64,000 nucleotides of DNA from an uncultured Clostridia bacterium (GTDB lineage Bacteria > Bacillota > Clostridia > Oscillospirales > CAG-272), in the NCBI GenBank assembly GCA_947588825.1, contig CANPZU010000008.1, positions 1,031-65,030 on the forward strand, in the 5' to 3' direction. How positions within the stretch are numbered: the first letter of the stretch is position 1; every line of letters begins with the position of its first letter. This document shows positions 1 through 64,000 of this stretch, piece by piece. Below the pieces are notes generated by a model. It saw only the letters and a list, made by a program, of their open reading frames with translations. It was not told the origin of the DNA and did not search any database. The translations under genes were made by a program, and so were the position numbers.

Positions 1-422
1 TGTACGTCATTGCGCTCGAGCAGCTCGAGCACAAAGCTGATACATGTGTGGGCGAGCATGAGATTGACATGCTTTTGAAAAGGATACATTATTATGTCAA
101 AAAAATTGTATCTGGTTTTGTCGATGTTTTGCTTGTAATATCCGACCGCTTCCTTGATTCTCTCATAATGAGCGTCGTCCACGGGATATTCGCAAAGCTT
201 TATGCAGGTCATTTCTTCCGCGACATAATACCTGTCCGTATACTCGATTCCAAAGCCCGCCATAAAAGGCTCGTGATAGTTGTACCTTGCATAAGAGTAC
301 ATCTCCTTTGTGGAGGGTTCGAAGGAGATACAGACATGGTTGTATTTGTTGTGCGTCAAAAAACGAATGGTTTTCCCCGTTTTGAACTGTGTTTGCAAAA
401 AGGCTATATATATCTTTTTCAT
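1..422 (-). CDS. hypothetical protein, N-terminal ~140 codons only (gene runs off window start)
   Basis: Minus-strand ATG at 422-420 with GGAG about 9 nt upstream. It reads MKKIYIAFLQTQFKTGKTIRFLTHNKYNHVCISFEP...LAHTCISFVLELLERNDV with no stop down to position 1. The His/Cys context hints at a papain-like (YiiX-type) hydrolase, but that is a guess. Confidence 0.6.
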   Translation of the reverse strand, partial: MKKIYIAFLQTQFKTGKTIRFLTHNKYNHVCISFEPSTKEMYSYARYNYHEPFMAGFGIEYTDRYYVAEEMTCIKLCEYPVDDAHYERIKEAVGYYKQNIDKTRYNFFDIIMYPFQKHVNLMLAHTCISFVLELLERNDV

Positions 423-638
423 GTTCGTTTGCTCCGTAATGAAAAAAAGTATATTTTAAAAGGGCTCACGCAAGAAGAACGACGCGTCTTTACGTCTTTA
501 TACCATGTAAATCATTATATAAAGCTGTCTAAAGGCCGAGGACTGCCTGAGTTTTGTTTTTTATGTACCTGTAAATAATATTTTATCATATCGCACGGAT
601 AATTTCAACACTTAAAAAATATTTTTTGCTGTATTTTA

Positions 639-1535
639 TTACATCGGGAGGGTATTTCCGTTTTTCTTTGCAATAGCGTTTGCAAGTCTTGCAAAGTCGC
701 TCGGCGAGAGTTTTTCGCCCCTTGCCGTTTCGTCAAAACCGCATTCTAAGACGATATTCGCAAGCTCTTTCTTTGAAATTTTTGGAAAGGAGGAGGAAAG
801 AGCGTTGACAAGAGTTTTTCTGCGTTGATTAAACGAAGTCTTGATTACCTCAAAGTAAAGCGCGCGGTTTGCAACGTAAAAGGGAGGAGCTTTATGAATG
901 TTGAATTTAATAACGGAGGAATCGACCTTGGGTATCGGTATAAAATTTCCTGCGCTTACGTTAAACAGCTTTCTCACCATTGCATAATATGATACGGAAG
1001 CGGTGACTGCTCCATAGCTTCGGTCGGCGTTATCGCTGCAAAGCCTGTCTGCCACCTCTTTTTGCACCATGACCGTTATACACGAAATGGGCAGCTCCGC
1101 TTCAAGCAATTTCATTATAACCGGCGTCGTGATGTAATAGGGCAGATTGGCGGCTACCGCGACAGACTTGCAAGCTGCAAAATGCTCGTCAATAAGGCTC
1201 TTGAGATCGAGTTTCATTATATCGCCGTTTATTATCCTTACGTTGTTAAATTCCGCGAGCGTCCGATTTAGCACCGGAATAAGCGTTTTGTCTATTTCCA
1301 CTCCTATAACGGTCTTAGCCTTTTGGCAAAGCTCATATGTAAGCGTGCCTATTCCCGGACCTATCTCAAGTATCCCGCACTCTGTGTCTTGATCTTTTTC
1401 ATCGGGCAGGCATGAAGCTGCGATGCGCTTTACCACCGACTCGTTTATGAGAAAGTTTTGGCCGAATTTTTTTTTAAAAGACGTGTCCTGCTCTTTGAGG
1501 AGCTCTTTTATCGTTTGTATGTCGGTTAATTTCAT
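639..1535 (-). CDS. rsmA: 16S rRNA (adenine1518/1519-N6)-dimethyltransferase RsmA/KsgA
   Basis: Translation has FKKKFGQNFLINESVVKRI and the SAM motif ILEIGPGIGTLT. The track ORF extends to 1697, but the family-typical N-terminus MKLTDIQTIKELL starts at the ATG at 1535. Confidence 0.9.
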   Translation of the reverse strand: MKLTDIQTIKELLKEQDTSFKKKFGQNFLINESVVKRIAASCLPDEKDQDTECGILEIGPGIGTLTYELCQKAKTVIGVEIDKTLIPVLNRTLAEFNNVRIINGDIMKLDLKSLIDEHFAACKSVAVAANLPYYITTPVIMKLLEAELPISCITVMVQKEVADRLCSDNADRSYGAVTASVSYYAMVRKLFNVSAGNFIPIPKVDSSVIKFNIHKAPPFYVANRALYFEVIKTSFNQRRKTLVNALSSSFPKISKKELANIVLECGFDETARGEKLSPSDFARLANAIAKKNGNTLPM

Positions 1536-1655
1536 GCGCACACGGACTCTTTCGTTGTCAATCTGTTTTATATTATTAACGGCGCCCCGCCATGTAACGC
1601 CATATAACATGTTACCACATTGCGACACATTTTTCAATGCAAAATTAAAAAAATA

Positions 1656-1684
1656 TTGACATATGCAAAATCCTGTGCTATAAT
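1656..1684 (+). promoter_or_regulatory. sigma-A type promoter for tRNA-Thr
   Basis: TTGACA (1656-1661), 17-nt spacer ending in TGc, TATAAT (1679-1684). It sits about 90 nt upstream of the tRNA. Confidence 0.7.
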
Positions 1685-1777
1685 GAACGGGCGTCAAGAA
1701 AAAAAGGCGGCGTTTTTTGTCTTAACATTGCCGATTAACATTTTTGCGGCGTCTAAACGCAGCTGAAAGCGGTATGC

Positions 1778-1853
1778 GCTGGAGTGGCACAGCCGGTAGC
1801 GCAGCTGATTCGTAATCAGCAGGTCGTGGGTTCGAATCCCATCTCCAGCTCCA
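1778..1853 (+). tRNA. tRNA-Thr, anticodon CGT
   Basis: 76-nt cloverleaf folded by hand. Acceptor GCTGGAG/CTCCAGC, anticodon stem GCTGA/TCAGC with loop TTCGTAA, T-arm GTGGG-TTCGAAT-CCCAT, encoded CCA end. Confidence 0.9.
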
Positions 1854-1858
1854 AGAAA

Positions 1859-1900
1859 GAAACCTCTTTTGCCTAAAAAGGTAAGAGAGGTTTCTTCATT
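1859..1900 (+). terminator. intrinsic terminator-like hairpin after tRNA-Thr
   Basis: GAAACCTCT (1859-1867) pairs with AGAGGTTTC (1886-1894). Inner pairs extend the stem to about 15 bp. A T-rich tail follows. Confidence 0.6.
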
Positions 1901-1958
1901 AACTTAAAATAACTTAAAATCAACTTAAAATTAACTTAAAATTTACTTAAACTTAAAC
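1899..1958. repeat. 10-11 bp tandem repeat AACTTAAAAT x about 5
   Basis: Reads ...TTAACTTAAAAT AACTTAAAAT CAACTTAAAAT TAACTTAAAAT TTACTTAAA CTTAAAC directly in sequence. Confidence 0.85.
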
Positions 1959-2148
1959 TGAGCAAAACGCCCACTTTTTGGATGAATAGCGCCGTGCTTT
2001 ACGGTTGATTTTACAAGCGAGCAAAATTATAACGAAAATATGTACAAAACAACTATTGAAAAACGAATTGATTTGTGGTAAAATAAACATACATGCCATT
2101 ATGCAGAAAAAGGCAACATAATGAACATAGTTTTGAAAGGATACCGCC

Positions 2149-4209
2149 ATGAAAAAGATAATTATCACCATGATTTTTCTTGCGCTTGCGCTTTTTACGC
2201 TGCTGCTTGTCGGATGCGGCACCGAGGAAAAGGACAAGGTGAGTCAAACTACGACGACCGACTTTGACCGATCGCACGAGAAACCGAACACGACCATACC
2301 CGATCTTGAATTCCAAGAGGATCTTGAGACCACGGAAGAGAAAATCCCCGGAAAAGAATCGCAGACCGTGGTCGAGCCCGGTTACTCGGCGACGACGACT
2401 GAAGAGGGCTGGAGCGTTAACACGGGCATCGATTACAGTGTGTACAACTTCACGGGCAGCGGTGTGGCGCTTGCCGAGGATATTGAAGAAAAGTATAAGG
2501 GTCTGACCGTCAACTACTACATATACGGTAAGGATGAAAACGGCGAGCCGACGCGCACCAAAAAGACCGCGACTCAGATACAGAAGATGAGCAATATCCT
2601 TGCTTTTTACAGCGAGGACAAAGAAAAAAGAGCGATCAACATATACATCCAGGAATTAAATCTGCGAATCGTTCCCGAGTATACGTCGATTGAAGGCAAG
2701 TCGGGGTATTTCATGACCGTGTCCTTCAACACGAACATCGCTTCAACGTTTAAAGCCAACATATCGGCGGTTAACGGAGCCGTGACCGGTGATGTCGAGC
2801 ACGCGGGGATAGTGTCTTCGGGCAAGGACGGTACGTTTGTAGGCACTATCAAGCTGACGATTCCCTTTGTTCCCGAAGGCGACTATTATGTTAACATATG
2901 CTCCGACGGTGGAGAGTTTTTAAAGTCAATACCGATCAAGATAAGTGCGGGCGAGTTTAACGACCGCAAATATCACCTGCTTTACACGGGTGACTGGGAC
3001 CTTATAACCGACCCGGCGTATCAGGCAAACCTCACCGATCTCTTTTATAACACCTATTCAAGGCTTTATGCAAGATGGGGCAACGGTTCCGAGCCCACGA
3101 CGATAACCTTCACGGCCGATCCCGCTTATGACGGCGTGGCATATGCTATGGGCACTCAGGTGGTCGTCTCGGTAGATTACGCCAACGCAAACCCCAATGA
3201 TCTCGGCTTCTTCTCGCATGAGATAACTCACTCTGTGCAGCAGTACAACGGATTTTCAAGCACATGGTGGGTTGAAAACATGGCAAACTACGGCGGATTC
3301 AGATATTTCCACTGGTCAAACAAAAAGTATGTGCAGGTATATAAGGCGAGCGATACGTCTCTTCAGGACTGGGGCTATGAGCCTTACGGAAACAACAAGT
3401 GGTTCTTTGCATATATGGACGCTAAGTATCCCACAACAATGAACGAGGACGGCACATACAATTACGGACTTATCGATACGCTCAATCGCAAAATAAAGAG
3501 CGGTGCGATAAAGAGCGACGCTCTCACCGATGCCGGTTTTAACGGCGTGTTCAAGGATATCACCGGCTTTGAAACATACGAGGAGCTGCGTCTGCATTAT
3601 GTGGATGAACTGAAATCGGGCACATGGGCGTTTGTAGGATTCGGAGAGTATATTGACAATTATCTCACCGAAGGACTTGACGACGTACCCGATCCCGATT
3701 ATCCCATGATAGTTGAGCCCTCGCACGGCGATCATACCGCCAAAGCGCTTGACTCGGTTGTAAAAACCGGCGATAACCTGTGCACAAGCGCAACCATATA
3801 CGACTCTGCGGGACAGGTGAACTCCGCTGAAAGCGCCGACAAGCTTATTGACGGCAACGCTTCGACAAAGTGGTGCTGCAGCGGCGCGTCAAACGCGGCT
3901 TACTGCCTTGACGGCACGCAGTTTTGGACTATAATCGACCTTGGCGCCGAAAAGACCTTCAATACGTATACGCTTTTCAACACAAGGACGAAGGAGAACT
4001 TCGGCAACATGTCCGAGTGGGAGATACTCATTTCAAACGACGCCGAAAACTGGACGTCCGTCGATTATCAAAAGAGAACTCCCGCAAACGAGGTTTCCTA
4101 CAATATAGGCGAGCAGAGCGCGAGATATATTCTCATAAGAGTTTATAACGGCGACGGAAGCTACGGTACTATAAGACTGTATGAGTTCCAGCTTTATGAT
4201 GTAGATTAA
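2149..4209 (+). CDS. secreted lipoprotein: BSP-like (HExxH) metallopeptidase domain plus C-terminal F5/8 type C (discoidin/CBM32-like) domain
   Basis: Lipobox signal MKKIIITMIFLALALFTLLLVGC. Has FFSHEITHSVQQ (HExxH). C-terminus LIDGNASTKWC...WTIIDLG...IRLYEFQLY is typical of discoidin domains. RBS AAAGGA. Confidence 0.75.
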   Translation: MKKIIITMIFLALALFTLLLVGCGTEEKDKVSQTTTTDFDRSHEKPNTTIPDLEFQEDLETTEEKIPGKESQTVVEPGYSATTTEEGWSVNTGIDYSVYNFTGSGVALAEDIEEKYKGLTVNYYIYGKDENGEPTRTKKTATQIQKMSNILAFYSEDKEKRAINIYIQELNLRIVPEYTSIEGKSGYFMTVSFNTNIASTFKANISAVNGAVTGDVEHAGIVSSGKDGTFVGTIKLTIPFVPEGDYYVNICSDGGEFLKSIPIKISAGEFNDRKYHLLYTGDWDLITDPAYQANLTDLFYNTYSRLYARWGNGSEPTTITFTADPAYDGVAYAMGTQVVVSVDYANANPNDLGFFSHEITHSVQQYNGFSSTWWVENMANYGGFRYFHWSNKKYVQVYKASDTSLQDWGYEPYGNNKWFFAYMDAKYPTTMNEDGTYNYGLIDTLNRKIKSGAIKSDALTDAGFNGVFKDITGFETYEELRLHYVDELKSGTWAFVGFGEYIDNYLTEGLDDVPDPDYPMIVEPSHGDHTAKALDSVVKTGDNLCTSATIYDSAGQVNSAESADKLIDGNASTKWCCSGASNAAYCLDGTQFWTIIDLGAEKTFNTYTLFNTRTKENFGNMSEWEILISNDAENWTSVDYQKRTPANEVSYNIGEQSARYILIRVYNGDGSYGTIRLYEFQLYDVD

Positions 4210-4222
4210 TCGGCATTTTAGA

Positions 4223-4260
4223 AAGGGCTGCAGCAAAACGCAAAATGCTGCAGCCCTTTT
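4223..4260 (+). terminator. intrinsic terminator
   Basis: AAGGGCTGCAGC / GCTGCAGCCCTT 12-bp stem followed by TTTT. Confidence 0.8.
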
Positions 4261-4502
4261 GCCTGACAAAAAAGGGGCTGTAAAAAAAACAGCCGAAAAA
4301 AACGACTGCAAGGCATCCATCGGGGCATGATAAGCCCCGACTTTTTTGGTTGTTTATGTTTTTTGATAAAATTCCCATAAAATAAAGATTAAAAATCCCG
4401 CGTATGCTGCCGAAAATTATGTAAAATGCTTCTATACCGTAATTAAATACAAAAAACAGCCCTAAAAAATCAAAAAATATATCAAATTATGTTTGTTTAT
4501 GC

Positions 4503-4531
4503 TTGACAAGCGCACATAGGTGTGTTAAAAT
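4503..4531 (+). promoter_or_regulatory. sigma-A type promoter (extended -10)
   Basis: TTGACA (4503-4508), 17-nt spacer ending in TGt, TAAAAT (4526-4531). It lies 30 nt upstream of the 4562 start. Confidence 0.7.
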
Positions 4532-4561
4532 CAAATTATATCGAGTTTAAGGGGACGGAAC

Positions 4562-6037
4562 ATGAAGGGCGGAAAATTTACGGTTTTACTGATTGCGTCG
4601 CTTGTTATGCTTCTTGCGGCGGCGTTTCCGGTAAGCGCGGCCGAGAGCGCCGAGTTTACCGTTGAGACAAATACGACGGCAGTTCGCGGCGGCGAGTTTT
4701 CCATTGACATTTCTGCCGGCAGAAATCCCGGTTTTGCCGAGCTTCAGCTTGATCTTACATATAATCAGAAATATCTTACCCTTGTCGGAGTCGAGGCTTC
4801 GTCAAGACTTGAAGGCGTCGGCGCCAAGGTCACCTTTCCAAGCAGCGTCTCCAAATACCCTTACACAATTAAAGTTAAGAGCGACGAGAATATAACGGGG
4901 AACTACGTTTTGTTTACCGCCACTTTTAAGCTCAGTTCGTCCGCCACCCTTGGAAATTACGACGTTTCGGTAAACTGTTCAAAGGGGCATATGAAGGATA
5001 AAAACGGAAACACCATAAACGTTTCGGCAAAATCGGGCGGCGTTTCCATTGAATGCGAGCACAAGTTCGACCACAAGATAGGCGAGGTCGAGCCCACCTG
5101 TGAAAACAGGGGCGAGACGATCTATAAATGCACCGAATGTCAGGCGGTCATGACGGTTTACACCGAAGCGCTCGGTCACAGTTGGAAAAAGGTCTCGCAA
5201 AAATCGCCCACCTGCACAGAGGCGGGAAAGATAGTCACAAGATGTACCAAGTGCTCAAAGGAGGAGACCATAACCGACGGCGATCCTCTCGGACATGATT
5301 ATGACAGCGGAACGGTGGTGCCTTCCACCTGCTCGAAGGAGGGCTACACTCTTCACAAATGCAAAAGATGCAAGGAAGAGTATCGCGACAATTACACGGA
5401 ACTTTCGGATCATACATATAAAGAGAGCATAGTGGAAGAACCCACCTGCTTCAGAGAAGGCTACAAGCGCCTAACCTGCACGGAATGCGGCGATACGCAT
5501 ACCGAAAAAATGGCCAAGGTCGATCATCGCTACAGCCCGACCGTTTCAAAAGAAGCCACTCATAACGAACGCGGCTGGACCGCATACGAGTGCGATTTTT
5601 GCGGTGAGACAAAAAAGGATGACTATACCGACATTATTCCGTATGACCTTGAATATGTGATAGTAACGGAGCCCACCTGCACGACCGACGGACTCGGGCG
5701 CTGGGTATGCCGAGACGGATGCGGATATTCAAACGACCAAATAATCAAAGCGACCGATCATTCATACTCGGAATGGCACACCGAGGTAAACCCCACGTTT
5801 GACAAAAGCGGCCTTAGGGTACATGTTTGCAAGTTGTGCGGACATGAAGAGAGCGAGGAGATCGCGCCGCTCGGAAATCAGGGAACCGTAAACTCCGGTG
5901 TGCTTACCCCCTCTCAAAAGGTTTCGGCGATACTTATTGCCACGATTGTCGCAATTACCGTCGTGCTTGTGCTTGTGATATTCATGCACGGCATAAGAGG
6001 TCCCGGCAAAAGGCGTCGAGCGACCGGCCGACGGTAA
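4562..6037 (+). CDS. cell-surface protein: signal peptide, cohesin-like N-terminal domain, about 7 Cys/His-rich repeats, C-terminal TM anchor
   Basis: Signal peptide ends in VSAAES. FTVETNTTAVRGGEFSIDISAGRNPGFAELQLDLTYNQKYLTLVGVEAS resembles type I cohesin. Repeated H-x(6-9)-EPTC-x3-G-x(5-6)-C-x2-C units follow. Tail is a hydrophobic ILIATIVAITVVLVLVIF segment plus basic residues. Confidence 0.65.
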   Translation: MKGGKFTVLLIASLVMLLAAAFPVSAAESAEFTVETNTTAVRGGEFSIDISAGRNPGFAELQLDLTYNQKYLTLVGVEASSRLEGVGAKVTFPSSVSKYPYTIKVKSDENITGNYVLFTATFKLSSSATLGNYDVSVNCSKGHMKDKNGNTINVSAKSGGVSIECEHKFDHKIGEVEPTCENRGETIYKCTECQAVMTVYTEALGHSWKKVSQKSPTCTEAGKIVTRCTKCSKEETITDGDPLGHDYDSGTVVPSTCSKEGYTLHKCKRCKEEYRDNYTELSDHTYKESIVEEPTCFREGYKRLTCTECGDTHTEKMAKVDHRYSPTVSKEATHNERGWTAYECDFCGETKKDDYTDIIPYDLEYVIVTEPTCTTDGLGRWVCRDGCGYSNDQIIKATDHSYSEWHTEVNPTFDKSGLRVHVCKLCGHEESEEIAPLGNQGTVNSGVLTPSQKVSAILIATIVAITVVLVLVIFMHGIRGPGKRRRATGRR

Positions 6038-6085
6038 ATTGATTGTACCAAAACAAAATATATTATAAATAAAATAAAGCGCTTT

Positions 6086-6129
6086 CAAGCCGACGCGAAT
6101 TGCCGTTGCGTCGGCTTGGAAGTTTTTTT
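6086..6129 (+). terminator. intrinsic terminator
   Basis: Perfect 11-bp stem CAAGCCGACGC / GCGTCGGCTTG followed by GAAGTTTTTTT. Confidence 0.85.
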
Positions 6130-6371
6130 AATTGTCACGCTGTAAAATATGCGCCGTTTTTATGGAATAAATTCCGTCGCTTAAAAAAATATTGAATAAA
6201 AAGCCTTGTGTTACAAAAACTATAATCGAAAAACAGATTAGTATAACGGGCATTTTATGCTTTTGAAGTTAGTTTGAAGCAAATTTTAATTTTTGAGTAT
6301 AAAACACAAAAGCAGTCTTGTATATGCCCATAAAGAGAAAGGAAGCCTGAATCAAGGCATGGTAAATATAT

Positions 6372-6911
6372 ATGAAAGCTACCGGAATAGTCCGTAGAAT
6401 AGATGATCTCGGAAGAGTCGTGATACCCAAGGAAATACGCAGAACACTAAGAATAAAGGAAGGAGATCCTCTTGAAATTTTTACAGACAGAGAGGGAGAG
6501 GTGATATTTAAAAAGTACTCGCCGATAGGGGAGATGAATACCTTTGCGGCGCAGTACGCGGAGACGCTGTGGAAGACCTGTGAGCTTCCCGTCGTCATAT
6601 GCGATAGGGACAGCGTTATTGCCTGCTCGGGCCTCTCAAAGAGGGATTTTCTCGATAAACGCGTGTCGCCCGAGGCTGAAAGCTTGATAGAGGCACGTAC
6701 CCTTTACGCGCACAGAGCGGGAGAGGAATATTATTCGATGGTGGACGGCGTGAACGAATGGCAGATATCCTGTCTCATGCCGATAATCACGGAAGGTGAT
6801 ATAACGGGATGCGTCGTGTCTCTTGCGGACAGCGAGCGCTCGGCAAGCGAACTTGAAATAAAGCTCGTTCAAACGGCCGCCACCTTTCTTTCAAAGCAGC
6901 TTGAATCCTGA
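6372..6911 (+). CDS. spoVT: stage V sporulation protein T (AbrB-type N-terminal domain plus GAF-like C-terminal domain)
   Basis: N-terminus MKATGIVRRIDDLGRVVIPKEIRRTLRIKEGDPLEIF is essentially the Bacillus SpoVT N-terminus as I recall it. The 179-aa length matches SpoVT rather than AbrB. Confidence 0.9.
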   Translation: MKATGIVRRIDDLGRVVIPKEIRRTLRIKEGDPLEIFTDREGEVIFKKYSPIGEMNTFAAQYAETLWKTCELPVVICDRDSVIACSGLSKRDFLDKRVSPEAESLIEARTLYAHRAGEEYYSMVDGVNEWQISCLMPIITEGDITGCVVSLADSERSASELEIKLVQTAATFLSKQLES

Positions 6912-6940
6912 AGGAAAAACAAAAATATCAGTAAATAACA

Positions 6941-6976
6941 AAGGACGGGAAGTCGTTTTTAAGGCAACCCGTCCTT
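6941..6976. terminator. hairpin between convergent genes (bidirectional terminator candidate)
   Basis: AAGGACGGG / CCCGTCCTT stem with a T-rich tail on the plus strand. Confidence 0.65.
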
Positions 6977-7016
6977 GAGTTTATTTTATTGAAAGTATTA
7001 AAGTCAAAACGTCTCT

Positions 7017-7907
7017 TTAATTTTTCTTCTTTTTATTTTTATTTCGCACAATGATAAGGATAATGATTATGACTGTCACGGGTATTCCCCATATAAGGAT
7101 ATAAGGGATGTTGACAATCGCGAAAACGAAAATGGTACGGAAAAAGATTCCCACATTGTCAAGGCTCTTTGAAAATCCGTCCGATATTTGCTCACTCAGC
7201 TTCTTTTCGGTTTTCTCGGTGTACGCCTCCACCTCGCTGATGTTAAGTGTGACGGTGCTGTAGGAAACAAGGCTTTGGTATTCTCTGAGTCTTGCCTCAT
7301 ATGCTTCGATATCGGATATCACAGAAGAAAGCTCCTTTTGCACATATGCTATTTCTTCGACGGTCGTCGCCTTTTCATACAAGGCTTCAAGGGCCTGTCT
7401 TTGCGACCGCAGAGAGCTAAGACGGCTTTCGGCGTCAACATATGAGAGGGTGATGTCCTTTGAGTTTTCCTCGCTTGATACTATATTGCTGTCTTCTGAG
7501 GGAAATCCGTTTATGAACTCGTCGGTTTTGTCAAACGGTATGCGCGCCACTATCATGGCGCTGCGGTTGTTGTCGACATAGATGTTCACACCGTCGGTAC
7601 GCGAGCTTTCAACATAACCGCCGCACCGGGAAATTGCATTGTTTACATACGAAATAAAGCTGTCAAAGCTTTTTGTTTGCACCTCAAGATTGATTGTCCG
7701 TATCAGCTTTCTGTCGCTTGATATCGAGGTGGCGTCAGGGTCAAGCTCGCCGCCGCTCATTCCTTTATCCGCATTTTCCTCGGGTGTCTCGACATCGTAA
7801 CTTGAGTTTAAAGAAGATTTATCGGACGCGCCGCATGACACAAGCATGATTACGCAAAGCGCAAGAAGTATCAAACTTATTATTAAATTCTTTTTAGACT
7901 TTTTCAT
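7017..7907 (-). CDS. DUF4349-like lipoprotein (coiled-coil middle, C-terminal TM helices)
   Basis: MKKSKKNLIISLILLALCVIMLVSCG lipobox at the internal ATG at 7907, with AAAGGA upstream. An alternative start MNGV lies at 7919. Pattern RTINLEVQT...GGYVESS plus a coiled coil and two C-terminal TM helices. The family name is from memory. Confidence 0.6.
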   Translation of the reverse strand: MKKSKKNLIISLILLALCVIMLVSCGASDKSSLNSSYDVETPEENADKGMSGGELDPDATSISSDRKLIRTINLEVQTKSFDSFISYVNNAISRCGGYVESSRTDGVNIYVDNNRSAMIVARIPFDKTDEFINGFPSEDSNIVSSEENSKDITLSYVDAESRLSSLRSQRQALEALYEKATTVEEIAYVQKELSSVISDIEAYEARLREYQSLVSYSTVTLNISEVEAYTEKTEKKLSEQISDGFSKSLDNVGIFFRTIFVFAIVNIPYILIWGIPVTVIIIILIIVRNKNKKKKN

Positions 7908-8138
7908 AACGCCGTTCATCCTTTCTGTACTGATTTGAATGCAACATATATGATTTGCACCTTTGTCCTTTAATACGAAAGTTTTTCGAATATCTTTCCT
8001 TTTAACATGAAAAAACCATTCTGTCAACTGTTACAAAAAACGCAGAAGATTTTTGTGGATTTTGACGAATTTATTATTATTTAATAAGGTAAATATGTAA
8101 AATGAATATAAAATCCGTGAAATAAATTGGCAAAAGCA

Positions 8139-8167
8139 TTGAAAAGATTTGCATTACGTGATATAAT
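8139..8167 (+). promoter_or_regulatory. sigma-A type promoter upstream of glgB
   Basis: TTGAAA (8139-8144), 17-nt spacer ending in TGa, TATAAT (8162-8167). Confidence 0.65.
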
Positions 8168-8233
8168 AAAAATAAAAAAGCTTTTGTGCGGCTTCTGTTG
8201 CGCAAAAGCGGGAAAATGAGGTCCAAAGGCAGT

Positions 8234-10186
8234 ATGGCAAATAAAAAAAAGAGCGGCGCAGACAAGCTTGCTCGCTTTCTGTTCCATCAGGGTACAAACT
8301 ATCGCGCATATGAATACATGGGCGTACATAAAATTAAAGAAGGTTATGTTTTCCGCGTTTGGGCGCCAAACGCTTTTTCGGTGAGTCTTGTAAGTGATTT
8401 TACAAATTGGGACGAAGGCCTTGAAATGACCCGTCTTTCAAAAGAGGGAGTTTGGGAGTGCACGGTAAGCGAGCAGAACATCGAGGGCATGAAATACAAA
8501 TACCGTATAGACGGTAAAAACGGAGTGCATCTTAAGGCGGACCCTTACGCCTCATACGGCGAAACGCTGGCAAAGACCGCCTCTATAATACATACATGCG
8601 ACGATTTCACATGGACGGACAAGGTGTGGCTGGAAAAAAGAAAAAAAATAGCCTCGGGAAAGAATTTTTACGAGGCTCCGATGAATATATACGAAATGCA
8701 TCTCGGATCGTGGCAGACGCTTGACGGCAGAACGAATAAGTACGGGGATGCGTACCTTAACTATCGTGAGATAGCTGACCGCCTTGTTCCTTATGTCAAA
8801 CAGATGGGATACACACATGTGGAGCTGCTTCCCATAACCGAATATCCTTATGACGGGTCGTGGGGATATCAGCCGTGCTCTTACTTTGCTCCCACCTCCC
8901 GCCACGGCGCTCCCGAGGATTTCAAATATTTCGTCAATAAACTGCATTCAAACGGGGTCGGGGTCATTCTCGACTGGGTTCCCGCCCATTTTCCGAAGGA
9001 CGAGCACGGGCTTTTCGAATTTGACGGAGATTGCCTTTACGAGTATCAGGGCTGGGACAGAAAGGAGCATGCCGAGTGGGGCACAAGGTGCTTTGACGTC
9101 GCAAGAAACGAGGTGCAGTGTTTTCTCATTTCCTCCGCCATGTACTGGTTTGACCGCTTTCATATAGACGGATTGCGTGTTGACGCGGTTGCCTCGATGC
9201 TCTACCTTGACTATTCGAGAAAACCGGGGGAGTGGATACCCAACAAATACGGCGGAAACGAAAATTTAGAGTCGGTGGCCTTCTTCCAAAAGCTGAACAC
9301 CGTCATATTCGCCGGTTATCCGGATGTACTGATGATCGCCGAGGAGTCTACCGCGTGGCCAAACGTCACCGGTCCCATACACGACATGGGGCTCGGATTT
9401 AACTTTAAGTGGAATATGGGCTGGGCGAACGACATGTACGACTATATAGCGGCGGATCCCATATACAGGCAGTACATGCATTCAAAGCTGACCTTTTCGC
9501 TTTGCTATTCCTTTTCGGAAAATTTCATCCTTCCGGTTTCGCATGACGAAGTGGTGCACGGTAAAAAATCGCTGCTTGACAAGATGTACGGAGATTACGA
9601 TCAGAAATTCGCAACTGACAGAATCTTTATGATGTACCAAATGACACATCCGGGTAAAAAGCTGACGTTTATGGGCTGCGAGTACGGCCAATTTCGAGAA
9701 TGGGACTATGAAAATCAGCTTGAGTGGTTCATGCTTGACTATCCGAAGCACGCCGCGCTGAAAAAATACGTTCAAAAGCTGAATAATCTTTACCTGTGCC
9801 GCAGCGAGCTGTGGCAGGACGATCTCTCGTGGCACGGATTTGAGTGGATATTTGCCGATAGGAACGAGGATAATCTCATCGCCTTCAAAAGACGCGACAG
9901 GAAGGATCGAGAGCTTGTAATTGTCATAAACTTCTCCCCGTGCGAGAGAAATAATTATCTCATTCCGGCCGGGACGTTCCCGGTATACCGAAAGCTTATC
10001 GATACCGATAAGGTAGAATTCGGAGGAACGGGAAAGCTTAAAAAACGCATATACCGTCCCGAGAAAAACAAATTTGACCCCAAAGATACCGAGCGTTATA
10101 TCGTGCTTGATCTGCCGCCGCTTTGCGGAATCATTCTCGAGGCGCAACCGAAAGAGAAAACTGAAACCGAAAACGGTAAGACATAA
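8234..10186 (+). CDS. glgB: 1,4-alpha-glucan branching enzyme
   Basis: GH13 branching-enzyme motifs: HVELLPITEYPYDGSWGYQ, GVILDWVPAHF, HIDGLRVDAVASMLY, MIAEESTAWP, LPVSHDEVVHGK. Start moved to MANKKK (8234), which has an AAAGG RBS. Confidence 0.9.
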   Translation: MANKKKSGADKLARFLFHQGTNYRAYEYMGVHKIKEGYVFRVWAPNAFSVSLVSDFTNWDEGLEMTRLSKEGVWECTVSEQNIEGMKYKYRIDGKNGVHLKADPYASYGETLAKTASIIHTCDDFTWTDKVWLEKRKKIASGKNFYEAPMNIYEMHLGSWQTLDGRTNKYGDAYLNYREIADRLVPYVKQMGYTHVELLPITEYPYDGSWGYQPCSYFAPTSRHGAPEDFKYFVNKLHSNGVGVILDWVPAHFPKDEHGLFEFDGDCLYEYQGWDRKEHAEWGTRCFDVARNEVQCFLISSAMYWFDRFHIDGLRVDAVASMLYLDYSRKPGEWIPNKYGGNENLESVAFFQKLNTVIFAGYPDVLMIAEESTAWPNVTGPIHDMGLGFNFKWNMGWANDMYDYIAADPIYRQYMHSKLTFSLCYSFSENFILPVSHDEVVHGKKSLLDKMYGDYDQKFATDRIFMMYQMTHPGKKLTFMGCEYGQFREWDYENQLEWFMLDYPKHAALKKYVQKLNNLYLCRSELWQDDLSWHGFEWIFADRNEDNLIAFKRRDRKDRELVIVINFSPCERNNYLIPAGTFPVYRKLIDTDKVEFGGTGKLKKRIYRPEKNKFDPKDTERYIVLDLPPLCGIILEAQPKEKTETENGKT

Positions 10187-10229
10187 ATTCTCAGATGCAA
10201 ATACACAAAATACAAAGGAGTGAAAGAAT

Positions 10230-11447
10230 ATGTCCGAAAAGAAAGAATGTGTTGCAATGCTGCTTGCGGGAGGACAGGGAAGCAGACTGTATACTCTGAC
10301 CGAGAATACGGCAAAGCCCGCCGTGCCATTCGGAGGCAAGTACAGGATAATCGATTTTCCTCTGTCAAACTGCATAAATTCGGGTATCGACACGGTGGGA
10401 GTTCTTACTCAGTATCAGCCGCTTGAGCTGAACGAGTATATCGGTAACGGACAGCCGTGGGATCTTGACAGAAATGTAGGAGGAGTTATGGTGCTTCCTC
10501 CTTATCAGGGTTACAACGGCGCCGACTGGTATAAAGGAACCGCCAATGCGATCTATCAAAATCTGAATTTCATAGACAGGTATAATCCCGAGTATGTGCT
10601 TGTCCTTTCGGGCGATCACATATACAAGATGAATTACGACGATATGCTCGATTTTCACAAGAAAAAAGAGGCGGACTGCACGATCGCCGTTTTGAATGTT
10701 CCGCTTGAAGAAGCCTGCCGTTTCGGTATCATGAACGCCGACGGCGACGGCAAGATCTTTGAGTTTGAGGAAAAGCCCAAGCATCCCAAATCTACTAAGG
10801 CGTCTATGGGGATATACATATTCAATTACAAAAAACTCAGACAGTATTTGATAGAGGACGAGAATAACCCGACAAGCTCCAACGATTTCGGAAAAAATAT
10901 CATACCGACCATGCTTGACCGCGGCGAGAGGCTTTTCGCGTATCCCTTCAAAGGCTATTGGAAGGATGTCGGAACTATCGAGTCTCTTTGGGAGGCGAAC
11001 ATGGACCTTCTCGGCAAAGAGCCGAAATTCAATATACACGATAAGGAACACAGGATATATTTCAGGACTCCGGCGCGGACGGCAGAGTATATAGGCGATA
11101 ATGCCACGGTCTCCAACTCCATGGTGACGGAGGGCTGCGAGGTGTACGGGACCGTTATAAATTCGGTGCTGTTCAGCGGAGTATATGTGGCTCCGGGAGC
11201 CGTTGTAAAGGACAGCGTGATAATGAGCGATACGGTCATTGAAAAGGACGCCAAGGTGGAGTACTGCATTGTTGACCGCGAGGTCAAGATTTCTCAGGGA
11301 GCGCACCTGGGCCAGCCGAAAGACGAAAAGGCAGGGATCACAGTAATAGGCAGGGGACTTTATATACCCGCGGGTCGGATCATCCCGGGCGGACTTATGA
11401 TAAACGCCGATAAGCTTGCAAAAATGAATCAGACACAGGAGGGTTAA
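10230..11447 (+). CDS. glgC: glucose-1-phosphate adenylyltransferase
   Basis: [43 protein letters not shown] is the canonical N-terminus. A left-handed beta-helix repeat region forms the C-terminus. RBS AAAGGAG. Confidence 0.95.
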
Positions 11448-11452
11448 CAGAA

Positions 11453-12595
11453 ATGGCTGTAACAGCGGCAGGAATTATTTTTTCCAATTTGCACGATAAT
11501 AACATACCCGAGCTCACAAGGGTCCGCACGATGGCGTCGGTGCCATTCGGGTGCAGATACCGTTTTATAGACTTTGCTCTGTCCAACATGGTTAACTCGG
11601 GCATAACTAACGTCAACGTTATAACGCACAACAATTATCACTCGCTTATGGACCATGTGGGAAGCGGAAAGGATTGGGACCTTGCCCGAAGAAGCGGTGG
11701 ACTTCGAATACTTCCTCCCTTTATAAGCCCCGCTTCAAAGGATTCCAAGCTCTTTTCCACACGGCTTGAGGCTCTCTGCTCGATAAGCGATCTCATCGAC
11801 AGCATGAAAGAAGAACTGATAGTGATGTCCGATTGCGACAGCATATGCAATATAAATCTTCAGGAGATGATTGCAAAACATGTCGCTTCGGGCGCAGATA
11901 TCACCTTTGCCGTCAAGAAAACGGTTTTGACCGCCGAGAAGGCTCACAGCGAGGCGATAGTCAAATCAGATGAAGAAGGTTATATAACCGAGATAATCGA
12001 TCAACCCGAGGATTTTAAGGGAGAGCAGGACGTCGTTATAAACATCAGCGTTATAAACAAGGACACCCTTTCATCAATAGTACATGAGGCAAGAAGCAAA
12101 AATTATTCCAATATGTACACCGATATAATAAACAAGGTGTCGAGCTCCAAAAAATTCAGAATATACAGGTACGACGGATTTTACGCCGACGTCACATCTA
12201 TGACCGATTACTACGAATGCAATATGAGCATTCTTGAAAAGTGCAACAGAGACGCGCTTTTCGGCATCAAAAGCCGGCCCGTGCTCACAAAGGTTCGAAA
12301 CAGCGCTCCCGCAAAATACATAAACGGCAGTAAGGTTGTTAATTCGATGATAGCGGACGGCTGCGTAATCGAGGGAACGGTTGAAAACTCCATGCTCTTT
12401 CGTGGCGTCATAGTCGGAAAGGGAACGGTGATAAAAAACTGCATTCTTTTCCAGGATGTTCACACGGGCGAAAACGTCTTTTTAAACTGCGTCATTGCCG
12501 ACAAGAACGTCAATATAACCGACAACGTCATGCTGTCAGGGCACAGAACGGTGCCATTTTACATTGAAAAGGGAAAGGTAATAAAAGATCGCTGA
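11453..12595 (+). CDS. glgD: glucose-1-phosphate adenylyltransferase regulatory subunit GlgD
   Basis: GlgC paralogue (ASVPFGCRYRFIDFALSNMVNSGI) lacking the GGxGxRL motif. It starts 5 nt after glgC, as in Firmicutes glgCD pairs. Confidence 0.85.
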   Translation: MAVTAAGIIFSNLHDNNIPELTRVRTMASVPFGCRYRFIDFALSNMVNSGITNVNVITHNNYHSLMDHVGSGKDWDLARRSGGLRILPPFISPASKDSKLFSTRLEALCSISDLIDSMKEELIVMSDCDSICNINLQEMIAKHVASGADITFAVKKTVLTAEKAHSEAIVKSDEEGYITEIIDQPEDFKGEQDVVINISVINKDTLSSIVHEARSKNYSNMYTDIINKVSSSKKFRIYRYDGFYADVTSMTDYYECNMSILEKCNRDALFGIKSRPVLTKVRNSAPAKYINGSKVVNSMIADGCVIEGTVENSMLFRGVIVGKGTVIKNCILFQDVHTGENVFLNCVIADKNVNITDNVMLSGHRTVPFYIEKGKVIKDR

Positions 12596-12666
12596 TTCCA
12601 CGCCTTTTTGCTCATTATGTCTCAGTCGGCTTTGTTTAAAGCGCGCGAATTTGTTCATATTAATGA

Positions 12667-12695
12667 TTGAAACCGATTTAAAATTGTGTTATAAT
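12667..12695 (+). promoter_or_regulatory. sigma-A type promoter upstream of glgA
   Basis: TTGAAA (12667-12672), 17-nt spacer ending in TGt, TATAAT (12690-12695). Confidence 0.6.
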
Positions 12696-12889
12696 GTAAA
12701 TTGTGACACGGCGGCCTTATACAAAAGCCGTTAAACATTTTATGTTACATCAATACAACAAGTTCTCAACCGCTTTTCAAATTAAAAGCTATTCTTTGAC
12801 ATGTTGAATTTGCAATTTGATTATTTGTTTTTCCTTTTGTATTCCGACGGCTTCGGAGCTTATAAAATGATGAAAGGAACGTGCGTAAA

Positions 12890-14317
12890 ATGAAAATACT
12901 GTATGTTGGCGCAGAGGCGCTTCCCTTCGCATCAACGGGAGGACTGGGCGACGTCATGGGTTCGCTTCCCGCGGCTTTGGCAAACTCGAATGAAACGCTT
13001 GATGTTCGTGCGGTAATGCCCCTGTATTCAAAGATTCCGTCAATTTATAGAGACAAAATGACGAAAGTCGACGAATTTACCGTATATTTGAGTTGGAGAC
13101 GTCAGTACTGCGGCGTATGGAAACTGGTTAAGGATAACGTCATATGGTATTTTATCGATAACGAGTACTATTTTAAGAGAGACGGTCTTTACGGTTACTA
13201 TGACGACGGCGAAAGATATGCGTTTTTCTGCATGTCCGTCCTTGAGATGATGTCTCATATCGGCTTTTTCCCCGATGTGCTTCACGCAAATGATTGGCAT
13301 ACGGCACTTACCGTGATATACCTTCGCAGAAAGTACCGTTATGACGCCATCAGGGCCGTTTATACCATTCATAACATCGAATATCAGGGCGTTTACGGTA
13401 AGGAAATACTCGGAGATGTTTTCGGTCTCGGAGACGACGATTTCGGCATCGTTGATTTTAACGGCTGCATCAATCTGACAAAAGGGGCGATTGTTTGCTG
13501 CGACAAGCTGACCACCGTCAGCCAGAAGTACAGCGAGGAAATAAAAACGCCGTACTTTGCACACGGCCTCCACAGCATCATTTCCGATTACGGTTACAAG
13601 ACTTGCGGTATTGTGAACGGAATAGACTATGATTATTACGATCCGAAAAACGACCCGGTTCTTCCGACTCCGGGATATTCCGCATCGTATCGAACCTTTG
13701 CCGGCAAGGCGCAAAACAAAGCCGCGCTGCAAAAGCTGTTCTCTCTCCCCATTGAGCCGGACGTGCCCCTTATTTCAATGATATCAAGGCTTGCTTCTCA
13801 CAAGGGACTTGACATCGTCGAAGGCGCGCTTGAGGAGTTTATTGCCGGCTCTGAGGTCCAGTTTATAGTGCTCGGAACGGGCGAGTACGAATACGAAAAT
13901 TATTTTCGGTATTTGCAGGACAAATATCCTTCTAAGGTCGTTGCCTGCATACAGTTCGACAAGGTGCTTGCAAAGCAGGTATACGCCGGTTCGGACATAT
14001 TTCTCATGCCCTCAAAAAGCGAGCCCTGCGGCCTTTCGCAGATGATTGCCAGCAGGTACGGAGCCGTTCCCGTGGTAAGAGAAACGGGCGGACTTTACGA
14101 CACTATCAAGGCGTATAATCACGAAACCGGTAAGGGCAACGGAGTCACCTTTTTCTCGTATGACCCCGGCGAACTGCTTGTGGCGCTGAGAAGGACGCTT
14201 GAGCTCTACTATGATAAAGCTCAGTGGAAGAAGCTTGTAAGAAACGCCATGAATATGGATTTTACTTGGGGCGCCTCCGCCAAAAAGTATTTCGATCTTT
14301 ACAAAGAGCTGAGCTGA
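12890..14317 (+). CDS. glgA: glycogen synthase (ADP-glucose type, GT5)
   Basis: MKILYVGAEALPFASTGGLGDVMGSLP is the canonical KxGGL-type N-terminus. C-terminal SKSEPCGLSQMIASRYG is also typical. ATG at 12890 with an AAAGGAA RBS is preferred over the GTG at 12881. Confidence 0.93.
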   Translation: MKILYVGAEALPFASTGGLGDVMGSLPAALANSNETLDVRAVMPLYSKIPSIYRDKMTKVDEFTVYLSWRRQYCGVWKLVKDNVIWYFIDNEYYFKRDGLYGYYDDGERYAFFCMSVLEMMSHIGFFPDVLHANDWHTALTVIYLRRKYRYDAIRAVYTIHNIEYQGVYGKEILGDVFGLGDDDFGIVDFNGCINLTKGAIVCCDKLTTVSQKYSEEIKTPYFAHGLHSIISDYGYKTCGIVNGIDYDYYDPKNDPVLPTPGYSASYRTFAGKAQNKAALQKLFSLPIEPDVPLISMISRLASHKGLDIVEGALEEFIAGSEVQFIVLGTGEYEYENYFRYLQDKYPSKVVACIQFDKVLAKQVYAGSDIFLMPSKSEPCGLSQMIASRYGAVPVVRETGGLYDTIKAYNHETGKGNGVTFFSYDPGELLVALRRTLELYYDKAQWKKLVRNAMNMDFTWGASAKKYFDLYKELS

Positions 14318-14578
14318 GCGCTTCAAAATATGCGGCCTCTCATGTCCGAGATATGCTTCTCTTTCGGGTAAATTTGAAACATTTGCGATTTTTTAACGGC
14401 TTTCGCGAGACTTTTTGTAAAAGGTCCCGCGAAAGCGAGTCTTTGCCGCAGCGCTCCCGACACGTTTTTTGTATCGGATGGAAATATTGTTTTTTGCCGA
14501 TATGATTACCCATAGCGGCAAATATTTTTATGTTATTCGGTATGACAAAGTGCAGCTGACAGTGCAATTTGCGTATAC

Positions 14579-14584
14579 TATAAT
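14579..14584 (+). promoter_or_regulatory. candidate -10 box (TATAAT) with CTGACA -35 at 14556-14561, upstream of glgP
   Basis: CTGACA-N17-TATAAT read directly. The -35 is weaker than at the other promoters. Confidence 0.4.
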
Positions 14585-14655
14585 AAATATATAAATACAA
14601 ACTCCGACCGCAAAACTGAATTTTTATGCGGCAACGGTACAATGGAAGGTACTAT

Positions 14656-17142
14656 ATGGATAAAAGGACATCAAAATCAAAAAAAGCGACAGTTGAAACA
14701 AAAGAAAAGACAAATAAGAAGGAAAAAGAGCTCAGACTCGGAATTGAAAATAAGCTTTCAAGATACTTTGGCACGACGCCTGAGGAGGCAAACAAGGATC
14801 AGATATACAAATCGGTAGTTCTCTCGGTAAAAGAGATAATGTCTCACAAGCGCACCGAATTCAAGAGGAATGTCAAAGAGCAGGAGGGAAAGAAAGTTTA
14901 TTATCTCTGCATGGAATTCCTGATAGGCAAATCTTTAAAAAACAACCTTATGAATCTCGGCATATGCGACGAGTATACCAAGATACTTAAGGACATGGGT
15001 TATGATATAAACGAGCTATATGAAATGGAGATGAATGCGGGACTCGGCAACGGAGGACTCGGCAGACTCGCGGCCTGCTTTATGGACTCTCTGACGACGC
15101 TGAATTACAGTGCGACCGGCTTTTCCATACTCTATGAATACGGCATTTTTAAACAGAAAATAATTGACGGAGATCAGGTGGAGCTTCCCGACGTGTGGAT
15201 GCCCTCGGGAGAAAGCTGGCTCGTTCCCCGCACCGATAAAACATGCACCGTCAGATTCGGCGGAAGAATACAGGAAAGTTGGAACAACGGCAAGTGTGAT
15301 ATCATTCACACCGACTATACCGAGATACAGGCGGTGCCGTACGACATGCTCATTTCGGGAGCCGACTGTGAGGCGGTAAACTCGCTCAGACTTTGGAAGG
15401 CGGTCAATGTCAATAACAATTTCAATATGGGACTCTTTTCACAGGGCGAATATATAAAGGCCATGGAGAAGAGCAACGAAGCAGAAATCATTTCAAAAGT
15501 GCTGTACCCTTCCGACAATCACGACGAGGGAAAGCTTTTACGCCTTTCACAGCAGTACTTTTTAGTTTGCGCTTCGCTTCAAAGCATAATAGCCGACCAT
15601 CTGCGCAGCTACGGTACTCTTGAAAATTTTGCTGATAAAGTGGCGATTCATATAAACGACACTCATCCGGCTCTTGTCGTGCCCGAGCTTATGAGAATAT
15701 TGATCGATACTTATTCTTATTCGTGGGAGGACGCGTGGGATATAGTCACAAGGACGGTAACTTATACAAATCACACGGTGCTTCCCGAAGCGCTTGAAAC
15801 GTGGAATGAGGATCTGTTCAGATTTAAGCTTCCGAGAATCCATATGATAATTGCCGAGATAAACCGCCGCTTCTGCGCCGATTTGTGGCAGAAATACCCC
15901 GGCGATTGGGACAGGATAAACAACATGTCTTTAATATCTCACAACAGGGTCAAAATGGCCAATCTAAGCATTGTCGGTTCACACACGGTAAACGGGGTTT
16001 CAAAGCTGCACTCCGACATTCTTACAAAGACGATTTTTTCGGATTTTTACAATTATACGCCCGAAAAGTTTACAAATGTGACGAACGGAATAGCTCACCG
16101 CAGGTGGCTGTGCTACAGTAATCCGGGGCTTTGCGCGCTTCTTGACAACACGATAGGTCCGCTTTACCGAAAAGAACCCGAAAGACTCGAGGATTTTAAA
16201 AATTACGCAAACGATAGCGCGGTGCTTGAAAAACTCGGCGAGATAAAGAAGAAGAATAAAGAGACTTTTGCAAAGTACCTTAAAGAAAGGAGCGGCGTAA
16301 TCGTTGACACTTCTTCACTCTTTGACGTACAGGTCAAGAGAATGCACGAGTATAAGAGACAGCTTCTTAACGCTCTTAAGATTATAAGCGTCTATGTCGA
16401 GCTCAAAGAAAATCCGAATAAAGAAATGATCCCGCAGACTTTCATCTTTTCCGCAAAGGCGGCCCCCGGCTACTATATGGCAAAGCAGATAATAAAGCTT
16501 ATCTACTGCATCGGTGCGCAGATTGAAAAGGATCCCGTGATTTCAAAGAAAATGAGAGTTATATTCGTCGAGGATTACAATGTATCGGTGGCGGAGGTTC
16601 TTATTCCGTCGGCCGATGTTTCCGAACAGATTTCTCTTGCCGGTAAGGAAGCAAGCGGAACGGGAAATATGAAGCTGATGATAAACGGCGCGCTGACGCT
16701 TGGTACGCTTGACGGTGCGAATGTCGAAATAGCCGAGGCGGTGGGTCGCGACAACATATATATTTTCGGGCATACGACAAACGAGGTAGAGGACCTGTGG
16801 AAGAGCGGATACCGTGCATTTGACTACTACGGTTCGAGCGAGCTGCTCAGAAAGACGGTTGATCGCCTAAACGAGGGCTTCAACGGGGTGAATTTCTCCG
16901 ACTTTTACAACTACCTCTTGATAGGTCCCGGTATTGCCGACCCTTATATGTGTCTTGCGGACTTTGAGTCCTATCTTGCCGCATACAACAAGCTTCTTTG
17001 CGATTACGGCGACAGTATCAAGTGGAACAGGATGTCTCTTAACAATATCGCCTCTGCCGGAATATTTGCGGCGGACAGAAGTATAAGGGAGTATGCAGAG
17101 AATATATGGCACATTACTCCCATAACCAAAAAGTCAAAATAA
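14656..17142 (+). CDS. glgP: glycogen/maltodextrin phosphorylase (GT35)
   Basis: Has YYLCMEFLIGKSL, GLGNGGLGRLAACF and the PLP-lysine region EQISLAGKEASGTGNMKLMINGALTLGTLDGANVEI. Start at MDKRTSK (14656) with a GGAAGG RBS. Confidence 0.93.
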   Translation: MDKRTSKSKKATVETKEKTNKKEKELRLGIENKLSRYFGTTPEEANKDQIYKSVVLSVKEIMSHKRTEFKRNVKEQEGKKVYYLCMEFLIGKSLKNNLMNLGICDEYTKILKDMGYDINELYEMEMNAGLGNGGLGRLAACFMDSLTTLNYSATGFSILYEYGIFKQKIIDGDQVELPDVWMPSGESWLVPRTDKTCTVRFGGRIQESWNNGKCDIIHTDYTEIQAVPYDMLISGADCEAVNSLRLWKAVNVNNNFNMGLFSQGEYIKAMEKSNEAEIISKVLYPSDNHDEGKLLRLSQQYFLVCASLQSIIADHLRSYGTLENFADKVAIHINDTHPALVVPELMRILIDTYSYSWEDAWDIVTRTVTYTNHTVLPEALETWNEDLFRFKLPRIHMIIAEINRRFCADLWQKYPGDWDRINNMSLISHNRVKMANLSIVGSHTVNGVSKLHSDILTKTIFSDFYNYTPEKFTNVTNGIAHRRWLCYSNPGLCALLDNTIGPLYRKEPERLEDFKNYANDSAVLEKLGEIKKKNKETFAKYLKERSGVIVDTSSLFDVQVKRMHEYKRQLLNALKIISVYVELKENPNKEMIPQTFIFSAKAAPGYYMAKQIIKLIYCIGAQIEKDPVISKKMRVIFVEDYNVSVAEVLIPSADVSEQISLAGKEASGTGNMKLMINGALTLGTLDGANVEIAEAVGRDNIYIFGHTTNEVEDLWKSGYRAFDYYGSSELLRKTVDRLNEGFNGVNFSDFYNYLLIGPGIADPYMCLADFESYLAAYNKLLCDYGDSIKWNRMSLNNIASAGIFAADRSIREYAENIWHITPITKKSK

Positions 17143-17187
17143 AGATCAGAGGTTTTTTTGGTATGTGTCGTGATTTTGGTGAGGGCA

Positions 17188-19104
17188 ATGATACCCGATG
17201 AACTTAAAAACGAAATAACACTTACGAAAACGTCAAAAAACACCGCAAACGCCGAGTATTTTTCTGCTTTTGACAATGAGGACACTCTCACTGTAACGCT
17301 TAAGGCACCCCGGGAGGCAGGAATAAGCTCGCCGTACGCGGAGTTTTACAGAGACGATGACAACGAGCGCTTTGAGTTGTTTTTCACGTGGACGGGCCGG
17401 GATAAACGCGACCCGTATAAGGAAACATATACCCTTGTGATCAAAACTTCAAACATTTGCCGCTTTAACGGCAAAGAATATGCCAGCGGGCTTTTCTATT
17501 ACAGCATTGTGATAAACAGCGCGTACGGCAGATACCGCATTTCCCGCAGATACGATTCGTACTCTCCGAGAATAGAGAACGCCGACGACCCGTACGACGC
17601 CTTTCAACTCACGGTTTATGAAAAGGTATATGCTCCCGTTAAAGGCTTTTCGGGAGGGATTATGTATCACATATTTGTCGACCGGTTTTGCAAAGGCGGC
17701 AATTTTCCGATAAGGCAGGACGCCTTGCTTAATGAGGACTGGGAAAACGGCGTTCCGCAGTATGCCTCGGAGAGGGGCGGTTTTGTTGAAAACAATATGT
17801 TCTTCGGTGGAACGCTTAAGGGAGTCGAGAGCAAGCTTGACTATCTTGCCTCGCTCGGCGTCAATATAATCTATCTCTCGCCGATATTCGAAGCTTATTC
17901 AAATCATAAATACGACACGGGCAGATACGATAGAGTGGATGCCATGTTCGGCGGCGACGGCGCGCTTGAGGATCTTATTAAAAGTGCTTCGCAAAAGGGA
18001 ATCAAGATAATACTCGATATGGTGTTCAATCACACCGGCTCGGACAGCATGTACTTTAATAAGAAGGGCCGATACGACACGTTAGGAGCATATCAAAGTA
18101 AGGAGTCTCCTTATTACGGCTGGTATGACTTTGAAAGCTATCCCGACAGATACAGATGCTGGTGGGGGGTTGATATTCTGCCCGCCGTCAGGACCGAGGA
18201 GAAAAGCTATGACCGGTATATAAACGGCGAGGACGGCATTGTTAAAAAATACCTTAAAAAAGGCGTGTCGGGGTACCGACTCGACGTCGCCGACGAGCTT
18301 TCTCCGATTTTTCTGGAAAATCTGACCTCGGCGGTCAAGAGCGAGAATCCGAACGCGCTTATAATCGGCGAGGTTTGGGAGGACGCCTCCTGCAAGATCG
18401 CGTACGATAAACGCCGGCGCTACTTCAGGGGCAGACAGATTGATTCGGTTATGAATTACCCGTTAAGGCAGGGTATTATAGAGTTTGTAAAAAACAAAAA
18501 CAACAGCGCGCTTTTTAAGGCGAGCGTTACGCTCTACCAAAACTATCCTAAATTTGTAAGCGACAATCTGATGAATTTTCTCGGCACTCACGATACCGAG
18601 CGAATTCTTACCGTACTTGGAACAGACGGCGAAGAAGGTATGAGCGCCGACCTTCTTGCAAGGTACAAAATGTCTGAATCTCAAAGAAAAAAAGCGCTCG
18701 AAATGCTTAAAAACGCATATGTGCTCCTTGCCTTTATGCCCGGAATACCTTGTATATATTACGGCGACGAGGCCGGGATGGAGGGCTTTCGCGATCCGTT
18801 TAACCGCATGCCCTATATTTGGGGAAGAGAGGACGCCTCGCTGATTTCTCACTACCGTAAAATAGGAAAGATCAGAAGAGAGCACGAGGCTTTTTGCAGC
18901 GGATACTACAAGGTGATCGAGGGAACGCCTCAAGGCGTATTTTGTTTTCTGAGGATCGGTGAATCCGAGAAAATAGCGGTATGCGTCAACTGCGGCACAG
19001 AAGGATATCTTCTTAATATTTCTGGCGAGTCTCTCAATGACGGGAAAAGGCAAAGTTCGTTTGATATTCCGTGCGGCTCATATGACATAATACTTCAGAG
19101 CTGA
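17188..19104 (+). CDS. GH13 alpha-amylase-family enzyme (neopullulanase/cyclomaltodextrinase-like)
   Basis: GH13 conserved regions: ILDMVFNHTGSDS, GYRLDVADEL, IGEVWEDAS, NFLGTHDTERI. The start is uncertain (TTG 17158 or ATG 17188). Confidence 0.8.
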   Translation: MIPDELKNEITLTKTSKNTANAEYFSAFDNEDTLTVTLKAPREAGISSPYAEFYRDDDNERFELFFTWTGRDKRDPYKETYTLVIKTSNICRFNGKEYASGLFYYSIVINSAYGRYRISRRYDSYSPRIENADDPYDAFQLTVYEKVYAPVKGFSGGIMYHIFVDRFCKGGNFPIRQDALLNEDWENGVPQYASERGGFVENNMFFGGTLKGVESKLDYLASLGVNIIYLSPIFEAYSNHKYDTGRYDRVDAMFGGDGALEDLIKSASQKGIKIILDMVFNHTGSDSMYFNKKGRYDTLGAYQSKESPYYGWYDFESYPDRYRCWWGVDILPAVRTEEKSYDRYINGEDGIVKKYLKKGVSGYRLDVADELSPIFLENLTSAVKSENPNALIIGEVWEDASCKIAYDKRRRYFRGRQIDSVMNYPLRQGIIEFVKNKNNSALFKASVTLYQNYPKFVSDNLMNFLGTHDTERILTVLGTDGEEGMSADLLARYKMSESQRKKALEMLKNAYVLLAFMPGIPCIYYGDEAGMEGFRDPFNRMPYIWGREDASLISHYRKIGKIRREHEAFCSGYYKVIEGTPQGVFCFLRIGESEKIAVCVNCGTEGYLLNISGESLNDGKRQSSFDIPCGSYDIILQS

Positions 19105-19217
19105 GTTTTTATTTTGTCGTACATTTAATGTTAATGAGAATTTCACAACATATTAAGAAATATGCGAAAAAAATAAGATATAATGAAAAAAACACAAAGG
19201 ACGGGAGAAATAATAAT

Positions 19218-20123
19218 ATGAAATTAAGATCACTTGCCGCACTCATGCTTGCTTTTGTTCTCTGCTTTTGCCTTGCCGCCTGTAAGGTGGTCGATAATTC
19301 CGACGGTACGTCAAATAATTCTTCCAGCAACCAAGGAAACACGGACATGGACGGCCCTGCTGCAAAGGGCGAGGTGAAATACAAATTTCTAAAGGTCGGC
19401 AAATCCCCTTGTACAATAATACGCACTCAAAACAGCACCGTAATTATCGACGCCGCCTCGGAAGATCAGGGCGGGGATATCGTGACATATCTTAATGAAA
19501 AGGCTGTAACAACTGTCGACTATCTTATAGTCACCAACTTTTCAAAAACTTGTATCGGCGGAGTTCCGACTCTTCTTCAAGCCGCCGGGATTACGGTAAA
19601 AAACATTTATGAGCCTTCCTATGCCAAGGACAGCAGCGCTTATACGTCGTATAAGAATGCTTTGGCTGCCGTAGGCATCACTCCAATCAAAATAGCGGGA
19701 GACACAAGTATCACGGTCGACGATTTGCAAATCAAGTTTTTGCCTCCGCTGAAGGATTATTCGTCCGCGCTCGACGAAAATGACGAGGGCAATTCCGTGG
19801 CACTTTCAATTTCACACGGAAACGCGAGATTTCTTTATACAAGCCGCGTCGCCGGGGACAGAGTCACAGAACTCATCTCGCAGATAGGCGACACCAAGTA
19901 CGATTTCATCACGGTTCCCAACTACGGAAGATACGATGCCAAATACGAAACGCTCTTTAACGCGATCTCGGCCAAGAACGCGGTCATATTCGCCTCAGCC
20001 AAAAATCCCCCCGAAACAAGCATGATACAACTGCTTGACAACGCGAATATAAAATACTATGTCACGCGCGACGGCGGAGTTGAGGCAAGCTCCGACGGAA
20101 CGGCATTTACAATAAAACAGTAA
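19218..20123 (+). CDS. lipoprotein with ComEC-type MBL fold but without the metal-binding motifs
   Basis: Lipobox MKLRSLAALMLAFVLCFCLAAC at the internal ATG at 19218 (GGGAGA RBS). Block order matches MBL lipoproteins, but DYLIVTNFSKTCIGG replaces the THxHxDHxGG block and VPNYGRYD replaces the GHHGS block. Confidence 0.6.
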   Translation: MKLRSLAALMLAFVLCFCLAACKVVDNSDGTSNNSSSNQGNTDMDGPAAKGEVKYKFLKVGKSPCTIIRTQNSTVIIDAASEDQGGDIVTYLNEKAVTTVDYLIVTNFSKTCIGGVPTLLQAAGITVKNIYEPSYAKDSSAYTSYKNALAAVGITPIKIAGDTSITVDDLQIKFLPPLKDYSSALDENDEGNSVALSISHGNARFLYTSRVAGDRVTELISQIGDTKYDFITVPNYGRYDAKYETLFNAISAKNAVIFASAKNPPETSMIQLLDNANIKYYVTRDGGVEASSDGTAFTIKQ

Positions 20124-20866
20124 TTGATTTTTTGCAGTACAGAAAAACAACAAGACGGTAAAAATAAAACAAAGCTCACTCGAGAAAGGGTGGGCTTTGC
20201 TCTTTTGGGGCAGTTGAAAGGATTATAAGGGCATAACAAGCAAATCAAAAGCGCCGCGCAAGCCGTCCCAAAGCTCTTGAATTTGCATGTGTGCGATTTT
20301 GGCGCGTTTGTTAAATATGTTTGCGCCATTTTTTTAGGTCGTGCAGGCTGAATAAAAAAGATGCCGCGAGAGGGCGGTGTCCAATAAAACAATTTCAGAT
20401 TGTTTTCGGAGTGCGGCATGATTTCGGTCATGCCGCAGTTCCGTTTTATGAGATCGTTCAAAAGCGAGGCCGGGAGTATCGCTATGTAGTTGTAGCTGAT
20501 GTCCACATCCTGAACCCGATGCCCGCCGGACTTGTCCGGCGCATGAACATAGACCGCTTTGACCAGATTGTTCAGGATCGCAGGCGTCAGCTCCGTCAGA
20601 TAGAGATACTTCTTCACCGTGCGGATGAAACGGTCTACATTGTCCGCCTGATCCTCCTGCTCGCAAATCTCCTTGGTCAGGACAGCGATCCTTTCTCGCA
20701 GCTCCGTTTGCTCCTTTTCGTAGTCGTCGGAAAGCATCTGAAACCTTGCCTCGCTCAGCCGTCCTGCTACCATATCCTCATATATTCGCTTGAAAAGCCT
20801 GTCAAGCTCGGCAATACAACGGACATCTCTTCGCCCTTTTTGGGGTATGCCGTCGAAAATATCCCT
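20057..20866 (-). pseudogene. C-terminal remnant of a large serine recombinase (DUF4368-like tail); catalytic N-terminus absent
   Basis: The frame is open from the TAG at 20869-20867. AELDRLFKRIYEDMVAGRLSEARFQMLSDDYEKEQTELRERIAVLTKEI...VDRFIRTVKKY...LTPAILNNLVKAVYVHAPDKSGGHRVQDVDISYNYIAIL matches the C-terminal coiled-coil tail of Tn/ICE serine recombinases. There is no resolvase domain upstream. Below about 20440 the ORF carries no recognisable similarity and overlaps the convergent lipoprotein gene. Confidence 0.6.
20170..20207 (+). terminator. intrinsic terminator
   Basis: CAAAGCTCAC / GTGGGCTTTG 10-bp stem (one G-U pair) followed by CTCTTTT. Confidence 0.65.
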
Positions 20867-21004
20867 CTATTAGACAACGGACATTTTTTCGCCAAAATGC
20901 ACCCTCTGAATTGTAAAATTTCTGTGAATAGCAAAGTCCCTTTCACTTTACAACGGACAATTATTCAACAGGTGAGGGGGTGCCGGGAAAGAATATTTTG
21001 AGAA

Positions 21005-21143
21005 CAGCGGCATCCGCTACTTTAAAAAACTGAGGATGCCGCTGCTGTGTGAATACGGTTTTAGGAAGAACAGCAAGCAAATCCGCTGTCCGTACACAGC
21101 GGAAAAATGACCATCCTCCACGCCGCAGAGAACGGTCATTTTT
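21005..21143. other. cluster of three stem-loops (11 bp, 7 bp, about 10 bp stems)
   Basis: CAGCGGCATCC/GGATGCCGCTG (21005-21044). CCGCTGT/ACAGCGG (21083-21102). AAAAATGACC.../...GGTCATTTTT (21103-21143), which ends in a T-run. Confidence 0.6.
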
Positions 21144-21189
21144 ATTCGTGGGATAGTCCCACACCCTTATAGAAATCCGTCAAGGTCTC

Positions 21190-21218
21190 TTGATTTCATT
21201 CGTGTTTTCGAGTATAAT
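21190..21218 (+). promoter_or_regulatory. sigma-A type promoter of the HTH/R-M operon
   Basis: TTGATT (21190-21195), 17-nt spacer, TATAAT (21213-21218). Confidence 0.65.
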
Positions 21219-21255
21219 ATGCTTGTTGAATTATAGGGAAAAGGGGCGATGGAAG

Positions 21256-21450
21256 ATGAAATATCTGTCTGTCCGGCAGACATCGGAACGCTGGGGCATC
21301 TCCACCCGGCGCATACAGATTCTTTGCTGTGAGGGGCGCATTCCCGGAGCGGTACGGATAGGCTATACGTGGGCTATCCCTGACGACGAGCCGAAGCCAA
21401 GGGACGCAAGAATTAAGAGTGGGAAATATATTAAAAGTAAGAGTGATTAA
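21256..21450 (+). CDS. small helix-turn-helix DNA-binding protein (MerR/excisionase-like HTH)
   Basis: MKYLSVRQTSERWGISTRRIQILCCEGRIPGAVRIGYTWAIPDDEPKPRD is a typical stand-alone HTH of gut Firmicutes mobile elements. The ATG at 21256 has a purine-rich RBS. The upstream track extension looks non-coding. Confidence 0.7.
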   Translation: MKYLSVRQTSERWGISTRRIQILCCEGRIPGAVRIGYTWAIPDDEPKPRDARIKSGKYIKSKSD

Positions 21451-21467
21451 AGAAAGGAACTAATTGA

Positions 21468-22295
21468 ATGCCAAAGAAGAAAACTTGGATGGTTATACTG
21501 CTTATAGTTGTTGTGGCCGTTTTAACTATCGGGGTTCCTTTTGCCATAAATGAGGCCTACAAAGTTGACAAGGGATATGTAACCATGTGGGGCGCCGAAG
21601 ATGTACTAAGTTATTATGGCGCAATTCTTGGGGCAACTGCAACTGTTGCTGCCCTTGCCTTTACTATATGGTTTACCAAGAGACAAATCCAGCGGGACGC
21701 TTATTTGAAAAATGAGACTGATAAATGGAGACAGGTTGAATCCACCATTGGAAGCATCTTAAACGAAATAAATCCGATAATCATGTTGAAACGAGGTATG
21801 GATACTGAATTTATGGATCCCGGCTATGCCATGAACCAGTTTTCAAAATACAGCATGGATTGTCGGCTTACAACCGATCAGTTAATGACGCGTGTTAATA
21901 CTTTTGATTTTAAAATGATTTCCGAATTAGTTAAGCGGATACAAGAAGTTGCAGACAAGCTCTTTCAACTTAGTCAAAAGGAAATAGATCAACATAACAA
22001 GCGGCTGCAATTACAACAAAGAGAGAATGCGCGGAAATTGCTTGCAATAGAGCAGCAATATCCCGGCTCACTCCCCGCCTCTGAAATTGCGAGGCATCAG
22101 GAAACAATAAAGATGACAGATGGTATTTGTTTAGAAGAAATAACCGATTCTATAAACGAAATCAACAAAGAATTCTGGAACATATATGATACGGAGTTCA
22201 GGCCGCTATTGCAACTTAAAGGGACGACTTTTGAATCTATCTATATGCAAATTCAGGCAAATGCAGATGCTATATTGTCGTTTTGGAGGAAATAA
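21468..22295 (+). CDS. unknown protein: two N-terminal TM helices plus about 190-aa helical/coiled-coil cytoplasmic domain
   Basis: Hydrophobic segments WMVILLIVVVAVLTIGVPFAI and YYGAILGATATVAALAFTIWF. The rest is charged and helical (KRLQLQQRENARKLLAIEQQ). AAAGGAA RBS. AT-rich. The stop lies 2 nt before the mod start. Confidence 0.7.
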   Translation: MPKKKTWMVILLIVVVAVLTIGVPFAINEAYKVDKGYVTMWGAEDVLSYYGAILGATATVAALAFTIWFTKRQIQRDAYLKNETDKWRQVESTIGSILNEINPIIMLKRGMDTEFMDPGYAMNQFSKYSMDCRLTTDQLMTRVNTFDFKMISELVKRIQEVADKLFQLSQKEIDQHNKRLQLQQRENARKLLAIEQQYPGSLPASEIARHQETIKMTDGICLEEITDSINEINKEFWNIYDTEFRPLLQLKGTTFESIYMQIQANADAILSFWRK

Positions 22296-22297
22296 CT

Positions 22298-23890
22298 ATG
22301 CCCACCCTTGAATGGATCGGAAAAGATAAAGTGATCAATCACCACCAAGAGGTGCCCTATCGGGTGCTGGAGCGGCGGTACAGCTTTGATGCGAACGGGC
22401 AGCATGATGCCGACAACGGCAGCGAGAACATGATCATCCGGGGCGACAATCTGGAAGCGCTGAAGGCGCTGCTGCCCCGGTACGAGGGACGGGTCAAGTG
22501 CATCTACATAGATCCGCCGTACAACACGGGAAACGAAGGCTGGGTCTACAACGACAACGTGAACGACCCGAAGATCAAAAAGTGGCTCGGCGAAGTTGTC
22601 GGCAAAGAGGGCGAGGACTTGACCCGCCACGACAAGTGGCTGTGCATGATGTACCCACGGCTCAAGCTGCTGCAAAAACTGTTGGCGGACGATGGGGCTA
22701 TATTCATTAGTATTGATAATTCCGAACTATTTGAATTAAAATTGATATGTGACGAGGTGTTCGGTGCAAGAAACTATGTTGATACAATATCATGGTTTAA
22801 GAAAGCCTCGCCGTCAAATGATGCCCAGTTTTTTAGTAATGATATTGAATACATAATTGTGTATGCAAAACAGAAAGATGTTTGGCATCCATCTCGACTG
22901 ACATTATCGGAGAAGCAATTAAAATATTATCAAAACCCCGATAATGATCCCCGCGGACCTTGGAACTCTGCAACGTATACTTGCAACAAATCTAAGGACG
23001 AACGACCAAATTTATATTATCCAATAGTTAACCCTCATACTGGGACAGAAGTATTTCCGAAAATCACCGCAGTTTGGAAATATTCAAGGGAACAGACAGA
23101 GAGGTTTCAAAAAGATAATCGGATTTTTTGGGGAGTAGATGGAACAGCAAAATTCCCCCGCTTCAAAAAGTATTTGTCAGAACATGAGGGTGTTGTCAAT
23201 CGCACATTATGGCATTATGATGATGTAAATCATACTCAGGGGGCTTCCAATGAATTAAAACTTATTGGAATTAATGGATTTGCGACGCCGAAACCCACAA
23301 AATTAATTGAACGCATTATAAAAATTGCGGCTTCATCCGATTCTATTGTACTCGACTCCTTCGCCGGTTCCGGCACCACCGCCCATGCCGTTCTTAACAT
23401 GAACAAGGCCGACGGCGGCAACCGTAAGTTTATTCTCGTCGAGATGATGGACTACGCCGATTCCATCACCGCCGAGAGGGTTAAGCGCGTCATTCAGGGC
23501 TACGGAGAGGGCAAAAACGCCGTTGAGGGTACAGGGGGCGATTTCAGCTTTTACGACCTCGGCGAGCCGCTTTTGATCGGAGAAAACCTCAACGAAGCCG
23601 TGGGGACGGAGAAAATACGGGAGTATGTGTGGTTCATGGAGACAAAGTCTCCCTACGCTCCTGCCGAATGCGATAACCCCTATTGCCTCGGACGCCATAA
23701 CGACACCAGCTACTATTTCTACTACGAGCCGGAACGGATCACCGTTCTTGACTATGCGTTCCTCTCCGGCGTCACGGAGAGATCCGGCGGAACCGTTATC
23801 TACGCCGACCGCTGCGCCCTCGGCGAGGACAAGCTCGCGCAGATGGGGATCGTGTTCAAAAAGATACCCCGCGACATCAGCAGACTGTAA
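22298..23890 (+). CDS. mod: Type III restriction-modification methyltransferase (Mod, beta-class N6A/N4C MTase)
   Basis: Motif IV IYIDPPYNTGNEGW precedes motif I VLDSFAGSGTTAHAV, which is the beta-class order. HDKWLCMMYPRLKLL is present. A central variable region lies between the motifs. GGAGG RBS before the ATG at 22298. Confidence 0.9.
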   Translation: MPTLEWIGKDKVINHHQEVPYRVLERRYSFDANGQHDADNGSENMIIRGDNLEALKALLPRYEGRVKCIYIDPPYNTGNEGWVYNDNVNDPKIKKWLGEVVGKEGEDLTRHDKWLCMMYPRLKLLQKLLADDGAIFISIDNSELFELKLICDEVFGARNYVDTISWFKKASPSNDAQFFSNDIEYIIVYAKQKDVWHPSRLTLSEKQLKYYQNPDNDPRGPWNSATYTCNKSKDERPNLYYPIVNPHTGTEVFPKITAVWKYSREQTERFQKDNRIFWGVDGTAKFPRFKKYLSEHEGVVNRTLWHYDDVNHTQGASNELKLIGINGFATPKPTKLIERIIKIAASSDSIVLDSFAGSGTTAHAVLNMNKADGGNRKFILVEMMDYADSITAERVKRVIQGYGEGKNAVEGTGGDFSFYDLGEPLLIGENLNEAVGTEKIREYVWFMETKSPYAPAECDNPYCLGRHNDTSYYFYYEPERITVLDYAFLSGVTERSGGTVIYADRCALGEDKLAQMGIVFKKIPRDISRL

Positions 23891-23905
23891 AGGAGGCGGC
23901 GCATC

Positions 23906-26518
23906 ATGGAAATGAAAACCTATCAGAAAAAAGTGATTGCCGACCTCGTCCGCTATCTGGAACTGCTGAACGAGGTGCGTGACAGCGGCGTTGCGTTCTA
24001 CCACTTCTGGCATGAAAAGAGCGCACCATCTCTCGGCATCTATCAGGACATCCTGCCGGGTGTGCCGAATCTGTGCTTCAAAGTTCCCACGGGCGGCGGA
24101 AAGACGTTCATCGCCTGCAATTCCGTGCGTCCGATTTTCGACGCGCTGCCCGTCACAAAGACGAAAGCCGTCGTGTGGCTGGTGCCGTCCGATGCGATCC
24201 TCACGCAGACCGTTAAGGCACTGAAAGACGTCCGCCACCCGTACCGGCAGAAGATCGACGTGGATTTCGGCGGGCGTGTTGAGGTCTATACGAAAGAGGA
24301 ACTTCTGAACGGGCAGAATTTCAATCCCACCGCCGTCACTGAGCAACTTTCGATTATGGTGCTGTCTTACGACTCGTTCCGTGGGCGCGGCAAAGAGGGA
24401 CTGAAAGCCTATCAGGAGAACAGCAATCTCGCTAACTTTGCGAAGGTGCTGGGAAAGCCGGAAAATCCCATTGAGAAAGCGGACGAGTCCGCGCTGTTTC
24501 AGATCATCAATCAGTTGTCGCCCCTCGTGATAGTGGACGAGAGCCACCACGCACGGTCTGAGTTGAGTATCGAGATGCTGGCGAATTTCAATCCCTGCTT
24601 TGTGCTGGATTTGACTGCCACGCCGAAAAAAGAAAGCAATATTATCTCTTATGTGGACGCTGTGCAGCTCAAGAACGAGAACATGGTGAAGCTGCCTGTT
24701 ATCGTCTATAACCGGGACAGTCAGACGGAGGTTCTGACCGACGCCATCGACCTGCGGAACAAGTTAGAGGAAATCGCCGTCGCAGAACAGAAAAAGACAG
24801 GACGGTACATCCGCCCCATTGCATTGTTTCAGGCTCAGCCAAAGGGCAAAGAGGATGCGACGACATTTGAAAAACTCCGTGAAAAGCTGGTTGACGCCGG
24901 AATCCCTGCGGAGCAGATCGCTATCCGCACCGCCGATGTGAACGAACTGAAAAATATTGATTTGATGTCGCCAAACTGTCAGGTGCGGTACATCATCACC
25001 GTCAATGCCCTCAAAGAGGGCTGGGACTGCCCGTTTGCCTACATATTGGCGTCCCTTGCCAACAAGACGAGCCAAGTGGACGTGGAGCAGATTCTGGGAC
25101 GTATCCTCCGGCTGCCGCACACTGTTCAGCACAGCCAGACAGCGTTGAACATGTCCTATGTACTGACATCCTCCAATGATTTTGACGAGACGGTTCGCCG
25201 CATAATCCGTGGGCTCAACAGCGCCGGATTCAGCGATAAGGACTACCGTCTGTCCGCGCCGGTCGCCCCGAAGCCGGTCGTTTCCCACGAGCCGGAGCAG
25301 CTTGAACCACAACGGATGGAAACGCCTGATGAGGATAATTTCGACGGCGTAGACGGCGAGGCGATCGGGAAAGAGCTGGAGCGGCGCCGTGCGCAGAGCG
25401 ATACCGCCGAAGCGCCTCAAAAGGCGACGGATATGTTGAAAGACGCGGTAAAAGCGGGGCAGGACTACGACAAAGCGCGTAATGGTGCGGAGAATGATCC
25501 CTACACAAATGTCCTCCCGTGGGAGGTGCGTGAAAAGGTGACGACTTTCTATGTCCATCCGCAGTTCCGAAAAGACGTGGAGAACCTGATAATTCCGCAA
25601 TTTTTCCAAGTGGTGCCGGAGTCTCTTTTTACGGAAGGAACGCTGGAGCTATTGGAAAAGGAACAGCTTGCGGAGGGCTTTACGCTGAAGGGCAAGGCAT
25701 ACGATATTGACTTCGTTTCTGCGGACGATGAGATCGCCAAGGTCGATGTCCGGCAAAGCGAAGGCGGTTTGCCAAAGGTGTTCAAGATGTCCAGCGCCGA
25801 CCAGCGGTACTTCAAGGAGTATTTCAACAGCCTGCCGCCGGAAAGCCGTGTGCGTCAGTGCAAGGATATGATGTTCTCTCAGCTCAACAAAATGAACACG
25901 GTGGACGCCGCCGAGTTGAGGGCCTATATTGATCTGATTTTTGGATCGATGGACAAGGCTCAGCTTGCCGCCATGGAGAAAGCGCCGCTCGGCTATGCCG
26001 CAAAGATCAAGGCAAAGATTGAATCACTGCTGACAGAACATTACAAGGAAACCTTTGCCCGCTGGCTGGAGACGGAACGCATCGTCTGCCGTCCGTCGTA
26101 CCGTCTGCCCGTGTGCATCCATCCGATGGACAATACGGACATGATCGGCAGGTCGCTCTATCAGGCAGAAGAAGATATGAATCAGCTTGAGCAGGACTTG
26201 GTGATGGAGCTGACCGCCCTGCCCAACGTCCGTTGGTGGCATCGGAACATTGCGAAGCACGGCTTCTGTATAAACGGCTTTATCAATCACTACCCGGACA
26301 TTATGCTGATGACAAACAGCGGGAAGGTCATTTTTGTCGAGACAAAAGGCGAGCATCTGAAAAACGATGACAGCCGCGATAAAATCGCCCTTGGTCAGGC
26401 ATGGCGCAATGCGGCGGGCAGTCAGTTCAGGTATTACATGGTGTTCGCCGACGATGTTGAGCCTCTGCCGGGAGCGGTGGGGATGAAGCAGTTTGCGGAG
26501 ATCGTGAAAGAACTGTAA
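23906..26518 (+). CDS. res: Type III restriction enzyme Res subunit (SF2 helicase plus C-terminal PD-(D/E)xK-like nuclease)
   Basis: Walker A FKVPTGGGKTFIA. DEAH-type box LVIVDESHHA. Helicase C region ITVNALKEGWDCPFAYIL...QILGRILR. C-terminal VIFVETKGEHL. AAGGAGG RBS. Confidence 0.9.
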   Translation: MEMKTYQKKVIADLVRYLELLNEVRDSGVAFYHFWHEKSAPSLGIYQDILPGVPNLCFKVPTGGGKTFIACNSVRPIFDALPVTKTKAVVWLVPSDAILTQTVKALKDVRHPYRQKIDVDFGGRVEVYTKEELLNGQNFNPTAVTEQLSIMVLSYDSFRGRGKEGLKAYQENSNLANFAKVLGKPENPIEKADESALFQIINQLSPLVIVDESHHARSELSIEMLANFNPCFVLDLTATPKKESNIISYVDAVQLKNENMVKLPVIVYNRDSQTEVLTDAIDLRNKLEEIAVAEQKKTGRYIRPIALFQAQPKGKEDATTFEKLREKLVDAGIPAEQIAIRTADVNELKNIDLMSPNCQVRYIITVNALKEGWDCPFAYILASLANKTSQVDVEQILGRILRLPHTVQHSQTALNMSYVLTSSNDFDETVRRIIRGLNSAGFSDKDYRLSAPVAPKPVVSHEPEQLEPQRMETPDEDNFDGVDGEAIGKELERRRAQSDTAEAPQKATDMLKDAVKAGQDYDKARNGAENDPYTNVLPWEVREKVTTFYVHPQFRKDVENLIIPQFFQVVPESLFTEGTLELLEKEQLAEGFTLKGKAYDIDFVSADDEIAKVDVRQSEGGLPKVFKMSSADQRYFKEYFNSLPPESRVRQCKDMMFSQLNKMNTVDAAELRAYIDLIFGSMDKAQLAAMEKAPLGYAAKIKAKIESLLTEHYKETFARWLETERIVCRPSYRLPVCIHPMDNTDMIGRSLYQAEEDMNQLEQDLVMELTALPNVRWWHRNIAKHGFCINGFINHYPDIMLMTNSGKVIFVETKGEHLKNDDSRDKIALGQAWRNAAGSQFRYYMVFADDVEPLPGAVGMKQFAEIVKEL

Positions 26519-26542
26519 AACGCGAATATAGGAGGGGTTAAA

Positions 26543-27007
26543 TTGAAACAGTTTTTATATCTTGATACAGATATCGTTAATTCCATAATTGCGCAAGAAG
26601 AAAAAGGACTTGTTCAAGATTTTTCAAAAGACGATCAAAAAAATAAGACAAAAAGTACACATATTGAAGTTGGAGGGGAAGGTTTCGGTAAAGCGGAAGG
26701 TTCTCTCTTCAAACTGGCTAAGGCCGAGGCAAACCTCACTTTGTCGGTAGGCATAGAAAAAGATTATTCATCTGGCACGACAACACATGAAATTATCTCA
26801 AAAGTCCTACATGACGCAGCATTTGATGTAGCATACGAGTACATTCGCTCATGTAATTTTAAGTTGGGAAAAAGCAACTCAGATGACTATGGAGATTATG
26901 TAGAAATAAAGCGCGTATTTGACTTTGTGGATTTTGCTTATCTTGAGAATTTGTTTTCAAAAGGCGGATTGATAGAATATCAAAAAGTTATCGCGGGAAG
27001 AAATTGA
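26543..27007 (+). CDS. unknown protein (probable 5' half of a gene split by a frameshift)
   Basis: TTG start 5-6 nt after a strong AGGAGGGG RBS. MKQFLYLDTDIVNSIIAQEEKGLVQDF... AT-rich. The stop at 27005-27007 comes just after an A5 run (26982-26986). Confidence 0.6.
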   Translation: MKQFLYLDTDIVNSIIAQEEKGLVQDFSKDDQKNKTKSTHIEVGGEGFGKAEGSLFKLAKAEANLTLSVGIEKDYSSGTTTHEIISKVLHDAAFDVAYEYIRSCNFKLGKSNSDDYGDYVEIKRVFDFVDFAYLENLFSKGGLIEYQKVIAGRN

Positions 27008-27035
27008 GATAAGACTTGGTCAGGCAACGGAAAAA

Positions 27036-27443
27036 ATGAACCGCGATCAGTTACGTAACTCAGAAAAGCAGATTAAAGCAGAAATGAAAAAAATTGTTGA
27101 AACAAGCGACAAACAATATGACGATGTTCATGATATTATTGCTGCGTTTCGACAATTAGTGCCGTATACACGTATGCTAATTTCTCATGATGGGTATCTC
27201 ATTCCTTTGGATGATAAATATTTTAGAGTAAATCCAGAAAGTCTTGGTTTTAGATATGGTGGAGAAATAACGTGTGTTGGAATGATAACAAATATAATCG
27301 GTGCAGACACAAATCCAAACGATCCTAAAAATATATTTGCAACTTTACAGTTTACTGTGAATGAAGCCCTAAGAAAAATCTTGCCAACGGCAGAAGAAAA
27401 TCTGTGTGTTATTCATCCTATTGCTGTATTTTACGGGGATTAA
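27036..27443 (+). CDS. unknown protein (probable 3' half of the same split gene)
   Basis: No convincing SD before the ATG at 27036. Its frame is already open from 26976, overlapping the end of the previous ORF in the +1 frame. Confidence 0.5.
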   Translation: MNRDQLRNSEKQIKAEMKKIVETSDKQYDDVHDIIAAFRQLVPYTRMLISHDGYLIPLDDKYFRVNPESLGFRYGGEITCVGMITNIIGADTNPNDPKNIFATLQFTVNEALRKILPTAEENLCVIHPIAVFYGD

Positions 27444-27460
27444 ATCTTCAGAGAAAAACA

Positions 27461-27495
27461 GCCATACTCAGTCAATAAACCGAGTGTGGCCGTTT
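27461..27495 (+). terminator. intrinsic terminator closing the R-M operon
   Basis: GCCATACTC / GAGTGTGGC stem (27461-27490, one G-U pair) followed by CGTTTTATTT. Confidence 0.7.
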
Positions 27496-27656
27496 TATTT
27501 GTTGCACCCCTGTTTGGCAGCTGCTCTTTGTTAGTATAGTTTTGATACTGCTTTATTGAAAGCTGCCTCGGGGCGGCAATCTTTATAATTTTTTAAGATA
27601 ATTTTTGAAGAGGAAAAAAGCAAAGAATATTTTTTAGTGTACGGCAGAGAGTAAAA

Positions 27657-28442
27657 TCACTCTTGGAGGTCTTTTGAATTATCATCGTTTCCCGAAGAGT
27701 CCTTAATAGAAGGTTGTGCATTCTCTTGGGATGGAACTTCTTCCCCGGCGTCGTCAAGAAGGCTGAGAAGAAAGTCGTTGTCCGAAAAGGAGAGAGTGTT
27801 GTATATATTTTTCTCCGCGTAGCCCTTGCAGATTTTATGCCGGCGCATAATGGCGTCGATTATATTCTTTTGAGTTCTTCCGTTCATTATTGGAGCGCTG
27901 CAGAGATTTTGGCAGAAGGGAATGAGCATGTCGCCAGTCATAACATTGTCAGAATAAAGCTCGTCATAGCTTGCATGATCGTCGGAGAGCAGGACTATGT
28001 TGTATATGTTTTGCGAAGGTATGCCCGCCTTCATAAGTATATCGTCGATCTCGGCGGTATAGCGCTTTCCGATCTTTGCGAAGTTTGGGATTTCTTCGGT
28101 GACGCCGTTGTTTGTGACTGTCCAGCTTTCCTCGGGCAAGGTGACGAAAAACCCCTTTTTATCGACTACCGTGATAACGACGACGCCGCCCTTAAGAACT
28201 GCCACAACATCGGCTTTGGGAGGAATATTGTTATCTCCGGCCTTTAGAAGGTATACGCTTCGAAGGACCGCTTTTTTATAGTAAAGCTTCATCAGCGAGT
28301 AAGCGAACCGATAATCGCGCGCGCTGTCTGCGTAAATTGCAAAAAGGCGGGAAAGCTTTCGTATGGCAAAAAACATATATGTAACGGTTGCCGCGGCGAT
28401 GAGCGCGCAGCAAATCAAAAACACTACAGTGGCCGTTTGCAT
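27657..28442 (-). CDS. membrane-anchored NERD-like (nuclease-related domain) protein
   Basis: N-terminal TM helix TATVVFLICCALIAAATVTYMFFAI. ADVVAVLKGGVVVITVVDKKGFF...W...NFAKIGKRYTAEIDDIL follows the NERD pattern (D-x-V...G-V-x-V-I-E/D-x-K). ATG at 28442 with a GAAAGGA RBS is preferred over 28460. Confidence 0.5.
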   Translation of the reverse strand: MQTATVVFLICCALIAAATVTYMFFAIRKLSRLFAIYADSARDYRFAYSLMKLYYKKAVLRSVYLLKAGDNNIPPKADVVAVLKGGVVVITVVDKKGFFVTLPEESWTVTNNGVTEEIPNFAKIGKRYTAEIDDILMKAGIPSQNIYNIVLLSDDHASYDELYSDNVMTGDMLIPFCQNLCSAPIMNGRTQKNIIDAIMRRHKICKGYAEKNIYNTLSFSDNDFLLSLLDDAGEEVPSQENAQPSIKDSSGNDDNSKDLQE

Positions 28443-28574
28443 GAATAAACATCCTTTCAAAACGCGTCATATTTGCCAAGCGGCAGACACACCCGCGTTT
28501 ATTATATTATAAAATAAATTTTCGATTTTGTCAATCGGTTTGTAAATAATGCGACAAAATGTGTGTAAATGTGA

Positions 28575-28603
28575 TTGAAAGAAAAAGCGAAACGTGATAT
28601 AAT
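28575..28603 (+). promoter_or_regulatory. sigma-A type promoter
   Basis: TTGAAA (28575-28580), 17-nt spacer ending in TGa, TATAAT (28598-28603). Confidence 0.65.
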
Positions 28604-28644
28604 ACAAATAAGACTGTTCGATTAAATTCAGTGAGGAAAAAACA

Positions 28645-29637
28645 ATGGATCCCGAACAAAAAAGCACAAGGGCAAATAAAAATAAAGAGACAAAAAAGAA
28701 GATATTGATTTTTTTCATCATACTTGTGGCGGCAATCGTCATTCTCCCGATAATAAACATGATCGATTTTGATGCGATCCTGCAAAAAGACGAGGACGAA
28801 AAAGAACCCGAGGTCACCACTGTGACTCTCGGACGTCATCACTTTACAGAGCCCGATTATGAAGAGGACATCATGCAGGATGAGAGATACCTTGAAAAAA
28901 ACAGACGCCTTTATTACACTTATGAAAACGAGACCTTTGAAATAAACGGCGACGCCGCGTCTCACGGATCGATTTGCGTTTTTCTTGACGAGTATTTCAG
29001 CGCGGTTATTTCCGGCGACTGCGACAAGTACAACTCTATGTTTACAGACGAGTATATTGAAAAATACGGGGAAAAAAGCTTTACTCGGCAAAAGCTGTAT
29101 AATATAAATGCGGAATGTCTGCGTTCGGAGTATCTTGCAAACGGAGACGCAAACGGAAAGTATAAGGGTTACTATGTATACTTTTTTGAAGTGACATATA
29201 ACATACTTGACAATAACGGTACGTTCAGAAACGATTTTTTAGGCGATGAGGGTGTCAGTCCGGTCATTTTTGAGATAATCGACGGAAACAACGAGATAAA
29301 GATAAGCGGCATAAGCGTTTACTCAAGCGGCAGCGAAGCGCCGACTCCCACAAACCCGGGCGCGATATTTGCGATAATTTTTGCCGTTCTTCTTTTACTG
29401 TTTCTTCTTTTTGAGGTGATTACAAGGCGCTGCGTTTCCATTTGTTTTGCTTTAGGCTGCGTCGTGGGCGCGATTTTGTCCATTATTAGGCGTCCTATCG
29501 GAACGGCGATCGTTTCTTCATTGCTTGTCGCTCTTTGTCTACTGCTGCTCAGATTTACGGTTTTAAAAAAATTTATAAAAAAATACACGCACTCTGCGAA
29601 AAAACAAAGTAATTCTGTTAATATAAATAGAACATAA
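28645..29637 (+). CDS. hypothetical membrane protein (N-terminal TM, extracytoplasmic domain, C-terminal TM helices)
   Basis: Hydrophobic segments ILIFFIILVAAIVILPII and, at the C-terminus, AIFAIIFAVLLLLFLLF and IVSSLLVALCLLLL. GAGGAAA RBS. Confidence 0.6.
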   Translation: MDPEQKSTRANKNKETKKKILIFFIILVAAIVILPIINMIDFDAILQKDEDEKEPEVTTVTLGRHHFTEPDYEEDIMQDERYLEKNRRLYYTYENETFEINGDAASHGSICVFLDEYFSAVISGDCDKYNSMFTDEYIEKYGEKSFTRQKLYNINAECLRSEYLANGDANGKYKGYYVYFFEVTYNILDNNGTFRNDFLGDEGVSPVIFEIIDGNNEIKISGISVYSSGSEAPTPTNPGAIFAIIFAVLLLLFLLFEVITRRCVSICFALGCVVGAILSIIRRPIGTAIVSSLLVALCLLLLRFTVLKKFIKKYTHSAKKQSNSVNINRT

Positions 29638-29681
29638 AACTAATTCAGATCTTTCAGATCTTAAGAAAGGAGATGCGATTT

Positions 29682-30113
29682 ATGTTCGCTATGATTGTTT
29701 TTTGGACGCTGATAATCCTTTTAAGTCTTTATATCGAGGCGAACACAGCCGCGCTTGTAAGCATATGGTTTGTTCCCGCGGGAATAGTTTCGCTTATAAT
29801 GGCGATATTCAAAGTCGAAGTGCTTTGGCAGCTTGTGGCTTTTGCGGCCTTGTCCGCTTTGTTTTTGCTGATTTCGCTGACGGTTTTCAGAAAATATCGC
29901 AAAAGACGCAGCATCCTTCCAAACAACGTCGACAGGCTTAAGGGAATGAATGCCGTGGTAGTGAAGAGAATAAACGGCGCCGAAGGCACGGGCGAAGTTA
30001 AGGTTGACGGCAAATACTGGAGGGCGGCCATGGTTGATAAAAGCGACGCGGAAGAAGGCGAAGTGCTGAAGGTCGATCATGTGGAAAGCACGCGAGTGTT
30101 TTGCGAGCGCTGA
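29682..30113 (+). CDS. NfeD-family membrane protein
   Basis: Three N-terminal TM helices plus a C-terminal OB-like tail GTGEVKVDGKYWRAAMVDKSDAEEGEVLKVDHVES. It lies directly upstream of an SPFH gene. The second ATG (29682) has better SD spacing than 29673. Confidence 0.75.
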   Translation: MFAMIVFWTLIILLSLYIEANTAALVSIWFVPAGIVSLIMAIFKVEVLWQLVAFAALSALFLLISLTVFRKYRKRRSILPNNVDRLKGMNAVVVKRINGAEGTGEVKVDGKYWRAAMVDKSDAEEGEVLKVDHVESTRVFCER

Positions 30114-30175
30114 TAGGGAGCGCAGGACCTGCATACGTAAATTTTTTTAAATATTTTAAATAAGGAGACTTAAAA

Positions 30176-31156
30176 ATGAAATTCACACCTTTAATATTTG
30201 CTGCAATGACGCCGACCGATTGGGGAATCATCGCCTTTGTCGTGTTTGTACTTGCCTTGATAATCGTTGTTATAAGCCGCATCAGGATTGTTCCTCAGGG
30301 ACGTGCGGTGGTTGTTCAAAGGATGGGTAAATACTGCAAGACATGGGAAACCGGCCCGCACTTTCTCATTCCGTTTATCGATTCGGAAGCAAAAAAAATA
30401 GTGCTTATGGAGCAAGTGGCGGACTTTCCGCCTCAGCCTGTCATCACCAAGGACAATGTCAAAATGCAGATAGACACGGTCGTGTTCTATCAGATTACCG
30501 ACTGCAAGCTTTATGCGTACGGTCACGCGAATCCCATGGCGGCAATAGAAAACCTCACCGCGACCACACTCCGTAATATAATCGGTGAAATGGAGCTTGA
30601 CGCCACCCTAACGTCGCGCGATGTAATAAATACCAACATGCGTTCCATACTCGACGAGGCGACCGACCCTTGGGGGATAAAAGTTAACCGCGTGGAGCTT
30701 AAAAACATAATGCCGCCCAAGGAAATTCAGGACGCCATGGAAAAACAGATGAAGGCCGAGCGTGAGCGCCGTGAAGCCATCCTTCGTGCGGAGGGCGAAA
30801 AGAAATCGGCGGTTCTGCTCGCAGAAGGACGCAAGGAAGCTCAGATACTTGACGCGCAGGCGAGCAAACAGGCTGAGATACTCAGAGCCGAGGCTGTCAA
30901 GGAAGCTAAAATTCGGGAGGCTGAAGGTGAAGCCGAAGCCATTCTCAAGATACAAAAGGCGACCGCCGACGGTATCAGAATGATAAACGAGTCAAATCCT
31001 TCTACCGCCGTTCTGAGCATAAAGTCTCTTGAGGCTTTGGAAAAGGTCTCCGACGGCAAATCGACAAAGATCATTATTCCCTCGCAGATACAGGGACTTG
31101 CGGGTCTTGCCGCATCGGCCGCCGAGCTGTTTGAAAAGACGGAAGAAAGCAAGTAA
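30176..31156 (+). CDS. SPFH/band-7 (stomatin/slipin-like) protein
   Basis: N-terminal TM helix, then RIVPQGRAVVVQRMGKYCKT...PQPVITKDNVKMQIDTVVFYQI...VELKNIMPPKEIQDAMEKQMKAERERR is a canonical SPFH domain with an Ala/Glu-rich coiled coil. Confidence 0.9.
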   Translation: MKFTPLIFAAMTPTDWGIIAFVVFVLALIIVVISRIRIVPQGRAVVVQRMGKYCKTWETGPHFLIPFIDSEAKKIVLMEQVADFPPQPVITKDNVKMQIDTVVFYQITDCKLYAYGHANPMAAIENLTATTLRNIIGEMELDATLTSRDVINTNMRSILDEATDPWGIKVNRVELKNIMPPKEIQDAMEKQMKAERERREAILRAEGEKKSAVLLAEGRKEAQILDAQASKQAEILRAEAVKEAKIREAEGEAEAILKIQKATADGIRMINESNPSTAVLSIKSLEALEKVSDGKSTKIIIPSQIQGLAGLAASAAELFEKTEESK

Positions 31157-31324
31157 ATAAAATAAGGACGGCTTTGACCGTTCCTTATAAATAAAACTAA
31201 AACTAAAACGTAAAACGCCTTTGCGGCCGAGAAGATAAAATATACGCGCCGTAAGCTCAAACGTTTAAAAAGCAACAAAAAAATTAAAGGCGTCGGTCCT
31301 CCGGCGCCTTATAATATAAATCTT

Positions 31325-31353
31325 TGCGCCCTGTTATGCGGGCGCACCTTTTT
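31325..31353 (+). terminator. intrinsic terminator (one of several hairpins in 31165-31353)
   Basis: TGCGCCC / GGGCGCA stem followed by CCTTTTTG. Additional hairpins lie at about 31165-31190 and 31287-31312. Confidence 0.7.
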
Positions 31354-31429
31354 GATTACGAATAAGGGCAAAGCTTTTTAAAACTTTTCAAAAATTCAAA
31401 AATCAGAAAGAAAAAATGCAAAAAAGCTA

Positions 31430-31459
31430 TTGACAAACAGCAAAGCTTTGTTGTATAAT
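31430..31459 (+). promoter_or_regulatory. sigma-A type promoter upstream of rpmG-secE-nusG
   Basis: TTGACA (31430-31435), 18-nt spacer, TATAAT (31454-31459). Confidence 0.65.
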
Positions 31460-31598
31460 AACAGTACCTCTGCGGAGAGGTTTTTTTGTTGTGCTCAAAT
31501 ATGTCGGGAAGCGAGTGCCGTTTTCATCTTCGCGTTGAGGGAGGTAAAATCTTTCAGGGGATGCGTTTGCGTCTCAAATATTTCAGGAGGTGCCGAAA

Positions 31599-31748
31599 GT
31601 GAGAGTTAAAATCACATTGGTTTGCAGTGAGTGCAAACAAAGAAACTACAATACTAAGAAGAACAAGAAAAACGATCCCGACAGACTTGAAATGAATAAG
31701 TATTGCCGTTTCTGCAGGAAACACACTCTGCATAAGGAATCAAGGTAA
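31599..31748 (+). CDS. rpmG: 50S ribosomal protein L33
   Basis: Not in the ORF track (49 aa). GTG start 8 nt after AGGAGG. Reads [49 protein letters not shown] with CxxC...CxxC. It sits in the classic position before secE. Confidence 0.9.
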
Positions 31749-31758
31749 GGAGGAAGCT

Positions 31759-32058
31759 ATGGCGGAAGAGACAAAAAACACCGAGGAACTTGAACAGACC
31801 TCTGCGCCATCGGACAGCAAAGCAGCAAAAAAGCGTGCCAAGGCGAAGAAGGAAAAGAAAGCAAAAAGCCATAAAGTTTCATCGTATATCAAAGACCTTA
31901 AGAGTGAACTTCATAAGATTACGTGGTATTCAAGAAAGGATACCGTAAAAAGCACCATACTTGTTTGCGTTATTATGGTGGTTTTCGCTGCTGTCATCGC
32001 TCTTGTTGACTATCTGTTCGGAAGCGGTATCGCGCTTCTCGGAGATCTGTTTAACTGA
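31759..32058 (+). CDS. secE: preprotein translocase subunit SecE
   Basis: Lys-rich N-terminal extension, then SYIKDLKSELHKITWYSRKDTVKSTILVCVIMVVFAAVIALVD (conserved KV-x-WP-type segment plus a single TM). Lies between rpmG and nusG. Confidence 0.85.
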   Translation: MAEETKNTEELEQTSAPSDSKAAKKRAKAKKEKKAKSHKVSSYIKDLKSELHKITWYSRKDTVKSTILVCVIMVVFAAVIALVDYLFGSGIALLGDLFN

Positions 32059-32084
32059 CTCTAAGCAAAAAAAGGTGAGCAGAT

Positions 32085-32654
32085 ATGGAATCAAACAACT
32101 ACATTGACGGAGTGAAATGGTATGTTATACACACATACTCCGGATATGAAAACAAGGTAAAAACCAATCTCGAAAAAATAGTGGACAACCGTTCGCTCCA
32201 GAATCTGATACTTGATATCAGGATCCCGACTGAAACAATAATCGAAGGCGAGGGCGAGTCCGCCAAAAAAGTCGAAAGCAAAATATTCCCAAGCTATGTA
32301 ATAATCAAGATGGTCATGTCCGATTTTACATGGCACATTATCCGCAACATCACCGGAGTCACCGGCTTTGTGGGTCCCGGATCGGCCCCCACTCCCCTGA
32401 CGCCGACCGAGGTTGAAGAGCTTGGACTTGAGTCTTCCGATGAGGAATCGTCTCAGGCAAAAGTCAGCGCGCTTGCGCTTGACTACAAGGTGGGAGACAG
32501 CGTAAGGGTCAAGAGCGGCGTGTTTACCGGATATGTGGGAAGAGTCGACTCTATATCCGAAGACGGTAAGAGCGTTACCGTCATGGTATCGATGTTCGGG
32601 CGCGAAACTCCGGCACAGTTGGATTCGACCGACGTCGAAATACTTGAAATTTGA
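32085..32654 (+). CDS. nusG: transcription termination/antitermination factor NusG
   Basis: WYVIHTYSGYENKVKTNLE NGN domain. C-terminal KOW region GDSVRVKSGVFTGYVGRVDSISEDGKSVTVMVSMFGRETP. Confidence 0.93.
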   Translation: MESNNYIDGVKWYVIHTYSGYENKVKTNLEKIVDNRSLQNLILDIRIPTETIIEGEGESAKKVESKIFPSYVIIKMVMSDFTWHIIRNITGVTGFVGPGSAPTPLTPTEVEELGLESSDEESSQAKVSALALDYKVGDSVRVKSGVFTGYVGRVDSISEDGKSVTVMVSMFGRETPAQLDSTDVEILEI

Positions 32655-32748
32655 TTGTTTTTGGCGTTTTAAAGTATAAAAACGCAAAGTGGGAGGAAGA
32701 AAATCTTTAATCTTCCGCATTATCAACCACAATGGAGGTATTTTTACT

Positions 32749-33174
32749 ATGGCAAAGAAAATTACAGGCTATATCAAACTTCAGCTGCCGGCAGGAAAGG
32801 CGCTTCCCGGACCTCCTGTAGGTCCCGCGCTCGGTCAGCACGGCGTTTCGATCCCCAATTTCACAAAGGAATTCAATGAGAAAACCAAATCTCAGATAGG
32901 TCTCATCGTTCCCGTTGTTATCACGGTTTACGCGGACCATTCATTCACCTTTATTGTCAAAACTCCCCCTGTGGCAGTGCTTATCAAGAAGGCCTGCGGC
33001 ATAGAGACAGGCTCCGCAACCCCCAACAAGACAAAGGTTGCAACCCTGACAAAGGCTCAGGTCACAGAGATCGCCACGACCAAAATGCCCGATCTTAACG
33101 CGGCCTCGATTGAAGCTGCCGAAAGCATGGTCAGAGGTACGGCTCGCAGCATGGGTATCACCGTTGAGGAATAA
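32749..33174 (+). CDS. rplK: 50S ribosomal protein L11
   Basis: [43 protein letters not shown]. Start moved to the ATG at 32749 (GGAGG upstream). Confidence 0.95.
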
Positions 33175-33191
33175 AAGGAGGAACTTGACAG

Positions 33192-33887
33192 ATGTCTACT
33201 AAAGGAAAAATATATAAAGACAGCGTAAAGCTCATTGAAAAAACAAAGCTTTATGATACAAGCGAAGCTCTTGATCTTGTATGCAAGACCGCAAAGGCAA
33301 AATTTGATGAGACGATAGAGGTTCATGTGCGTCTCGGAGTCGACTCTCGTCATGCGGATCAACAGGTCAGAGGAGCGGTCGTTCTTCCCAACGGAACAGG
33401 TAAGAAGGTTCGCGTTCTTGCCCTTGTGCGTCCCGAAAATGTCGACACCGCTATTTCGGCGGGCGCCGATTATGCCGGAGCGGAGGAGTATGTCGACAAG
33501 ATCCTCAAGGAGAACTGGTTTGAATTTGACGTTATAGTCACAACTCCCAATATGATGGGTCTTGTAGGACGTCTCGGAAGAGTATTGGGCCCCAAGGGAC
33601 TTATGCCTAACCCAAAGGCGGGAACCGTTACTCCCGACGTTGCCAAGGCCGTTACCGAGGCCAAGGCCGGTAAGATAGAGTACCGTCTTGACAAGACCAA
33701 CATAATCCACTGCCCGATAGGAAAGGCGTCTTTTGGCGCCGAAAAGCTTGCCGAAAACTTTGACGCTCTTCTCGGAGCGATCATAAAAGCAAGACCTGCC
33801 GCTGCAAAGGGACAGTACATCAAATCGTGCGTTCTTGCGTCCACGATGGGCCCCGGCATCAAGGTCAACTATACAAAGCTCGGCTAA
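33192..33887 (+). CDS. rplA: 50S ribosomal protein L1
   Basis: [34 protein letters not shown]...[15 protein letters not shown] is canonical L1. Confidence 0.95.
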
Positions 33888-33943
33888 TAATGCCGGATGG
33901 GAATATCGCATACTTCCCGCTTTATGGCGCGGAATATATGCGC

Positions 33944-33984
33944 TGCAAAATGTCGAGAAAGCTTTCTCGGCATTTTGCATTTTA
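33944..33984 (+). terminator. strong intrinsic terminator after rplA
   Basis: 16-bp stem TGCAAAATGTCGAGAA / TTCTCGGCATTTTGCA followed by TTTT. Confidence 0.85.
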
Positions 33985-34028
33985 ACAAGTCGAAATTTTT
34001 GAAATTGCATTAAAGGGGCGCGTATATT

Positions 34029-34886
34029 GTGGATAAAAAGAAAATCATGCCAAAGCTGCTTGACGCACTGACAGTTTACGCATCGTCGCTTATCATAGCC
34101 GCTGCGGTGGGCAATTTTGGGTACAGGATACTTGGAATATGGGCAATATACCTTTCGCGCTTTCTCGTCATTGCCGCTGTTTTTGCTGTGGCGATTAAAA
34201 CGCATCTCAAGACGCGTGCTTTTTTGAAATTCAACATGCCGGGCGCGCGCGAGTTTTTAGGCAGCGGTATGGTTTACGGCGGCGCGCTTTTGCTTGCCTT
34301 TCCGCTGCTGCTGCTCGTGCAGATAATAGTGCCCGATTTTGCCGTGACTTGTTTTCATATTACAGAAGCCGTTAAGGGACATTCGTTTTGGTATCTGCAT
34401 ATAATACTTGTAATAGTTATAACGGGTATCAGCGAAGCTGTACTATTTGACGGATATCTCTATTCAAGGATCAAAGACCTTGGCACCATCATAAAGGTCG
34501 CCGCTCTTCTTGGCGCCGGATACGCGCTTTATCAGCTCGATCTTTACACACTTTTTTCGCTGTTTGTCGTAGAATTTGCTATTGTTTACATCAGGAGCAG
34601 AAGCGGCGGTATGACCATACCGATATCTCTTCACCTTCTGAGCGCGGTCTTGGCTTTTGCGGTTCGCGACTTTGCAAACGATACGAGCGAACTGCTCGGA
34701 GCGCGTATGGGCGCGTTTTCGGTTATCGGCATGGCGTTGATATTTGTAGGAGCGGCGCTGCCCGTAACAGCGATTGGCATGAGGCTTTTAGGAGATTTTA
34801 AAGGCCGGCCTCTTTATGAAAAGGCCATACTTCTTTTTACGGCATTTATATTTATTGCGGTCGGATATGCAATGTCGCATGTCTGA
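34029..34886 (+). CDS. polytopic membrane protein, CPBP (CAAX protease)-like with degenerate motifs
   Basis: About 8 hydrophobic helices. SEAVLFDGYLYSR sits where CPBP proteins carry EExxxR. A later SLHLLSAVLAF segment is present. The start is GTG 34029 or ATG 34047. Confidence 0.5.
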   Translation: MDKKKIMPKLLDALTVYASSLIIAAAVGNFGYRILGIWAIYLSRFLVIAAVFAVAIKTHLKTRAFLKFNMPGAREFLGSGMVYGGALLLAFPLLLLVQIIVPDFAVTCFHITEAVKGHSFWYLHIILVIVITGISEAVLFDGYLYSRIKDLGTIIKVAALLGAGYALYQLDLYTLFSLFVVEFAIVYIRSRSGGMTIPISLHLLSAVLAFAVRDFANDTSELLGARMGAFSVIGMALIFVGAALPVTAIGMRLLGDFKGRPLYEKAILLFTAFIFIAVGYAMSHV

Positions 34887-34919
34887 ACGTCTATAGTCTA
34901 TATTGGAAAGGGTTATATT

Positions 34920-36371
34920 ATGGAATTTGCAGCGTCCGAATATGAAATAAAAAAGGTTCTCAATTATTTTGAAAGACTGTGCGCCATACCTCACGGCTCA
35001 GGCAATGAGGAGCAGGCGGCAAACATGCTGTGCGAATTTGCAAAAGAGCATTCGCTTGAATATTACAAAGACGAATATAACAATGTTTTGATAAAGAAGG
35101 ATGGCAGCATAGGGCGCGAGGGGGAACCTTCACTTATGCTTCAGGGTCATATCGACATGGTGTGCGAGAAGAATAAGGACACCGTTCACGATTTTTCACG
35201 AGATCCTTTATCGCTTTATGTCAGCGACGGGCTGCTCAGAGCGAAGGGCACCACCTTGGGCGGGGACGACGGCATTGCCGTTGCGTATATGATGGCATTT
35301 CTTGAAGACGAAACGCTCTCCCATCCTCCCCTTGAATGTCTTTTCACCTCCGGAGAGGAAACGGGTATGCTCGGCGCTATGAATTTTGACTATTCAAAGG
35401 TGTCCTCACGTCGCATAATCAACATGGATTCCGAGGAAGAGGGAAAGGTCACAATGTCCTGCGCGGGAGCGGCGGACCTTTTACTTGAAAAAAGTTTTGA
35501 ACGTATAGGCTCGAAGGGCCGCGCCCTTAAAATAAGCGTTACCGGGCTTGCGGGCGGTCATTCGGGCACAGAGATAAACGAAAACAGATCGAACGCCATA
35601 CGTATTATGGGAAGACTGCTTGCAAGGCTTTATTCAGATACGCCGTTCAATTTGTGCGCGGTTAACGGAGGAAACAAGAGAAACGCCATCCCGCGCGAGT
35701 GCGAAGCGCAAATATACGTGCTCGATTCGGATAAGGCGATAAGGATAGTGCAGGAGGAGAGCGAAAAGATAAGGGGCGAGATTTCAAAAGCGGATAAAGG
35801 CATGAAAATAAGATGCCAAAAGGGCGATACCGATTTTCCGGCGCTGACATACAAGGACAGCTCCGCCGTAATAAATGTTATGACTCTCTCTCCGAATGGG
35901 GTGATTTCAATGTCGCCCGACAGTTTGGGACTTGTAAGATGCTCTTCCAACCTCGGCAGGATAAGTACAAGTGAAAACAAAATCGTTGCAGAAGTCATGG
36001 CGCGCTCCTCCTCGGACAGTGAAATGGATGCTTTGATTATCGTCTTTAAAAGACTTTCAAAGCTGCTTGATATGTCTGCGACCCTGTCTGACAGGCATCC
36101 CGGATGGGACTACGATCCCAAATCGCAGCTTGCGGATAAATATGTCACAATTTATGACAGACTTTACGGGTCTGAAGGAAAAAGAGCAGAACGATGCGCT
36201 ATTCATGCCGGCCTTGAATGCGGAATCATAATCGGTGCTCTCGGAGGCGAGACGGACGCGATATCAATAGGTCCGAATATTTATAACATCCACACTCCCG
36301 ACGAAGCGCTCGATCTTGCAAGCGTTAAGCGCACATATGACCTTCTTGTCGCTATGCTTGGCGAGCTGTAA
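34920..36371 (+). CDS. pepD: aminoacyl-histidine dipeptidase (M20 family, PepD)
   Basis: FERLCAIPHGSGNEEQ, LMLQGHIDMVCEKN, TTLGGDDGIAVAYM and FTSGEETGMLGA are PepD/M20C signatures. Confidence 0.88.
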   Translation: MEFAASEYEIKKVLNYFERLCAIPHGSGNEEQAANMLCEFAKEHSLEYYKDEYNNVLIKKDGSIGREGEPSLMLQGHIDMVCEKNKDTVHDFSRDPLSLYVSDGLLRAKGTTLGGDDGIAVAYMMAFLEDETLSHPPLECLFTSGEETGMLGAMNFDYSKVSSRRIINMDSEEEGKVTMSCAGAADLLLEKSFERIGSKGRALKISVTGLAGGHSGTEINENRSNAIRIMGRLLARLYSDTPFNLCAVNGGNKRNAIPRECEAQIYVLDSDKAIRIVQEESEKIRGEISKADKGMKIRCQKGDTDFPALTYKDSSAVINVMTLSPNGVISMSPDSLGLVRCSSNLGRISTSENKIVAEVMARSSSDSEMDALIIVFKRLSKLLDMSATLSDRHPGWDYDPKSQLADKYVTIYDRLYGSEGKRAERCAIHAGLECGIIIGALGGETDAISIGPNIYNIHTPDEALDLASVKRTYDLLVAMLGEL

Positions 36372-36422
36372 ACGCTTGTGAGCGAGCGTGCATCGCTGCG
36401 TCTGATCATTCTATTAAGACTT

Positions 36423-36453
36423 AAGGCGTCCCGTTATCAAGGACGCCTTTTTT
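36423..36453. terminator. intrinsic terminator between convergent genes
   Basis: AAGGCGTCC / GGACGCCTT stem followed by TTTTTG. Confidence 0.8.
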
Positions 36454-36523
36454 GAATTTTTTTCTGAATTTTCGGTCGTTTTTTATTTTTTTATGTTCTG
36501 CCTTGTTCTGTTTACTTATATCC

Positions 36524-37267
36524 TTATAAGCCGTCCGGAGTGTATGGCTGCCAAAGCTCATACGGATTCATATGCGGAAAATATCCGACCGTTTTTTTCT
36601 GACTTTTATAAATGGTAAGCAGTTCTTCTTTGCGTTTTAAGGCATTGCTGTCAACGGGTGTAAGGTTGCTTGGAAGTTCTGAGGATTTGTAGTACTTTCC
36701 AAAATACCACAGCAAATTTTCCATGGATAGTTCTTTGCAGGACTTAGTTACTAAAGCGCTTGTCATCTTGTGGTGAACATGCCCGTATTCGCCCTCGCTG
36801 TTATGAGTGACAATAAGCTTCCAGTCGTTGGATGAAAGAATCAGAGAAAGATCTTTTGCAATCGAATTTTTTAAATACTTCCATTCCGAGCGCTTACCGG
36901 CGACCTTGTCGGGATAAGAGAGGATTAAGCCGCAAAAGGCTGCCGCTTCCTTTACCTTTTCAAATTCTGCCCTTCGGGTCGGATTGTCGCCGTTTGTGAG
37001 GCAAAGAACGAAATAACCCCCTTCTTGCAGGTGAGCGCCTCCCCACAGCAGCTCGTCGTCGGGGTGCGCCACGATCATCAGCTTGTCGCACTTGTCTATG
37101 CCGGCATCACTCAATTTCTTTTGGTCAAGCTCGCCCGAAAGCGCGTGCGAAATATATTTTCCGTAAGTTGTGAAAATCGCGGCAAAAGCGACGGCGAGGA
37201 CCGCAAGAAGCAGCAACAGCGCCGAGAGAATGATTGCTTTTTTGTGCTTTTTTAAATAGGCTTTCAT
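36524..37267 (-). CDS. PIG-L/LmbE-family deacetylase with N-terminal TM anchor
   Basis: LMIVAHPDDELLWGG motif and a later HxxH-containing GEYGHVHHK. GAAAGGA RBS. The start lies 3 nt after the YfhO stop. Confidence 0.8.
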   Translation of the reverse strand: MKAYLKKHKKAIILSALLLLLAVLAVAFAAIFTTYGKYISHALSGELDQKKLSDAGIDKCDKLMIVAHPDDELLWGGAHLQEGGYFVLCLTNGDNPTRRAEFEKVKEAAAFCGLILSYPDKVAGKRSEWKYLKNSIAKDLSLILSSNDWKLIVTHNSEGEYGHVHHKMTSALVTKSCKELSMENLLWYFGKYYKSSELPSNLTPVDSNALKRKEELLTIYKSQKKTVGYFPHMNPYELWQPYTPDGL

Positions 37268-37270
37268 TAT

Positions 37271-39850
37271 TTATCCTTTCACCTTTGTTTTTACATCTGC
37301 GCGTTTTGCAAGACGGAGAAAGCTTTTTAAAGGCGTGCGATGGTCCCATATGAATATCGTCGCAAGAAGGAGCGCTCCGACGCACGATAAAACGATTCCC
37401 GCCGTCCTGTAAGGAGGCGTGTAACGCAAAGACACATTATGCTGACCCGCCTCGAGCTTACAGCCGATAAAGGCGCAGTCGACGATCTTGATCGGAGTGG
37501 GCTTACCGTCGACTGTAAGTGTGAATCCTTTGTCGTACGGTATTGTGAAAAGAAAGATACCGTCCTCGTTAAGCGTTATGTCGGCATTTAGGGTGTCGTC
37601 GCCGTTATAGGAGAGCTTGTTTGCCATGATCATGTTGGAAGAACATCCTTCATATCTTTCAGGCGACATGCCAAAGACCTCGATAAGCGGGATGTGATAT
37701 CTTCCGGCAGACAGATCAAATTGAAGCTTTCCCGTTCCGGCAGTGTCAGATATTATGAACCACATGTCGCTATTGTCGTTGGGAAAGACGTTCTGCTTGC
37801 CGCTGAGTACGTTTTTCACTCCGTTGACTGTGACGACGATCCCTTTTTTGTGCGTTCTGTCTATCTTAACATGTACTGCGTATATGGCGCGCTCCCCTTT
37901 CCCGGTATCAAGAGTGAAAGAGCTTTTTTGGTCCGGGTCGGCGCGCCATCCCTTCTCGTCCTTTGGAAGTGAAATCATATTTTCACAGTCGATTTTTGTA
38001 AATGGAGAAGAGTAATGCCCGTTTGCATCGTTATCCTCGGTCACGGCGTACTCAAGAAGGGCAAACTGCCTGTCCGCAGGGGAAAGGTTCTCAAACTCGC
38101 GCTTTGTGATCGAGCGCTTTGCGGCAAATCCGAGCGTATATGCGTCCTCGCTGTGATATAAGGTCCATTTATCTTGGGAGGACACCGCCTCGTAAGAGTA
38201 AATGTCACTGCTTTTTGTTCCTATAATCCACTCCTGTCCCATTAAGGTGGAAAAGAAAGGGTCGTTTGTATCGGGTACGGTAATTTTATTGTAACAGGCG
38301 GTCGTAAGAGAAAGGTAATTGTGACAAAGATGAAGATAAGAAAGATTAGATGAGGAGGAGTAAATTGAAAGTCGCATAAGGTTGTTTTTATATGTTTGGT
38401 TACAGGCGTACCACGCTGTAATATCGCCAACTCGCGTCGGGGAAGAGTCGGCGGCCTTTGTAAGCATTTCCGCTTTTGCGGGGGACGTCAGATCCTCATA
38501 CTGAGCGCGCGAGAGATATTCACCGTAACTTGGTGAGTTGACCGCGCAGAATACGGCGAGCGCCGCGCAGGCCGAGTAAATGCAAATAGGAGCCGGACTT
38601 TTTGTTTTCTTTGACGCGATATACATGAGTGTGATTATGACCGTCTCAAAAAGCACAGGGGCTAAAAACTTGGTCTGAAAAAGGGATGCAACGACAAGCA
38701 GGATCATAAACAGCGCCCACGCGATGATAGGAATATTTATTTTTTTAATTTGGTCCAAAAAAATATTAATTGCAAGCAGAAACAGGGGAAGAAGACAAAT
38801 GAAGGCCTTTCCTTTCGTATAAAGAAAGGCGTTCATGACAAAAGAGCCTATAGGCAGTATGGTAAGTAATATCACAGTTACGGCAAGAAAGGTTGTGTGC
38901 GGCCTTTTCAAAAAAAGCAGTGCAAAAAGCGCAAATATGACAATAAGGCCGAGCCCCGCCCCGTAATTTCCATACAGCAGTTTCGAGAAGGATATTTGTG
39001 GAATAAAAAGCTTTATAAAGGATACGGAAGGAGCGTATGCGTTAATCTCACGTCCGTTTATTATCGCCATAAACGAAGGAAGAATGAGCACGCAGGTCAA
39101 AAGGCAGGAGGCGACGCCCGAGAGCGCAAAGCCGGCAACAGAACGCAAAAAATGCCTGCCCCGTCCTCGGTAGAGCTTCAAATAGCGATAAAACCAATAT
39201 ACACTGACGGTTATGACGAATGCGAAAGAAAAGAAAAAGCTGCTCATCAGTGTAAGCGCAAAGGATATTATAAACAGCGACCGCTTTCGCTTTAGCAGCA
39301 TTCGGTCTATCCCCATAAGCGCAAGGATAAGAAACGGAAAATAGTTCACAAACATGATTTGTTTGTGAAAGTGGAAGAGTAATGGGCCGGAAAAGGCAAA
39401 CAGTACGGCGGAAAAATAGGACAGCGCCCGGCTGAAATGATTTTGCCGCATCCAAAGGTATAAAAGTAAAACGGAAATGAAGAAGAGTGCCAGCGAGGAA
39501 ATTATGATATAATCGTACATGTTCAAACCGGGGAAAAAATAGGAAGGAAGAATAACGGGATTCAACATTCCGTGGTATGCGAGCATGTACGGATCGATAC
39601 CCGCGCCGAGCTCGAGCGCAAATGATGGAAAGAGCGATCCCGTTTCATAGAATTTTTGTCTGAAGAAATCGGGAAGCACTCCGTGCTGGCTGTTCCAATC
39701 TATATATGAACCAAAGACATATTCCTGTCCCAAAAAAAGAAAAATGAGAGCAATAACGCCGCTATAAAGCAAAATAAACAACAGAGGCGTTTTGATTTTA
39801 TCGGGGATACGGGCAGCCCTGGAGTAAAGATTCTTAATGTAACGGCGCAT
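37271..39850 (-). CDS. YfhO-family polytopic membrane protein (putative glycosyl-transfer/cell-envelope glycosylation)
   Basis: 859 aa. More than 12 TM helices, then a large C-terminal extracytoplasmic domain and a final TM. The N-terminal GSYIDWNSQHGVLPDFFRQKFYETGSLFP resembles YfhO proteins. Confidence 0.7.
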   Translation of the reverse strand: MRRYIKNLYSRAARIPDKIKTPLLFILLYSGVIALIFLFLGQEYVFGSYIDWNSQHGVLPDFFRQKFYETGSLFPSFALELGAGIDPYMLAYHGMLNPVILPSYFFPGLNMYDYIIISSLALFFISVLLLYLWMRQNHFSRALSYFSAVLFAFSGPLLFHFHKQIMFVNYFPFLILALMGIDRMLLKRKRSLFIISFALTLMSSFFFSFAFVITVSVYWFYRYLKLYRGRGRHFLRSVAGFALSGVASCLLTCVLILPSFMAIINGREINAYAPSVSFIKLFIPQISFSKLLYGNYGAGLGLIVIFALFALLFLKRPHTTFLAVTVILLTILPIGSFVMNAFLYTKGKAFICLLPLFLLAINIFLDQIKKINIPIIAWALFMILLVVASLFQTKFLAPVLFETVIITLMYIASKKTKSPAPICIYSACAALAVFCAVNSPSYGEYLSRAQYEDLTSPAKAEMLTKAADSSPTRVGDITAWYACNQTYKNNLMRLSIYSSSSNLSYLHLCHNYLSLTTACYNKITVPDTNDPFFSTLMGQEWIIGTKSSDIYSYEAVSSQDKWTLYHSEDAYTLGFAAKRSITKREFENLSPADRQFALLEYAVTEDNDANGHYSSPFTKIDCENMISLPKDEKGWRADPDQKSSFTLDTGKGERAIYAVHVKIDRTHKKGIVVTVNGVKNVLSGKQNVFPNDNSDMWFIISDTAGTGKLQFDLSAGRYHIPLIEVFGMSPERYEGCSSNMIMANKLSYNGDDTLNADITLNEDGIFLFTIPYDKGFTLTVDGKPTPIKIVDCAFIGCKLEAGQHNVSLRYTPPYRTAGIVLSCVGALLLATIFIWDHRTPLKSFLRLAKRADVKTKVKG

Positions 39851-39970
39851 TTGCAGTGCCCTTTCTTTTATCGGATTTTTAATTTAGGCTTTCAATATTA
39901 TAGCAGCTTTTTTGCAAACCGCAATATATATTTATTGTTAACAATTTGAAAACAGTTATAAAGAAAGGCT

Positions 39971-39992
39971 GCCTCGGAGAAAAATCCGAGGC
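39971..39992. terminator. hairpin downstream of pheT
   Basis: GCCTCGGA / TCCGAGGC 8-bp stem with loop GAAAAA. Flanks are only modestly T-rich. Confidence 0.55.
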
Positions 39993-40014
39993 AACTTAAA
40001 CATTGCCGTTTACC

Positions 40015-42414
40015 TTATTTTCTTATTCCTATGTTGAGCTGTTTTTGAAGACTTGCAAGGATTTTGTCGACGCAGGCATTAACCTCGTCGTCAGTGAGAG
40101 TTCGGTCGGCGGCTCTGAAGGTTATTCTGAAGGAAACGCTTTTTGTGTTTTGCTCAAGCCTGTCTCCCGTATAAATATCAAAGAGTTCGACACTCTCAAT
40201 GAGCTTTCCCACCGACTTTCTTATAACCTCTTCGATCTCGCCCACCTCAAGCTCACGTTCGCAAATGAAGGAAAGATCGCGCGCGGTCGCCGGAAATTTC
40301 GGAAGAGACTTGTACTGCTTTTTGAAATCGGAAATATCAAAAAGCGTCTCGAATGGAAGATAAGCCATATATACCGGCGCCGATATACCGTATTCCTGCG
40401 CCACGGCGGGATGTATCTGACCGATAGTGCCGATATTTACGCTTCCTCGTGCGATAATGTTCGCGCATCTTCCGGGGTGGAATGTGGGATCGTTCGTGCA
40501 TGCGACGTATCTTGTCTTTTTTATTCCGCAGTCTGAAAATATAGCCTCGACCATACCCTTAAGGGTGTAGAAATCGCCCGCGCCGTAAAAGCCCATCGCG
40601 ATCATGTACGGCTCCTGCGGCAGCTTTTCGGGATCGTCGTCGGGTATATAGACATGTGAGAGTTCATAAACGCACGCTCTTGAAACGTTGTGCGCATTGT
40701 TGTGCTCAAGTACTTCAAGAACATTCGGAATAAGGGATGTGCGCATCACGCTTGTGTCCTCTCCCAACGGGTTTGAGATAATTACATGACGTCTTAATCT
40801 TGAGTCGGGGGAGAGCATTATCATGTCGTCGTTTTTGGGCGATACAAAGGAAAATGTGTTGCACTGCATGAAGCCCATGCCGCAGATAAGAGCGTGAAGC
40901 CTGTTTTTAAAGACCTGCCTTTGAGTCAGCGCTCCCGCCTTGACATTTCCCTTAAATGGCGTCGCCTCTATTTTATTGTAGCCGTAGATCCTGATTATTT
41001 CTTCTGCGATATCGTTCATTTCGGCGACGTCTTCTCTGAAGGAGGGAACTTTTATCAAATCACCCTCGACCTTGAAATCAAGATCCCTTAGTATCTTTGT
41101 CATTTGCTCTTTTGAGAGCTCGACTCCGAGAAATTTGTTTATGCGCTCGCACTCAAGCTCAATCGTCGCGGGTTCCTTTTTGCCCTTGTAGACGTCGATG
41201 CAGCCGCAGACCGTCTCGCCCGCGCCGAGCAGGTTTACAAGCTCGCAAGCGCGGTCAAGCGCCGCCATACAGTTTTCGGGGTCAAGTCCTTTTTCAAATC
41301 TTGAGGAGCTCTCCGTCCTCATTCCCTGAGACTTGGCTGTAAGCCTTACAGACGCGCCGTCAAAGCAGGCGGACTCGAACACGACAACCGTCGTTTCTTC
41401 TTTTATCTCGCTGTTTGCACCGCCCATAACTCCCGCCAGGGCGACTGCCTTCTTTTCGTCGGCTATGACGAGATTTGAGGAGGAGAGAAGATGCTCTTTG
41501 CCGTCAAGAGATATGAATTTTTCACCGTTCTCTGCGCATCTTACGATGATATGCGAGCCGTCAAGCATTGAATAATCAAATGCGTGCATCGGTTGACCGT
41601 ATTCAAGCATTACGTAGTTTGTGATGTCCACTATATTGTTTATCGGTCTGACTCCCGCTGCTCTCAGCCGCATCCTCATCCAAAGGGGAGACGGCTCTAT
41701 CTTTACGTTTTTTATTACTCTTGCGGCGTAGCGCTTGCACAGTCTGCCGTCCTTTACGTCAACTGACAGGTAATCGGATATGTTTTGATCGCTTTCTGTA
41801 ACTTTTGGCACGCTTACTGTCATGGGACGGTCAAAGGTAACCTTTGCCTCTCTTGCAAGTCCGATAACGCTCAGACAGTCCGGGCGGTTGGAGGTAATCT
41901 CAAACTCCACGACCTCGTCCGAAAGCATGAGTACGTCCCGTATATCCTTTCCCAAAGGGGTGTCGCTTGGGATATAACTGTTTAATATGAATATGCCGCT
42001 GTTATCCGAGCCCGGCATGTCGTGTTCTGTGAGTCCAAGTTCGCCGATGGAACAAAGCATTCCGTTTGACTCCACTCCGCGCAGCTTTCCCGCCTTGATC
42101 GTAACCCCGCCGGGGAGGGTAGCCGGCGCCTTTGCAACGGGTACCAAAGCGCCCTCAAATACGTTTTGAGCGCCCGTCACTATCTGACGTTCATTTTCCT
42201 CTCCGTCATCCAGCATGCATATTTGCAGATGGTCGGAGTCAGGATGCTTGGTTATTTTTGTGATCTTGCCGACCACAACGTTTACAATGTCGCTGCCGAG
42301 TGTGGTATATGACTCCACTTTCGAGCCCGTGTAGGTCATTCTGTCGCAGAATTCCTTTATGCTTATGCCCTCGGTATTTACAAAATCGTTTAACCAGTTT
42401 ATAGACAGATTCAT
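40015..42414 (-). CDS. pheT: phenylalanine--tRNA ligase beta subunit
   Basis: MNLSINWLNDFV... N-terminus, tRNA-binding domain (KHPDSDHLQIC), B3/4 and B5 domains, and a C-terminal FDIYTGDRL...SVSFRITFRA anticodon-binding-like domain. Confidence 0.95.
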   Translation of the reverse strand: MNLSINWLNDFVNTEGISIKEFCDRMTYTGSKVESYTTLGSDIVNVVVGKITKITKHPDSDHLQICMLDDGEENERQIVTGAQNVFEGALVPVAKAPATLPGGVTIKAGKLRGVESNGMLCSIGELGLTEHDMPGSDNSGIFILNSYIPSDTPLGKDIRDVLMLSDEVVEFEITSNRPDCLSVIGLAREAKVTFDRPMTVSVPKVTESDQNISDYLSVDVKDGRLCKRYAARVIKNVKIEPSPLWMRMRLRAAGVRPINNIVDITNYVMLEYGQPMHAFDYSMLDGSHIIVRCAENGEKFISLDGKEHLLSSSNLVIADEKKAVALAGVMGGANSEIKEETTVVVFESACFDGASVRLTAKSQGMRTESSSRFEKGLDPENCMAALDRACELVNLLGAGETVCGCIDVYKGKKEPATIELECERINKFLGVELSKEQMTKILRDLDFKVEGDLIKVPSFREDVAEMNDIAEEIIRIYGYNKIEATPFKGNVKAGALTQRQVFKNRLHALICGMGFMQCNTFSFVSPKNDDMIMLSPDSRLRRHVIISNPLGEDTSVMRTSLIPNVLEVLEHNNAHNVSRACVYELSHVYIPDDDPEKLPQEPYMIAMGFYGAGDFYTLKGMVEAIFSDCGIKKTRYVACTNDPTFHPGRCANIIARGSVNIGTIGQIHPAVAQEYGISAPVYMAYLPFETLFDISDFKKQYKSLPKFPATARDLSFICERELEVGEIEEVIRKSVGKLIESVELFDIYTGDRLEQNTKSVSFRITFRAADRTLTDDEVNACVDKILASLQKQLNIGIRK

Positions 42415-42432
42415 TTGTTTTTCCTCCCTTAT

Positions 42433-43452
42433 TTAAAATTGCTCAAGAAAACGGAGGTCGTTTTCATAAAGCAGACGCATATCGTCTATAGCGTATTTTA
42501 TCATTACTATTCGCTCTATTCCCATTCCGAAGGCAAAACCGCTGTATATCTTTGGGTCTATATCGCACCCTCTGAGCACATTGGGATGTACCATGCCCGA
42601 ACCGAGTATTTCGATCCAGCCTTCGTTTTTACAGACGCGGCATCCCTTTCCTCCGCATACGAAACAGGAAACGTCGACCTCGGCGGAAGGCTCGGTAAAG
42701 GGAAAATGATGCGGGCGGAAACGTATTTTCGTATTCTCGCCGAACATCTGCTTTGCAAAGGCGGTAAGCATTCCTTTAAGGTCGCTCATTGTTATGCCCT
42801 TGTCGACCACGAGTCCTTCAAGCTGGTGAAAGACCGGGGAATGAGTGGCGTCCACGGCGTCCGAGCGGTATACTCTTCCGGGAGAAATTATGCGTATGGG
42901 CGGCCTTTGCTTTTCCATGACTCTCACTTGTACGGGAGAAGTCTGAGAACGAAGCAGGATTCGCTCGTTTATATAGAAAGTATCCTGAGTATCGCGCGCG
43001 GGGTGATTTTCGGGAATGTTGAGCTTTTGAAAGTTGTAGGTATCGTACTCCACCTCGGGCCCTTCGGCAATCTCAAAGCCCATGCTTGTGAAAATATCGC
43101 AAAGGGTCTGCTCCACCTGATCGATGGGATGTCTTTTGCCCACTCTTACAGTCGTGCCGGGCGCGGTCACATCGATCTTTTCCGCTCTCAGCTTATTTTC
43201 AAGGGCGGACTTTGCAAGAGCCTCCTTTTTATTTGCCATTTCCTTTTCGATATAAGAGCGAATGTCGTTGGCAAGCTGGCCGATTACGGGGCGTTCTTCG
43301 CTTGAAAGCGCGCCCATACCGCGTAAAACCTGCGTAAGAGTTCCTTTTTTGCCCAGCGTCTCGACTCTGAGCTTTTCAAGCTCGTCCTCGCTTGATACGG
43401 CGGCGAGCCTTTCTGTTACGTCGGTTTTGATTTTGTTAAGCAGATCTCTCAT
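42433..43452 (-). CDS. pheS: phenylalanine--tRNA ligase alpha subunit
   Basis: [48 protein letters not shown] and [11 protein letters not shown] class II motifs. Confidence 0.95.
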
Positions 43453-43459
43453 TTGTATA

Positions 43460-43858
43460 ATCCTCCGTGCCGCATTTTTGGCGGCTTTGTTGATTTGTTG
43501 ATTTACTATAAATAATAAATAAAATTTTTAAATTCGAAAAAATAAAGCCGCTCTGTAATAAAACAGGGCGACAAGCATGCTTATTCGCGGTACCACCTGA
43601 GTTCTTTTCCGTTTCGGCAAAAGTTGTGAATCAGAAAACTCCACGGCCCATAACGCGGGTCAGACGGGAAGAGCTACAAAAGCCGCGACGGTTTACGTTA
43701 AAATACGTTAACACAAGATAAAATACGCTGCCTTTCACAGATCCGACTCAACGGGGAAGGGCGCTGCCCGTAACCGCAGGCGCTCTCAGCCTCGGCGCAT
43801 CTGTCTCTGTGGCGGTTTGTCGGCGGGCATTGCCGACCGTTTCAACGTCTTTTCACTT
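43460..43858 (-). promoter_or_regulatory. T-box leader (tRNA-sensing riboswitch) of pheST
   Basis: The minus strand carries the conserved T-box core CTCAGGTGGTACCGCG (complement of 43586-43601). A terminator hairpin GTCGCCCTGT...ACAGAGCGGC plus TTTATTTTTT follows. AGAGA-type stem I elements lie upstream. A UUC triplet lies on the 3' side of stem I, but I could not confirm it as the specifier. Confidence 0.8.
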
Positions 43859-43865
43859 TTGAGTG

Positions 43866-43894
43866 AGTATACCACATCATTAAGCAAAAATCAA
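43866..43894 (-). promoter_or_regulatory. sigma-A type promoter of the pheST T-box leader
   Basis: On the minus strand, TTGATT, 17-nt spacer ending in TGg, TATACT. Confidence 0.6.
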
Positions 43895-44289
43895 GTGAAA
43901 ATCCGAAAATCCTAATATTTTTTTGACACAAAATAAAAAATATGCGTACAGGAAACTATTACATATATAAAAAATAAAGATTCAGGCTGTATGCGGTTTA
44001 TTCTTATTATTTAATTGTTAATTGTTATTTATTATTTGAGTGCCGTGCAAAAGCATTGGTATGGCGGCGCGAGAAGAATTTTTTACTGTTAATGACAGAT
44101 CTGCCACATATTCGTTTTATGTTTTATAATTAAGGCTGTTTATGTTTAAAAAACTCTTTTCATCGGAAAATTCCGCTTGATATGTTGCTCCCCGGTAAAC
44201 GTGATATAGAATAAAAAATAAAAATAATATTTTTAACTGCATTACAATCGCTTTTGGGAGTTGTGCACAAATTTGATTTAATATAATAG

Positions 44290-44318
44290 TTGAAAAAACG
44301 GAAACGTTGTGATATAAT
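44290..44318 (+). promoter_or_regulatory. sigma-A type promoter
   Basis: TTGAAA (44290-44295), 17-nt spacer ending in TGa, TATAAT (44313-44318). Confidence 0.65.
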
Positions 44319-44378
44319 ATAAACAGTAAACGAAACGACGGATAATATCCGAAAACAAAAACAAGAAAAGGAGAAAAA

Positions 44379-45416
44379 ATGAAAACATTTAAAATTTTGA
44401 TCGCCGCTCTGTTGGCGGCCTCGATCGTGTTTGCAATGGCCTCGTGTTCGTCCGACAAAACAAACAGCAAGAACACGACCGTTACCACGGAAAAAAAGGT
44501 GACGACAAGTTCCGCAAGAACCAAAGTGGAGTCGGACTACGACATCAAAGACGTCGATGACCTTACTGTCCCCGTCGGTACTTCCGAGGATGATGTAAAA
44601 TCTCAGCTTCCCGCAAACGTTGACGTGCTTATGAAAGGAACGCCTACGGGCACTTCCGAGACGTTGTTTACCGAATCGTTTGAAAGTATTGATTCCTTCA
44701 GCGAGAACTGGAATATAGTCGGTCCCGAAGGAATTGTAAGTATTGAAAACGGAGCTATGGCGACCACAGTCAAGAGCAACTACTTCAGAACCTACCTTAA
44801 AGATCAACCGTGGATGAACATTGACAGCGACGACTATGCGAACTATGTAGTCAGGGCCGTTGTCCAGGGACACGAGCAAAATCCCTCAAACAACTTCGGA
44901 ATCATATTCCGCACCACAAATGTTCTCGAGAACGGACCCGACGGTTATGACGGCATATATGTCGGAATAGGCGATCCTTCGGGACAGGTTTGCATAGGCT
45001 GCGCGCAGAACAACTGGACTCAGATATTTACATATGATTTCGACTATCTTCCCGAGCAGAGCTACACGATAGAGGTGGTCGTATTCAACGATAAGTACGC
45101 CGTCCTCCTTGATAACGAGCTCATTTATGAAGGCGAGTGCGTGTCAAGCAGCGGAACGCCCTACATAAACGGTACGGTTGGCATCAGAACATACGAGCAG
45201 CTTTTCTCCTGCTCCGAGTTTAGCGTTAGAACGCTCGGCGCCTCCGATTACGAACATTTTGAAGACGGATATACATACTACGAGTCTCATCCCGTAGAAT
45301 GGTCCTGCACCGATTATAATCCGAGCGCAAAGGGCAAATACGGATTTGTAGGTAAGGTCACCGACCTTGAAAATGCTTATATCCTCGCGATCGTTCAGGT
45401 AAAAGAGGACGCATAA
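44379..45416 (+). CDS. secreted lipoprotein, possibly concanavalin/LamG-like (DUF1080-type) fold
   Basis: Lipobox MKTFKILIAALLAASIVFAMASC. The central NFGIIFRTTN...YDGIYVGIGD...YTIEVVVFNDKYAVLLDNELIYEG pattern resembles jelly-roll lectin domains. The function is a guess. Confidence 0.55.
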   Translation: MKTFKILIAALLAASIVFAMASCSSDKTNSKNTTVTTEKKVTTSSARTKVESDYDIKDVDDLTVPVGTSEDDVKSQLPANVDVLMKGTPTGTSETLFTESFESIDSFSENWNIVGPEGIVSIENGAMATTVKSNYFRTYLKDQPWMNIDSDDYANYVVRAVVQGHEQNPSNNFGIIFRTTNVLENGPDGYDGIYVGIGDPSGQVCIGCAQNNWTQIFTYDFDYLPEQSYTIEVVVFNDKYAVLLDNELIYEGECVSSSGTPYINGTVGIRTYEQLFSCSEFSVRTLGASDYEHFEDGYTYYESHPVEWSCTDYNPSAKGKYGFVGKVTDLENAYILAIVQVKEDA

Positions 45417-45457
45417 TAAACGCTTTGATATTTTGATATTTAAAATTTAAAAAAATT

Positions 45458-45492
45458 GCAAACGGGAATGGGGACGCCCCGTTCCCGTTTGC
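45458..45492. terminator. 16-bp stem-loop after the lipoprotein gene
   Basis: GCAAACGGGAATGGGG / CCCCGTTCCCGTTTGC. The T-tract is poor on the plus strand. Confidence 0.55.
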
Positions 45493-45535
45493 TGTAGTTG
45501 TATTGTCGTATATGTCGTATATTAGGAGAAACATA

Positions 45536-46444
45536 ATGAAAAAATGTCCCAAATGTCAGGCGGATGTGTTTGACGAGGCGGATACCTGTCCGTACTGCGG
45601 AGAAAAGTTGAGATATTTCGGCAGCTATTCTTCAAATGAACTTTCGGGTAATGACGCGAGTATACCGGTTTTTGAAACCGTTAAAAAATTTTTCACCTCT
45701 CCGGTCGCCCTTGTCGCTGTCATAACTTATACTTTATACATTATTTTAAATATTATCGCCCTTGTTGTCGGTGAAAACTCTTCGACCATTCAGGACATGA
45801 TGTCCGAAGTCGGGACGTCTCAGAATGCCGATTACTCTGCCCTTGACGGCGCGCTCGGTATCTTCAGCGCCGCCGCCCTTATTCCCGTCGTTTTTATGGC
45901 GATAGGTATGTGGATGACATACATGTCCGCCAAAAACAGCCTTCAGGGAGAAAGTGTAAGTAAAAACGGATTTACGATGATAAAAGCCGGCCTCATTATA
46001 AACTTTGTTCAGGCCTGCGTCGCTTTTGCGTTTGTTGAGCTTATATTCGCGCTCGTTGCGGCAATGGCTCCCGATATTATCAACATAGCGGAAACCGATG
46101 TTCCGATCGAGGCTGTGCAGATCACGGCTGTGGTTATAGTCGCTGTTATTGCCGCCGGGTTTGTCTTTTATACGGTGTATTTTGCATGCTCGCTTAAAAC
46201 GATCAAAACCATAACGACCACGTTAAGCACCGGTGTCGCCTCGTATAAGGTCTCTGCCTTTGTCGCTGTGATACTGATAATGGAAGGAGTAATCGCTCTG
46301 TTGACTCTTGCCTCCGGCGGCGGTATTTGGACACTTCTTGCGAGTCTTTGTTCTGCCGTGTCGTCCATACTGTTTGGCGCTCTCTTGTTTAGTTACCGAA
46401 GCAAAATGAACGCTTTAGTGATCTCCTCTTATCTCAAGATTTGA
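45536..46444 (+). CDS. zinc-ribbon domain membrane protein
   Basis: MKKCPKCQADVFDEADTCPYCGEKL zinc ribbon at the ATG at 45536 (AGGAG RBS), followed by about 6 hydrophobic helices. Confidence 0.65.
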   Translation: MKKCPKCQADVFDEADTCPYCGEKLRYFGSYSSNELSGNDASIPVFETVKKFFTSPVALVAVITYTLYIILNIIALVVGENSSTIQDMMSEVGTSQNADYSALDGALGIFSAAALIPVVFMAIGMWMTYMSAKNSLQGESVSKNGFTMIKAGLIINFVQACVAFAFVELIFALVAAMAPDIINIAETDVPIEAVQITAVVIVAVIAAGFVFYTVYFACSLKTIKTITTTLSTGVASYKVSAFVAVILIMEGVIALLTLASGGGIWTLLASLCSAVSSILFGALLFSYRSKMNALVISSYLKI

Positions 46445-46445
46445 A

Positions 46446-46556
46446 GCGGCGCCCAAACGGGCGCGGCATGCTTTTCTGTTTTGTCGGATGTGCCTTTTTA
46501 TTAAAAAAATCCCGCTTTGGCGCCTTTCGGTGTGTGAAAGCGGGAATTTTTTTAAA
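46446..46556. terminator. two consecutive terminator hairpins
   Basis: GCGCCC-AAAC-GGGCGC followed by a T-rich tail (46446-46485). AAATCCCGCTTT...AAAGCGGGAATTTTTTT (46507-46556). Confidence 0.7.
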
Positions 46557-46582
46557 TTTTTTATGTAATTTGTCAAAATATA

Positions 46583-46611
46583 TTGACAAAGCTTTGTGCA
46601 ATATGTATAAT
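46583..46611 (+). promoter_or_regulatory. sigma-A type promoter upstream of rsmE
   Basis: TTGACA (46583-46588), 17-nt spacer, TATAAT (46606-46611). Confidence 0.6.
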
Positions 46612-46759
46612 TAAAACACAATGATTTGTAGGTTTTCAACAGTTTGTTTGTGTACTTCGCCCTAATTTTCATTAAATGTGATTTTATGTCTTTGCCGGAC
46701 GCCGATCATACAGGCATTTGTTTGCCCGGGTGATGTGATTATGTAAAAGGAGGAAAGCC

Positions 46760-47554
46760 ATGCCGAGATTTTTCCTGCCCTCTTCCTGCTTTGACGACTT
46801 TAAAAATAAAGGCGGTCAAAGCGAAAATGAGATGGGAAAGGCTTTTGCACCGGGGCAAGAGACATGTGTGCTTATAACCGAGGCGGATGCGCGTCATATT
46901 TCCCGGTCGCTCAGGATGAAGGTAAAAGATAAGATCACTCTGTGCGACATGCGCCTTACAGAGTACGACTGCGTTATCGAAGAAATCGGATCGGATAGCG
47001 TTAAAGTAAGGGTACTTTCCGCCAATGCGAGTTTAAGCGAAATGCCGTGCCGTGTCACCCTTTATCAGGCTCTTGCAAAGGGCGATAAAATGGACCGTGT
47101 TATTCAAAAAGCCGTCGAGCTCGGCGCATGTGGGATAGTTCCCGTGCAAAGCGAACGGGCTGTTGTAAAGCTTGACGAAGAAAATGCCGGGAAAAAGACA
47201 CAAAGATGGCAAAAGATCGCAAAAGAAGCCTCGGGGCAGTGCGGCAGAGGCAGACTGTGCGAGGTCTCGCGGCCCGTGGATTTTGAAACGGCAGTCAATA
47301 TGATGAAAAAAGACGAACTTTTTTTCGTTTGCTATGAGGGCGACGCCGACAAAACGTTAAAAGAGCTTTTGCCGAGTCGCTGCCCGAAGAGTATCGGCTT
47401 TCTTATAGGACCGGAAGGAGGCTTTTCCTTTAGAGAGGTCGGTTATATGAGTGAGTCGGGCGTTCCCATGTGCAAGCTCGGAAAGCGTATCCTGAGGACC
47501 GAGACAGCGTCCGGCTATGTGTTATCCTGTTTGAGCTTTCTTTACGAGCTGTAA
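46760..47554 (+). CDS. rsmE: 16S rRNA (uracil1498-N3)-methyltransferase RsmE
   Basis: MPRFF N-terminus, LYQALAKGDKMDRVIQKAVELGACGIVPVQSERAVVKL, LIGPEGGFSFREV and ILRTETA are the RsmE/SPOUT signatures. Confidence 0.85.
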   Translation: MPRFFLPSSCFDDFKNKGGQSENEMGKAFAPGQETCVLITEADARHISRSLRMKVKDKITLCDMRLTEYDCVIEEIGSDSVKVRVLSANASLSEMPCRVTLYQALAKGDKMDRVIQKAVELGACGIVPVQSERAVVKLDEENAGKKTQRWQKIAKEASGQCGRGRLCEVSRPVDFETAVNMMKKDELFFVCYEGDADKTLKELLPSRCPKSIGFLIGPEGGFSFREVGYMSESGVPMCKLGKRILRTETASGYVLSCLSFLYEL

Positions 47555-47644
47555 ATGCAATATTAAATACTAAATACAGTATTAAAGATTAAGGCAAAAG
47601 TCCGAAAACGAGTGAATATTTGCACAGTGTACACAAAAAAACTA

Positions 47645-47673
47645 TTGAAAATCAACAAATTGTGTTGTAAAAT
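47645..47673 (+). promoter_or_regulatory. sigma-A type promoter
   Basis: TTGAAA (47645-47650), 17-nt spacer, TAAAAT (47668-47673). Confidence 0.6.
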
Positions 47674-47723
47674 ATATGTGTCGTCACGCAAGAGGGCGCA
47701 CGGAAAATAAGGAAGGTGAACCC

Positions 47724-48809
47724 ATGTCAAACAGGTTGTTTCAAGGGATAATTTATCAGATGAAGGATGCGGTTGATCGCACCGTAGGCGTTATCGATGA
47801 AACGGGAGTCGTTATTTCTTGCAGCGAACTGGGCAAAATCGGAGAGATACGCCAGGGAATACGGGATGAGATCGCATATACGTCCGACTTTATTAAGCTT
47901 GGAGGGTGCACCTACAGAGCTATGAGCGGTACTCCCAAAAGCGACTATATTGTATTTGTCGAGGGGGAGGACAAGGCGTCTGAAAACCTTGCCATGCTTC
48001 TTTCCATCACCCTTGGAAATATCAAGGTCCTTTATGACGAGAAACATGACAAGTCCTCGTTTATAAAGAACATCATACTTGACAATATCCTGCCGAGCGA
48101 CATATACATAAAATCCAAGGAGCTGCATTTTGCAAACGACGTTTACAGGATCGTTTTCCTTATAAGGTTTACGGGGAAAAACGACGTGGTGCCTTACGAC
48201 GTGCTGCTCAACATGTTTCCGGGCAAAAACAAGGATTACATAATCAATGTCGGAGAGCAGGACACCGTGCTTGTCAAGGAAGTAAAGCCAAACTTTGACA
48301 TGAAGGAGATCGAAAAGATAGCGCGTTCGATTGCAGATACGATATCCACCGAGTTTTATTCCAAGGTGCTTATAGGTATAGGAACCGCCGTCGACAACCT
48401 CAAGGATCTTTCCAAATCCTACAAGGAGGCGCAGATCGCGCTTGAGGTCGGCAAGGTTTTTGACACCGACAAGGACATAATAACCTATGACAATTTGGGT
48501 ATCGGAAGGCTTATTTATCAGCTTCCGCAGTCGCTTTGCGAGATGTTTTTGCAGGAGGTTTTCAAGAGAGGTCCGCTTGAGACAATCGACCGCGACACGC
48601 TGGTGACGATCCAGTCTTTTTTTGAGAACAATCTGAACGTGTCTGAGACCTCAAGAAAGCTGTTTGTGCACAGAAACACCCTTGTCTACAGACTTGAAAA
48701 GATACGAAAGCTCACCGGGCTCGATCTGAGGGAGTTCGAACATGCCGTCACTTTCAAGGTGGCGCTTATGGTCAAGAAATACCTGACCTCCAAATCGGTC
48801 AAGTACTGA
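47724..48809 (+). CDS. PucR/CdaR-family transcriptional regulator
   Basis: C-terminal PucR-type HTH NLNVSETSRKLFVHRNTLVYRLEKIRKLTGLDLRE. Start at MSNRLFQG (47724) after AAGGAAGG. Confidence 0.8.
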   Translation: MSNRLFQGIIYQMKDAVDRTVGVIDETGVVISCSELGKIGEIRQGIRDEIAYTSDFIKLGGCTYRAMSGTPKSDYIVFVEGEDKASENLAMLLSITLGNIKVLYDEKHDKSSFIKNIILDNILPSDIYIKSKELHFANDVYRIVFLIRFTGKNDVVPYDVLLNMFPGKNKDYIINVGEQDTVLVKEVKPNFDMKEIEKIARSIADTISTEFYSKVLIGIGTAVDNLKDLSKSYKEAQIALEVGKVFDTDKDIITYDNLGIGRLIYQLPQSLCEMFLQEVFKRGPLETIDRDTLVTIQSFFENNLNVSETSRKLFVHRNTLVYRLEKIRKLTGLDLREFEHAVTFKVALMVKKYLTSKSVKY

Positions 48810-48844
48810 TATATTTTTTACCTTTACGGTTACGGTAATCATAG

Positions 48845-48882
48845 GCTTGCGCATCAGCGGTGTTATGTATGCGCAAGCTTTG
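48845..48882 (+). terminator. intrinsic terminator
   Basis: GCTTGCGCAT / ATGCGCAAGC 10-bp stem followed by TTTG. Confidence 0.7.
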
Positions 48883-49000
48883 ATTGATATATGCTTGCAA
48901 TCATTTTGAGTTTTGAAAAAGGCTGTCTGCAATATTAAGGATGCTTTATTCTTTATTAAGTTAAGGATGCTTTTGCTCGGCGAAAGTAAAGATCGGGAAT

Positions 49001-49726
49001 ATGATAGAATTCAAAAACGTTGTTAAAAAGTATCAAAACGGCACGGTCGCCCTTGACGACGTGAATCTTAGGATCGAAGACGGAGAGTTTGTTTTCATCG
49101 TCGGAGAATCGGGAGCCGGAAAATCCACTCTTACAAAGCTGCTGCTTCGTGAGGAGACGGTGACGTCGGGGCAGATAACCGTTACGGCGAAGACGGGCGA
49201 GAAAACCGAGTTTTTCAGTCTCGGCAATCTGACCCCCTCAAAGATACCCTATTACAGGAGAAAGCTTGGGGTGGTTTTTCAGGATTTTCGCCTTTTCCCC
49301 GACAAGACCGTGTATGAAAATATCGCCTTTGTGCTCAGAGTAATAGGAAAGTCGCAAAGAACGGTCAAGAGAAACGTTCAAACCCTTCTGAAAAGGGTGA
49401 ACCTTGTCGAAAAGGCAAACTGTTACCCAAATGAGCTCTCTGGCGGAGAACAGCAAAGAGTAGCTCTTGCAAGGGCGCTTGCCAACGACTCGAGTATTAT
49501 AATCGCGGACGAGCCGACCGGCAACATCGATCCCGTTATGAGCTATGACATAATGAATCTGCTGATATACATACAGCAGAAATTCGGAAAGACCGTTATT
49601 GTCGTCACGCACGAAAAAGAGCTTGTGGACTATTTTAAGCAGCGCGTAGTGACGATAAAGCACGGCAGGATAGTTGATGACAGGGTGGGCACCATGTTCG
49701 AGGAACACCCGCAGGAAGCAGAGTGA
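49001..49726 (+). CDS. ftsE: cell-division ABC transporter ATP-binding protein FtsE
   Basis: MIEFKNVVKKY, Walker A GESGAGKST, signature LSGGEQQRVALARAL, Walker B IIIADEP. An ftsX-like gene follows. Confidence 0.9.
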   Translation: MIEFKNVVKKYQNGTVALDDVNLRIEDGEFVFIVGESGAGKSTLTKLLLREETVTSGQITVTAKTGEKTEFFSLGNLTPSKIPYYRRKLGVVFQDFRLFPDKTVYENIAFVLRVIGKSQRTVKRNVQTLLKRVNLVEKANCYPNELSGGEQQRVALARALANDSSIIIADEPTGNIDPVMSYDIMNLLIYIQQKFGKTVIVVTHEKELVDYFKQRVVTIKHGRIVDDRVGTMFEEHPQEAE

Positions 49727-49784
49727 GCCGAAATTTTCGCTTGCTTGAAACAGAAAGGAAACCGTAAAAGGCGGGAATTGTTTA

Positions 49785-50738
49785 ATGAATAACTTCAGTT
49801 TGTCGTATAGCGTAACGCAAAGCCTTAAGGGTTTATGGCGCAATCGAGTGATGAGCCTTGCCTCCATACTCGTTCTTATCAGTTGCATGCTTGTTCTCGG
49901 AACGTTTTACGCTCTCAACCTCAATATAAACTATAACCTCGACTCTCTGACGCTTTTAAACGAAATGGCGGCGTTTGTGGACGAGGACTGCACGGCGGAG
50001 GAGATTGAGCAGGTAAGGGAGCAGATCCTTGCCATGGACGGACTTGTAAACGACGTTGAATATATATCAAAGGAAGCCGCCCTTGAGGCAGAAAAGGAAA
50101 AATTCAAGGATTATCCGGCGCTTTTTGCTACTCTTCAGGAGGGCGCAAACCCCTACAGAGCCTCCTTTATGATAACATATACAGACATTTCTGTTATTGA
50201 AGACATCGAGTACAAATTGGGACAGATATCGATTGAGCGAACGGTGATTGCCGAGGACGGCACGACCTCGGTCGTGACCGTATATCCGATAAACAAGGTG
50301 ACCTCCCACACCGATGTGGCGGGAACGCTTGAAAATCTTAGAGATGGCGTTCGCAATGTGCTTATCGGCTTTATGGCTATTTTGTTCGTTGTGAGTATGT
50401 TCATAATAGTAAACACGATAAGGATTGCGGTGTTCACGAGACAGAAAGAAATCTCGGTTATGAGATATGTCGGCGCGACAAACGGATATATTGTTGTTCC
50501 CTTTGTCTTTGAGGGCATGTTTATGGGCCTTATAGCAAGCGTCGTCGCGTTTTTTGTAGAATGGATAATATACGACAGGGCGACTTCAATCATCACATCG
50601 CAGTACCGCATTTTCTCAACGGTGGGATTTGGCAGCTTTGCACTTATACTGGCTCTCTCCTTCGCGGTCATCGGCCTTATTGCCGGGATCGGCGGAAGTC
50701 TTATATCGATCGCTAGATATCTCAAAGAAAAGGATTAA
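49785..50738 (+). CDS. ftsX: cell-division permease-like protein FtsX
   Basis: N-terminal TM, extracytoplasmic domain, then three C-terminal TM helices with REISVMRYVGATNGYI (the FtsX box). Confidence 0.88.
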   Translation: MNNFSLSYSVTQSLKGLWRNRVMSLASILVLISCMLVLGTFYALNLNINYNLDSLTLLNEMAAFVDEDCTAEEIEQVREQILAMDGLVNDVEYISKEAALEAEKEKFKDYPALFATLQEGANPYRASFMITYTDISVIEDIEYKLGQISIERTVIAEDGTTSVVTVYPINKVTSHTDVAGTLENLRDGVRNVLIGFMAILFVVSMFIIVNTIRIAVFTRQKEISVMRYVGATNGYIVVPFVFEGMFMGLIASVVAFFVEWIIYDRATSIITSQYRIFSTVGFGSFALILALSFAVIGLIAGIGGSLISIARYLKEKD

Positions 50739-50903
50739 TTTAATACCGTATAAAATTATACGGCTGTATTAGCTAAGAAATAATGCGCCTTAGACGCAAG
50801 AAAAGGCGCTTTTGAAATGATAAAATTGCAAATTCGGTAAGCATGTGCGGCTTCTTGTAAGGCCGCGCACATATTACGCGGCAAACAGAAAAGAGGTCTG
50901 AAA

Positions 50904-52355
50904 ATGAACGACGAACGCTTTGCAACCGAAAATAAAATAAGGCAAAGCAAGATAATATCGCTTTTAACGCTTGCTCTTTCTATTCTGCTTGTTATCGCCG
51001 TCTGTGTTTCCCCTATCGGACTTTTTCAAGCCTTTGCCGAGGAGGGAGATTCAAAAAACGACAGTAATGTCGTCGATATACCCGATTACAATCCTTCGGA
51101 GTACGAAACGGCGGATGAGATAAAAAAGGTGATTGATGAGCTCGTAGCTTCTCTCGGCGATATGGATAAAATGAAAAACGATCTGTATTTGCAGCTTGAG
51201 GAAGCGCTTGAAAACAGAAACGAGATCGAGAGCAAATACCTTGCAGACAAGGTGGAGGCGGACGCCGAAATACAGATAATCGAGATAAAGCTTGATATTT
51301 TTCAGCAGATAATCGATCAGTATGACCTTCTCATAAAAAACAAAGAGGAAGAGATAAACGTCATAGTACAGGAGTTTAACGAAATATACGACATCTTTGA
51401 GGAAAGGCTTCGCCAGTCCTATGAGGAGGGACTCCCAAGTTCGATCGAAATACTGCTTAAAGCCGATTCGTTTATAGAAATGCTGACCTCGATAGAGCGT
51501 ATGAAGGACATCCTTCAGTACGATACCGAGGTGATGGAGGTGCTTGAGGGAATAGAGAAGCAGCATATGCTTGAAAGGCAGGAGCTGCAAAAATATCTCG
51601 ACGAGCAGCAGGGCGTTGTAAAGGAGCTTGAAGAGGGCAGGGCTTCGCTTGAAGCGAAGGTGGCCGAAAGTCTTGAAATACTCGACATTCAGGACAGCAA
51701 TATTGACGAATACCTTCTCCTTCTTGAAATAACCGAACAAAACCAGGCTATAATCAATCAAAGGATAGAACAGGCCGTCAAGGATTACTATGCTCATCTC
51801 GGAAACGAAGAACAAAAAGAATACCGTCTGACCGAGGAATACAAACGCGCGTATGTGCTGCCGGATATAATCAAGAAAATGGAAGAGGGCACATTGGCAA
51901 AGGGACTTGAATATTTTACCGACGGAGATCAATATATTTGGCCGCTTCCCACGAAATATCATAAGAGAGCGTATATCACGAGCACCTTCGGATGGCGCAC
52001 ATACACCGATTCGGAAGGTAAAAAAGTCACAAATAACCACAAGGGTTACGATATTGGATGTCCGTTCAGCACCGAGATTTATGCCGCACGGTCGGGAAAC
52101 GTAATAACCGCAGCGTATAACAGTTCATACGGATATTATATTGTCATTCTGCACGACGACGGCACGACCACTCTTTACGCCCATTGCAGCAAGCTGATAG
52201 CGACAAAGGGAGAATACGTGCTCCAAGGCGAAAACATAGCCCGTGTGGGATCGACCGGCAACAGCACGGGAAATCATCTTCATATAGAGGTGCGCATAAA
52301 TAATTCGCCGGTCGACCCGTCTCAGTACATAGCAATGCCCGCAAAGAACAACTGA
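50904..52355 (+). CDS. M23/LytM-family peptidoglycan metalloendopeptidase with long coiled coil (EnvC-like)
   Basis: Signal/TM segment, about 270-aa Glu/Leu-rich coiled coil, then HKGYDIG...YIVILHDDGTTTLYAHCS...GNSTGNHLHIEVR. Confidence 0.88.
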   Translation: MNDERFATENKIRQSKIISLLTLALSILLVIAVCVSPIGLFQAFAEEGDSKNDSNVVDIPDYNPSEYETADEIKKVIDELVASLGDMDKMKNDLYLQLEEALENRNEIESKYLADKVEADAEIQIIEIKLDIFQQIIDQYDLLIKNKEEEINVIVQEFNEIYDIFEERLRQSYEEGLPSSIEILLKADSFIEMLTSIERMKDILQYDTEVMEVLEGIEKQHMLERQELQKYLDEQQGVVKELEEGRASLEAKVAESLEILDIQDSNIDEYLLLLEITEQNQAIINQRIEQAVKDYYAHLGNEEQKEYRLTEEYKRAYVLPDIIKKMEEGTLAKGLEYFTDGDQYIWPLPTKYHKRAYITSTFGWRTYTDSEGKKVTNNHKGYDIGCPFSTEIYAARSGNVITAAYNSSYGYYIVILHDDGTTTLYAHCSKLIATKGEYVLQGENIARVGSTGNSTGNHLHIEVRINNSPVDPSQYIAMPAKNN

Positions 52356-52462
52356 GCGATCGAACTTAAGCGGCTAAGTGAGTTTTTGGCCGCGATATAG
52401 CGACAGAAAAGATAGAAAAAGCAAGCGAGAGCATCTTTTTTAAAGAAAGGCAATTTATTTAA

Positions 52463-53917
52463 ATGAGCGATAATCCGCAAAAGCAAAACAACACCGAAAA
52501 AATTGACGGCCTTGATAAAAAAACAAGCGAAATACAAAACGGTCCAGAACACGAAGATGTATTGACCGAAACGTCAAATAAGGCGCCGTCCTTGGCGGAA
52601 AGCGGAGGGCAAAACGCGCGGGATACGACAAAAAGACCTCTTAAAAGGTTTTCGTGGTATCAGGCGATAATCGCCTTAGTGCTTGTCTGCGTCATTACTT
52701 TCATGTCTACTTACACCGCGCTGTATGTCAAGTACAATTACGAGATAGACAAAGCGGTAAATGACGCTCAGTCTGATGTCGATTTTGACAGTACGGTACT
52801 GGACGCCATAAAGAATTTTTACGAAAAATACTATGTGGGCGACCTTGGAGATTCTTATGATGATCAGTATCTGTATTTTGACATGAGCTATTTTGAGGGC
52901 TGGGACAGAGACAGCGTTACCGACGTGGTATCAAGCCTGTATGTGGCTTGGACGGGTGATACCTACGGGCAGTACTATTCCCCGAGGGAAATGGACGAGC
53001 TTAACAACTTCTTTAACGGAGAAACGGTAGGTATCGGCGTCATGATCACCTACAGTGAGGCTGACGGCAGCGTCGAGGTACTCTATACAATGGACGATTC
53101 CCCGGCTCAAAAGGCGGGCATCACGGCGGGAGACTATATTGTTAAAATTGGGGATGTCGCCGTTGCAGACATGACCTACGATGAGATAACCTCAAGTATT
53201 CAGGGAGAGGCCGGCAGTAAGCTTGAGATAACCGTGATGAGAGATAACGAAATCCGCGTTTGTGAACTGACAAGAGAGACCGTTGTCATCAAAACGGTTT
53301 TTCCGCATATGGCCTTTGACGGAAAAACAGGCATAATCAAGATCACCGAGTTTACCGCCGAAACGCCGGAGCAGTTTATAAGCGCGGTAGAAACGCTTGA
53401 AGGCGAGGGCGCTTCGCGCTTTGTATTCGATCTGAGAGATAATCCGGGCGGTCTTTTGAGCGGCGTTCTCGGCGTACTTTCATATATACTTCCAAAGGAT
53501 ACAAGGCTTATAAAGGAAGTAGATAAATACGGAAACGAAAGTTATGAATATTGCGACAACGAACATATAATGGACTGTCCTATGTCGGTGCTTGTCAACT
53601 CTAACACGGCAAGCGCCGCCGAGCTGTTTACCATAAACATGCGTGACTATGACAAGGCCGAGATCGTCGGCACAAAGACTTTTGGAAAGGGCGTTGTTCA
53701 AAGCTTTTACGAGCTTCCGAACGGAGGTATGCTGAAGCTTACTACGATGTGGTATTCCTCGGCGCTGTCCGGCAGCTACGACAAGATCGGCATTAATCCG
53801 GATTATACAGTGGAGATGGACGAAAAATTTGCTCTTGTCAACCTGTTTAAAATCTCGGACGAGGATGACAATCAGCTTCAATACGCTCTCGGCCTGATGA
53901 ACGGCGAAAACGTCTGA
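52463..53917 (+). CDS. S41-family C-terminal processing peptidase (Ctp) with PDZ domain
   Basis: TM anchor. PDZ region DDSPAQKAGITAGDYIVKIGD. Has FDLRDNPGGLL, VLVNSNTASAAELF and GTKTFGKGVVQ. Confidence 0.88.
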   Translation: MSDNPQKQNNTEKIDGLDKKTSEIQNGPEHEDVLTETSNKAPSLAESGGQNARDTTKRPLKRFSWYQAIIALVLVCVITFMSTYTALYVKYNYEIDKAVNDAQSDVDFDSTVLDAIKNFYEKYYVGDLGDSYDDQYLYFDMSYFEGWDRDSVTDVVSSLYVAWTGDTYGQYYSPREMDELNNFFNGETVGIGVMITYSEADGSVEVLYTMDDSPAQKAGITAGDYIVKIGDVAVADMTYDEITSSIQGEAGSKLEITVMRDNEIRVCELTRETVVIKTVFPHMAFDGKTGIIKITEFTAETPEQFISAVETLEGEGASRFVFDLRDNPGGLLSGVLGVLSYILPKDTRLIKEVDKYGNESYEYCDNEHIMDCPMSVLVNSNTASAAELFTINMRDYDKAEIVGTKTFGKGVVQSFYELPNGGMLKLTTMWYSSALSGSYDKIGINPDYTVEMDEKFALVNLFKISDEDDNQLQYALGLMNGENV

Positions 53918-53976
53918 TTCTGATATTGAAATTAATAACATATTTTATTTAATATAAGGATTTAAGGAGAATTGAA

Positions 53977-54447
53977 ATGACACAAATCACGGTAACGAAC
54001 GAAGGAAAAAAGAAGCTTGAGCAAGAATACGAATTTCTGAAAAACGTCAGAAGAAAAGAGATAACCGAGGCGATAAGAGTGGCGCTCGGTTTTGGAGACC
54101 TTTCGGAGAACAGCGAGTACGACGAGGCTAAGACAGAGCAGGCAAAAGTCGAGGCGCGCATCTCCGAGCTTGAGGAAATGCTCAAGAACATCATAGTCGT
54201 GTCTGACGAGCAGATAAACACCGACACGGTGGGCGTCGGCTGCAAGGTCAAAGTATACAACAGCAGATTTGACGAAACCGTCGAGTATCTTATAGTCGGA
54301 TCGACCGAGGCGGCTCCACTTCAGAATAAAATTTCCGACTTTTCTCCGATAGGAAAGGCGCTGATAGGGCACAAGGCGGGTGAAACCGTCGTTGTCGAAG
54401 CTCCCGCAGGAAGCAGTGAGATCAAAATCCTTGAAATTTCAAAATGA
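53977..54447 (+). CDS. greA: transcription elongation factor GreA
   Basis: Has [44 protein letters not shown]-terminal [17 protein letters not shown]. Confidence 0.93.
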
Positions 54448-54502
54448 TTATTATTAATTATTAATGATTATAAGTAAGTAAAGTGTAAGGAAATTAAAAA
54501 GC

Positions 54503-55993
54503 ATGGCGGAAGAAAACAGCATACAAAGCGGCGCGGGGAGCGAGCTTAAGGTCAGAAGGGAAAAGCTCGAGTTGCTGAAGCAATCGGGAAACGATCCGTT
54601 TGTCATTACAAAATACGATGTGAACGCTCTCAGCGATGAAATAAAGGAAAATTACAGAGAAGAAAACGAAAGAATTGTAAGAATAGCCGGCAGAATAATG
54701 AGCCGCAGAATCATGGGTAAAGCGTCCTTTGCGCATATTGCGGACAGCCGCGGCGAGATACAGATTTATGTAAAGCGCGATGAGGTAGGCGAGGACGCCT
54801 ACAACAACGGCTTTAAAAAGTGGGATGTCGGCGACGTCATAGGAGTGGAAGGTCGGGTTTTCAAAACACAGACGGGTGAAATATCAATTCACGCTTCAAG
54901 CATCATTTTGCTTGCCAAGTCTCTTCTCCCTCTTCCCGAAAAGTTCCACAAACTTACAGACACCGATATGAGGTATCGCCAGAGGTACGTCGATCTCATA
55001 GTCAATCCCGAGGTCAAGGACACCTTTATAAAGCGTTCGCTCATTTTGAAGGAAATAAGAAGCTATCTTGACAGCAAAGGCTTTGTGGAGGTTGACACCC
55101 CCATTCTCACTCCCTTTGAAATAGGAGCGACCGCGCGTCCTTTTGTCACTCACCACAACACTCTCGACATGGAGATGTATTTAAGAATTGAGACAGAGCT
55201 TTATTTGAAGCGTCTGATTGTAGGCGGATTTGACAGGGTTTACGAGGTAGGCAGAATTTTCAGAAACGAGGGAATGGACACAAAGCACAACCCCGAGTTT
55301 ACAACCATCGAGCTTTATCAGGCTTATACCGACTATAAGGGCATGATGGACCTTGTAATAGAGCTTAACAGCATGCTTGCCGAGAAGATATGCGGCAGCA
55401 CCGTTATAGGATATCAGGGCAAAACGATCGACATGGGTCACTGGGAAAGACTCACCATGATCGAGGCGGTGAAGAAGTATGCCGGAGTTGACTATTTTGA
55501 CTGGGCAAGCGACGAGGATGCAAGAGAGTGCGCTAAGGCGAAAAACGTGGAAGTGCCGGCAAATGCGACAAAGGGCGCCGTTCTCGCCGAACTCTTTGAC
55601 GCTTATGTTGAAGAGCACCTCATTCAGCCCACAATTATTTACGATTACCCGATCGAAAACAGTCCGCTTGCAAAGAAAAAGCCCGATATGCCGATGTTCA
55701 CAGAGCGTTTTGAATACTTTATAAACGCCACGGAATTCGGAAATGCGTTTTCGGAGCTCAACGACCCGATTGACCAAAAGGAACGCTTTGAAAAACAGGT
55801 AGCGCTTAAAAGGGCGGAAGACCCGAACACGACGGCGCAGGTCGATTATGACTATGTTACAGCCCTTGAATACGGCCTTGCCCCCACGGGCGGACTTGGA
55901 TTTGGCGTCGACCGCCTCGTAATGCTCCTCACCGACAGCGCGTCCATTCGAGATGTTTTATTGTTCCCGACAATGAAGCCGTTGGGGGAGTAA
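54503..55993 (+). CDS. lysS: lysine--tRNA ligase (class II)
   Basis: OB-fold N-terminus (GRIMSRRIMGKASFAHI). Has RYRQRYVDLI, FRNEGMDTKHNPEFTTIELYQAY and GGLGFGVDRLVMLLT. Confidence 0.95.
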   Translation: MAEENSIQSGAGSELKVRREKLELLKQSGNDPFVITKYDVNALSDEIKENYREENERIVRIAGRIMSRRIMGKASFAHIADSRGEIQIYVKRDEVGEDAYNNGFKKWDVGDVIGVEGRVFKTQTGEISIHASSIILLAKSLLPLPEKFHKLTDTDMRYRQRYVDLIVNPEVKDTFIKRSLILKEIRSYLDSKGFVEVDTPILTPFEIGATARPFVTHHNTLDMEMYLRIETELYLKRLIVGGFDRVYEVGRIFRNEGMDTKHNPEFTTIELYQAYTDYKGMMDLVIELNSMLAEKICGSTVIGYQGKTIDMGHWERLTMIEAVKKYAGVDYFDWASDEDARECAKAKNVEVPANATKGAVLAELFDAYVEEHLIQPTIIYDYPIENSPLAKKKPDMPMFTERFEYFINATEFGNAFSELNDPIDQKERFEKQVALKRAEDPNTTAQVDYDYVTALEYGLAPTGGLGFGVDRLVMLLTDSASIRDVLLFPTMKPLGE

Positions 55994-56053
55994 AAATTCC
56001 AGAACCCCCTATTTTAAGCCACTTTTCGGGCTTTTCAAAAAGCCGGAATTTAC

Positions 56054-56078
56054 AACTTACATCAAACTTACATCAAAC
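56054..56078. repeat. 11-bp tandem direct repeat AACTTACATCA x2 (+AAC)
   Basis: Read directly. Lies 60 nt after the lysS stop. Confidence 0.8.
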
Positions 56079-56130
56079 GGTGCAGGAAGCGACGTAGGGG
56101 CTTAAAAATCGCATATTTCTTGCTCTTTTG

Positions 56131-56166
56131 CTCGCAGAGATCGCATGATTTCTGCGAGCTTTTTTC
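56131..56166 (+). terminator. intrinsic terminator
   Basis: CTCGCAGA / TCTGCGAG 8-bp stem followed by CTTTTTT. Confidence 0.75.
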
Positions 56167-56248
56167 GTTTTGTGCAGTCGCAAACTGTTCGTTTTCCGTT
56201 TTTTCCTGTATACTTTATTCAGTAAGTATCTCAAGAGGCGATAATCGT

Positions 56249-57682
56249 ATGGAAAACAGTTTTGCGAGCGTTCACCCGGAACTTGTTTCAGAGTGGTCGG
56301 AGAAAAATTCGCCGCTTACTCCCGAAGCGGTATCATACGGCTCCAATAAACTCTATTGGTGGCATGGTGCCTGCGGGCATGAATGGTCGGCAAGCGCCAA
56401 AAGCCGCCATGCCGGAGAAAAATGTCCGATCTGCTCCGGTGCACGAATCCTTGTGGGATTCAATGACCTTGCCACAGTGAAGCCTGAACTTGCCACAGAG
56501 TGGTCGGAGAAGAATAAGCCGCTTTTGCCCACAATGGTGACGGTCGGCTCTCATAAGAAAGTAATATGGAAAGGTAAATGCGGACACGAATGGGTGGCGC
56601 AGATCAAAAACCGGGTTCAACTGGATAGCGGATGCCCGTACTGCTCACACCGCAAGGTCTTAGTTGGATTTAATGACTTAGCATCCCTTTTCCCCGAAGT
56701 TGCCGCCGAATGGTCTGATCGGAACTTACCTTTGAAGCCTACGGATGTAATGGCTTTCGCCAATAAGAAGGTTTGGTGGAAATGCAGTCACGGACATGAG
56801 TGGTACACTCTTATTTCCACCCGTTCGGGCGGGAGCAAATGCCCCTATTGTAGCGGCATCACTGTGTTACCCGGATTCAATGATTTTCAAACGCTGTACC
56901 CGGAGCTTGCAGAGGAATGGTCGGAACGAAACGCCCCTTTGACGCCTGATTGTATCAGCGTGAAGTCACGGCAGAATGTATGGTGGAAATGCAAGGTCTG
57001 CGGGCATGAATGGAGGTCGGTCGTGTATTCCCGTATTCACGGAACGATCTGCCCCGTGTGTGCAGATAGAGCGGTGAAACCCGGATATAACGATTTGGCA
57101 ACTACCGATCCGTATTTACTGAAGGAATGGGATTTCGGGAAGAACCGCAAGTTTTCCCCCTACCATATTTCAAGAAACTCTCTGTATTGCGTGTGGTGGA
57201 AATGCAAGCACGGACACTCATGGAAAGCGACCGTCGCCGCGCGTGCAATCGACAAAGAGGAATGTCGGGTATGCGAAGCGGAATATTTGTGCGCATTTCC
57301 AAAACTGTTGACTGCCTATTATGCACGGTTGAAAGGCATACGAATTGAACTTGACTCGGACCAAAAGATCGGACTGCTGCTTGATACATATATGCCGGAC
57401 GAAGCGTTAGCGATTGAGTTTGGCGTTAGATATAACAAGGATATAGAGGAAGTAAAGAAATACATCTGTGCAAGGCACGGGATTCAAATTCGGCAAGTCG
57501 CTTTTCCGTCAGGAATGACGGAAGCTGAACTTGCAAAGAGAATCAAGAATGTGCTAAGGGAAAAACATATTTTCATCATCTCCGATGAGAAAAAAGACGT
57601 CCGTCAGGTGCGCAGACTCTTTTACGAATGGCGAGAGCGCTCCGAAAATAAAGGCTTTCATACTGACCGCGACGGCTCATGA
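56249..57682 (+). CDS. five-repeat treble-clef zinc-ribbon protein with restriction-endonuclease-like C-terminal domain
   Basis: Five units of about 68 aa: PEL-x-EWS-x-KN-x-PL-x-P...WWKC-x-GHEW...CP-x-C-x(4-6)-GFNDL. The tail LLDTYMPDEALAIEFG resembles the D...(D/E)-x-K core of Vsr/DUF559-type nucleases. Start at MENSF (56249) after AAGAGG. Confidence 0.7.
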   Translation: MENSFASVHPELVSEWSEKNSPLTPEAVSYGSNKLYWWHGACGHEWSASAKSRHAGEKCPICSGARILVGFNDLATVKPELATEWSEKNKPLLPTMVTVGSHKKVIWKGKCGHEWVAQIKNRVQLDSGCPYCSHRKVLVGFNDLASLFPEVAAEWSDRNLPLKPTDVMAFANKKVWWKCSHGHEWYTLISTRSGGSKCPYCSGITVLPGFNDFQTLYPELAEEWSERNAPLTPDCISVKSRQNVWWKCKVCGHEWRSVVYSRIHGTICPVCADRAVKPGYNDLATTDPYLLKEWDFGKNRKFSPYHISRNSLYCVWWKCKHGHSWKATVAARAIDKEECRVCEAEYLCAFPKLLTAYYARLKGIRIELDSDQKIGLLLDTYMPDEALAIEFGVRYNKDIEEVKKYICARHGIQIRQVAFPSGMTEAELAKRIKNVLREKHIFIISDEKKDVRQVRRLFYEWRERSENKGFHTDRDGS

Positions 57683-57700
57683 ACAAACTGTCGCGGTTTT
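57666..57700 (+). terminator. intrinsic terminator overlapping the stop codon
   Basis: ACCGCGAC / GTCGCGGT 8-bp stem followed by TTTTAT. Confidence 0.7.
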
Positions 57701-57759
57701 ATAATCCCTATAATCGGTTTCAAAATTTTATTGAATTTTTTTACAGGTCAGACTTAACT

Positions 57760-58200
57760 TTTGGCCTTTCCCACTCCGAACAAGTGAGAGGGACATGATT
57801 AAACTCCGATTCGGAGTGAAACTCCCCCGTGAACTTTGACAATTGAATAAGCAAACGTACAGGACGTTAATTCCGGCGATTAGCCACCGTAACGGGTACG
57901 CCAAGACCCTCGCAAAAGCGAGCAGAGCGAGAATCCCCGTTATGAGTATCGGGTTGCCCCCGATATGGCGATGACAACCGGAAGGATAATGCTACTTCCC
58001 TAAGGGGCTGGCGGAAAACCGGCAGAGGTGAAACTCCTATGATACGGTGCAGCACACCGTAACCTGTACGCTTCCCGGAATGCGAAGGTATACGCAGGGG
58101 GAGTCGAGGACAAATACTGCGTTTTATGATGAGCCGGTTCTATGATAAAGATAGTTCCGGCTGATACATAGCCGTAAGCGCGGTTATGAATCATAAGGAA
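57760..58200 (+). other. ORF-free, hairpin-dense region upstream of parA (candidate structured RNA leader or cis-acting DNA site)
   Basis: No sense ORF of 60 aa or more. At least seven local stem-loops and a duplicated motif pair (see findings). A weak promoter-like TTGAAT-N17-TTAACT lies at 57731-57759. Confidence 0.35.
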
Positions 58201-58215
58201 AGGAGAGAAAAGCCA

Positions 58216-59040
58216 ATGCAGAACTGTAAGACGGTTGCGATCTGCAATCAGAAAGGAGGCGTTGGAAAAACAACCACGACCGTTAATCTCGGCGTGGGAC
58301 TGGCCCGTGAGGGAAAGCGCGTGCTTCTTGTGGACGCCGACCCACAAGGCGATCTCACCACCTGCCTCGGCTGGCAGAACACGGACGCCATCCCGATTAC
58401 GCTTGCGACGAAACTGAAAGAGGTGATTTCGGACGAGCGAACAGATCCCTTTGCGGGGATTCTGTCCCATAAGGAAGGAATCGATCTACTCCCATCCAAT
58501 TTGGAGCTTGCGACAATGGAGATGAGTCTTGTTACCGCCATGTGCAGGGAAACGGCAATGCGAAGCTATTTGAATGAGGTCAAGGAAAACTATGACTACA
58601 TTCTTATAGACTGTATGCCGTCCCTCGGCATGGTCACGCTGAACGCGCTTGTCGCGGCGGACAGCGTCATTATCCCGGTACAGGCGCAGTATCTTCCGGC
58701 AAAAGGCATGACTCAGCTTCTTCAAACGGTAAACAAGGTCAAGCGGCACGTCAATTCCAATTTGAAAGTGGACGGAATCCTTCTGACCCTTGTGGACGGG
58801 AGAACGAACCTTGCCAAAAGCACGGTGGAAGCCCTGCAAACCGGGTTTGGCGGCGTGATGAAAATCTACCGTACTCCGATTCCGATTGCGGTCAAAGCGG
58901 CGGAGGTATGCTCGAAGGGGATGAGCATTTTTGCGTATGATCCGACAAGCAGCGTGGCAAAGGCGTACTCGGGATTCACAAAGGAGGTGATCGCCGATGG
59001 CAGGACGAAAGAGCGACTTCACGCTTCCGACGCTCGATGA
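58216..59040 (+). CDS. parA: ParA/Soj-family partition ATPase
   Basis: Deviant Walker A ICNQKGGVGKTTTTVNLG, then LLVDADPQGDLT and ILIDCMPSLG. ATG at 58216 after AAGGAAAGGAGAG. Confidence 0.9.
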   Translation: MQNCKTVAICNQKGGVGKTTTTVNLGVGLAREGKRVLLVDADPQGDLTTCLGWQNTDAIPITLATKLKEVISDERTDPFAGILSHKEGIDLLPSNLELATMEMSLVTAMCRETAMRSYLNEVKENYDYILIDCMPSLGMVTLNALVAADSVIIPVQAQYLPAKGMTQLLQTVNKVKRHVNSNLKVDGILLTLVDGRTNLAKSTVEALQTGFGGVMKIYRTPIPIAVKAAEVCSKGMSIFAYDPTSSVAKAYSGFTKEVIADGRTKERLHASDAR

Positions 59041-59944
59041 TCTGTTCTCCTCGCAGGAGGAACGGGACGAGGCGAAGCTGGCGAAAATCCGGGACATTCC
59101 GCTAAGCGAGATCGACGGTTTTCCCGATCATCCCTTTAAGGTAAGGGACGATGAAGATATGCTTCAACTCGTGGAAAGCGTGAAGGAGCGCGGGGTGATT
59201 ACTCCGGCTACGGTTCGCCAAAAGGAAGATGGGCGGTATGAGATCGTTTCGGGACACCGGCGAAAGCGAGCCTGCGAGCTTGCGGGAATGGACACCCTGC
59301 GATGCGAGGTCGTAGAGCTGAACAAGGAGGAAGCGACCATTCTGATGGTGGAAAGCAACTTCCAGCGGTCGCAGATTCTTCCCAGCGAGAAAGCCTTTGC
59401 CTACAAAATGCGTTTAGAGGCTATGAATAGGCAAGGTCAACGCACAGATTTGACTTCTACGCCACTGGCGCAGAAGTTGGAGCGGGGAAAAGTTTCGGCG
59501 GCGGTAGTCGGCGAAGAACTTGGGGATAGTAAAGACCAAGTGCGCCGTTTCATTCGTCTAACAAACCTTGTTCCCGAGCTGCTTGAATTTGTAGATGAAG
59601 GGCGCATAAAAATGCGCCCCGCCGTGGAGCTGTCCTACCTCGACGAGGACTGCCAACGGGACGTGGTGGAGGAAATCGACTTGAACGACTGCACCCCGTC
59701 CCACGATCAGACCATCCGAATGAGAAAGATGTTCGACGAGGGCAGACTGACCACCGAAGCGATCTCTGCCATCATGTCCGAGCAGAAACCGAATCAGAAG
59801 GACAGGTTCGTTCTTCGGGGCGACAGGCTCAAGGAGTTGATTCCAAGCAGTATTCCGCTCAGTCAAAGGGAGGATTACGTTTGCAAGGCACTCGAACACT
59901 ATCGCAAATTTCTCAAAAGCCGCTCCGAACGGGATTCGAGGTAG
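58997..59944 (+). CDS. parB: ParB/Spo0J-like partition protein (ParB/sulfiredoxin N-terminal domain)
   Basis: IPLSEIDGFPDHPFKVRDDEDMLQLVESVKERGVITPATVRQKEDGRYEIVSGHRRKRACELAG. AAGGAGG RBS. The start overlaps the parA 3' end by 44 nt. Confidence 0.88.
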   Translation: MAGRKSDFTLPTLDDLFSSQEERDEAKLAKIRDIPLSEIDGFPDHPFKVRDDEDMLQLVESVKERGVITPATVRQKEDGRYEIVSGHRRKRACELAGMDTLRCEVVELNKEEATILMVESNFQRSQILPSEKAFAYKMRLEAMNRQGQRTDLTSTPLAQKLERGKVSAAVVGEELGDSKDQVRRFIRLTNLVPELLEFVDEGRIKMRPAVELSYLDEDCQRDVVEEIDLNDCTPSHDQTIRMRKMFDEGRLTTEAISAIMSEQKPNQKDRFVLRGDRLKELIPSSIPLSQREDYVCKALEHYRKFLKSRSERDSR

Positions 59945-60080
59945 TAGGAAGATCACCCCCTTTCCCACACTCTAACCCTTTAGAAAGCAACCGACCAGCC
60001 GAAAAGGAATCAAAGGGTAATCGCATCTTTGCAAAAAAGAAAAATCTTTTATAGAATGGAGGCGAAAAGGAGATGGTCGT

Positions 60081-61001
60081 ATGAAACGCATGATTTTCGC
60101 ATTTGTGCTGCTTTTAGCGCTGACAGCAACTGGATGTGTGACGGGAAGTTTGCCGCCGCAGGAAGCAAAAACATTCTTTGCACAGACCTTTTCTTCGGCC
60201 GGTAACGGGGACGACCGCATACCGGAGACGATCGCCGAACAGGAGACGATGGCGACACCCGAAAGGGTCGAGCCGGAAAACGCCGAGCCGGAAATCCTGA
60301 CCGAAAAAACGGACGCTTCTATGCCGAACGCGCCGGATTCCTCGCATGACACAGCGACAGACGAGGCGAAAGCCTCCGAAAGCGACGTCCCGGAAACGGC
60401 CAATGCGGTCGAAACCGCAGAAGCGGATAAGCCGGCAGAAACGCAAAAGCCGCAAGGATTGCCGCCTGTTTCGGAAACCGCGAATCCCTCCGTGACGGAA
60501 GAACCGCCCGAAACCGAATCCCCCAAGACCGTGCCGCCTGCGCCCGAACCTCCGAAAACGGAAGAACCTCCCGAACCGGTGAATCCGCCAAAGACGGAAC
60601 CGCCCGTAACGACCGAACCGCCAAAGCCTACGGAACCGCCCGTAACGGAAGAACCGCCTGCGCCCGAAGAACCGGAACCGCCGAAAGAACCGACACAGGC
60701 GGACTTCGACCGAATTATAGCCGAAGTCAGAGCCTACGCCGAAAGCTATCGGGACAAGGGGTTCACTTTCGAATGGGACGACGCTATGGAGTTCGGCTGG
60801 GAGGTCGGCTGGTTTGGCGCGCCGAGCGTGAAATACGACGGCGTGGACGGTGTGATCGAGATTCTCAAACTCCATGTCGACCGCATATACAAGGCGGCGA
60901 CGGATTCCAAAAAAGGCGTACCGTCAAGCGTCATGCCCTACAAAGTCGTGCAAATCGACGCGGACGGAGAGATAGCCTTCGCCGTGATTTACGGCGGATG
61001 A
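60081..61001 (+). CDS. lipoprotein with Pro/Glu/Thr-rich linker and unknown C-terminal domain
   Basis: Lipobox MKRMIFAFVLLLALTATGC. The linker PPKTEPPVTTEPPKPTEPPVTEEPPAPEEPEPPKEP is encoded by imperfect GAACCGCC-type repeats (about 60490-60690). AAAAGGAG RBS. Confidence 0.7.
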   Translation: MKRMIFAFVLLLALTATGCVTGSLPPQEAKTFFAQTFSSAGNGDDRIPETIAEQETMATPERVEPENAEPEILTEKTDASMPNAPDSSHDTATDEAKASESDVPETANAVETAEADKPAETQKPQGLPPVSETANPSVTEEPPETESPKTVPPAPEPPKTEEPPEPVNPPKTEPPVTTEPPKPTEPPVTEEPPAPEEPEPPKEPTQADFDRIIAEVRAYAESYRDKGFTFEWDDAMEFGWEVGWFGAPSVKYDGVDGVIEILKLHVDRIYKAATDSKKGVPSSVMPYKVVQIDADGEIAFAVIYGG

Positions 61002-61027
61002 AAAAATAAAAGTTATATAAGCGCTTG

Positions 61028-61061
61028 GCGCCGAGACGAAAAAAGTCCCGGCGCTTTTTTT
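61028..61061 (+). terminator. intrinsic terminator
   Basis: GCGCCG / CGGCGC stem followed by a T7 run. Confidence 0.8.
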
Positions 61062-61094
61062 GCGCCCAAAAGCAAATAAGAAAGGACAAAGCAA

Positions 61095-64000
61095 ATGAAA
61101 AGAATATTCAAATCGGGCAAAAGAAGATGGATTGCCCTGCTGCTGACGGTCGTGACCGTGATGTCGGTTTTCGTTCCTTTTACGGCGTATGCCGCTTCCG
61201 ACAGCCTTCTTGATATGGCGACGGCGGAAGTTTCGTGGAACTATACTCTGAAAGACGAGGAAGGAAACACGTTCAGCGCCGGATACGGAATCAGCGCCAA
61301 GGATAACGTATTCGGACAGCGGGTCAGCGACGGGTTTCGCAGTATGCACGATTACTCCGCAAAACGAATCGGCATAAGTGATGACAAAGACGAGTGGGTA
61401 TACGGCAAAGACTATATCTACTGCTTTTGCATCGAACACGGCGTACCGCTGCCGAACTCCCACGAGTATATCGGTTCGGTGGAGCCTACTCACGGGAACA
61501 AGTATGAAATGCTTTCCCCGGAGCAGAAAGACCTGCTGAGTCTTGCCCTGCTCTACGGCTATCCGAATATGGAAGGAATCGATACGCCGTATAAGGCCAA
61601 TGCAAGCTACGCCGCGACCCAACTCGTCGTCTGGCAGATCACGCTCGGTTTCCGCACTTCCCCCACGGAGCTTGACGATAAAAGCCACCCGATTGAGGGA
61701 TACACCGGGACGATGACCGAGCAGTATACCTCCAACAAGTACCTGAAATATTACTACGACCTTATTCTGGAAAAGATGGAAAAGCACGAAGTGCGTCCCT
61801 CTTTTACGAGCAGCAGCTCCTACGGCGCCCCAACCTATTCGATGGAGTATAAGGACGGCAAGTACACCGTTACGCTGACCGATACGAATCGTGTTCTTAG
61901 CGAATACTCGCTGACTTCATCGGGCGGTGTGAGCGTCAGCATAAGCGGGAACACGATGACGCTTTCATCAAGTACCCCGATCAACGACGCCGTTTCGGTG
62001 AAACTCAATCGCAAACTCCACTCGACGACGATGACAACCAATTTCCTGATCTGGAGCGTACCCGGACATGAGGACGAAAATCAGGACATGGTGTCCGGCG
62101 TACCCGAACGAAACGATCCCTGTCCGGCGTTCCTAAAGGTGCAGACCACGTCCGGCGGTATGAAAATCGTCAAGACCTCGGAGGACGGCAAGGTAGACGG
62201 CGTCAAGTTCCGTGTGGAGGGCAACGGTATCAATCAGACCGTCACCACCAAAAACGGCGGACAGATTCTGGTTGATAACCTTCGCCCCGGCGTGTATACC
62301 GTGACCGAGCAAACGGAAAACAGATACGAGCCGCAGGAAAGCCGGACGGTGACGGTGGTTTCCGGGCAGACGGCGACTGTGACCTTCAATAATAAACTGA
62401 AGCGTGGCGATCTCACCGTCAGAAAAGTTGCCGAGGACGGATTGGACGAGGGTGTGAAATTTCACCTGTTTGGGACTTCGCTCTCCGGACTTGCGGTGGA
62501 TGAGTATGCCATCGTCGGTTCGGACGGTAAGGCATATTTTAGGGATGTGCTTGTGGGGACGAGCTACACCCTCGAAGAAGTGGATACCCCGGACAGATAT
62601 GTTGTACCTGACGATCAGACCGTGGAAATCGAGTGGAACAAAGTTACGAACAAAACTTTTGACAACAACCTCAAGCGCGGCGATCTGACAGTCACCAAGA
62701 CCGCCGAGGACGGACTGACCGAAGGAATGAGATTTCATCTGTACGGAACGTCGTACAGCGGAAGCAAAGTTGATGAGTACGCTACGGTCGGAAGAGACGG
62801 CAAGGCATATTTCAAAGACGTGTTGATTGGTACAGGATATACGCTGGAAGAAGTCGGAACGCCTGACAGATACGTCATCCCCGACAAGCAGACCGCCGAC
62901 ATCGAGTGGAACAAAGTTACAAACAAAGACTTCGAGAATAACCTCAAGCGCGGCGATCTCACCGTAACCAAAACCGCCGAGGACGGACTGGAACAGGGAG
63001 CAAAATTTCACCTGTTCGGCACTTCGCTCTCCGGGCTTGCTGTGGACGAGTATGCCATCGTCGGCTCTGACGGCAAGGCATATTTCAAAGACGTGTTGAT
63101 CGGCACGGGATATACGCTGGAAGAAGTCGGAACTCCCGACAGATATATTGTGCCGGACGATCAAAAGGCGGATATCGAATGGAAAAAGGTTACGAACAAA
63201 TCATTCGACAATGACCTCAAGCGTGGCGATCTGACTGTCACCAAAACCGCCGAAGATGGGCTTCAGGAGGGGCTTCGATTTCACCTCTACGGCAAATCCT
63301 ACAGCGGCCTTACGGTGGACGAATATGCGACGGTTGGTGCAGACGGCAGGGCGTATTTTACGGACATTCTCATCGGGAAGGACTATCTTCTGGAAGAGGT
63401 GGGCAGTCCCGACCGATACGTCATTCCTGATGTGCAGAGCGCCGTTGTGGAATGGAATACGGTCACCCAAAAGTCGGTGGATAACCCGCTGAAAAAGTGG
63501 AACCTGACCGTTACCAAGCGGGACAGCGAAACGGGTGCGCCGCAGGGCGACGGCTCGCTTGCAGGAGCGGTGTACGGTATCTACAAAGACGGCGAACTAA
63601 TCGACCGCTATATGACCGATGAAAGCGGCAGTTTCACGACGAAATGGTATATCTGCGGCGACGGCTGGACGCTTCGTGAGATCACGCCTTCCGAGGGCTA
63701 TCTGATTGACCCGACCGAGTATCCCATCGGCGCGGAGGCGAGAAACTACACCGTCGAATACAATCCGCTGTCGAAAACCGTGACGGAGGATATTGCCAAA
63801 GGCAAAATCTCCATCATCAAGCACACAGACGATGGATCAACCAAAATTGAAACGCCGGAAGTCGGAGCTACCTTCGAGGTATATCTGAAATCCGCAGGCA
63901 GTTATGCGGCGGCGAAGGAAACCGAGCGCGACCGCCTTGTCTGCGACGAGAACGGCTTTGCCGAAACCAAGAAATTGCCCTATGGCGTGTACACCGTTCA
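61095..64000 (+). CDS. large surface adhesin: signal peptide, thioester (TED)-like domain, tandem Cna-B/SpaA-type prealbumin-fold repeats; 3' end outside window
   Basis: Not in the ORF track (no stop in the window). ATG at 61095 after AAAGGA. Signal peptide ends in FTAYAAS. YCFCIEHG plus AATQLVVWQI fit the Cys...TQxx(I/V)W thioester pattern. Repeated LKRGDLTVTKTAEDGL...FHLYG...YTLEEVGTPDRYV units follow. Confidence 0.8.
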   Translation, partial: MKRIFKSGKRRWIALLLTVVTVMSVFVPFTAYAASDSLLDMATAEVSWNYTLKDEEGNTFSAGYGISAKDNVFGQRVSDGFRSMHDYSAKRIGISDDKDEWVYGKDYIYCFCIEHGVPLPNSHEYIGSVEPTHGNKYEMLSPEQKDLLSLALLYGYPNMEGIDTPYKANASYAATQLVVWQITLGFRTSPTELDDKSHPIEGYTGTMTEQYTSNKYLKYYYDLILEKMEKHEVRPSFTSSSSYGAPTYSMEYKDGKYTVTLTDTNRVLSEYSLTSSGGVSVSISGNTMTLSSSTPINDAVSVKLNRKLHSTTMTTNFLIWSVPGHEDENQDMVSGVPERNDPCPAFLKVQTTSGGMKIVKTSEDGKVDGVKFRVEGNGINQTVTTKNGGQILVDNLRPGVYTVTEQTENRYEPQESRTVTVVSGQTATVTFNNKLKRGDLTVRKVAEDGLDEGVKFHLFGTSLSGLAVDEYAIVGSDGKAYFRDVLVGTSYTLEEVDTPDRYVVPDDQTVEIEWNKVTNKTFDNNLKRGDLTVTKTAEDGLTEGMRFHLYGTSYSGSKVDEYATVGRDGKAYFKDVLIGTGYTLEEVGTPDRYVIPDKQTADIEWNKVTNKDFENNLKRGDLTVTKTAEDGLEQGAKFHLFGTSLSGLAVDEYAIVGSDGKAYFKDVLIGTGYTLEEVGTPDRYIVPDDQKADIEWKKVTNKSFDNDLKRGDLTVTKTAEDGLQEGLRFHLYGKSYSGLTVDEYATVGADGRAYFTDILIGKDYLLEEVGSPDRYVIPDVQSAVVEWNTVTQKSVDNPLKKWNLTVTKRDSETGAPQGDGSLAGAVYGIYKDGELIDRYMTDESGSFTTKWYICGDGWTLREITPSEGYLIDPTEYPIGAEARNYTVEYNPLSKTVTEDIAKGKISIIKHTDDGSTKIETPEVGATFEVYLKSAGSYAAAKETERDRLVCDENGFAETKKLPYGVYTV
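62397..63488 (+). repeat. 4 x 273-bp in-frame tandem repeats (91-aa Cna-B-like modules) in A-B-A-B order
   Basis: Units start at 62397, 62670, 62943 and 63216 (CT[GC]AAGCG[TC]GGCGATCT). Units 1 and 3 share FHLFGTSLSGLAVDEYAIVGSDGKAYF. Units 2 and 4 share FHLYG.SYSG..VDEYATVG.DG.AYF. Confidence 0.9.

Follow-up and report, generated by a model that had tools for sequence, protein, structure and literature searches.

An operon at positions 21,190 to 27,495 of a 64,000-nt stretch of DNA (the window) was characterized. Judged by its sequence, the locus is a normal-looking Type III restriction-modification (R-M) operon from a gut bacterium of Clostridia type, with members of two uncharacterised families encoded on either side: a 275-aa membrane protein, TM275, upstream of mod and res, and a DUF6414 protein downstream. 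We consider it probable that the operon consists of an R-M core with modular, defence-associated add-on genes, and that it is not one obligate six-gene system. A preliminary description of this DNA had proposed a composite defence system. That proposal stands in so far as the accessory families are linked non-randomly to R-M and other defence genes and the whole gene order is found again in a distant lineage. No support was obtained for one obligate system that had recruited Mod and Res: TM275 is also found with other systems or without mod and res, DUF6414 is missing after res in other TM275-mod-res loci, ends other operons and is a pseudogene here, and the first gene, encoding a helix-turn-helix (HTH) protein, precedes TM275 in close relatives only.

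Operon layout and the Type III core

The operon starts on the + strand at a sigma-70-type promoter-like site, TTGATT-N17-TATAAT (21190..21218; 10 of 12 hexamer matches). Promoter-like sites were modestly above chance in the region (17 versus 10.2 +/- 3.1 expected), and L001, a diverged copy of the cassette with ~84% nucleotide identity to the window, has exactly the same two hexamers as this site. Directly upstream of the promoter lies an inverted repeat with 16-nt arms and an A-run and a T-run on either side (21103..21150), which has the look of a terminator acting in both directions, or of an insulator; the sequence flanking this hairpin is partly conserved in L001. Six same-strand ORFs follow the promoter, with gaps, from the HTH gene to ORF6, of 17, 2, 15, 24 and 28 nt. 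At the 3' end is an intrinsic terminator (27461..27495, + strand) made of a hairpin and then a T-run (-21.3 kcal/mol, z = -5.14). The terminator scan had not called it, and it is kept in L030, a locus with a close relative of the DUF6414 gene. The same scan found no + strand terminator-like site from the promoter to 27461, and the genes are presumably co-transcribed. All coordinates of the single-promoter, six-ORF arrangement that had been described were confirmed, as was the end of the operon; the number of genes is evidently five, ORF5 and ORF6 together being one broken DUF6414 gene.

The GC content is 0.40 for TM275, 0.54 for res and 0.35-0.36 for the two DUF6414 halves, the value for the whole window being 0.467; within mod, it is 0.55 in the N-terminal part, 0.37 in the target-recognition domain (TRD) and 0.57 in the C-terminal part. 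These values bear out the contrast drawn earlier between AT-rich unknown ORFs and a GC-rich mod core and res. Mosaic GC content is a trait of each gene family and was seen in every locus examined, so it is not evidence of recent assembly here.

The mod gene (22298..23890, + strand) is predicted to encode a Type III, beta-class N6/N4 DNA methyltransferase. The protein matches PADLOC MTase_III PDLC03644 over its full length (residues 1-529; E 1.6e-214) and Pfam N6_N4_Mtase (8e-42), and its motifs occur in the order DPPY (motif IV, residue 72), TRD, FAGSG (motif I, FxGxG; residue 355). The central, AT-rich TRD (~22718-23350, + strand) has no DNA similarity to L001, whereas the mod flanks on both sides are 84-88% identical; the TRD has evidently been swapped between relatives. 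A search with TRF of positions 20000-28000 revealed no phase-variation simple-sequence repeat in mod, and yielded two short two-copy repeats, at 22247-22266 and 27585-27611.

The res gene (23906..26518, + strand) is predicted to encode a Type III SF2 helicase/ATPase with a C-terminal PD-(D/E)xK nuclease (PADLOC REase_III, 2.3e-81; Pfam ResIII, 1.8e-17). Its motifs are GGGKT (residue 63), DESH (211), TAT (237), QILGRILR (395) and D798...E812-T-K814, and its match to EcoP15I Res (4zcf_C) is weak (E 7e-4). Type III enzymes cleave in an ATP-dependent manner, require two inversely oriented unmethylated sites and methylate one strand. Both of the features by which such a system is recognised were found, namely a beta-class Mod with motif IV before the TRD and motif I after it, and a Res with helicase/ATPase and nuclease parts encoded directly 3' of mod (15-nt gap). 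We conclude that mod and res are an intact Type III R-M pair with intact catalytic motifs, and the core looks functional in this genome. From family membership, Mod would methylate one strand of an asymmetric site, and Mod and Res would together cut unmodified invading DNA at the expense of ATP.

On the left, the cassette is bordered by the remnant of a large serine recombinase (20057..20773, - strand), 5'-truncated and reduced to its C-terminal DUF4368 region (Pfam E 3.5e-22, ORF residues 36-97); no ORF with a resolvase or recombinase domain lies between 20773 and 21180. The remnant evidently marks a decayed mobile element, and the cassette may be described as a small defence unit beside the stump of a serine-recombinase element.

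The first operon gene (21256..21450, + strand) encodes a 64-aa, MerR/excisionase-like protein. It matches Pfam HTH_17 under the 27-bit cutoff (E 3.3e-4, 21.3 bits), and its PHROG matches are to an HTH DNA-binding protein (5.2e-6) and an excisionase (1.6e-4). A small HTH gene leading the operon, 37 nt past the -10 element, could encode a C-protein-like controller that times expression of mod and res, TM275 being an unrelated passenger. Consistent with this, a short inverted repeat, TATAAT...ATTATA, was seen by eye to overlap the -10 element, and an HTH_17 gene also heads the R-M genes in L035. We nevertheless regard such a controller as possible but doubtful. The fold class, HTH_17/MerR-excisionase with a sub-cutoff Pfam score, is not the XRE class of known C proteins; the protein has no HTH_3 (XRE-type) match, C-boxes were not identified upstream, and excisionase is among its best PHROG matches. 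Moreover, the HTH gene precedes TM275 only in L001 and L017-19, which are close relatives, and nearly all other TM275-mod loci lack an upstream HTH. Because it is missing almost everywhere else, the cassette does not need it, and the HTH is evidently not a conserved partner; it may be a regulator particular to this lineage, or what is left of an excisionase.

The TM275 family and its genomic neighbours

Hydropathy and an AF2 model predict that TM275 (21468..22295, + strand) has an N-in/C-in hairpin of two transmembrane (TM) helices and, in the cytoplasm, an all-helical domain of ~195 aa. The hydropathy peaks lie at ~residues 5-30 and 51-70, and the model is an all-helical bundle with a mean pLDDT of 84.5. 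The preliminary description had recognised no named family for this protein, and indeed no family match was found in Pfam, NCBIfam, PADLOC or PHROG; neither did the first three contain an ABC-ATPase or anticodon-nuclease domain match. The Foldseek comparison it had proposed, run with the AF2 model against PDB and BFVD, gave generic helical bundles only (E of at least 0.03, TM-score of at most 0.31). Neither functional nor structural homology points to a mechanism for TM275, which counts against the add-on view.

TM275 is evidently a real, conserved, if unnamed, family, with ~1060 representative clusters at 50% identity. Its alignment contains 24 invariant columns, strongest at the TM hairpin and its loop. 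Distant homologues have only residues ~3-77 in common, which indicates that the N-terminal module is separable. The conserved hairpin and loop may be the working part and the variable cytoplasmic domain a sensor or adaptor. No relatives were found in phage (INPHARED), plasmid or IMG/VR collections; absence from phage collections sets TM275 apart from typical superinfection-exclusion proteins, which are encoded by phages or prophages, and is a further point against the add-on view.

A Type III mod lay directly or closely downstream of TM275 in 48 of the 74 metagenomic loci with enough sequence downstream of TM275 (65%), mostly at ~5-20 nt and in some loci at ~230-530 nt, and res was also visible in 20 of the 48. 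This linkage spans TM275 identities from 80% to ~30%. Six of the Type III loci were read directly, and in these the two genes are 0-2 nt apart or overlap. The mod Shine-Dalgarno sequence, GGAGG, falls inside the last codons or stop region of TM275 in the window, L001, L005, L006, L021 and L010, suggesting that TM275 and mod are probably translationally coupled.

Such adjacency and the embedding of the Shine-Dalgarno sequence also fit a dedicated partner, and in this respect count against the add-on view; the persistence of the linkage down to ~30% identity fits such a partner as well. TM275 could then be a third component of this Type III clade: a membrane tether at DNA entry, a control of establishment or of Res activity, or a guard held inactive by Mod/Res and released once a phage inhibits restriction, for which PrrC with EcoprrI is a precedent (PMC12707154). 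Three observations make this rather unlikely. First, TM275 also occurs beside unrelated systems, among them Type II and Type I-like/IIG ones: HSDR_N_2-N6_Mtase with an S subunit in L007 and L041; C5 MTase, MutH-like and Vsr genes in L037; IceA and a C5 MTase in L039, carried by an integrative element; BrxL (BREX) in L003; GmrSD in L010; and a D12 MTase in L009. Secondly, its ORF is intact where mod is a 27-aa stump or missing (L017-19, L055, L063, L081). Thirdly, the divergence of TM275 and that of Res do not go together, the identities to the window being 76% for Res and 36% for TM275 in L073, and 85% and 37% in L079, which indicates module shuffling and not co-evolution.

The order TM275-mod-(AAA_21/DUF4435)-res-DUF6414 is met again in a distant lineage, at protein identities of 39/63/48/69%, and in the sister cassettes L006 and L020-25 an AAA_21-DUF4435 gene lies between mod and res. 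The co-occurrence that the preliminary description had proposed to test was found: homologues of the accessory genes do recur beside mod/res and defence genes in other genomes.

The split DUF6414 gene and the role of the add-on genes

ORF5 and ORF6 (26543-27007 and 27036-27443) match positions 1-129 and 149-283 of the Pfam DUF6414 profile and represent one frameshifted gene with a DolA-type domain (26543..27443, + strand). The repaired protein of ~298 aa that had been postulated was corroborated, as it matches positions 1-283 of 283 (E 4.9e-26); the pair, described as belonging to no named family, does have one. Alignment with L030 places a 2-bp deletion at 26975..26981 (+ strand), which changes GAATATATC to GAATATC and causes the frameshift. 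L030, a roughly 95%-identical relative, encodes an intact 300-aa protein (P0043; 93% aa identity), and the same frameshift is also present in an independent contig, L012. By its sequence the gene is a pseudogene, dead in the window strain.

Homologues of DUF6414 number 681, and those listed are mostly intact, 299-309 aa long and highly conserved. The gene is 3'-terminal after Type III res in L020-25 and L030, after MmeI in L026-29 and after HSDR_N_2-N6_Mtase in L031; it follows a D12 MTase and HNH in L035, with one further unannotated ORF behind it, and directly follows RloA/RloB in L124. The subfamily evidently ends R-M operons of four types. It was missing 3' of res in all nine TM275-mod-res metagenomic loci with at least 800 nt past res. 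The PADLOC DolA model did not match the window protein; relatives matched weakly, in the N-terminal part only (8 of 29, best E 4.4e-5). No ClpB-like/DolB gene was found in the operon or beside DUF6414 relatives in the seven context types examined. Both results count against the add-on view. The AF2 model had a pLDDT of 49.7 and was unusable.

The loci L021, L026, L031, L035, L039, L049 and L081 are on or next to integrases, relaxases, serine recombinases or IS elements, and the window has its own recombinase stump. This would be expected if the accessory genes were generic cargo or maintenance functions of integrative elements (entry exclusion, addiction) that share a ride with R-M and have no part in defence. 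We find this highly improbable, as the adjacency is between neighbouring genes within one operon, beyond presence on the same element, and the great majority of the directly adjacent genes are of defence type (R-M, BREX, GmrSD, RloAB or AAA-ATPase). A DUF6414 protein, moreover, belongs to an experimentally validated defence system.

We therefore return to the add-on reading. Since both families travel with several R-M types and TM275 outlives the loss of mod and res, they are most likely autonomous second-layer modules and not enzyme subunits, placed upstream and downstream of the core and presumably both read from the shared conserved promoter. TM275 may be a membrane-acting exclusion or abortive-infection-type module, and DUF6414 may act like the DolA component of Dodola. 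It is unlikely, in our estimate, that TM275 is an obligate Mod/Res partner in a three-component, membrane-coupled Type III restriction of gut Clostridia, acting at phage-DNA entry or as a membrane-damaging effector on Mod/Res inhibition, with the DUF6414 subfamily as a second general module that backs up R-M and does so without needing the Dodola ATPase.

TM275 and the DUF6414 subfamily are unnamed or uncharacterised and absent from current defence-finder models, and TM275, which is common in gut metagenomes, is linked to Type III mod far above chance. Should a phenotype against phage or plasmid be seen for either family, these would be new defence genes and a tractable case for how the membrane backs up or regulates restriction systems.

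Comparison with known systems

The core resembles the Type III systems EcoP15I and EcoP1I: mod comes before res, Mod is of the beta class with DPPY, TRD and FxGxG in that order, Res combines SF2 helicase motifs with a PD-ExK nuclease at its C-terminus, and the central TRD varies between conserved flanks. It differs in its extra co-oriented genes before and behind the core and in a remotely related Res. Unlike phasevarion mod genes, the window mod has no simple-sequence repeat tract. As in C-protein-controlled R-M systems, the operon opens with a small HTH gene, but this gene is of the HTH_17 (MerR/Xis) and not the XRE type, is not conserved with the cassette and has no identified C-box.

R-M operons carrying embedded second-layer genes are already known, among them those with PrrC and the Rlo genes. 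RloA/RloB (AAA_21 with DUF4435/RloB) likewise are modular defence-type genes put into R-M operons; the window cassette lacks an AAA_21/DUF4435 gene, and TM275 and DUF6414 are other families. Dodola, which defends B. subtilis against phage SPP1 (PMC11514479), has two components, a DUF6414 protein and a ClpB-like ATPase. The window gene is frameshifted and has no ClpB-like partner, its subfamily being attached to R-M operons instead, but after repair it has a full-length Pfam DUF6414 domain, and some of its relatives, though not the window protein itself, weakly match the DolA model N-terminally.

PrrC, an accessory gene embedded in the EcoprrI R-M locus, senses when the restriction enzyme is inhibited (PMC12707154). 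TM275 differs from PrrC and RloC in being a membrane protein with neither an ATPase nor an anticodon-nuclease domain, and its partner is Type III and not Type Ic, TM275 also occurring with other R-M types or none. The arrangement is nevertheless similar to PrrC/EcoprrI and RloC, in that a gene foreign to R-M lies within or against the R-M operon, where it would be co-expressed and could back up restriction as a second layer.

Operon layout, flanks and the Type III core

Six ORFs follow one another on the + strand, encoding an HTH protein (21256, 64 aa), a two-TM protein, TM275 (21468-22295, 275 aa), Mod (22298-23890, 530 aa), Res (23906-26518, 870 aa) and the products of ORF5 (26543, 154 aa) and ORF6 (27036, 135 aa), with gaps of 17, 2, 15, 24 and 28 nt in that order. 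A promoter-like TTGATT-N17-TATAAT site lies upstream of HTH (21190-21218), and a terminator, a hairpin with a T-run, follows ORF6 (27461-27495; -21.3 kcal/mol, z = -5.1). Re-checking of the coordinates, gaps and hairpin fold showed that the preliminary description, which proposed a single-promoter six-ORF operon, had placed all of these correctly. A scan of the region revealed no + strand terminator-like site within the operon. Promoter-like matches were only mildly enriched there (17 found versus 10.2 +/- 3.1 expected); both hexamers of the 21190-21218 site are unchanged in L001, a diverged cassette copy in a Lachnospiraceae MAG with ~84% DNA identity here. Just 5' of the site is a hairpin with A and T runs at its sides (21103-21150). 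A Shine-Dalgarno sequence was recognisable for all operon genes except HTH, and the GGAGG of mod sits within the final codons of the TM275 gene. Rfam and tRNA scans and repeat searches turned up neither a leader RNA nor an integration-site tRNA nor flanking repeats, and the operon region has no simple-sequence repeats.

The HTH protein is HTH_17-like, below the Pfam cutoff, with PHROG matches to 'HTH DNA-binding protein' and 'excisionase'; it precedes TM275 in close relatives only (L001, L017-19). To its left, an ORF on the - strand (20057-20773) carries no domain other than DUF4368, with which large serine recombinases end at their C-terminus. DNA similarity between the window and L001 starts at about 20987, and the cassette therefore abuts a decayed mobile element. 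Between the recombinase stump and the cassette, in a non-coding or decayed stretch (20816-20969), a 20-nt motif (ACAACGGACATCTCTTCGCC-like) occurs three times in direct orientation, at spacings of 58 and 76 nt. The four ENA metagenome contigs matching the operon at 100% identity (L012-L015) all begin exactly at 21278, within the HTH gene, and a Logan contig (L016) begins at 21312. Assembly graphs therefore break within the 5' end of this gene, which suggests that the sequence upstream of 21278 is repeated or variable among co-occurring strains. On the right, a convergent ORF (27657-28460, - strand) encodes a 267-aa protein with an N-terminal TM helix; it matched no Pfam family and gave a weak, sub-threshold NCBIfam match to BasA (E 0.022). 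Its 'ADVVAVLKGGVVVITVVDKKG' stretch looks, by eye, like a nuclease-related motif of the NERD type. Towards the right end of the window, a ~273-nt unit is repeated in four tandem copies (62384-63502), 63-80% identical to the reference one; their probable product is a protein with repeat domains.

Over its full length, Mod matched PADLOC's model for Type III methyltransferases (E 1.6e-214), and its motifs stand in beta-class order, DPPY (residue 72) preceding FAGSG (residue 355). Res matched the Type III endonuclease models (E 2.3e-81) and carries GGGKT, DESH, TAT and QILGRILR, with a nuclease motif (D798...E812-T-K814) near its C-terminus. Given these matches and motifs, both genes look functional; the assignment of mod and res to Type III R-M in the preliminary description was borne out, and the comparisons show an intact Type III R-M operon in the window. 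Identity to L001 DNA is 84-88% on either side of the mod centre, with no similarity over about 22742-23351. This AT-rich centre is the target-recognition domain (TRD), and the difference from L001 is a TRD swap. Such swaps are usual among Type III mod alleles.

The GC content of mod follows the same division (0.55 in the N-terminal part, 0.37 in the TRD, 0.57 in the C-terminal part). TM275 (0.40) and DUF6414, the gene formed by ORF5 and ORF6 (0.35), are poorer in GC than res (0.54), the whole window being at 0.467. The contrast between AT-rich unknown ORFs and a GC-rich mod core and res in the preliminary description is thus real. It had been read as a sign that the operon was assembled from parts of different origin, a reading that does not hold: low GC in TM275 and DUF6414 and high GC in mod and res were seen in every locus checked (L005, L006, L021, L026), which rules out recent assembly of parts as its source. 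The mosaic is a trait of each gene family and gives no sign of recent assembly in this genome.

A frameshifted DUF6414 gene

ORF5 and ORF6, whose reading frames differ by +1, cover positions 1-129 and 149-283 of the Pfam DUF6414 profile. The repaired translation covers the full profile (1-283 of 283, E 4.9e-26), so the repaired protein of ~298 aa suggested in the preliminary description corresponds to a single DUF6414 gene (26543-27443). Among the matches listed, DUF6414 relatives are mostly intact (299-309 aa), and the closest, with 93% protein identity, is the intact protein P0043. The locus encoding it, L030, is ~95% identical in nucleotide sequence and shares the layout of res, 24-nt gap, DUF6414 and terminator. 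Its alignment with the window shows an AT unit lost at about 26975-26981 (GAATATATC to GAATATC). Because the AT was lost from TATAT, slippage in an A5 homopolymer, or phase variation, was ruled out as the cause of the frameshift. Assembly error was also ruled out: between 21278 and about 30650 the window sequence recurs without a difference, lesion included, in L012, an independent metagenome contig from another sample. The frameshift is therefore a real pseudogenisation in the window lineage, and the DUF6414 copy in this strain is dead. Codon differences from L030 (17 synonymous, 20 non-synonymous) are too few to judge relaxed selection.

TM275 and its genomic contexts

The two hydrophobic helices of TM275 span residues ~5-30 and ~49-70; KKK precedes one and KRQIQRD follows the other. 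By the positive-inside rule, an N-in/C-in topology would be expected, in which a short outer loop, conserved as GY.T.WGA.DVLSYYG, is combined with a ~195-aa cytoplasmic domain. The AlphaFold2 model is confident and all-helical (pLDDT 84.5 overall, >90 across most of the cytoplasmic part). Foldseek searches of PDB and BFVD returned only generic helical-bundle or BAR-like matches (E >= 0.03, TM-score <= 0.31), which were uninformative for annotation. The window protein matched no Pfam, NCBIfam, PADLOC or PHROG family; scattered sub-threshold Pfam/PADLOC matches among 24 aligned members (DUF2254 in four, GajB in two) were discarded. After these scans, modelling and fold searches, the protein still has no named family, as the preliminary description had stated. 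The sources name neither TM275 nor DUF6414 members beyond 'hypothetical protein', and PDB sequence and profile searches with both families gave nothing below E 0.05.

The TM275 family is large: a cutoff of E <= 1e-3 gives 1060 representative clusters, and one of E <= 1e-30 gives 141. Neither the plasmids of PLSDB nor the phages of INPHARED nor IMG/VR contain a relative. Invariant residues concentrate at the TM hairpin and loop. Distant homologues (L009-L011) have only residues ~3-77 in common and differ in their C-terminal parts, indicating that the N-terminal module is the conserved core.

In GTDB genomes, TM275 lies immediately 5' of a Type III mod in L001, L005, L006 and L010, the last also adjoining GmrSD. 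In other GTDB loci it precedes an HSDR_N_2-N6_Mtase gene and an S subunit (L007) or lies 3' of BREX BrxL (L002/L003), a T5orf172-ResIII helicase (L004) or a D12 MTase (L009). Further look-ups placed it ~0.7 kb 5' of a C5-MTase/MutH-like/Vsr cluster (L037), ahead of IceA and a C5 MTase carried by an integrative element (L039), and in one operon with HSDR_N_2-N6_Mtase, an S subunit and an nSTAND NTPase (L041). Metagenomic contexts were counted in an 80-locus sample, in which 74 loci had at least 120 nt downstream of TM275. Type III mod followed in 48 of the 74, with res also present in 20; mod started mostly about 5-20 nt after TM275, and in some loci about 230-530 nt after it. Many of the remaining 26 loci lie beside serine recombinases or IS elements, with the TM275 ORF still intact. 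These contexts show TM275 to be an unnamed membrane-protein family with a strong link to Type III mod, present beside other defence systems too. The link to mod probably operates through translational coupling.

What remains of mod behind TM275 (80% identical) in L017-19 is its first 27 codons, beyond which the genes are unrelated. A comparison of the mod 5' end (22298-22717) that took in L049, L086, L120-122 and L017-19 showed that its first 70-140 codons keep 83-94% protein identity in loci where TM275 has only ~37%, and that several loci retain nothing of mod after TM275 except such a 5' stump. This conserved end has the look of a junction at which cassettes are exchanged by recombination. 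Upstream of TM275 in L017 (1-3364) and L018 is an 847-aa protein, truncated where the contig ends, that matches Pfam RdRP (eukaryote-type RNA-dependent RNA polymerase; E 1.9e-11); in L017 this gene is followed by a 275-aa protein without annotation. The L017 island also carries SLFN_AlbA_2/HATPase_c_4, KptA/Tpt1 and ADP-ribosylglycohydrolase genes, and the L017/L018 region may be an uncharacterised defence island. Further variable add-ons occur in sister Type III cassettes. The cassette of L005 is flanked by RhuM (8837-9841) on its 5' side and by FRG and 'Beta protein' genes (15261-17032) on its 3' side. That of L006 has an AAA_14/DUF4143 ATPase (8544-9923) 5' and an AAA_21/DUF4435 gene (12589-14211) between mod and res.

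Modularity of the accessory genes and comparison with Dodola

DUF6414 follows a Type III res in L020-25, a locus present in hundreds of samples. It overlaps the 3' end of an MmeI-type IIG enzyme gene by 4 nt on a small integrative element (L026-29), follows an HSDR_N_2-N6_Mtase gene and a 399-aa ORF in L031, and in L035 belongs to an operon of HTH_17, Fic, D12 MTase, HNH_2, a 360-aa ORF, DUF6414 and a 687-aa ORF. It follows RloA/RloB in L124 and an AAA_14/DUF4143 ATPase in L033. An R-M system adjoins the gene in five of seven lineages (the window/L030 lineage being counted separately), spanning four R-M types, and a sixth, with RloA/RloB, has a defence-type neighbour. The subfamily thus repeatedly closes R-M operons. 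Homologues of both accessory genes therefore co-occur with mod/res or defence genes elsewhere, a check that the preliminary description had proposed.

The whole order recurs in L021-25 (Fic, TM275, Mod, AAA_21/DUF4435, Res and DUF6414, with 39%, 63%, 48% and 69% identity to the window for TM275, Mod, Res and DUF6414), so the cassette is not a one-off. Of the metagenomic loci with TM275, mod and res, nine extend at least 800 nt past res, and DUF6414 is absent from all nine. TM275 identity does not follow Res identity (36% and 76% to the window, respectively, in L073). Deletion derivatives join the TM275 N-terminus directly to DUF6414 (aa 4-135; L112, 1387-2060; 85% identical to the window's DUF6414) or to an AAA_21/DUF4435 gene (aa 1-147; L110/L111, 6001-6460). 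These three observations argue for shuffling rather than one co-evolving machine. In the main rival reading, TM275 would serve this Type III clade as a dedicated partner (a tether, regulator or PrrC-like guard). Its tight coupling to mod favours that reading, and a PrrC-like guard in an R-M locus has precedent (PMC12707154); its promiscuous contexts and its survival without mod/res speak against it.

Given the modular contexts and the dead DUF6414, the composite defence system proposed in the preliminary description is supported in part. Its accessory genes are real, they recur and they are linked to defence, but the comparisons point to an ordinary R-M core with modular add-ons, one of them non-functional here, and not to a new obligate composite system. 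TM275 and DUF6414 would each be an autonomous, second-layer module of defence type. For TM275 the probable site of action is the membrane, in exclusion or an abortive-infection-type response, with the conserved two-TM/loop part as the would-be effector and the variable helical domain as a putative sensor or adaptor. The AlphaFold2 model of DUF6414 (29 homologues; mean pLDDT 49.7) was unusable.

The Dodola anti-phage system, active against phage SPP1 (cited in PMC11514479), has two components, a DUF6414 protein and a ClpB-like ATPase. The PADLOC DolA model did not match the repaired window protein and matched eight of 29 relatives, weakly and in the N-terminal part only; these proteins are a distinct subfamily. 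DUF6414 has no ClpB-like neighbour at the window locus.

Follow-up and report, generated by a model that had tools for sequence, protein, structure and literature searches.

Canonical Type III restriction-modification (R-M) systems (EcoP15I/EcoP1I type, Mod2Res) consist of two genes. In the DNA analysed here, a stretch of 64,000 nucleotides from an uncultured Clostridia bacterium that we call the window, the mod and res genes are ordinary canonical members of this class, and they are preceded by an optional third gene, whose 275-aa product carries two predicted transmembrane helices (the 2-TM gene). This raises the question of what a membrane protein does at the head of a Type III operon, and whether it belongs to the R-M enzyme, to the mobile DNA around it, or to a defence of its own.

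The 2-TM gene and its operon

The 2-TM gene lies in a compact island, with the following features:

20124 to 27656, no strand: acquired island of about 7.5 kb, holding a recombinase remnant, an HTH gene, the 2-TM gene, mod, res and a broken DUF6414 gene
20057 to 20773, minus strand: C-terminal remnant of a large serine recombinase (DUF4368; Pfam E=3.5e-22, over residues 36-97 only)
21190 to 21218, plus strand: promoter-like site TTGATT-17-TATAAT (10/12 consensus matches; a consensus match only)
21256 to 21450, plus strand: HTH_17 gene (excisionase/MerR-like), 64 aa (Pfam E=5.7e-4; PHROG HTH DNA-binding protein E=6.6e-6)
21468 to 22295, plus strand: 2-TM gene (P0001), ATG start, 275 aa, TAA at 22293-22295
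21489 to 21674, plus strand: head of the 2-TM protein, with TM1 (residues 8-27), outer loop (28-45) and TM2 (46-69), from hydropathy and charge
21675 to 22292, plus strand: predicted cytoplasmic all-helical domain, residues 70-275 (AlphaFold2 pLDDT 88-95 over most of it)
22285 to 22289, plus strand: mod Shine-Dalgarno GGAGG, inside codons 273-274 (W-R) of the 2-TM gene
22298 to 23890, plus strand: Type III mod, N6_N4 DNA methyltransferase (PADLOC MTase_III E=1.6e-214, full length; Pfam N6_N4_Mtase E=8e-42)
23906 to 26518, plus strand: Type III res (PADLOC REase_III E=2.3e-81; Pfam ResIII E=1.8e-17)
26543 to 27443, plus strand: DUF6414 (DolA-like) gene in two ORFs (profile positions 1-129 and 149-283)

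In two sister species (G006 and G011) the island is absent and the genes that flank it, an MBL-lipoprotein gene and a NERD-like gene, lie about 400 nt apart, which identifies 20124-27656 as an acquired island. No member of the 2-TM family was found among the 59 relatives searched. The recombinase remnant, in which Pfam detects no resolvase domain, marks an old mobile-element end. Behind res, the two ORFs jointly cover the DUF6414 profile and thus represent a broken DolA-like gene; intact copies of 300-309 aa stand behind res in related loci with the 2-TM gene. The HTH_17 gene ends 17 nt upstream of the 2-TM gene and occupies the same position elsewhere (95% identical in loci L129-L132, 63% in L020). 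Since the 2-TM protein has no HTH (Pfam) and is predicted to be membrane-embedded, we do not place it among R-M controller (C) proteins, and the HTH_17 gene is the better controller candidate.

The 275-aa reading frame and the 2-nt gap to mod given in a preliminary description of this DNA were re-read from the sequence and are as claimed: the mod ATG is at 22298, separated from the 2-TM TAA by the spacer CT. The mod Shine-Dalgarno was correctly placed within the last 2-TM codons, but it lies one base to the right of the position first given (22284-22288). We compared 21 distinct junction sequences from divergent lineages, and in every lineage examined the mod Shine-Dalgarno falls within the last 2-TM codons, where the C-terminal consensus ..L-W/R-R-K encodes a site of GGAGG type. 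Only the stop varies, between a position 2 nt before the mod ATG and a 14-nt overlap, in which a TGA spans mod codons 4-5. The recurrence of the same junction in 21 distinct sequences of divergent lineages shows that the tight abutment is not due to chance; the junction is homologous everywhere. The coupled expression proposed earlier is strongly supported by this conserved junction, by the single promoter-like site at 21190-21218 and by the position of the first plus-strand terminator-like site after it, which is not met before 27562 (again a consensus match only). Translational coupling to mod is expected because the mod ribosome-binding site sits within the last 2-TM codons.

Pairwise dN/dS of the 2-TM gene, measured against two relatives of 80% identity, is 0.13-0.28 in head and tail alike, and thus the 2-TM gene is a real coding gene with the whole protein under purifying selection. 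An arms race in the cytoplasmic domain, seen as positive selection, was considered and rejected, the values among close relatives (0.13-0.25) being those of purifying selection.

Predicted fold and modular build of the protein

TM1 is strongly hydrophobic, with a Kyte-Doolittle 19-residue mean of up to 3.07; TM2 is weaker than TM1 and rich in Gly, Ala and Thr. The sequence KKK precedes TM1, the K/R-rich stretch TKRQIQRD follows TM2, and the loop between them (28-45) is net negative. By the positive-inside rule, the two basic stretches predict an N-in/C-in hairpin with an outer loop of 18 residues, and residues 70-275 (about 205 aa) are probably cytoplasmic. The AlphaFold2 model built on 36 homologues is entirely helical (pLDDT 83.5, pTM 0.66), with long helices at 43-100, 145-197 and 222-270, of about 50 residues each. 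Hydropathy and model therefore agree with the earlier reading of two N-terminal hydrophobic helices followed by a long helical domain, and the term helical bundle is supported. The outer loop of the head carries the motif INEAYK..GY.T.W.A.DVLSYYG, and among 107 family members the nearly invariant columns are confined to residues 24-103 (P24, I27, N28, Y31, T39, W41, L47, Y49, Y50, G51, T66, I67, Q73, W87 and P103).

The family is large. A word-seeded single-sequence search returned 42 clusters, and an exhaustive profile search returned 1079 representative clusters at E<=1e-3 and 141 at E<=1e-30; the clusters found have neither a name nor a precomputed Pfam domain. Matches in named genomes belong to Lachnospiraceae, Oscillospiraceae and other Clostridia, either as MAGs or as isolates, and those in metagenomes come mostly from gut samples. 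Searches of Pfam, NCBIfam, PHROGs and PADLOC with the 2-TM protein gave nothing above threshold, and PADLOC-DB v2 (5027 models) gave no match. When 107 members were searched singly, PADLOC returned scattered single matches to 15 unrelated models and no consistent family; in Pfam no family was matched by more than five members, and none of those listed was SLATT. No catalytic family matched the protein in Pfam, NCBIfam, PHROG or PADLOC, in agreement with the earlier remark that no catalytic motif could be recognised. A match to a housekeeping membrane-protein family had been named beforehand as the result that would speak against a special role, and none appeared in Pfam or NCBIfam, nor did any consistent family among the members.

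Structure-based comparison was equally silent. The best match in a profile search of PDB sequences had E = 0.076, and Foldseek of the confident AlphaFold2 model against PDB and BFVD returned nothing at E<=0.001. The best Foldseek matches (designed helical bundles, BAR domains and PspA) had TM-scores of 0.2-0.3, and we rejected BAR, ClyA/XaxB and PspA-like readings. We also rejected DUF2254, whose score of 15.5 bits (E=0.008) lies below the gathering threshold of 28.8 bits, covers only the TM hairpin (residues 4-68), and whose model matches just 1 of the 107 members. Neither homology nor fold links the protein to a pore, a sensor, a nuclease or any known defence protein. In the published literature we found no description of the 2-TM gene, nor of a membrane protein leading Type III operons.

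The protein is modular. One homologue, P0039, is identical to the window protein over residues 1-51 and continues with an unrelated sequence of 220 residues, and the same head with an unrelated C-terminal domain is found in P0039, P0041 and P0244. P0041, a close relative of P0039, is encoded in locus L129 behind an HTH gene 95% identical to that of the window, and its gene shares 14 nt with a Type III mod of 528 aa. DNA of the window and of L129 is homologous at 21000-21619 (83%) and then not at all until exactly the mod ATG at 22298; homology returns at 22298-22755 (88%), is lost across the target-recognition region of Mod, and is found again at 23337-24027 (90%). By this pattern the cytoplasmic domain behaves as an exchangeable cassette, much like the target-recognition domain of Mod. 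The alternative tail (P0041) is beta-rich in an AlphaFold2 model of low confidence (pLDDT 60.7). Its diverged relatives are P0244, P0245 and a 217-aa protein encoded on a viral-collection contig, downstream of a Res-like helicase gene.

Two fusions were considered as evidence of contact between the 2-TM protein and the R-M enzyme: in locus L085 the 2-TM protein continues in frame into Res (1131 aa in all), and in P0042 a 2-TM head is joined to the C-terminal half of Mod. Both look like products of deletions that removed mod or most of it, and they are consequently uninformative on physical interaction.

Linkage to mod and independence from it

We gathered about 115 loci with a family member, of which 104 had a usable gene copy and 96 could be assessed downstream. 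Percentages from this set are approximate, since the loci were selected by similarity to the window protein and their ORFs were called by a simple, crude script; many of the metagenome contigs are short. A Type III mod homologous to that of the window starts within a few bases of the 2-TM stop in 66 of the 96 assessable loci, a raw count that near-duplicate loci increase. When copies at least 97% identical were collapsed to 36 non-redundant lineages, mod was directly downstream in 23. The placing of such a gene before a Type III Mod, first described as unusual, is in fact the rule in this family. Three further lineages precede other methyltransferase systems (N6_Mtase with an S-like subunit; C5-MTase/MutH/Vsr; IceA with a C5-MTase), one precedes SLFN-AlbA_2/KptA, and nine have no adjoining R-M genes.

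The linkage is old. On the family tree the Mod-linked state occurs in every major clade, including members only 31-33% identical to the window protein. Remnants of the mod N-terminus directly follow the 2-TM stop in the IceA lineage (11 codons) and in the SLFN lineage (27 codons), and window DNA aligns with the SLFN locus through 22377; both lineages thus descend from the 2-TM-mod order. Among 399 other genomes of the class, just 21 have such a Mod, so that adjacency by chance is negligible. The genes upstream vary, and include a 353-aa Fic-wHTH gene (4-nt overlap), a 201-aa Fic gene, AbiEi/AbiEii, SLFN-AlbA_2, sigma-70-like or HTH genes and a Gabija-like pair. Given this variable upstream side, the 2-TM gene is the one among the accessory genes that stays attached to mod.

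Family members keep company with other defence genes (Fic, AbiEi/AbiEii, SLFN-AlbA_2, the Gabija-like pair, GmrSD, AbiH, TIR, OLD, a PARIS-like AAA_21-DUF4435 gene and DUF6414) and with mobile-element genes (relaxases, recombinases and TnpV). Homologues scattered without linkage to R-M or mobile elements, the other result that had been named as adverse, are not what we observed: they are tightly linked to R-M genes and to mobile and defence islands.

The linkage does not hold in the opposite direction. In 21 other Clostridia genomes bearing a Mod homologue (E<=1e-60), no family member was found within 1.5 kb of it, even though some of these Mods reach 60% identity across the whole protein or 69-76% across the N-terminal domain; in some of them a small HTH_26 gene takes the 2-TM position. 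The 2-TM gene is consequently optional and not a core Type III component. Furthermore, many loci have an intact 2-TM gene beside a mod of which only the first 72, 129 or 143 residues are left; up to 8 kb of downstream sequence contains no res, and several of these loci have an AbiH gene instead. From these gene comparisons we consider it firm that the 2-TM gene is dispensable for R-M and survives without it. Its organisation is, by sequence, that of an accessory defence gene: it shares its strand and promoter-like site with the operon, is optional, has defence and mobile-element neighbours, and resides in an island.

Whether the 2-TM protein depends on Mod and Res is best discussed against Ronin, the nearest precedent for the effector proposed in the earlier description. 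RonA, a TM protein of 61 aa whose gene is tightly linked to hsdM/hsdS, is lethal when alone; HsdMS keeps it silent, and Ocr, ArdA and Aop1 trigger it (10.1101/2023.04.06.535777). In both cases the gene of a membrane protein is closely tied to one for an R-M methyltransferase, with RonA forming a second layer behind restriction. By analogy, the 2-TM protein could be a latent membrane toxin of Ronin/PrrC type, silenced by Mod or Mod-Res and freed by a phage anti-restriction protein. Besides the RonA precedent (10.1101/2023.04.06.535777), the very tight and ancient linkage and translational coupling to a methyltransferase gene would fit this, as would the four kinds of partner, all of which contain a methyltransferase (Type III, N6_Mtase with S, C5-MTase/MutH/Vsr, and IceA with C5-MTase); a PARIS-like gene embedded in several of the same operons makes anti-restriction pressure plausible. 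However, a toxin silenced by Mod should not outlast the loss of mod and res, and intact copies lie beside res-less mod stubs with at least three separate truncation points, and also alone beside AbiE, HTH or recombinase genes. The presence of two unrelated cytoplasmic domains on one R-M backbone, and weak co-variation with Mod and Res, argue in the same direction. The two proteins also differ in themselves: RonA has about 61 aa and one TM helix, while the 2-TM protein, of 275 aa, has two such helices and a helical domain of 205 aa; there is no sequence relation between them; and RonA always occurs with hsdM/hsdS lacking hsdR, whereas the 2-TM gene precedes complete mod and res or, in 9 of 36 lineages, occurs without R-M. 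We regard a toxin guarded in this way as distinctly unlikely. The earlier idea of an effector kept in check by mod/res is weakened by the same stubs of 72-143 residues and by the unrelated cytoplasmic domain on the same backbone.

Co-variation was measured directly. The similarity of 2-TM proteins correlates with that of the conserved C-terminal block of Mod (residues 335-530) at r=0.50 and with that of Res at r=0.39, compared with r=0.94 between the Mod block and Res. These values bear on the possibility that the cytoplasmic domain tethers Mod/Res to the membrane at the site of DNA entry and so sharpens self/non-self discrimination, in the manner of SNIPE or Zorya. [quoted passage not shown] The predicted cytoplasmic C-terminal domain adjoins the membrane, and stoichiometric co-expression through translational coupling would suit a complex. 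SNIPE, Zorya ZorAB and the 2-TM protein are alike in their membrane location, the cytoplasmic parts of the first two handling incoming DNA, but the 2-TM protein has neither a nuclease domain nor a MotAB-like domain and gives no sign of contact with the neighbouring nuclease. Moreover, the Mod N-terminal domain is 68-82% identical where the 2-TM proteins are only 33-41% identical, a non-homologous cytoplasmic domain can be substituted on the same mod backbone, partner enzymes are of unrelated architecture, and most Type III systems with the same type of Mod have no 2-TM gene. A tether of this kind is very unlikely.

Exclusion genes of the Sie type and their like usually reside on phages and plasmids. 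A role in superinfection or entry exclusion would have the hairpin and loop bind an envelope component used for the entry of phage or conjugative DNA, and so raise a barrier before restriction. The outer loop and hairpin are the most conserved part of the protein, as expected for a conserved host target, the gene resides on integrative or mobilisable elements, and by sequence it is kept intact without R-M. On the other hand, tblastn found no relative in 50,697 phage records or in 72,556 plasmid records, and a large folded cytoplasmic domain under purifying selection would have no obvious role. On balance exclusion appears rather unlikely.

Finally, the gene might have no part in defence, as a housekeeping or maintenance protein of a mobile element, or as a gene kept for the 3' signals that express mod. 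Mobile-element genes are common neighbours, deletion of the 2-TM gene would damage mod expression since the Shine-Dalgarno of mod lies in its last codons, and a defence function is, after all, something that we infer. Against this, purifying selection acts at the protein level along the whole length, intact copies persist where no mod remains to be expressed, upstream neighbours change freely while the link with mod persists, and the gene is absent from the plasmid records searched. We consider a role outside defence unlikely.

A possible membrane-acting defence gene at the head of Type III operons

Two further comparisons help to define what kind of gene this is. AbiC and AbiP are single-gene, membrane-anchored defence proteins of lactococci, and AbiP binds nucleic acids and is triggered by a major tail protein (PMC13064643). 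Like the 2-TM protein they come from Firmicutes, lack a recognisable catalytic motif, and combine an N-terminal anchor of one or two TM helices with a non-membrane domain, at a similar overall size. However, the 2-TM protein has no AbiC/AbiP sequence match in PADLOC, Pfam or the plasmid collection and is not known to share these two properties of AbiP, and AbiC and AbiP are not described as leaders of R-M operons (PMC13064643). The second comparison is with the accessory defence genes that Payne et al. (10.1101/2024.01.29.577857) report from within Hma, BREX, DISARM and Type I R-M operons, in a text that contains neither the word "membrane" nor the word "transmembrane". These embedded genes, PrrC in Type Ic hsd loci and PARIS follow the same principle of optional, swappable genes in R-M operons, and loci with the 2-TM gene themselves carry embedded PARIS-like, DolA-like, AbiH, TIR and OLD genes. 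The 2-TM family differs in its place at the 5' end of Type III operons, reached through one conserved junction, and in keeping to its partner much more strictly than the other passengers do.

The 2-TM gene is thus a candidate for an add-on role in defence rather than a housekeeping gene. The reading that we prefer, to which we give a probability of about one half, is that of an accessory defence gene which is self-contained, acts at the membrane and is expressed jointly with the R-M genes; we infer both its defence function and its action at the membrane. According to this model, the gene would ride as the leading gene of a Type III R-M operon on a horizontally acquired island, with transcription from the operon promoter jointly with the HTH gene, mod and res, and translation coupled to that of mod. 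The protein would insert as a helical hairpin, N-in/C-in, with the conserved head as its working part: TM1, the outer loop of 18 residues, in which N, Y, T, W and YYG are invariant, and the Gly/Ala-rich TM2. The 205-residue cytoplasmic helical domain would be the exchangeable part, and may sense an infection cue. The hairpin would then oligomerise and either compromise the membrane, as in damage of the abortive-infection type, or block an entry step, providing a second layer of defence at the membrane. In this model the 2-TM protein acts beside Mod/Res and would not be a physically docked subunit.

Several observations run counter to this explanation. Homology and fold searches led to no pore, nuclease, sensor or known defence protein. 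A simple pore-forming hairpin has no need of a highly conserved outer loop; that loop could bind a component of the host envelope. In close relatives, moreover, the tail is as constrained as the head and bears no sign of a short-range arms race.

The coupling to mod holds across about 70% sequence divergence and is tighter than co-location on an island would predict, which would allow for a functional link with the R-M enzyme. The 2-TM protein might then be the third component of a membrane-coupled Type III system, which would link Mod/Res to DNA entry or turn the failure or inhibition of restriction into depolarisation; in either case, the choice of phage cue or enzyme state to be read would lie with the exchangeable cytoplasmic domain. 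This is conceivable, if doubtful. If true, Ronin/PrrC would have a counterpart among Type III systems, or self and non-self would be told apart by location in the manner of SNIPE, by means of a protein family for which we found no previous description in the literature.

Swappable defence genes within R-M operons were already known, as was the idea of linking a small membrane toxin with the methyltransferase genes of R-M systems. What is new is a protein family that is unusually faithful to Type III operons and not homologous to known accessory genes, with a function that our preferred reading places in defence. Type III R-M systems have been treated as two-gene machines, yet a large unnamed family, in lineages sharing only about 30% identity, fronts such operons. 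Its conserved membrane hairpin and exchangeable cytoplasmic domain resemble an effector-plus-sensor design. Should the 2-TM gene have no role in defence, its tight coupling to mod would need another explanation. If the protein does give phage protection, the defence catalogue of gut Clostridia, a group poorly covered by experimental work on defence, would gain a new membrane-acting family, and the three genes would form a clean system in which to ask how restriction is combined with defence at the membrane.

Chromosomal neighbourhood and operon partners

The island adjoins a gene for a NERD-like membrane protein, which is a component of the chromosomal backbone; in sister species without the island this gene is also present, adjoining the MBL-lipoprotein gene. 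The island-adjoining gene and the features of the operon and of related loci (L-numbers) are as follows.

Window 27657-28460, minus strand: NERD-like membrane protein gene
Window 26543-27443: split DUF6414 (DolA-like) gene, behind res
L036:5434-6495: 353-aa Fic gene (example), upstream of the 2-TM gene
L004:8885-16828: locus of the N6_Mtase/Eco57I-type lineage
L087:10434-12047: AAA_21-DUF4435 fusion gene (example), between mod and res

Intact counterparts of the split DUF6414 gene, coding for 300-309 aa, form the tail of related 2-TM-mod-res operons (L035, L044, L065, L087), and therefore the whole head-to-tail arrangement recurs. Upstream of the 2-TM gene, 24 loci carry a gene for a Fic-domain protein of 353 aa whose C-terminal region resembles a winged helix, and this gene overlaps the 2-TM gene start by 4 nt; at other loci a 201-aa Fic protein takes its place. 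One 2-TM lineage (L004, L009, L010) is preceded immediately by an unannotated 326-aa gene and has as downstream partner a 675-aa N6_Mtase/Eco57I-type enzyme with a 473-aa S-like subunit, followed in L004 by a 455-aa unknown protein and a 1241-aa nSTAND NTPase.

A PARIS-like architecture was also observed in several Type III operons with the 2-TM gene, where a gene coding for a 537-aa fusion of AAA_21 ATPase and DUF4435 lies between mod and res (L035, L038, L044, L064, L070, L087, L094). This gene is absent from the window operon.

A second family with the 2-TM head

A second protein family shares with the window protein the 2-TM head and the INE.YK...W.A.DVLSYYG loop, and its C-terminal domain is predicted to be beta-rich. 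No Pfam match was found for this family. In L129-L132 its gene and a Type III mod likewise share an overlap of 14 nt. Its members are the following.

L129:2076-2945: P0041
L018:7932-8585: family member
P0039, P0244 and P0245: further family members

Truncation, fusion and apparent exchange at mod

Between window and L129 or L020, the mod segments flanking 22756-23336 are 88-90% identical and the enclosed target-recognition region (TRD) is non-homologous, which indicates a TRD swap. Two in-frame deletion fusions are also present: in L085:827-4222 (1131 aa) mod is deleted and the 2-TM protein runs on into Res, starting near Res residue 33, and P0042 consists of the 2-TM head (residues 1-47) fused to the Mod C-terminal half.

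Mod truncation points recur, and res is missing from the same 2-TM loci.

Mod residues 1-72: L079, L083, L092, L093, L095, L042
Mod residues 1-129: L063, L076, L086, L090
Mod residues 1-143: L034, L057, L062, L073

In two separate 2-TM lineages an AbiH gene follows the 72-residue stub. In L057, L062, L063 and L073 the stubs share 92-94% identity with the window Mod, although the 2-TM genes of these four loci are only about 37% identical to that of the window. The conserved mod 5' portion thus has the look of an anchor at which recombination exchanges cassettes.

What the first reader, a model, noticed from the sequence alone, without database searches (positions are those of the whole stretch)
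26543..27443. Two AT-rich ORFs after res look like one ~298-aa gene split by a 1-nt change in an A5 run
ORF1 has a strong SD (AGGAGGGG) and a TTG start. ORF2 has no convincing SD. The ORF2 frame is already open from 26976 and is the +1 frame of ORF1. Removing one A from AAAAA (26982-26986) joins them into ...GGLIEYQKLSREEIEIRLGQATEKMNRDQLRNSEKQIK..., a smooth hydrophilic linker. The locus is therefore one of three things: a recently inactivated gene, a homopolymer sequencing error, or a slippage-controlled gene. The N-terminus (FLYLDTDIVNSIIAQ) and the rest match nothing I can name confidently. Its position as the last gene of the R-M operon makes it a candidate accessory defence component.
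Basis: partly seen in the sequence, partly recalled or inferred. Interest (0 to 1): 0.65.

Follow-up and report, generated by a model that had tools for sequence, protein, structure and literature searches.

The report
Frameshifted DolA-like gene behind a restriction operon
The two small ORFs are the halves of one 300-residue DUF6414 (DolA-like) gene, broken by a real 2-bp deletion; intact relatives are single promoter-less genes that sit at the tail of restriction-modification operons of many types, so this copy is most likely a recently dead accessory defence gene.

Summary
ORF1 (26543-27007) and ORF2 (27036-27443) are adjacent, and ORF2 lies in the +1 frame, open from 26976. Joined, they match Pfam DUF6414 end to end (E 4.9e-26). 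Hundreds of homologues are single ORFs of about 300 aa.

The proposed lesion is wrong. The closest intact allele (94% nt identity) shows a 2-bp deletion, ATATAT to ATAT, at 26977-26980. The A5 run is unchanged. The true repair reads ...EYIKKLSREE... (300 aa) and restores an invariant KK.

The split allele is identical in 7 contigs from 5 samples, including a strain with 14 SNPs per 12.6 kb. It is therefore an inherited mutation, not a sequencing error. Nothing supports programmed slippage or phase variation.

DUF6414 is the family of DolA from the Dodola anti-phage system; I confirmed this with the published DolA sequences. This clade lacks DolB. Instead the gene is a promoter-less single-gene module at the 3' end of type I, IIG and III R-M operons. 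At least 17 of 55 loci have R-M upstream and none have it downstream. The fold has no known match.

Verdict: a recent pseudogene of an R-M-linked, DolA-like accessory defence gene. The pseudogene is ordinary. The family pattern is moderately interesting.

The parts
21190..21218 (+). Candidate operon promoter (TTGATT-17-TATAAT), about 250 nt upstream of the first gene
   Evidence: Consensus scan, 10 of 12 matches. A pattern match only, not shown to be functional.
21468..22295 (+). orf275, the first gene of the cassette. It has two N-terminal transmembrane helices and a coiled-coil tail, and belongs to no known family.
   Evidence: Translation. No Pfam, PADLOC, NCBIfam or PHROGs hit. A 280-aa counterpart sits upstream of mod in the P0026 lineage, 61% identical over the 33 C-terminal residues that were available.
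22283..23890 (+). Type III R-M methyltransferase (mod), apparently intact. The gene call on contig L003 maps to a start at 22298.
   Evidence: PADLOC MTase_III at 1.7e-214 and Pfam N6_N4_Mtase at 8e-42. Full-length alignment to L062 mod at 63% identity.
23906..26518 (+). Type III R-M restriction/helicase subunit (res), apparently intact, 870 aa
   Evidence: Pfam ResIII and PADLOC REase_III at 2.3e-81. Aligns over residues 1-870 to the 868-aa Res of L010 and L062.
26530..26537 (+). Shine-Dalgarno AGGAGGGG of the DUF6414 gene, 5 nt before the TTG start
   Evidence: Read directly from the sequence. Conserved in the intact allele L001.
26543..27007 (+). ORF1, the N-terminal fragment of the DUF6414 gene. 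Residues 1-146 are homologous; 8 out-of-frame residues (QKVIAGRN) and a stop follow.
26977..26980 (+). Lesion site. ATAT is what remains of the ancestral ATATAT; loss of 2 bp shifts reading into the +1 frame.
   Evidence: DNA alignments with the intact allele L001 and five contigs carrying the split allele.
26982..26986 (+). It is unchanged relative to the intact allele and is not the lesion.
26979..27443 (+). C-terminal coding part of the DUF6414 gene in the +1 frame (residues 147-300). The first possible start codon is the ATG at 27036, residue 166 of the full protein, and it has no clear SD.
   Evidence: The last 100 residues are identical to those of the intact allele, with 5 synonymous and 0 non-synonymous differences.
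27461..27500 (+). Intrinsic terminator closing the operon: a 9-bp G+C-rich stem followed by a T tract
   Evidence: RNA fold at -21.3 kcal/mol, z = -5.3 against shuffles. Conserved in L001.

Best explanation
ORF1 and ORF2 are the two halves of a single 300-aa gene of the DUF6414 (DolA-like) family. It is the last gene of a four-gene operon, orf275-mod-res-DUF6414.

In this strain lineage a 2-bp deletion removed one AT unit from ATATAT, at 26977-26980. Reading shifts into the +1 frame and stops 8 codons later. The mutation is real and inherited, and it is recent: neither half has decayed further. The most likely result is loss of function, that is, a young pseudogene. The type III R-M genes upstream remain intact.

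Inferred, not shown: the intact protein is an accessory anti-phage component. It is a distant relative of DolA of the two-gene Dodola system. This clade has no DolB ATPase partner. It exists as a promoter-less, single-gene module carrying its own SD, recombined onto the 3' end of R-M operons of unrelated types (I, IIG MmeI-like, IIG/ISP-like, III) and transcribed with them.

My preferred mechanism, held at low confidence, is a second-line or abortive-infection-type effector, or guard, whose expression is tied to an R-M system. It may be triggered when restriction fails or is inhibited, in the way PrrC relates to EcoprrI. Frequent inactivation, in roughly 7 of 55 species-level copies, would then reflect a fitness cost.
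For: Shown:
- One gene. The repaired protein matches the full length of Pfam DUF6414. Homologues are single ORFs of about 300 aa at 99-100% coverage: 681 hits, 653 clusters at 50% identity, and at least 46 of 55 species loci intact.
- Lesion. A 2-bp deletion relative to the 94%-identical intact allele, with the A5 run unchanged. The repair restores the conserved KK without a gap.
- A real allele. Exactly the same ORF1 and ORF2 occur in 7 contigs from 5 samples. These come from two assembly sources and include a strain with 14 SNPs per 12.6 kb.
- Recent. dN/dS against the intact sister allele is 0.32 overall and 0 of 5 in the last 100 codons, and there are no further stops.
- DolA family. Both published DolA proteins match DUF6414 over their full length, at 78 and 103 bits.
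- No DolB. tblastn finds none in the 64-kb window, and none adjacent to the gene in the 55 loci.
- R-M linkage. The -1 and -2 genes include type IIG, ISP-like, type I and type III enzymes, McrBC and Vsr. Labelled contexts agree. At least 17 of 55 loci have a co-oriented R-M gene within three genes upstream, and 0 have one downstream.
- Operon position. The upstream gene is co-oriented in 49 of 52 loci, with a median gap of 49 nt.
- A discrete module. Nucleotide homology between loci with different R-M types starts 5-15 nt before the start codon and ends at the stop. For example, the gene behind MmeI and the gene behind an ISP-like enzyme are 85.5% identical over the gene only.
- Chimeric ORFs fuse truncated Res, MTase or HsdS to DUF6414.
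Against: - No experiment links this clade to phage defence. The PADLOC models, including DolA, do not detect the protein even at E up to 10.
- Direct profile-profile similarity to DolA is weak (hhalign probability 6.6%). The relationship rests on the shared Pfam model.
- The fold (AF2 pLDDT 69) has no match in the PDB or BFVD, so the biochemical activity is unknown.
- About two thirds of the loci show no R-M gene upstream with my limited BLAST seeds.
- I cannot exclude that ORF1, the N-terminal domain, or both fragments keep some activity.
- The excess of non-synonymous changes on the window's branch (8N:4S against 5N:5S) is too small to test.
Confidence: 0.72

Rival explanations
1. Sequencing or assembly error: the real genome carries an intact 300-aa gene.
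For: The lesion lies in low-complexity A/T sequence. MAG-derived relatives also show frameshifts that could be errors; L052, for example, has A9 where intact relatives have A8.
Against: The same 2-bp deletion occurs in 7 contigs from 5 samples and two assembly pipelines. One of them is a strain that differs by 14 SNPs. A 2-bp loss in (AT)3 is not a typical short-read error.
Confidence: 0.03
2. Slippage-controlled or phase-variable gene: translational +1 frameshifting, or reversible repeat-length change, switches the full-length protein on and off.
For: The KK codons create A runs at this exact site in many species, A7 to A9. One relative, L052, is frameshifted right there by an A8-to-A9 change. 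Defence genes, type III mod genes among them, are classic phase-variable loci (general knowledge).
Against: - In the window the run is only A5 and the AT repeat only 2-3 units, far below hypermutable lengths.
- The A5 run is identical in the intact allele.
- All split-allele contigs carry the same state. Every intact 300-aa variant in the 90% cluster belongs to the sister lineage, with 17-21 aa differences.
- Homologues have no conserved two-frame architecture.
- A ribosomal +1 shift inside the 26976-27007 overlap could not restore the conserved EYIKK.
Confidence: 0.04
3. Functional split: ORF1 (N-terminal domain) and ORF2 (C-terminal part) are both made and act together, or ORF1 alone keeps a function.
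For: The break falls at a domain boundary, between the N-terminal alpha/beta part and the long helical hairpin at 143-206. HMM alignments of distant members also break there. Both halves are still free of further damage.
Against: - ORF2's first ATG is residue 166, has no clear SD and lies 29 nt after ORF1's stop.
- Residues 147-165, including the conserved KK, would be lost.
- No homologue is organised as two genes. The other disrupted copies break at different places.
- The lack of decay is equally explained by a recent mutation.
Confidence: 0.08
4. The gene is not a defence effector. It is an R-M accessory factor, for example a regulator of restriction or modification activity or a factor for establishing the R-M module. 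Alternatively it is a selfish passenger gene with no role in immunity.
For: - Its position is strictly polar, at the 3' end of R-M operons of every type.
- No defence model recognises it.
- It has no recognisable nuclease, toxin or membrane domain.
- Loss of the gene leaves mod and res intact.
Against: - Nearly identical proteins (about 85% nt identity) accompany mechanistically unrelated enzymes such as MmeI, ISP-like and type III. That argues against a specific protein-protein regulatory role.
- It also follows non-R-M defence genes (AAA_21-RloB, YhcG) and integrases.
- It shares a Pfam family with DolA, part of an experimentally validated anti-phage system.
Confidence: 0.13

Closest known systems
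DolA of the Dodola anti-phage system (Millman et al. 2022; DolA plus the ClpB-like AAA+ ATPase DolB, from Bacillus cereus FM1 and B. thuringiensis)
   Same: Same Pfam family, DUF6414, matched over the full length by both. The window protein scores 92.6 bits and the two DolA proteins 78 and 103 bits. They share a similar size, a conserved N-terminal strand-helix (M-K-x-[FI]-x-Y-[LF]-D) and a Gly-rich loop with an amphipathic helix. In the Millman supplement, the Dodola locus of Anaerococcus prevotii lies three gene ids from a type III R-M system.
   Different: No DolB or AAA_2 ATPase in the window or next to the gene in 55 relatives. Not detected by any PADLOC model, including DolA. It is 40-45 residues longer, with a long helical hairpin. 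Direct profile similarity is weak. It is a single gene appended to R-M operons, not a two-gene unit. The copy in the window is frameshifted.
R-M-linked accessory genes: PrrC within the EcoprrI type Ic locus, RloC, and the rlo genes (RloB with an AAA_21 ATPase, i.e. AbiL-like) in type I loci
   Same: It is embedded in, and co-oriented with, an R-M operon. One lineage lies directly behind AAA_21-RloB. The PrrC precedent, a back-up effector held in check by its R-M partner and released when phage inhibits restriction (my own knowledge), is the model I propose by analogy.
   Different: No sequence or fold similarity to PrrC or RloC anticodon nucleases, or to any ATPase. It is always the last gene, not an internal one. 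It accompanies types I, IIG and III rather than one type. No trigger or target is known.
Phase-variable type III R-M loci (repeat tracts in mod or res genes of Haemophilus, Neisseria, Helicobacter)
   Same: A frameshift in simple-sequence DNA inside a type III R-M operon. A runs of 7-9 occur at the same codon pair in other species.
   Different: The repeat here is (AT)2-3 next to A5, too short for hypermutability. The affected gene is the accessory gene, not mod or res. Only one allele state is seen in the lineage.

Membership tests
Pfam DUF6414 (PF19952) | Full-length match to the family HMM above the gathering score (25 bits) | tested here: met
   The repaired protein scores 92.6 bits, E 4.9e-26, residues 1-296 against profile positions 1-283 of 283. 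The precomputed Pfam label on ORF1, ORF2 and every listed homologue is PF19952.
Pfam DUF6414 (PF19952) | Encoded as one uninterrupted ORF of about 260-320 aa | tested here: not met
   The window copy is split into 154-aa and 135-aa ORFs by a 2-bp deletion. At least 46 of 55 species-level relatives are intact, at 290-316 aa.
Dodola defence system | A DolA-type protein recognised by the system's own model | tested here: not met
   No PADLOC family, DolA included, hits the repaired protein at E up to 10. Relatedness shows only through the shared Pfam model and a weak N-terminal hhalign match.
Dodola defence system | An adjacent DolB (ClpB-like AAA+ ATPase) partner gene | tested here: not met
   tblastn with both published DolB proteins finds nothing in the window. 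The only significant hit in the 55 loci (L013) lies about 7 kb away on the opposite strand. No AAA_2 or Clp family appears among the families listed for the neighbouring genes.
Dodola defence system | Demonstrated protection against phage | not testable with these tools
   Needs phage challenge of a strain that expresses the intact gene.
Type III restriction-modification system (the upstream operon) | A Mod methyltransferase and a Res SF2-helicase/endonuclease subunit, adjacent and co-oriented | tested here: met
   Mod: PADLOC MTase_III at 1.7e-214. Res: ResIII and REase_III at 2.3e-81. Both are full length relative to homologues.
Programmed ribosomal frameshift gene | A two-frame architecture and shift site conserved among homologues | tested here: not met
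   Homologues are single-frame ORFs. The intact allele has the same A5 run in a single frame.
Phase-variable contingency locus | A hypermutable repeat tract, with both ON and OFF lengths present in one lineage | tested here: not met
   The tracts are only A5 and (AT)2. All 7 contigs of the lineage carry the OFF state. The intact variants belong to a lineage about 6% diverged. Read-level heterogeneity could not be examined.
R-M-linked accessory (rlo/PrrC-like) genes | Recurrent location inside or at the end of R-M operons across lineages | tested here: met
   At least 17 of 55 loci have a co-oriented R-M gene within three genes upstream, and 0 have one downstream. The contexts are type I, IIG and III.
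R-M-linked accessory (rlo/PrrC-like) genes | A recognisable effector domain (anticodon nuclease, ATPase) and activation when restriction is inhibited | tested here: not met
   No such domain by Pfam, PDB sequence search or Foldseek. Activation cannot be tested here.

The most novel reading that the evidence does not exclude
Solo DolA-like (DUF6414) genes are a previously undescribed class of promoter-less, single-gene defence modules. They plug into the 3' end of R-M operons of any type (I, IIG, III). They act as a generic back-up or guard layer, for example triggered when phage anti-restriction factors disable the R-M system or when restriction fails. They do not need the DolB ATPase of Dodola. 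The repeated frameshifts and insertions in the family, including this one, would reflect the cost of carrying such an effector.
Probability: 0.25. Interest if true: 0.6.

Novelty: new variant of a known kind. Interest (0 to 1): 0.33.

Why it matters
For this genome, the practical result is an annotation. The two hypothetical ORFs should be one DUF6414 pseudogene, with the frameshift at 26977-26980, behind an intact type III R-M system.

The family-level pattern has wider interest. A distant DolA relative lacks the Dodola ATPase and is not detected by PADLOC. It is nevertheless widespread in gut Clostridia, with 653 clusters at 50% identity. It behaves as a portable single-gene unit that attaches to the tail of unrelated R-M operons.

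If it is a defence or back-up gene, three things follow:
- It would extend Dodola-type immunity to a one-gene form.
- It would add a case of layered R-M plus abortive-infection-type defence.
- It would give a simple handle, the intact versus the naturally frameshifted allele, for testing what DUF6414 does. No mechanism for DUF6414 appears in the papers I could search.

Tried and rejected
Deleting one A from the A5 run is rejected by DNA alignment with the intact allele.
- **Searches with no hit for the repaired protein.** PADLOC gave none even at E up to 10. NCBIfam gave none. A PDB sequence search with the family profile gave only coiled-coil noise.
- **First AF2 run.** Eighteen sequences gave pLDDT 42.6, which is unusable.
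- **Attempts to deepen the alignment.** The second run, with 55 sequences, gave pLDDT 69.
- **Foldseek.** Nothing significant against the PDB or BFVD; best E values 0.86 and 0.5, TM-scores at most about 0.2.
- **Search with the most divergent relative.** The L059 protein returned only itself, so a capped search was wasted.
- **Profile search with 47 sequences.** It returned the same clade as before.
- **PADLOC scan of the neighbours of the two most divergent members (L059, L061).** No Dodola components.
- **hhalign of the family against two DolA sequences.** Weak, probability 6.6%. The link to DolA had to be made through Pfam.
- **Literature.** Only two papers in the library discuss Dodola, and neither gives a mechanism. 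The main text of the Millman preprint does not name the system; its supplement supplied the sequences.
- **Viral contigs.** Only 2 hits in 2.9 million, so this is not a typical phage gene.
- **Branch-specific relaxation of selection.** The counts are too small to decide.
Full report
**1. Observation**

ORF1 runs 26543-27007, with a TTG start, 154 aa, and the SD AGGAGGGG at 26530-26537. ORF2 runs 27036-27443, with an ATG start and 135 aa. ORF2's frame is ORF1's +1 frame and is open from 26976, after TGA TAG at 26970-26975. The segment has 35-37% GC, against 50-59% in the preceding res gene.

The pair is not a chance juxtaposition. The joined protein matches Pfam DUF6414 (PF19952) from profile position 1 to 283 of 283, at E 4.9e-26 and 92.6 bits against a gathering score of 25.

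**2. One gene, and where it is broken**

A search of 5.8 billion proteins gave 681 homologues. The best 120 are nearly all 299-309 aa and cover 99-100% of the joined query. An exhaustive HMM search of 1.84 billion cluster representatives found 653 clusters at E ≤ 1e-3. Most are 270-320 aa proteins matched in a single stretch over positions 1-299.

The closest relative, P0001, is 93% identical at protein level. It is encoded on contig L001, whose DNA is 94% identical to the window. That alignment shows what happened. L001 reads GATAGAATATATCAAAAAGTC and the window reads GATAGA--ATATCAAAAAGTT. The window has lost 2 bp, one AT unit of ATATAT, and the remnant lies at 26977-26980. The A5 run at 26982-26986 is the same in both.

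The correct repair gives ...GGLIEYIKKLSREEIE..., 300 aa. It aligns with relatives without a gap and restores a KK pair that is invariant across 18 relatives.

**3. Real mutation, error or switch?**

Exactly the same 154-aa and 135-aa products are encoded on 7 contigs from 5 samples: ENA ERZ27249206 and ERZ27059539, and Logan ERR10663675/6/7. All carry the identical deletion. Three contigs are 100% identical to the window, one is 99.97% identical, and one differs by 14 SNPs in 12.6 kb. The allele is therefore inherited within a slightly diversified strain lineage. That rules out a one-off sequencing error.

The 90%-identity cluster contains at least 11 distinct intact 300-aa variants. All belong to the sister lineage, 17-21 residues away from the window's protein. 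No intact version of the window's own lineage was found. So there is no sign of ON/OFF switching. The tracts, A5 and (AT)2-3, are too short to be hypermutable.

There is no conserved two-frame architecture in the family. A ribosomal +1 shift anywhere in the 32-nt overlap could not restore the conserved EYIKK.

dN/dS between the repaired window gene and L001 is 0.32. The last 100 codons have 5 synonymous and 0 non-synonymous differences. Neither half has acquired further stops. Polarised with outgroups, the window branch has 8 non-synonymous and 4 synonymous changes, against 5 and 5 on the sister branch. That hints at relaxed selection but the counts are far too small to test.

Conclusion: a young frameshift pseudogene. 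ORF2's first ATG corresponds to residue 166 and lacks an SD, so independent expression of the C-terminal part is unlikely but not excluded.

**4. What the gene is**

The only paper in the searchable library that mentions DUF6414 states that it is the domain of one protein of the Dodola anti-phage system. The other Dodola protein is ClpB-like (10.1101/2024.10.26.620412).

I tested this claim. The supplement of Millman et al. (10.1101/2022.05.11.491447, file 11) gives the cloned DolA and DolB sequences. Both DolA proteins match DUF6414 over their full length, at 78 and 103 bits. DolB is an AAA_2 ATPase. The window protein and DolA are therefore members of one Pfam family.

They are distant relatives. 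PADLOC's models do not detect the window protein. Direct hhalign similarity is confined to the N-terminal 70 residues, with probability 6.6%.

There is no DolB. tblastn finds no DolB homologue in the 64-kb window and none adjacent to the gene in 55 related loci.

In the papers I could search, Dodola's mechanism is not described. A study in S. thermophilus found only a minimal phenotype and no informative structural match for the non-ATPase component (PMC11514479).

**5. Structure**

An AlphaFold2 model from 55 sequences has pLDDT 69 and pTM 0.63. It shows:
- an N-terminal strand-helix, the conserved MKQFLYLDTDIVNSIIAQ;
- a disordered Gly/Ser/Lys-rich loop at residues 22-80, containing an amphipathic helix (..KLAKAEA..);
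- an alpha/beta part;
- a long helical hairpin at 143-206;
- a C-terminal beta-rich part carrying the most conserved motifs (DGYLIPLDDKYFR, GFKYGGEITCVGMITNIIG, CVIHPIAVFY).

The frameshift falls at the start of the hairpin. Foldseek found nothing significant in the PDB or BFVD, and a profile search of PDB sequences also found nothing. Two PHROGs families of unknown function match weakly, but only 2 of 2.9 million viral contigs encode a relative. The biochemical activity remains unknown.

**6. Context**

*In the window.* The gene is last in an operon: orf275 (two TM helices plus a coiled coil, no family), mod, res, then DUF6414. A strong terminator hairpin follows at 27461-27500. Mod and Res are full length.

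*The same cassette elsewhere.* It recurs in the most widespread relative, P0026. That protein is 69% identical and is listed in 588 blocks of the contig index. Its cassette has a 280-aa orf275 homologue, Mod at 63% and Res at 48% identity. An AAA_21/DUF4435 gene is inserted between mod and res.

*Other lineages.* The gene follows other systems:
- an MmeI-type IIG enzyme, with a 4-nt overlap, on a Tn916-like element (P0013);
- a type I hsdM-S-R operon (P0122);
- an ATPase and IIG-type methyltransferase pair (P0065);
- AAA_21-RloB and a YhcG fragment (P0116);
- Type ISP-like IIG enzymes (L007-L009).

*Across 55 species-representative loci* from gut and rumen Clostridia:
- The upstream gene is co-oriented in 49 of 52 loci, with a median gap of 49 nt.
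- With a small set of BLAST seeds, at least 17 loci have a co-oriented R-M gene within the three upstream genes. None has one downstream.
- HMM scans of the neighbours add type I specificity subunits, McrBC, Vsr, type IV enzymes, recombinases and integrases. No single conserved partner appears.
- Three chimeric database proteins fuse truncated Res, MTase or HsdS to a truncated DUF6414.

*Module boundaries.* Nucleotide similarity between loci with different R-M types begins 5-15 nt before the start codon and ends at the stop codon. For example, the copy behind MmeI and the copy behind an ISP-like enzyme are 85.5% identical over the gene only. The unit that moves is one gene with its SD and without a promoter.

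**7. Other broken copies**

Of the 55 loci, at least 46 are intact. About seven are damaged:
- L050, a frameshift near residue 258;
- L056, a frameshift near residue 165;
- L053, a 1.2-kb insertion at residue 230;
- L058, degenerate;
- L054 and L061, truncated;
- L052, a frameshift at the very same KK codons as the window. L052 has A9 where two intact relatives, L031 and L036, have A8.

The KK(N/K) codons form A7-A9 runs in many species. This spot is therefore a mutational weak point in the family. In the window, however, it was the adjacent AT repeat that changed. Some of the MAG frameshifts may be assembly errors.

**8. Interpretation**

*Shown:*
- one gene;
- a 2-bp deletion;
- a real, inherited and recent mutation;
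- membership of DUF6414, the DolA family;
- no DolB;
- a recurrent, polar, operonic association with R-M systems of several types;
- a discrete single-gene module;
- no known fold.

*Inferred:* the intact protein is an accessory defence component that rides on R-M operons. By analogy with PrrC/EcoprrI and other layered systems, it may act as a back-up or guard. Frequent inactivation may reflect its cost.

The window's copy is most probably non-functional. As a finding about this window it is ordinary, a pseudogene. The family-level pattern is a modestly novel variant of a known system and is worth an experiment.

Noticed in passing
window 21468-22295 (+): orf275 is the first gene of the type III cassette. 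It has two N-terminal transmembrane helices and a coiled-coil C-terminus, and no hit in Pfam, PADLOC, NCBIfam or PHROGs. A 280-aa counterpart sits upstream of mod in the P0026 lineage, 61% identical over the 33 C-terminal residues that were available. It may be a fourth, membrane-bound component of this R-M cassette.
   Followed up: partly
L062-L066, locus coordinates 1725-3338: In the most widespread relative of the cassette, a 537-aa AAA_21/DUF4435 (OLD/AbiL-like ATPase) gene is inserted between mod and res. This is a defence gene nested inside a type III R-M operon.
   Followed up: no
L052 6450-6470; also L027, L031, L036 at the equivalent codons: The conserved KK(N/K) codons form A7-A9 homopolymers in many species. 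L052 is frameshifted exactly there, with A9 where two intact relatives (L031, L036) have A8, while L027 carries an in-frame A9. This could be a mutational hot spot or a contingency site in some lineages, or the result of MAG homopolymer errors.
   Followed up: partly
L053 10684-11942: A 1.2-kb insertion interrupts the DUF6414 gene at about residue 230. It contains ORFs of 93 and 292 aa and is probably an IS element. It was not annotated.
   Followed up: no
window 22600-23200 and 26500-27500, compared with 23400-26200: GC content inside the operon is strongly mosaic. The middle of mod has 39-42% GC, res 50-59% and the DUF6414 gene 35-37%. This fits a cassette assembled from parts of different origin, with the DUF6414 module a late addition.
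   Followed up: partly
proteins P0160, P0241, P0181: These database proteins fuse a truncated N6_Mtase, a ResIII N-terminus or an HsdS domain to a truncated DUF6414. They are probably deletion or assembly chimeras of neighbouring genes. They give independent evidence that R-M genes lie directly upstream of DUF6414.
   Followed up: partly
L071 (contig ERZ27287409 k141_63210) and L063: The R-M plus DUF6414 unit sits on mobile elements. L071 has Tn916-type Xis/Int, an FtsK-like protein and a Rep protein. L063 has three serine recombinases next to the cassette. Other contigs carry the same cassette beside housekeeping genes.
   Followed up: no
window 27657-28460 (-) and 28645-29637 (+): Two ORFs, 267 aa and 330 aa, lie between the cassette and the NfeD/Band_7 pair. 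Neither has a significant match in Pfam, PADLOC, NCBIfam or PHROGs. They are conserved in the same-lineage contigs L002-L005.
   Followed up: no
window 19128-20123 (+): A metallo-beta-lactamase-fold protein. Its best NCBIfam match is the AHM subclass B3-like model at 167 bits, far below that model's 590-bit cut-off. It is a generic MBL-fold hydrolase and no evidence of a resistance gene.
   Followed up: no
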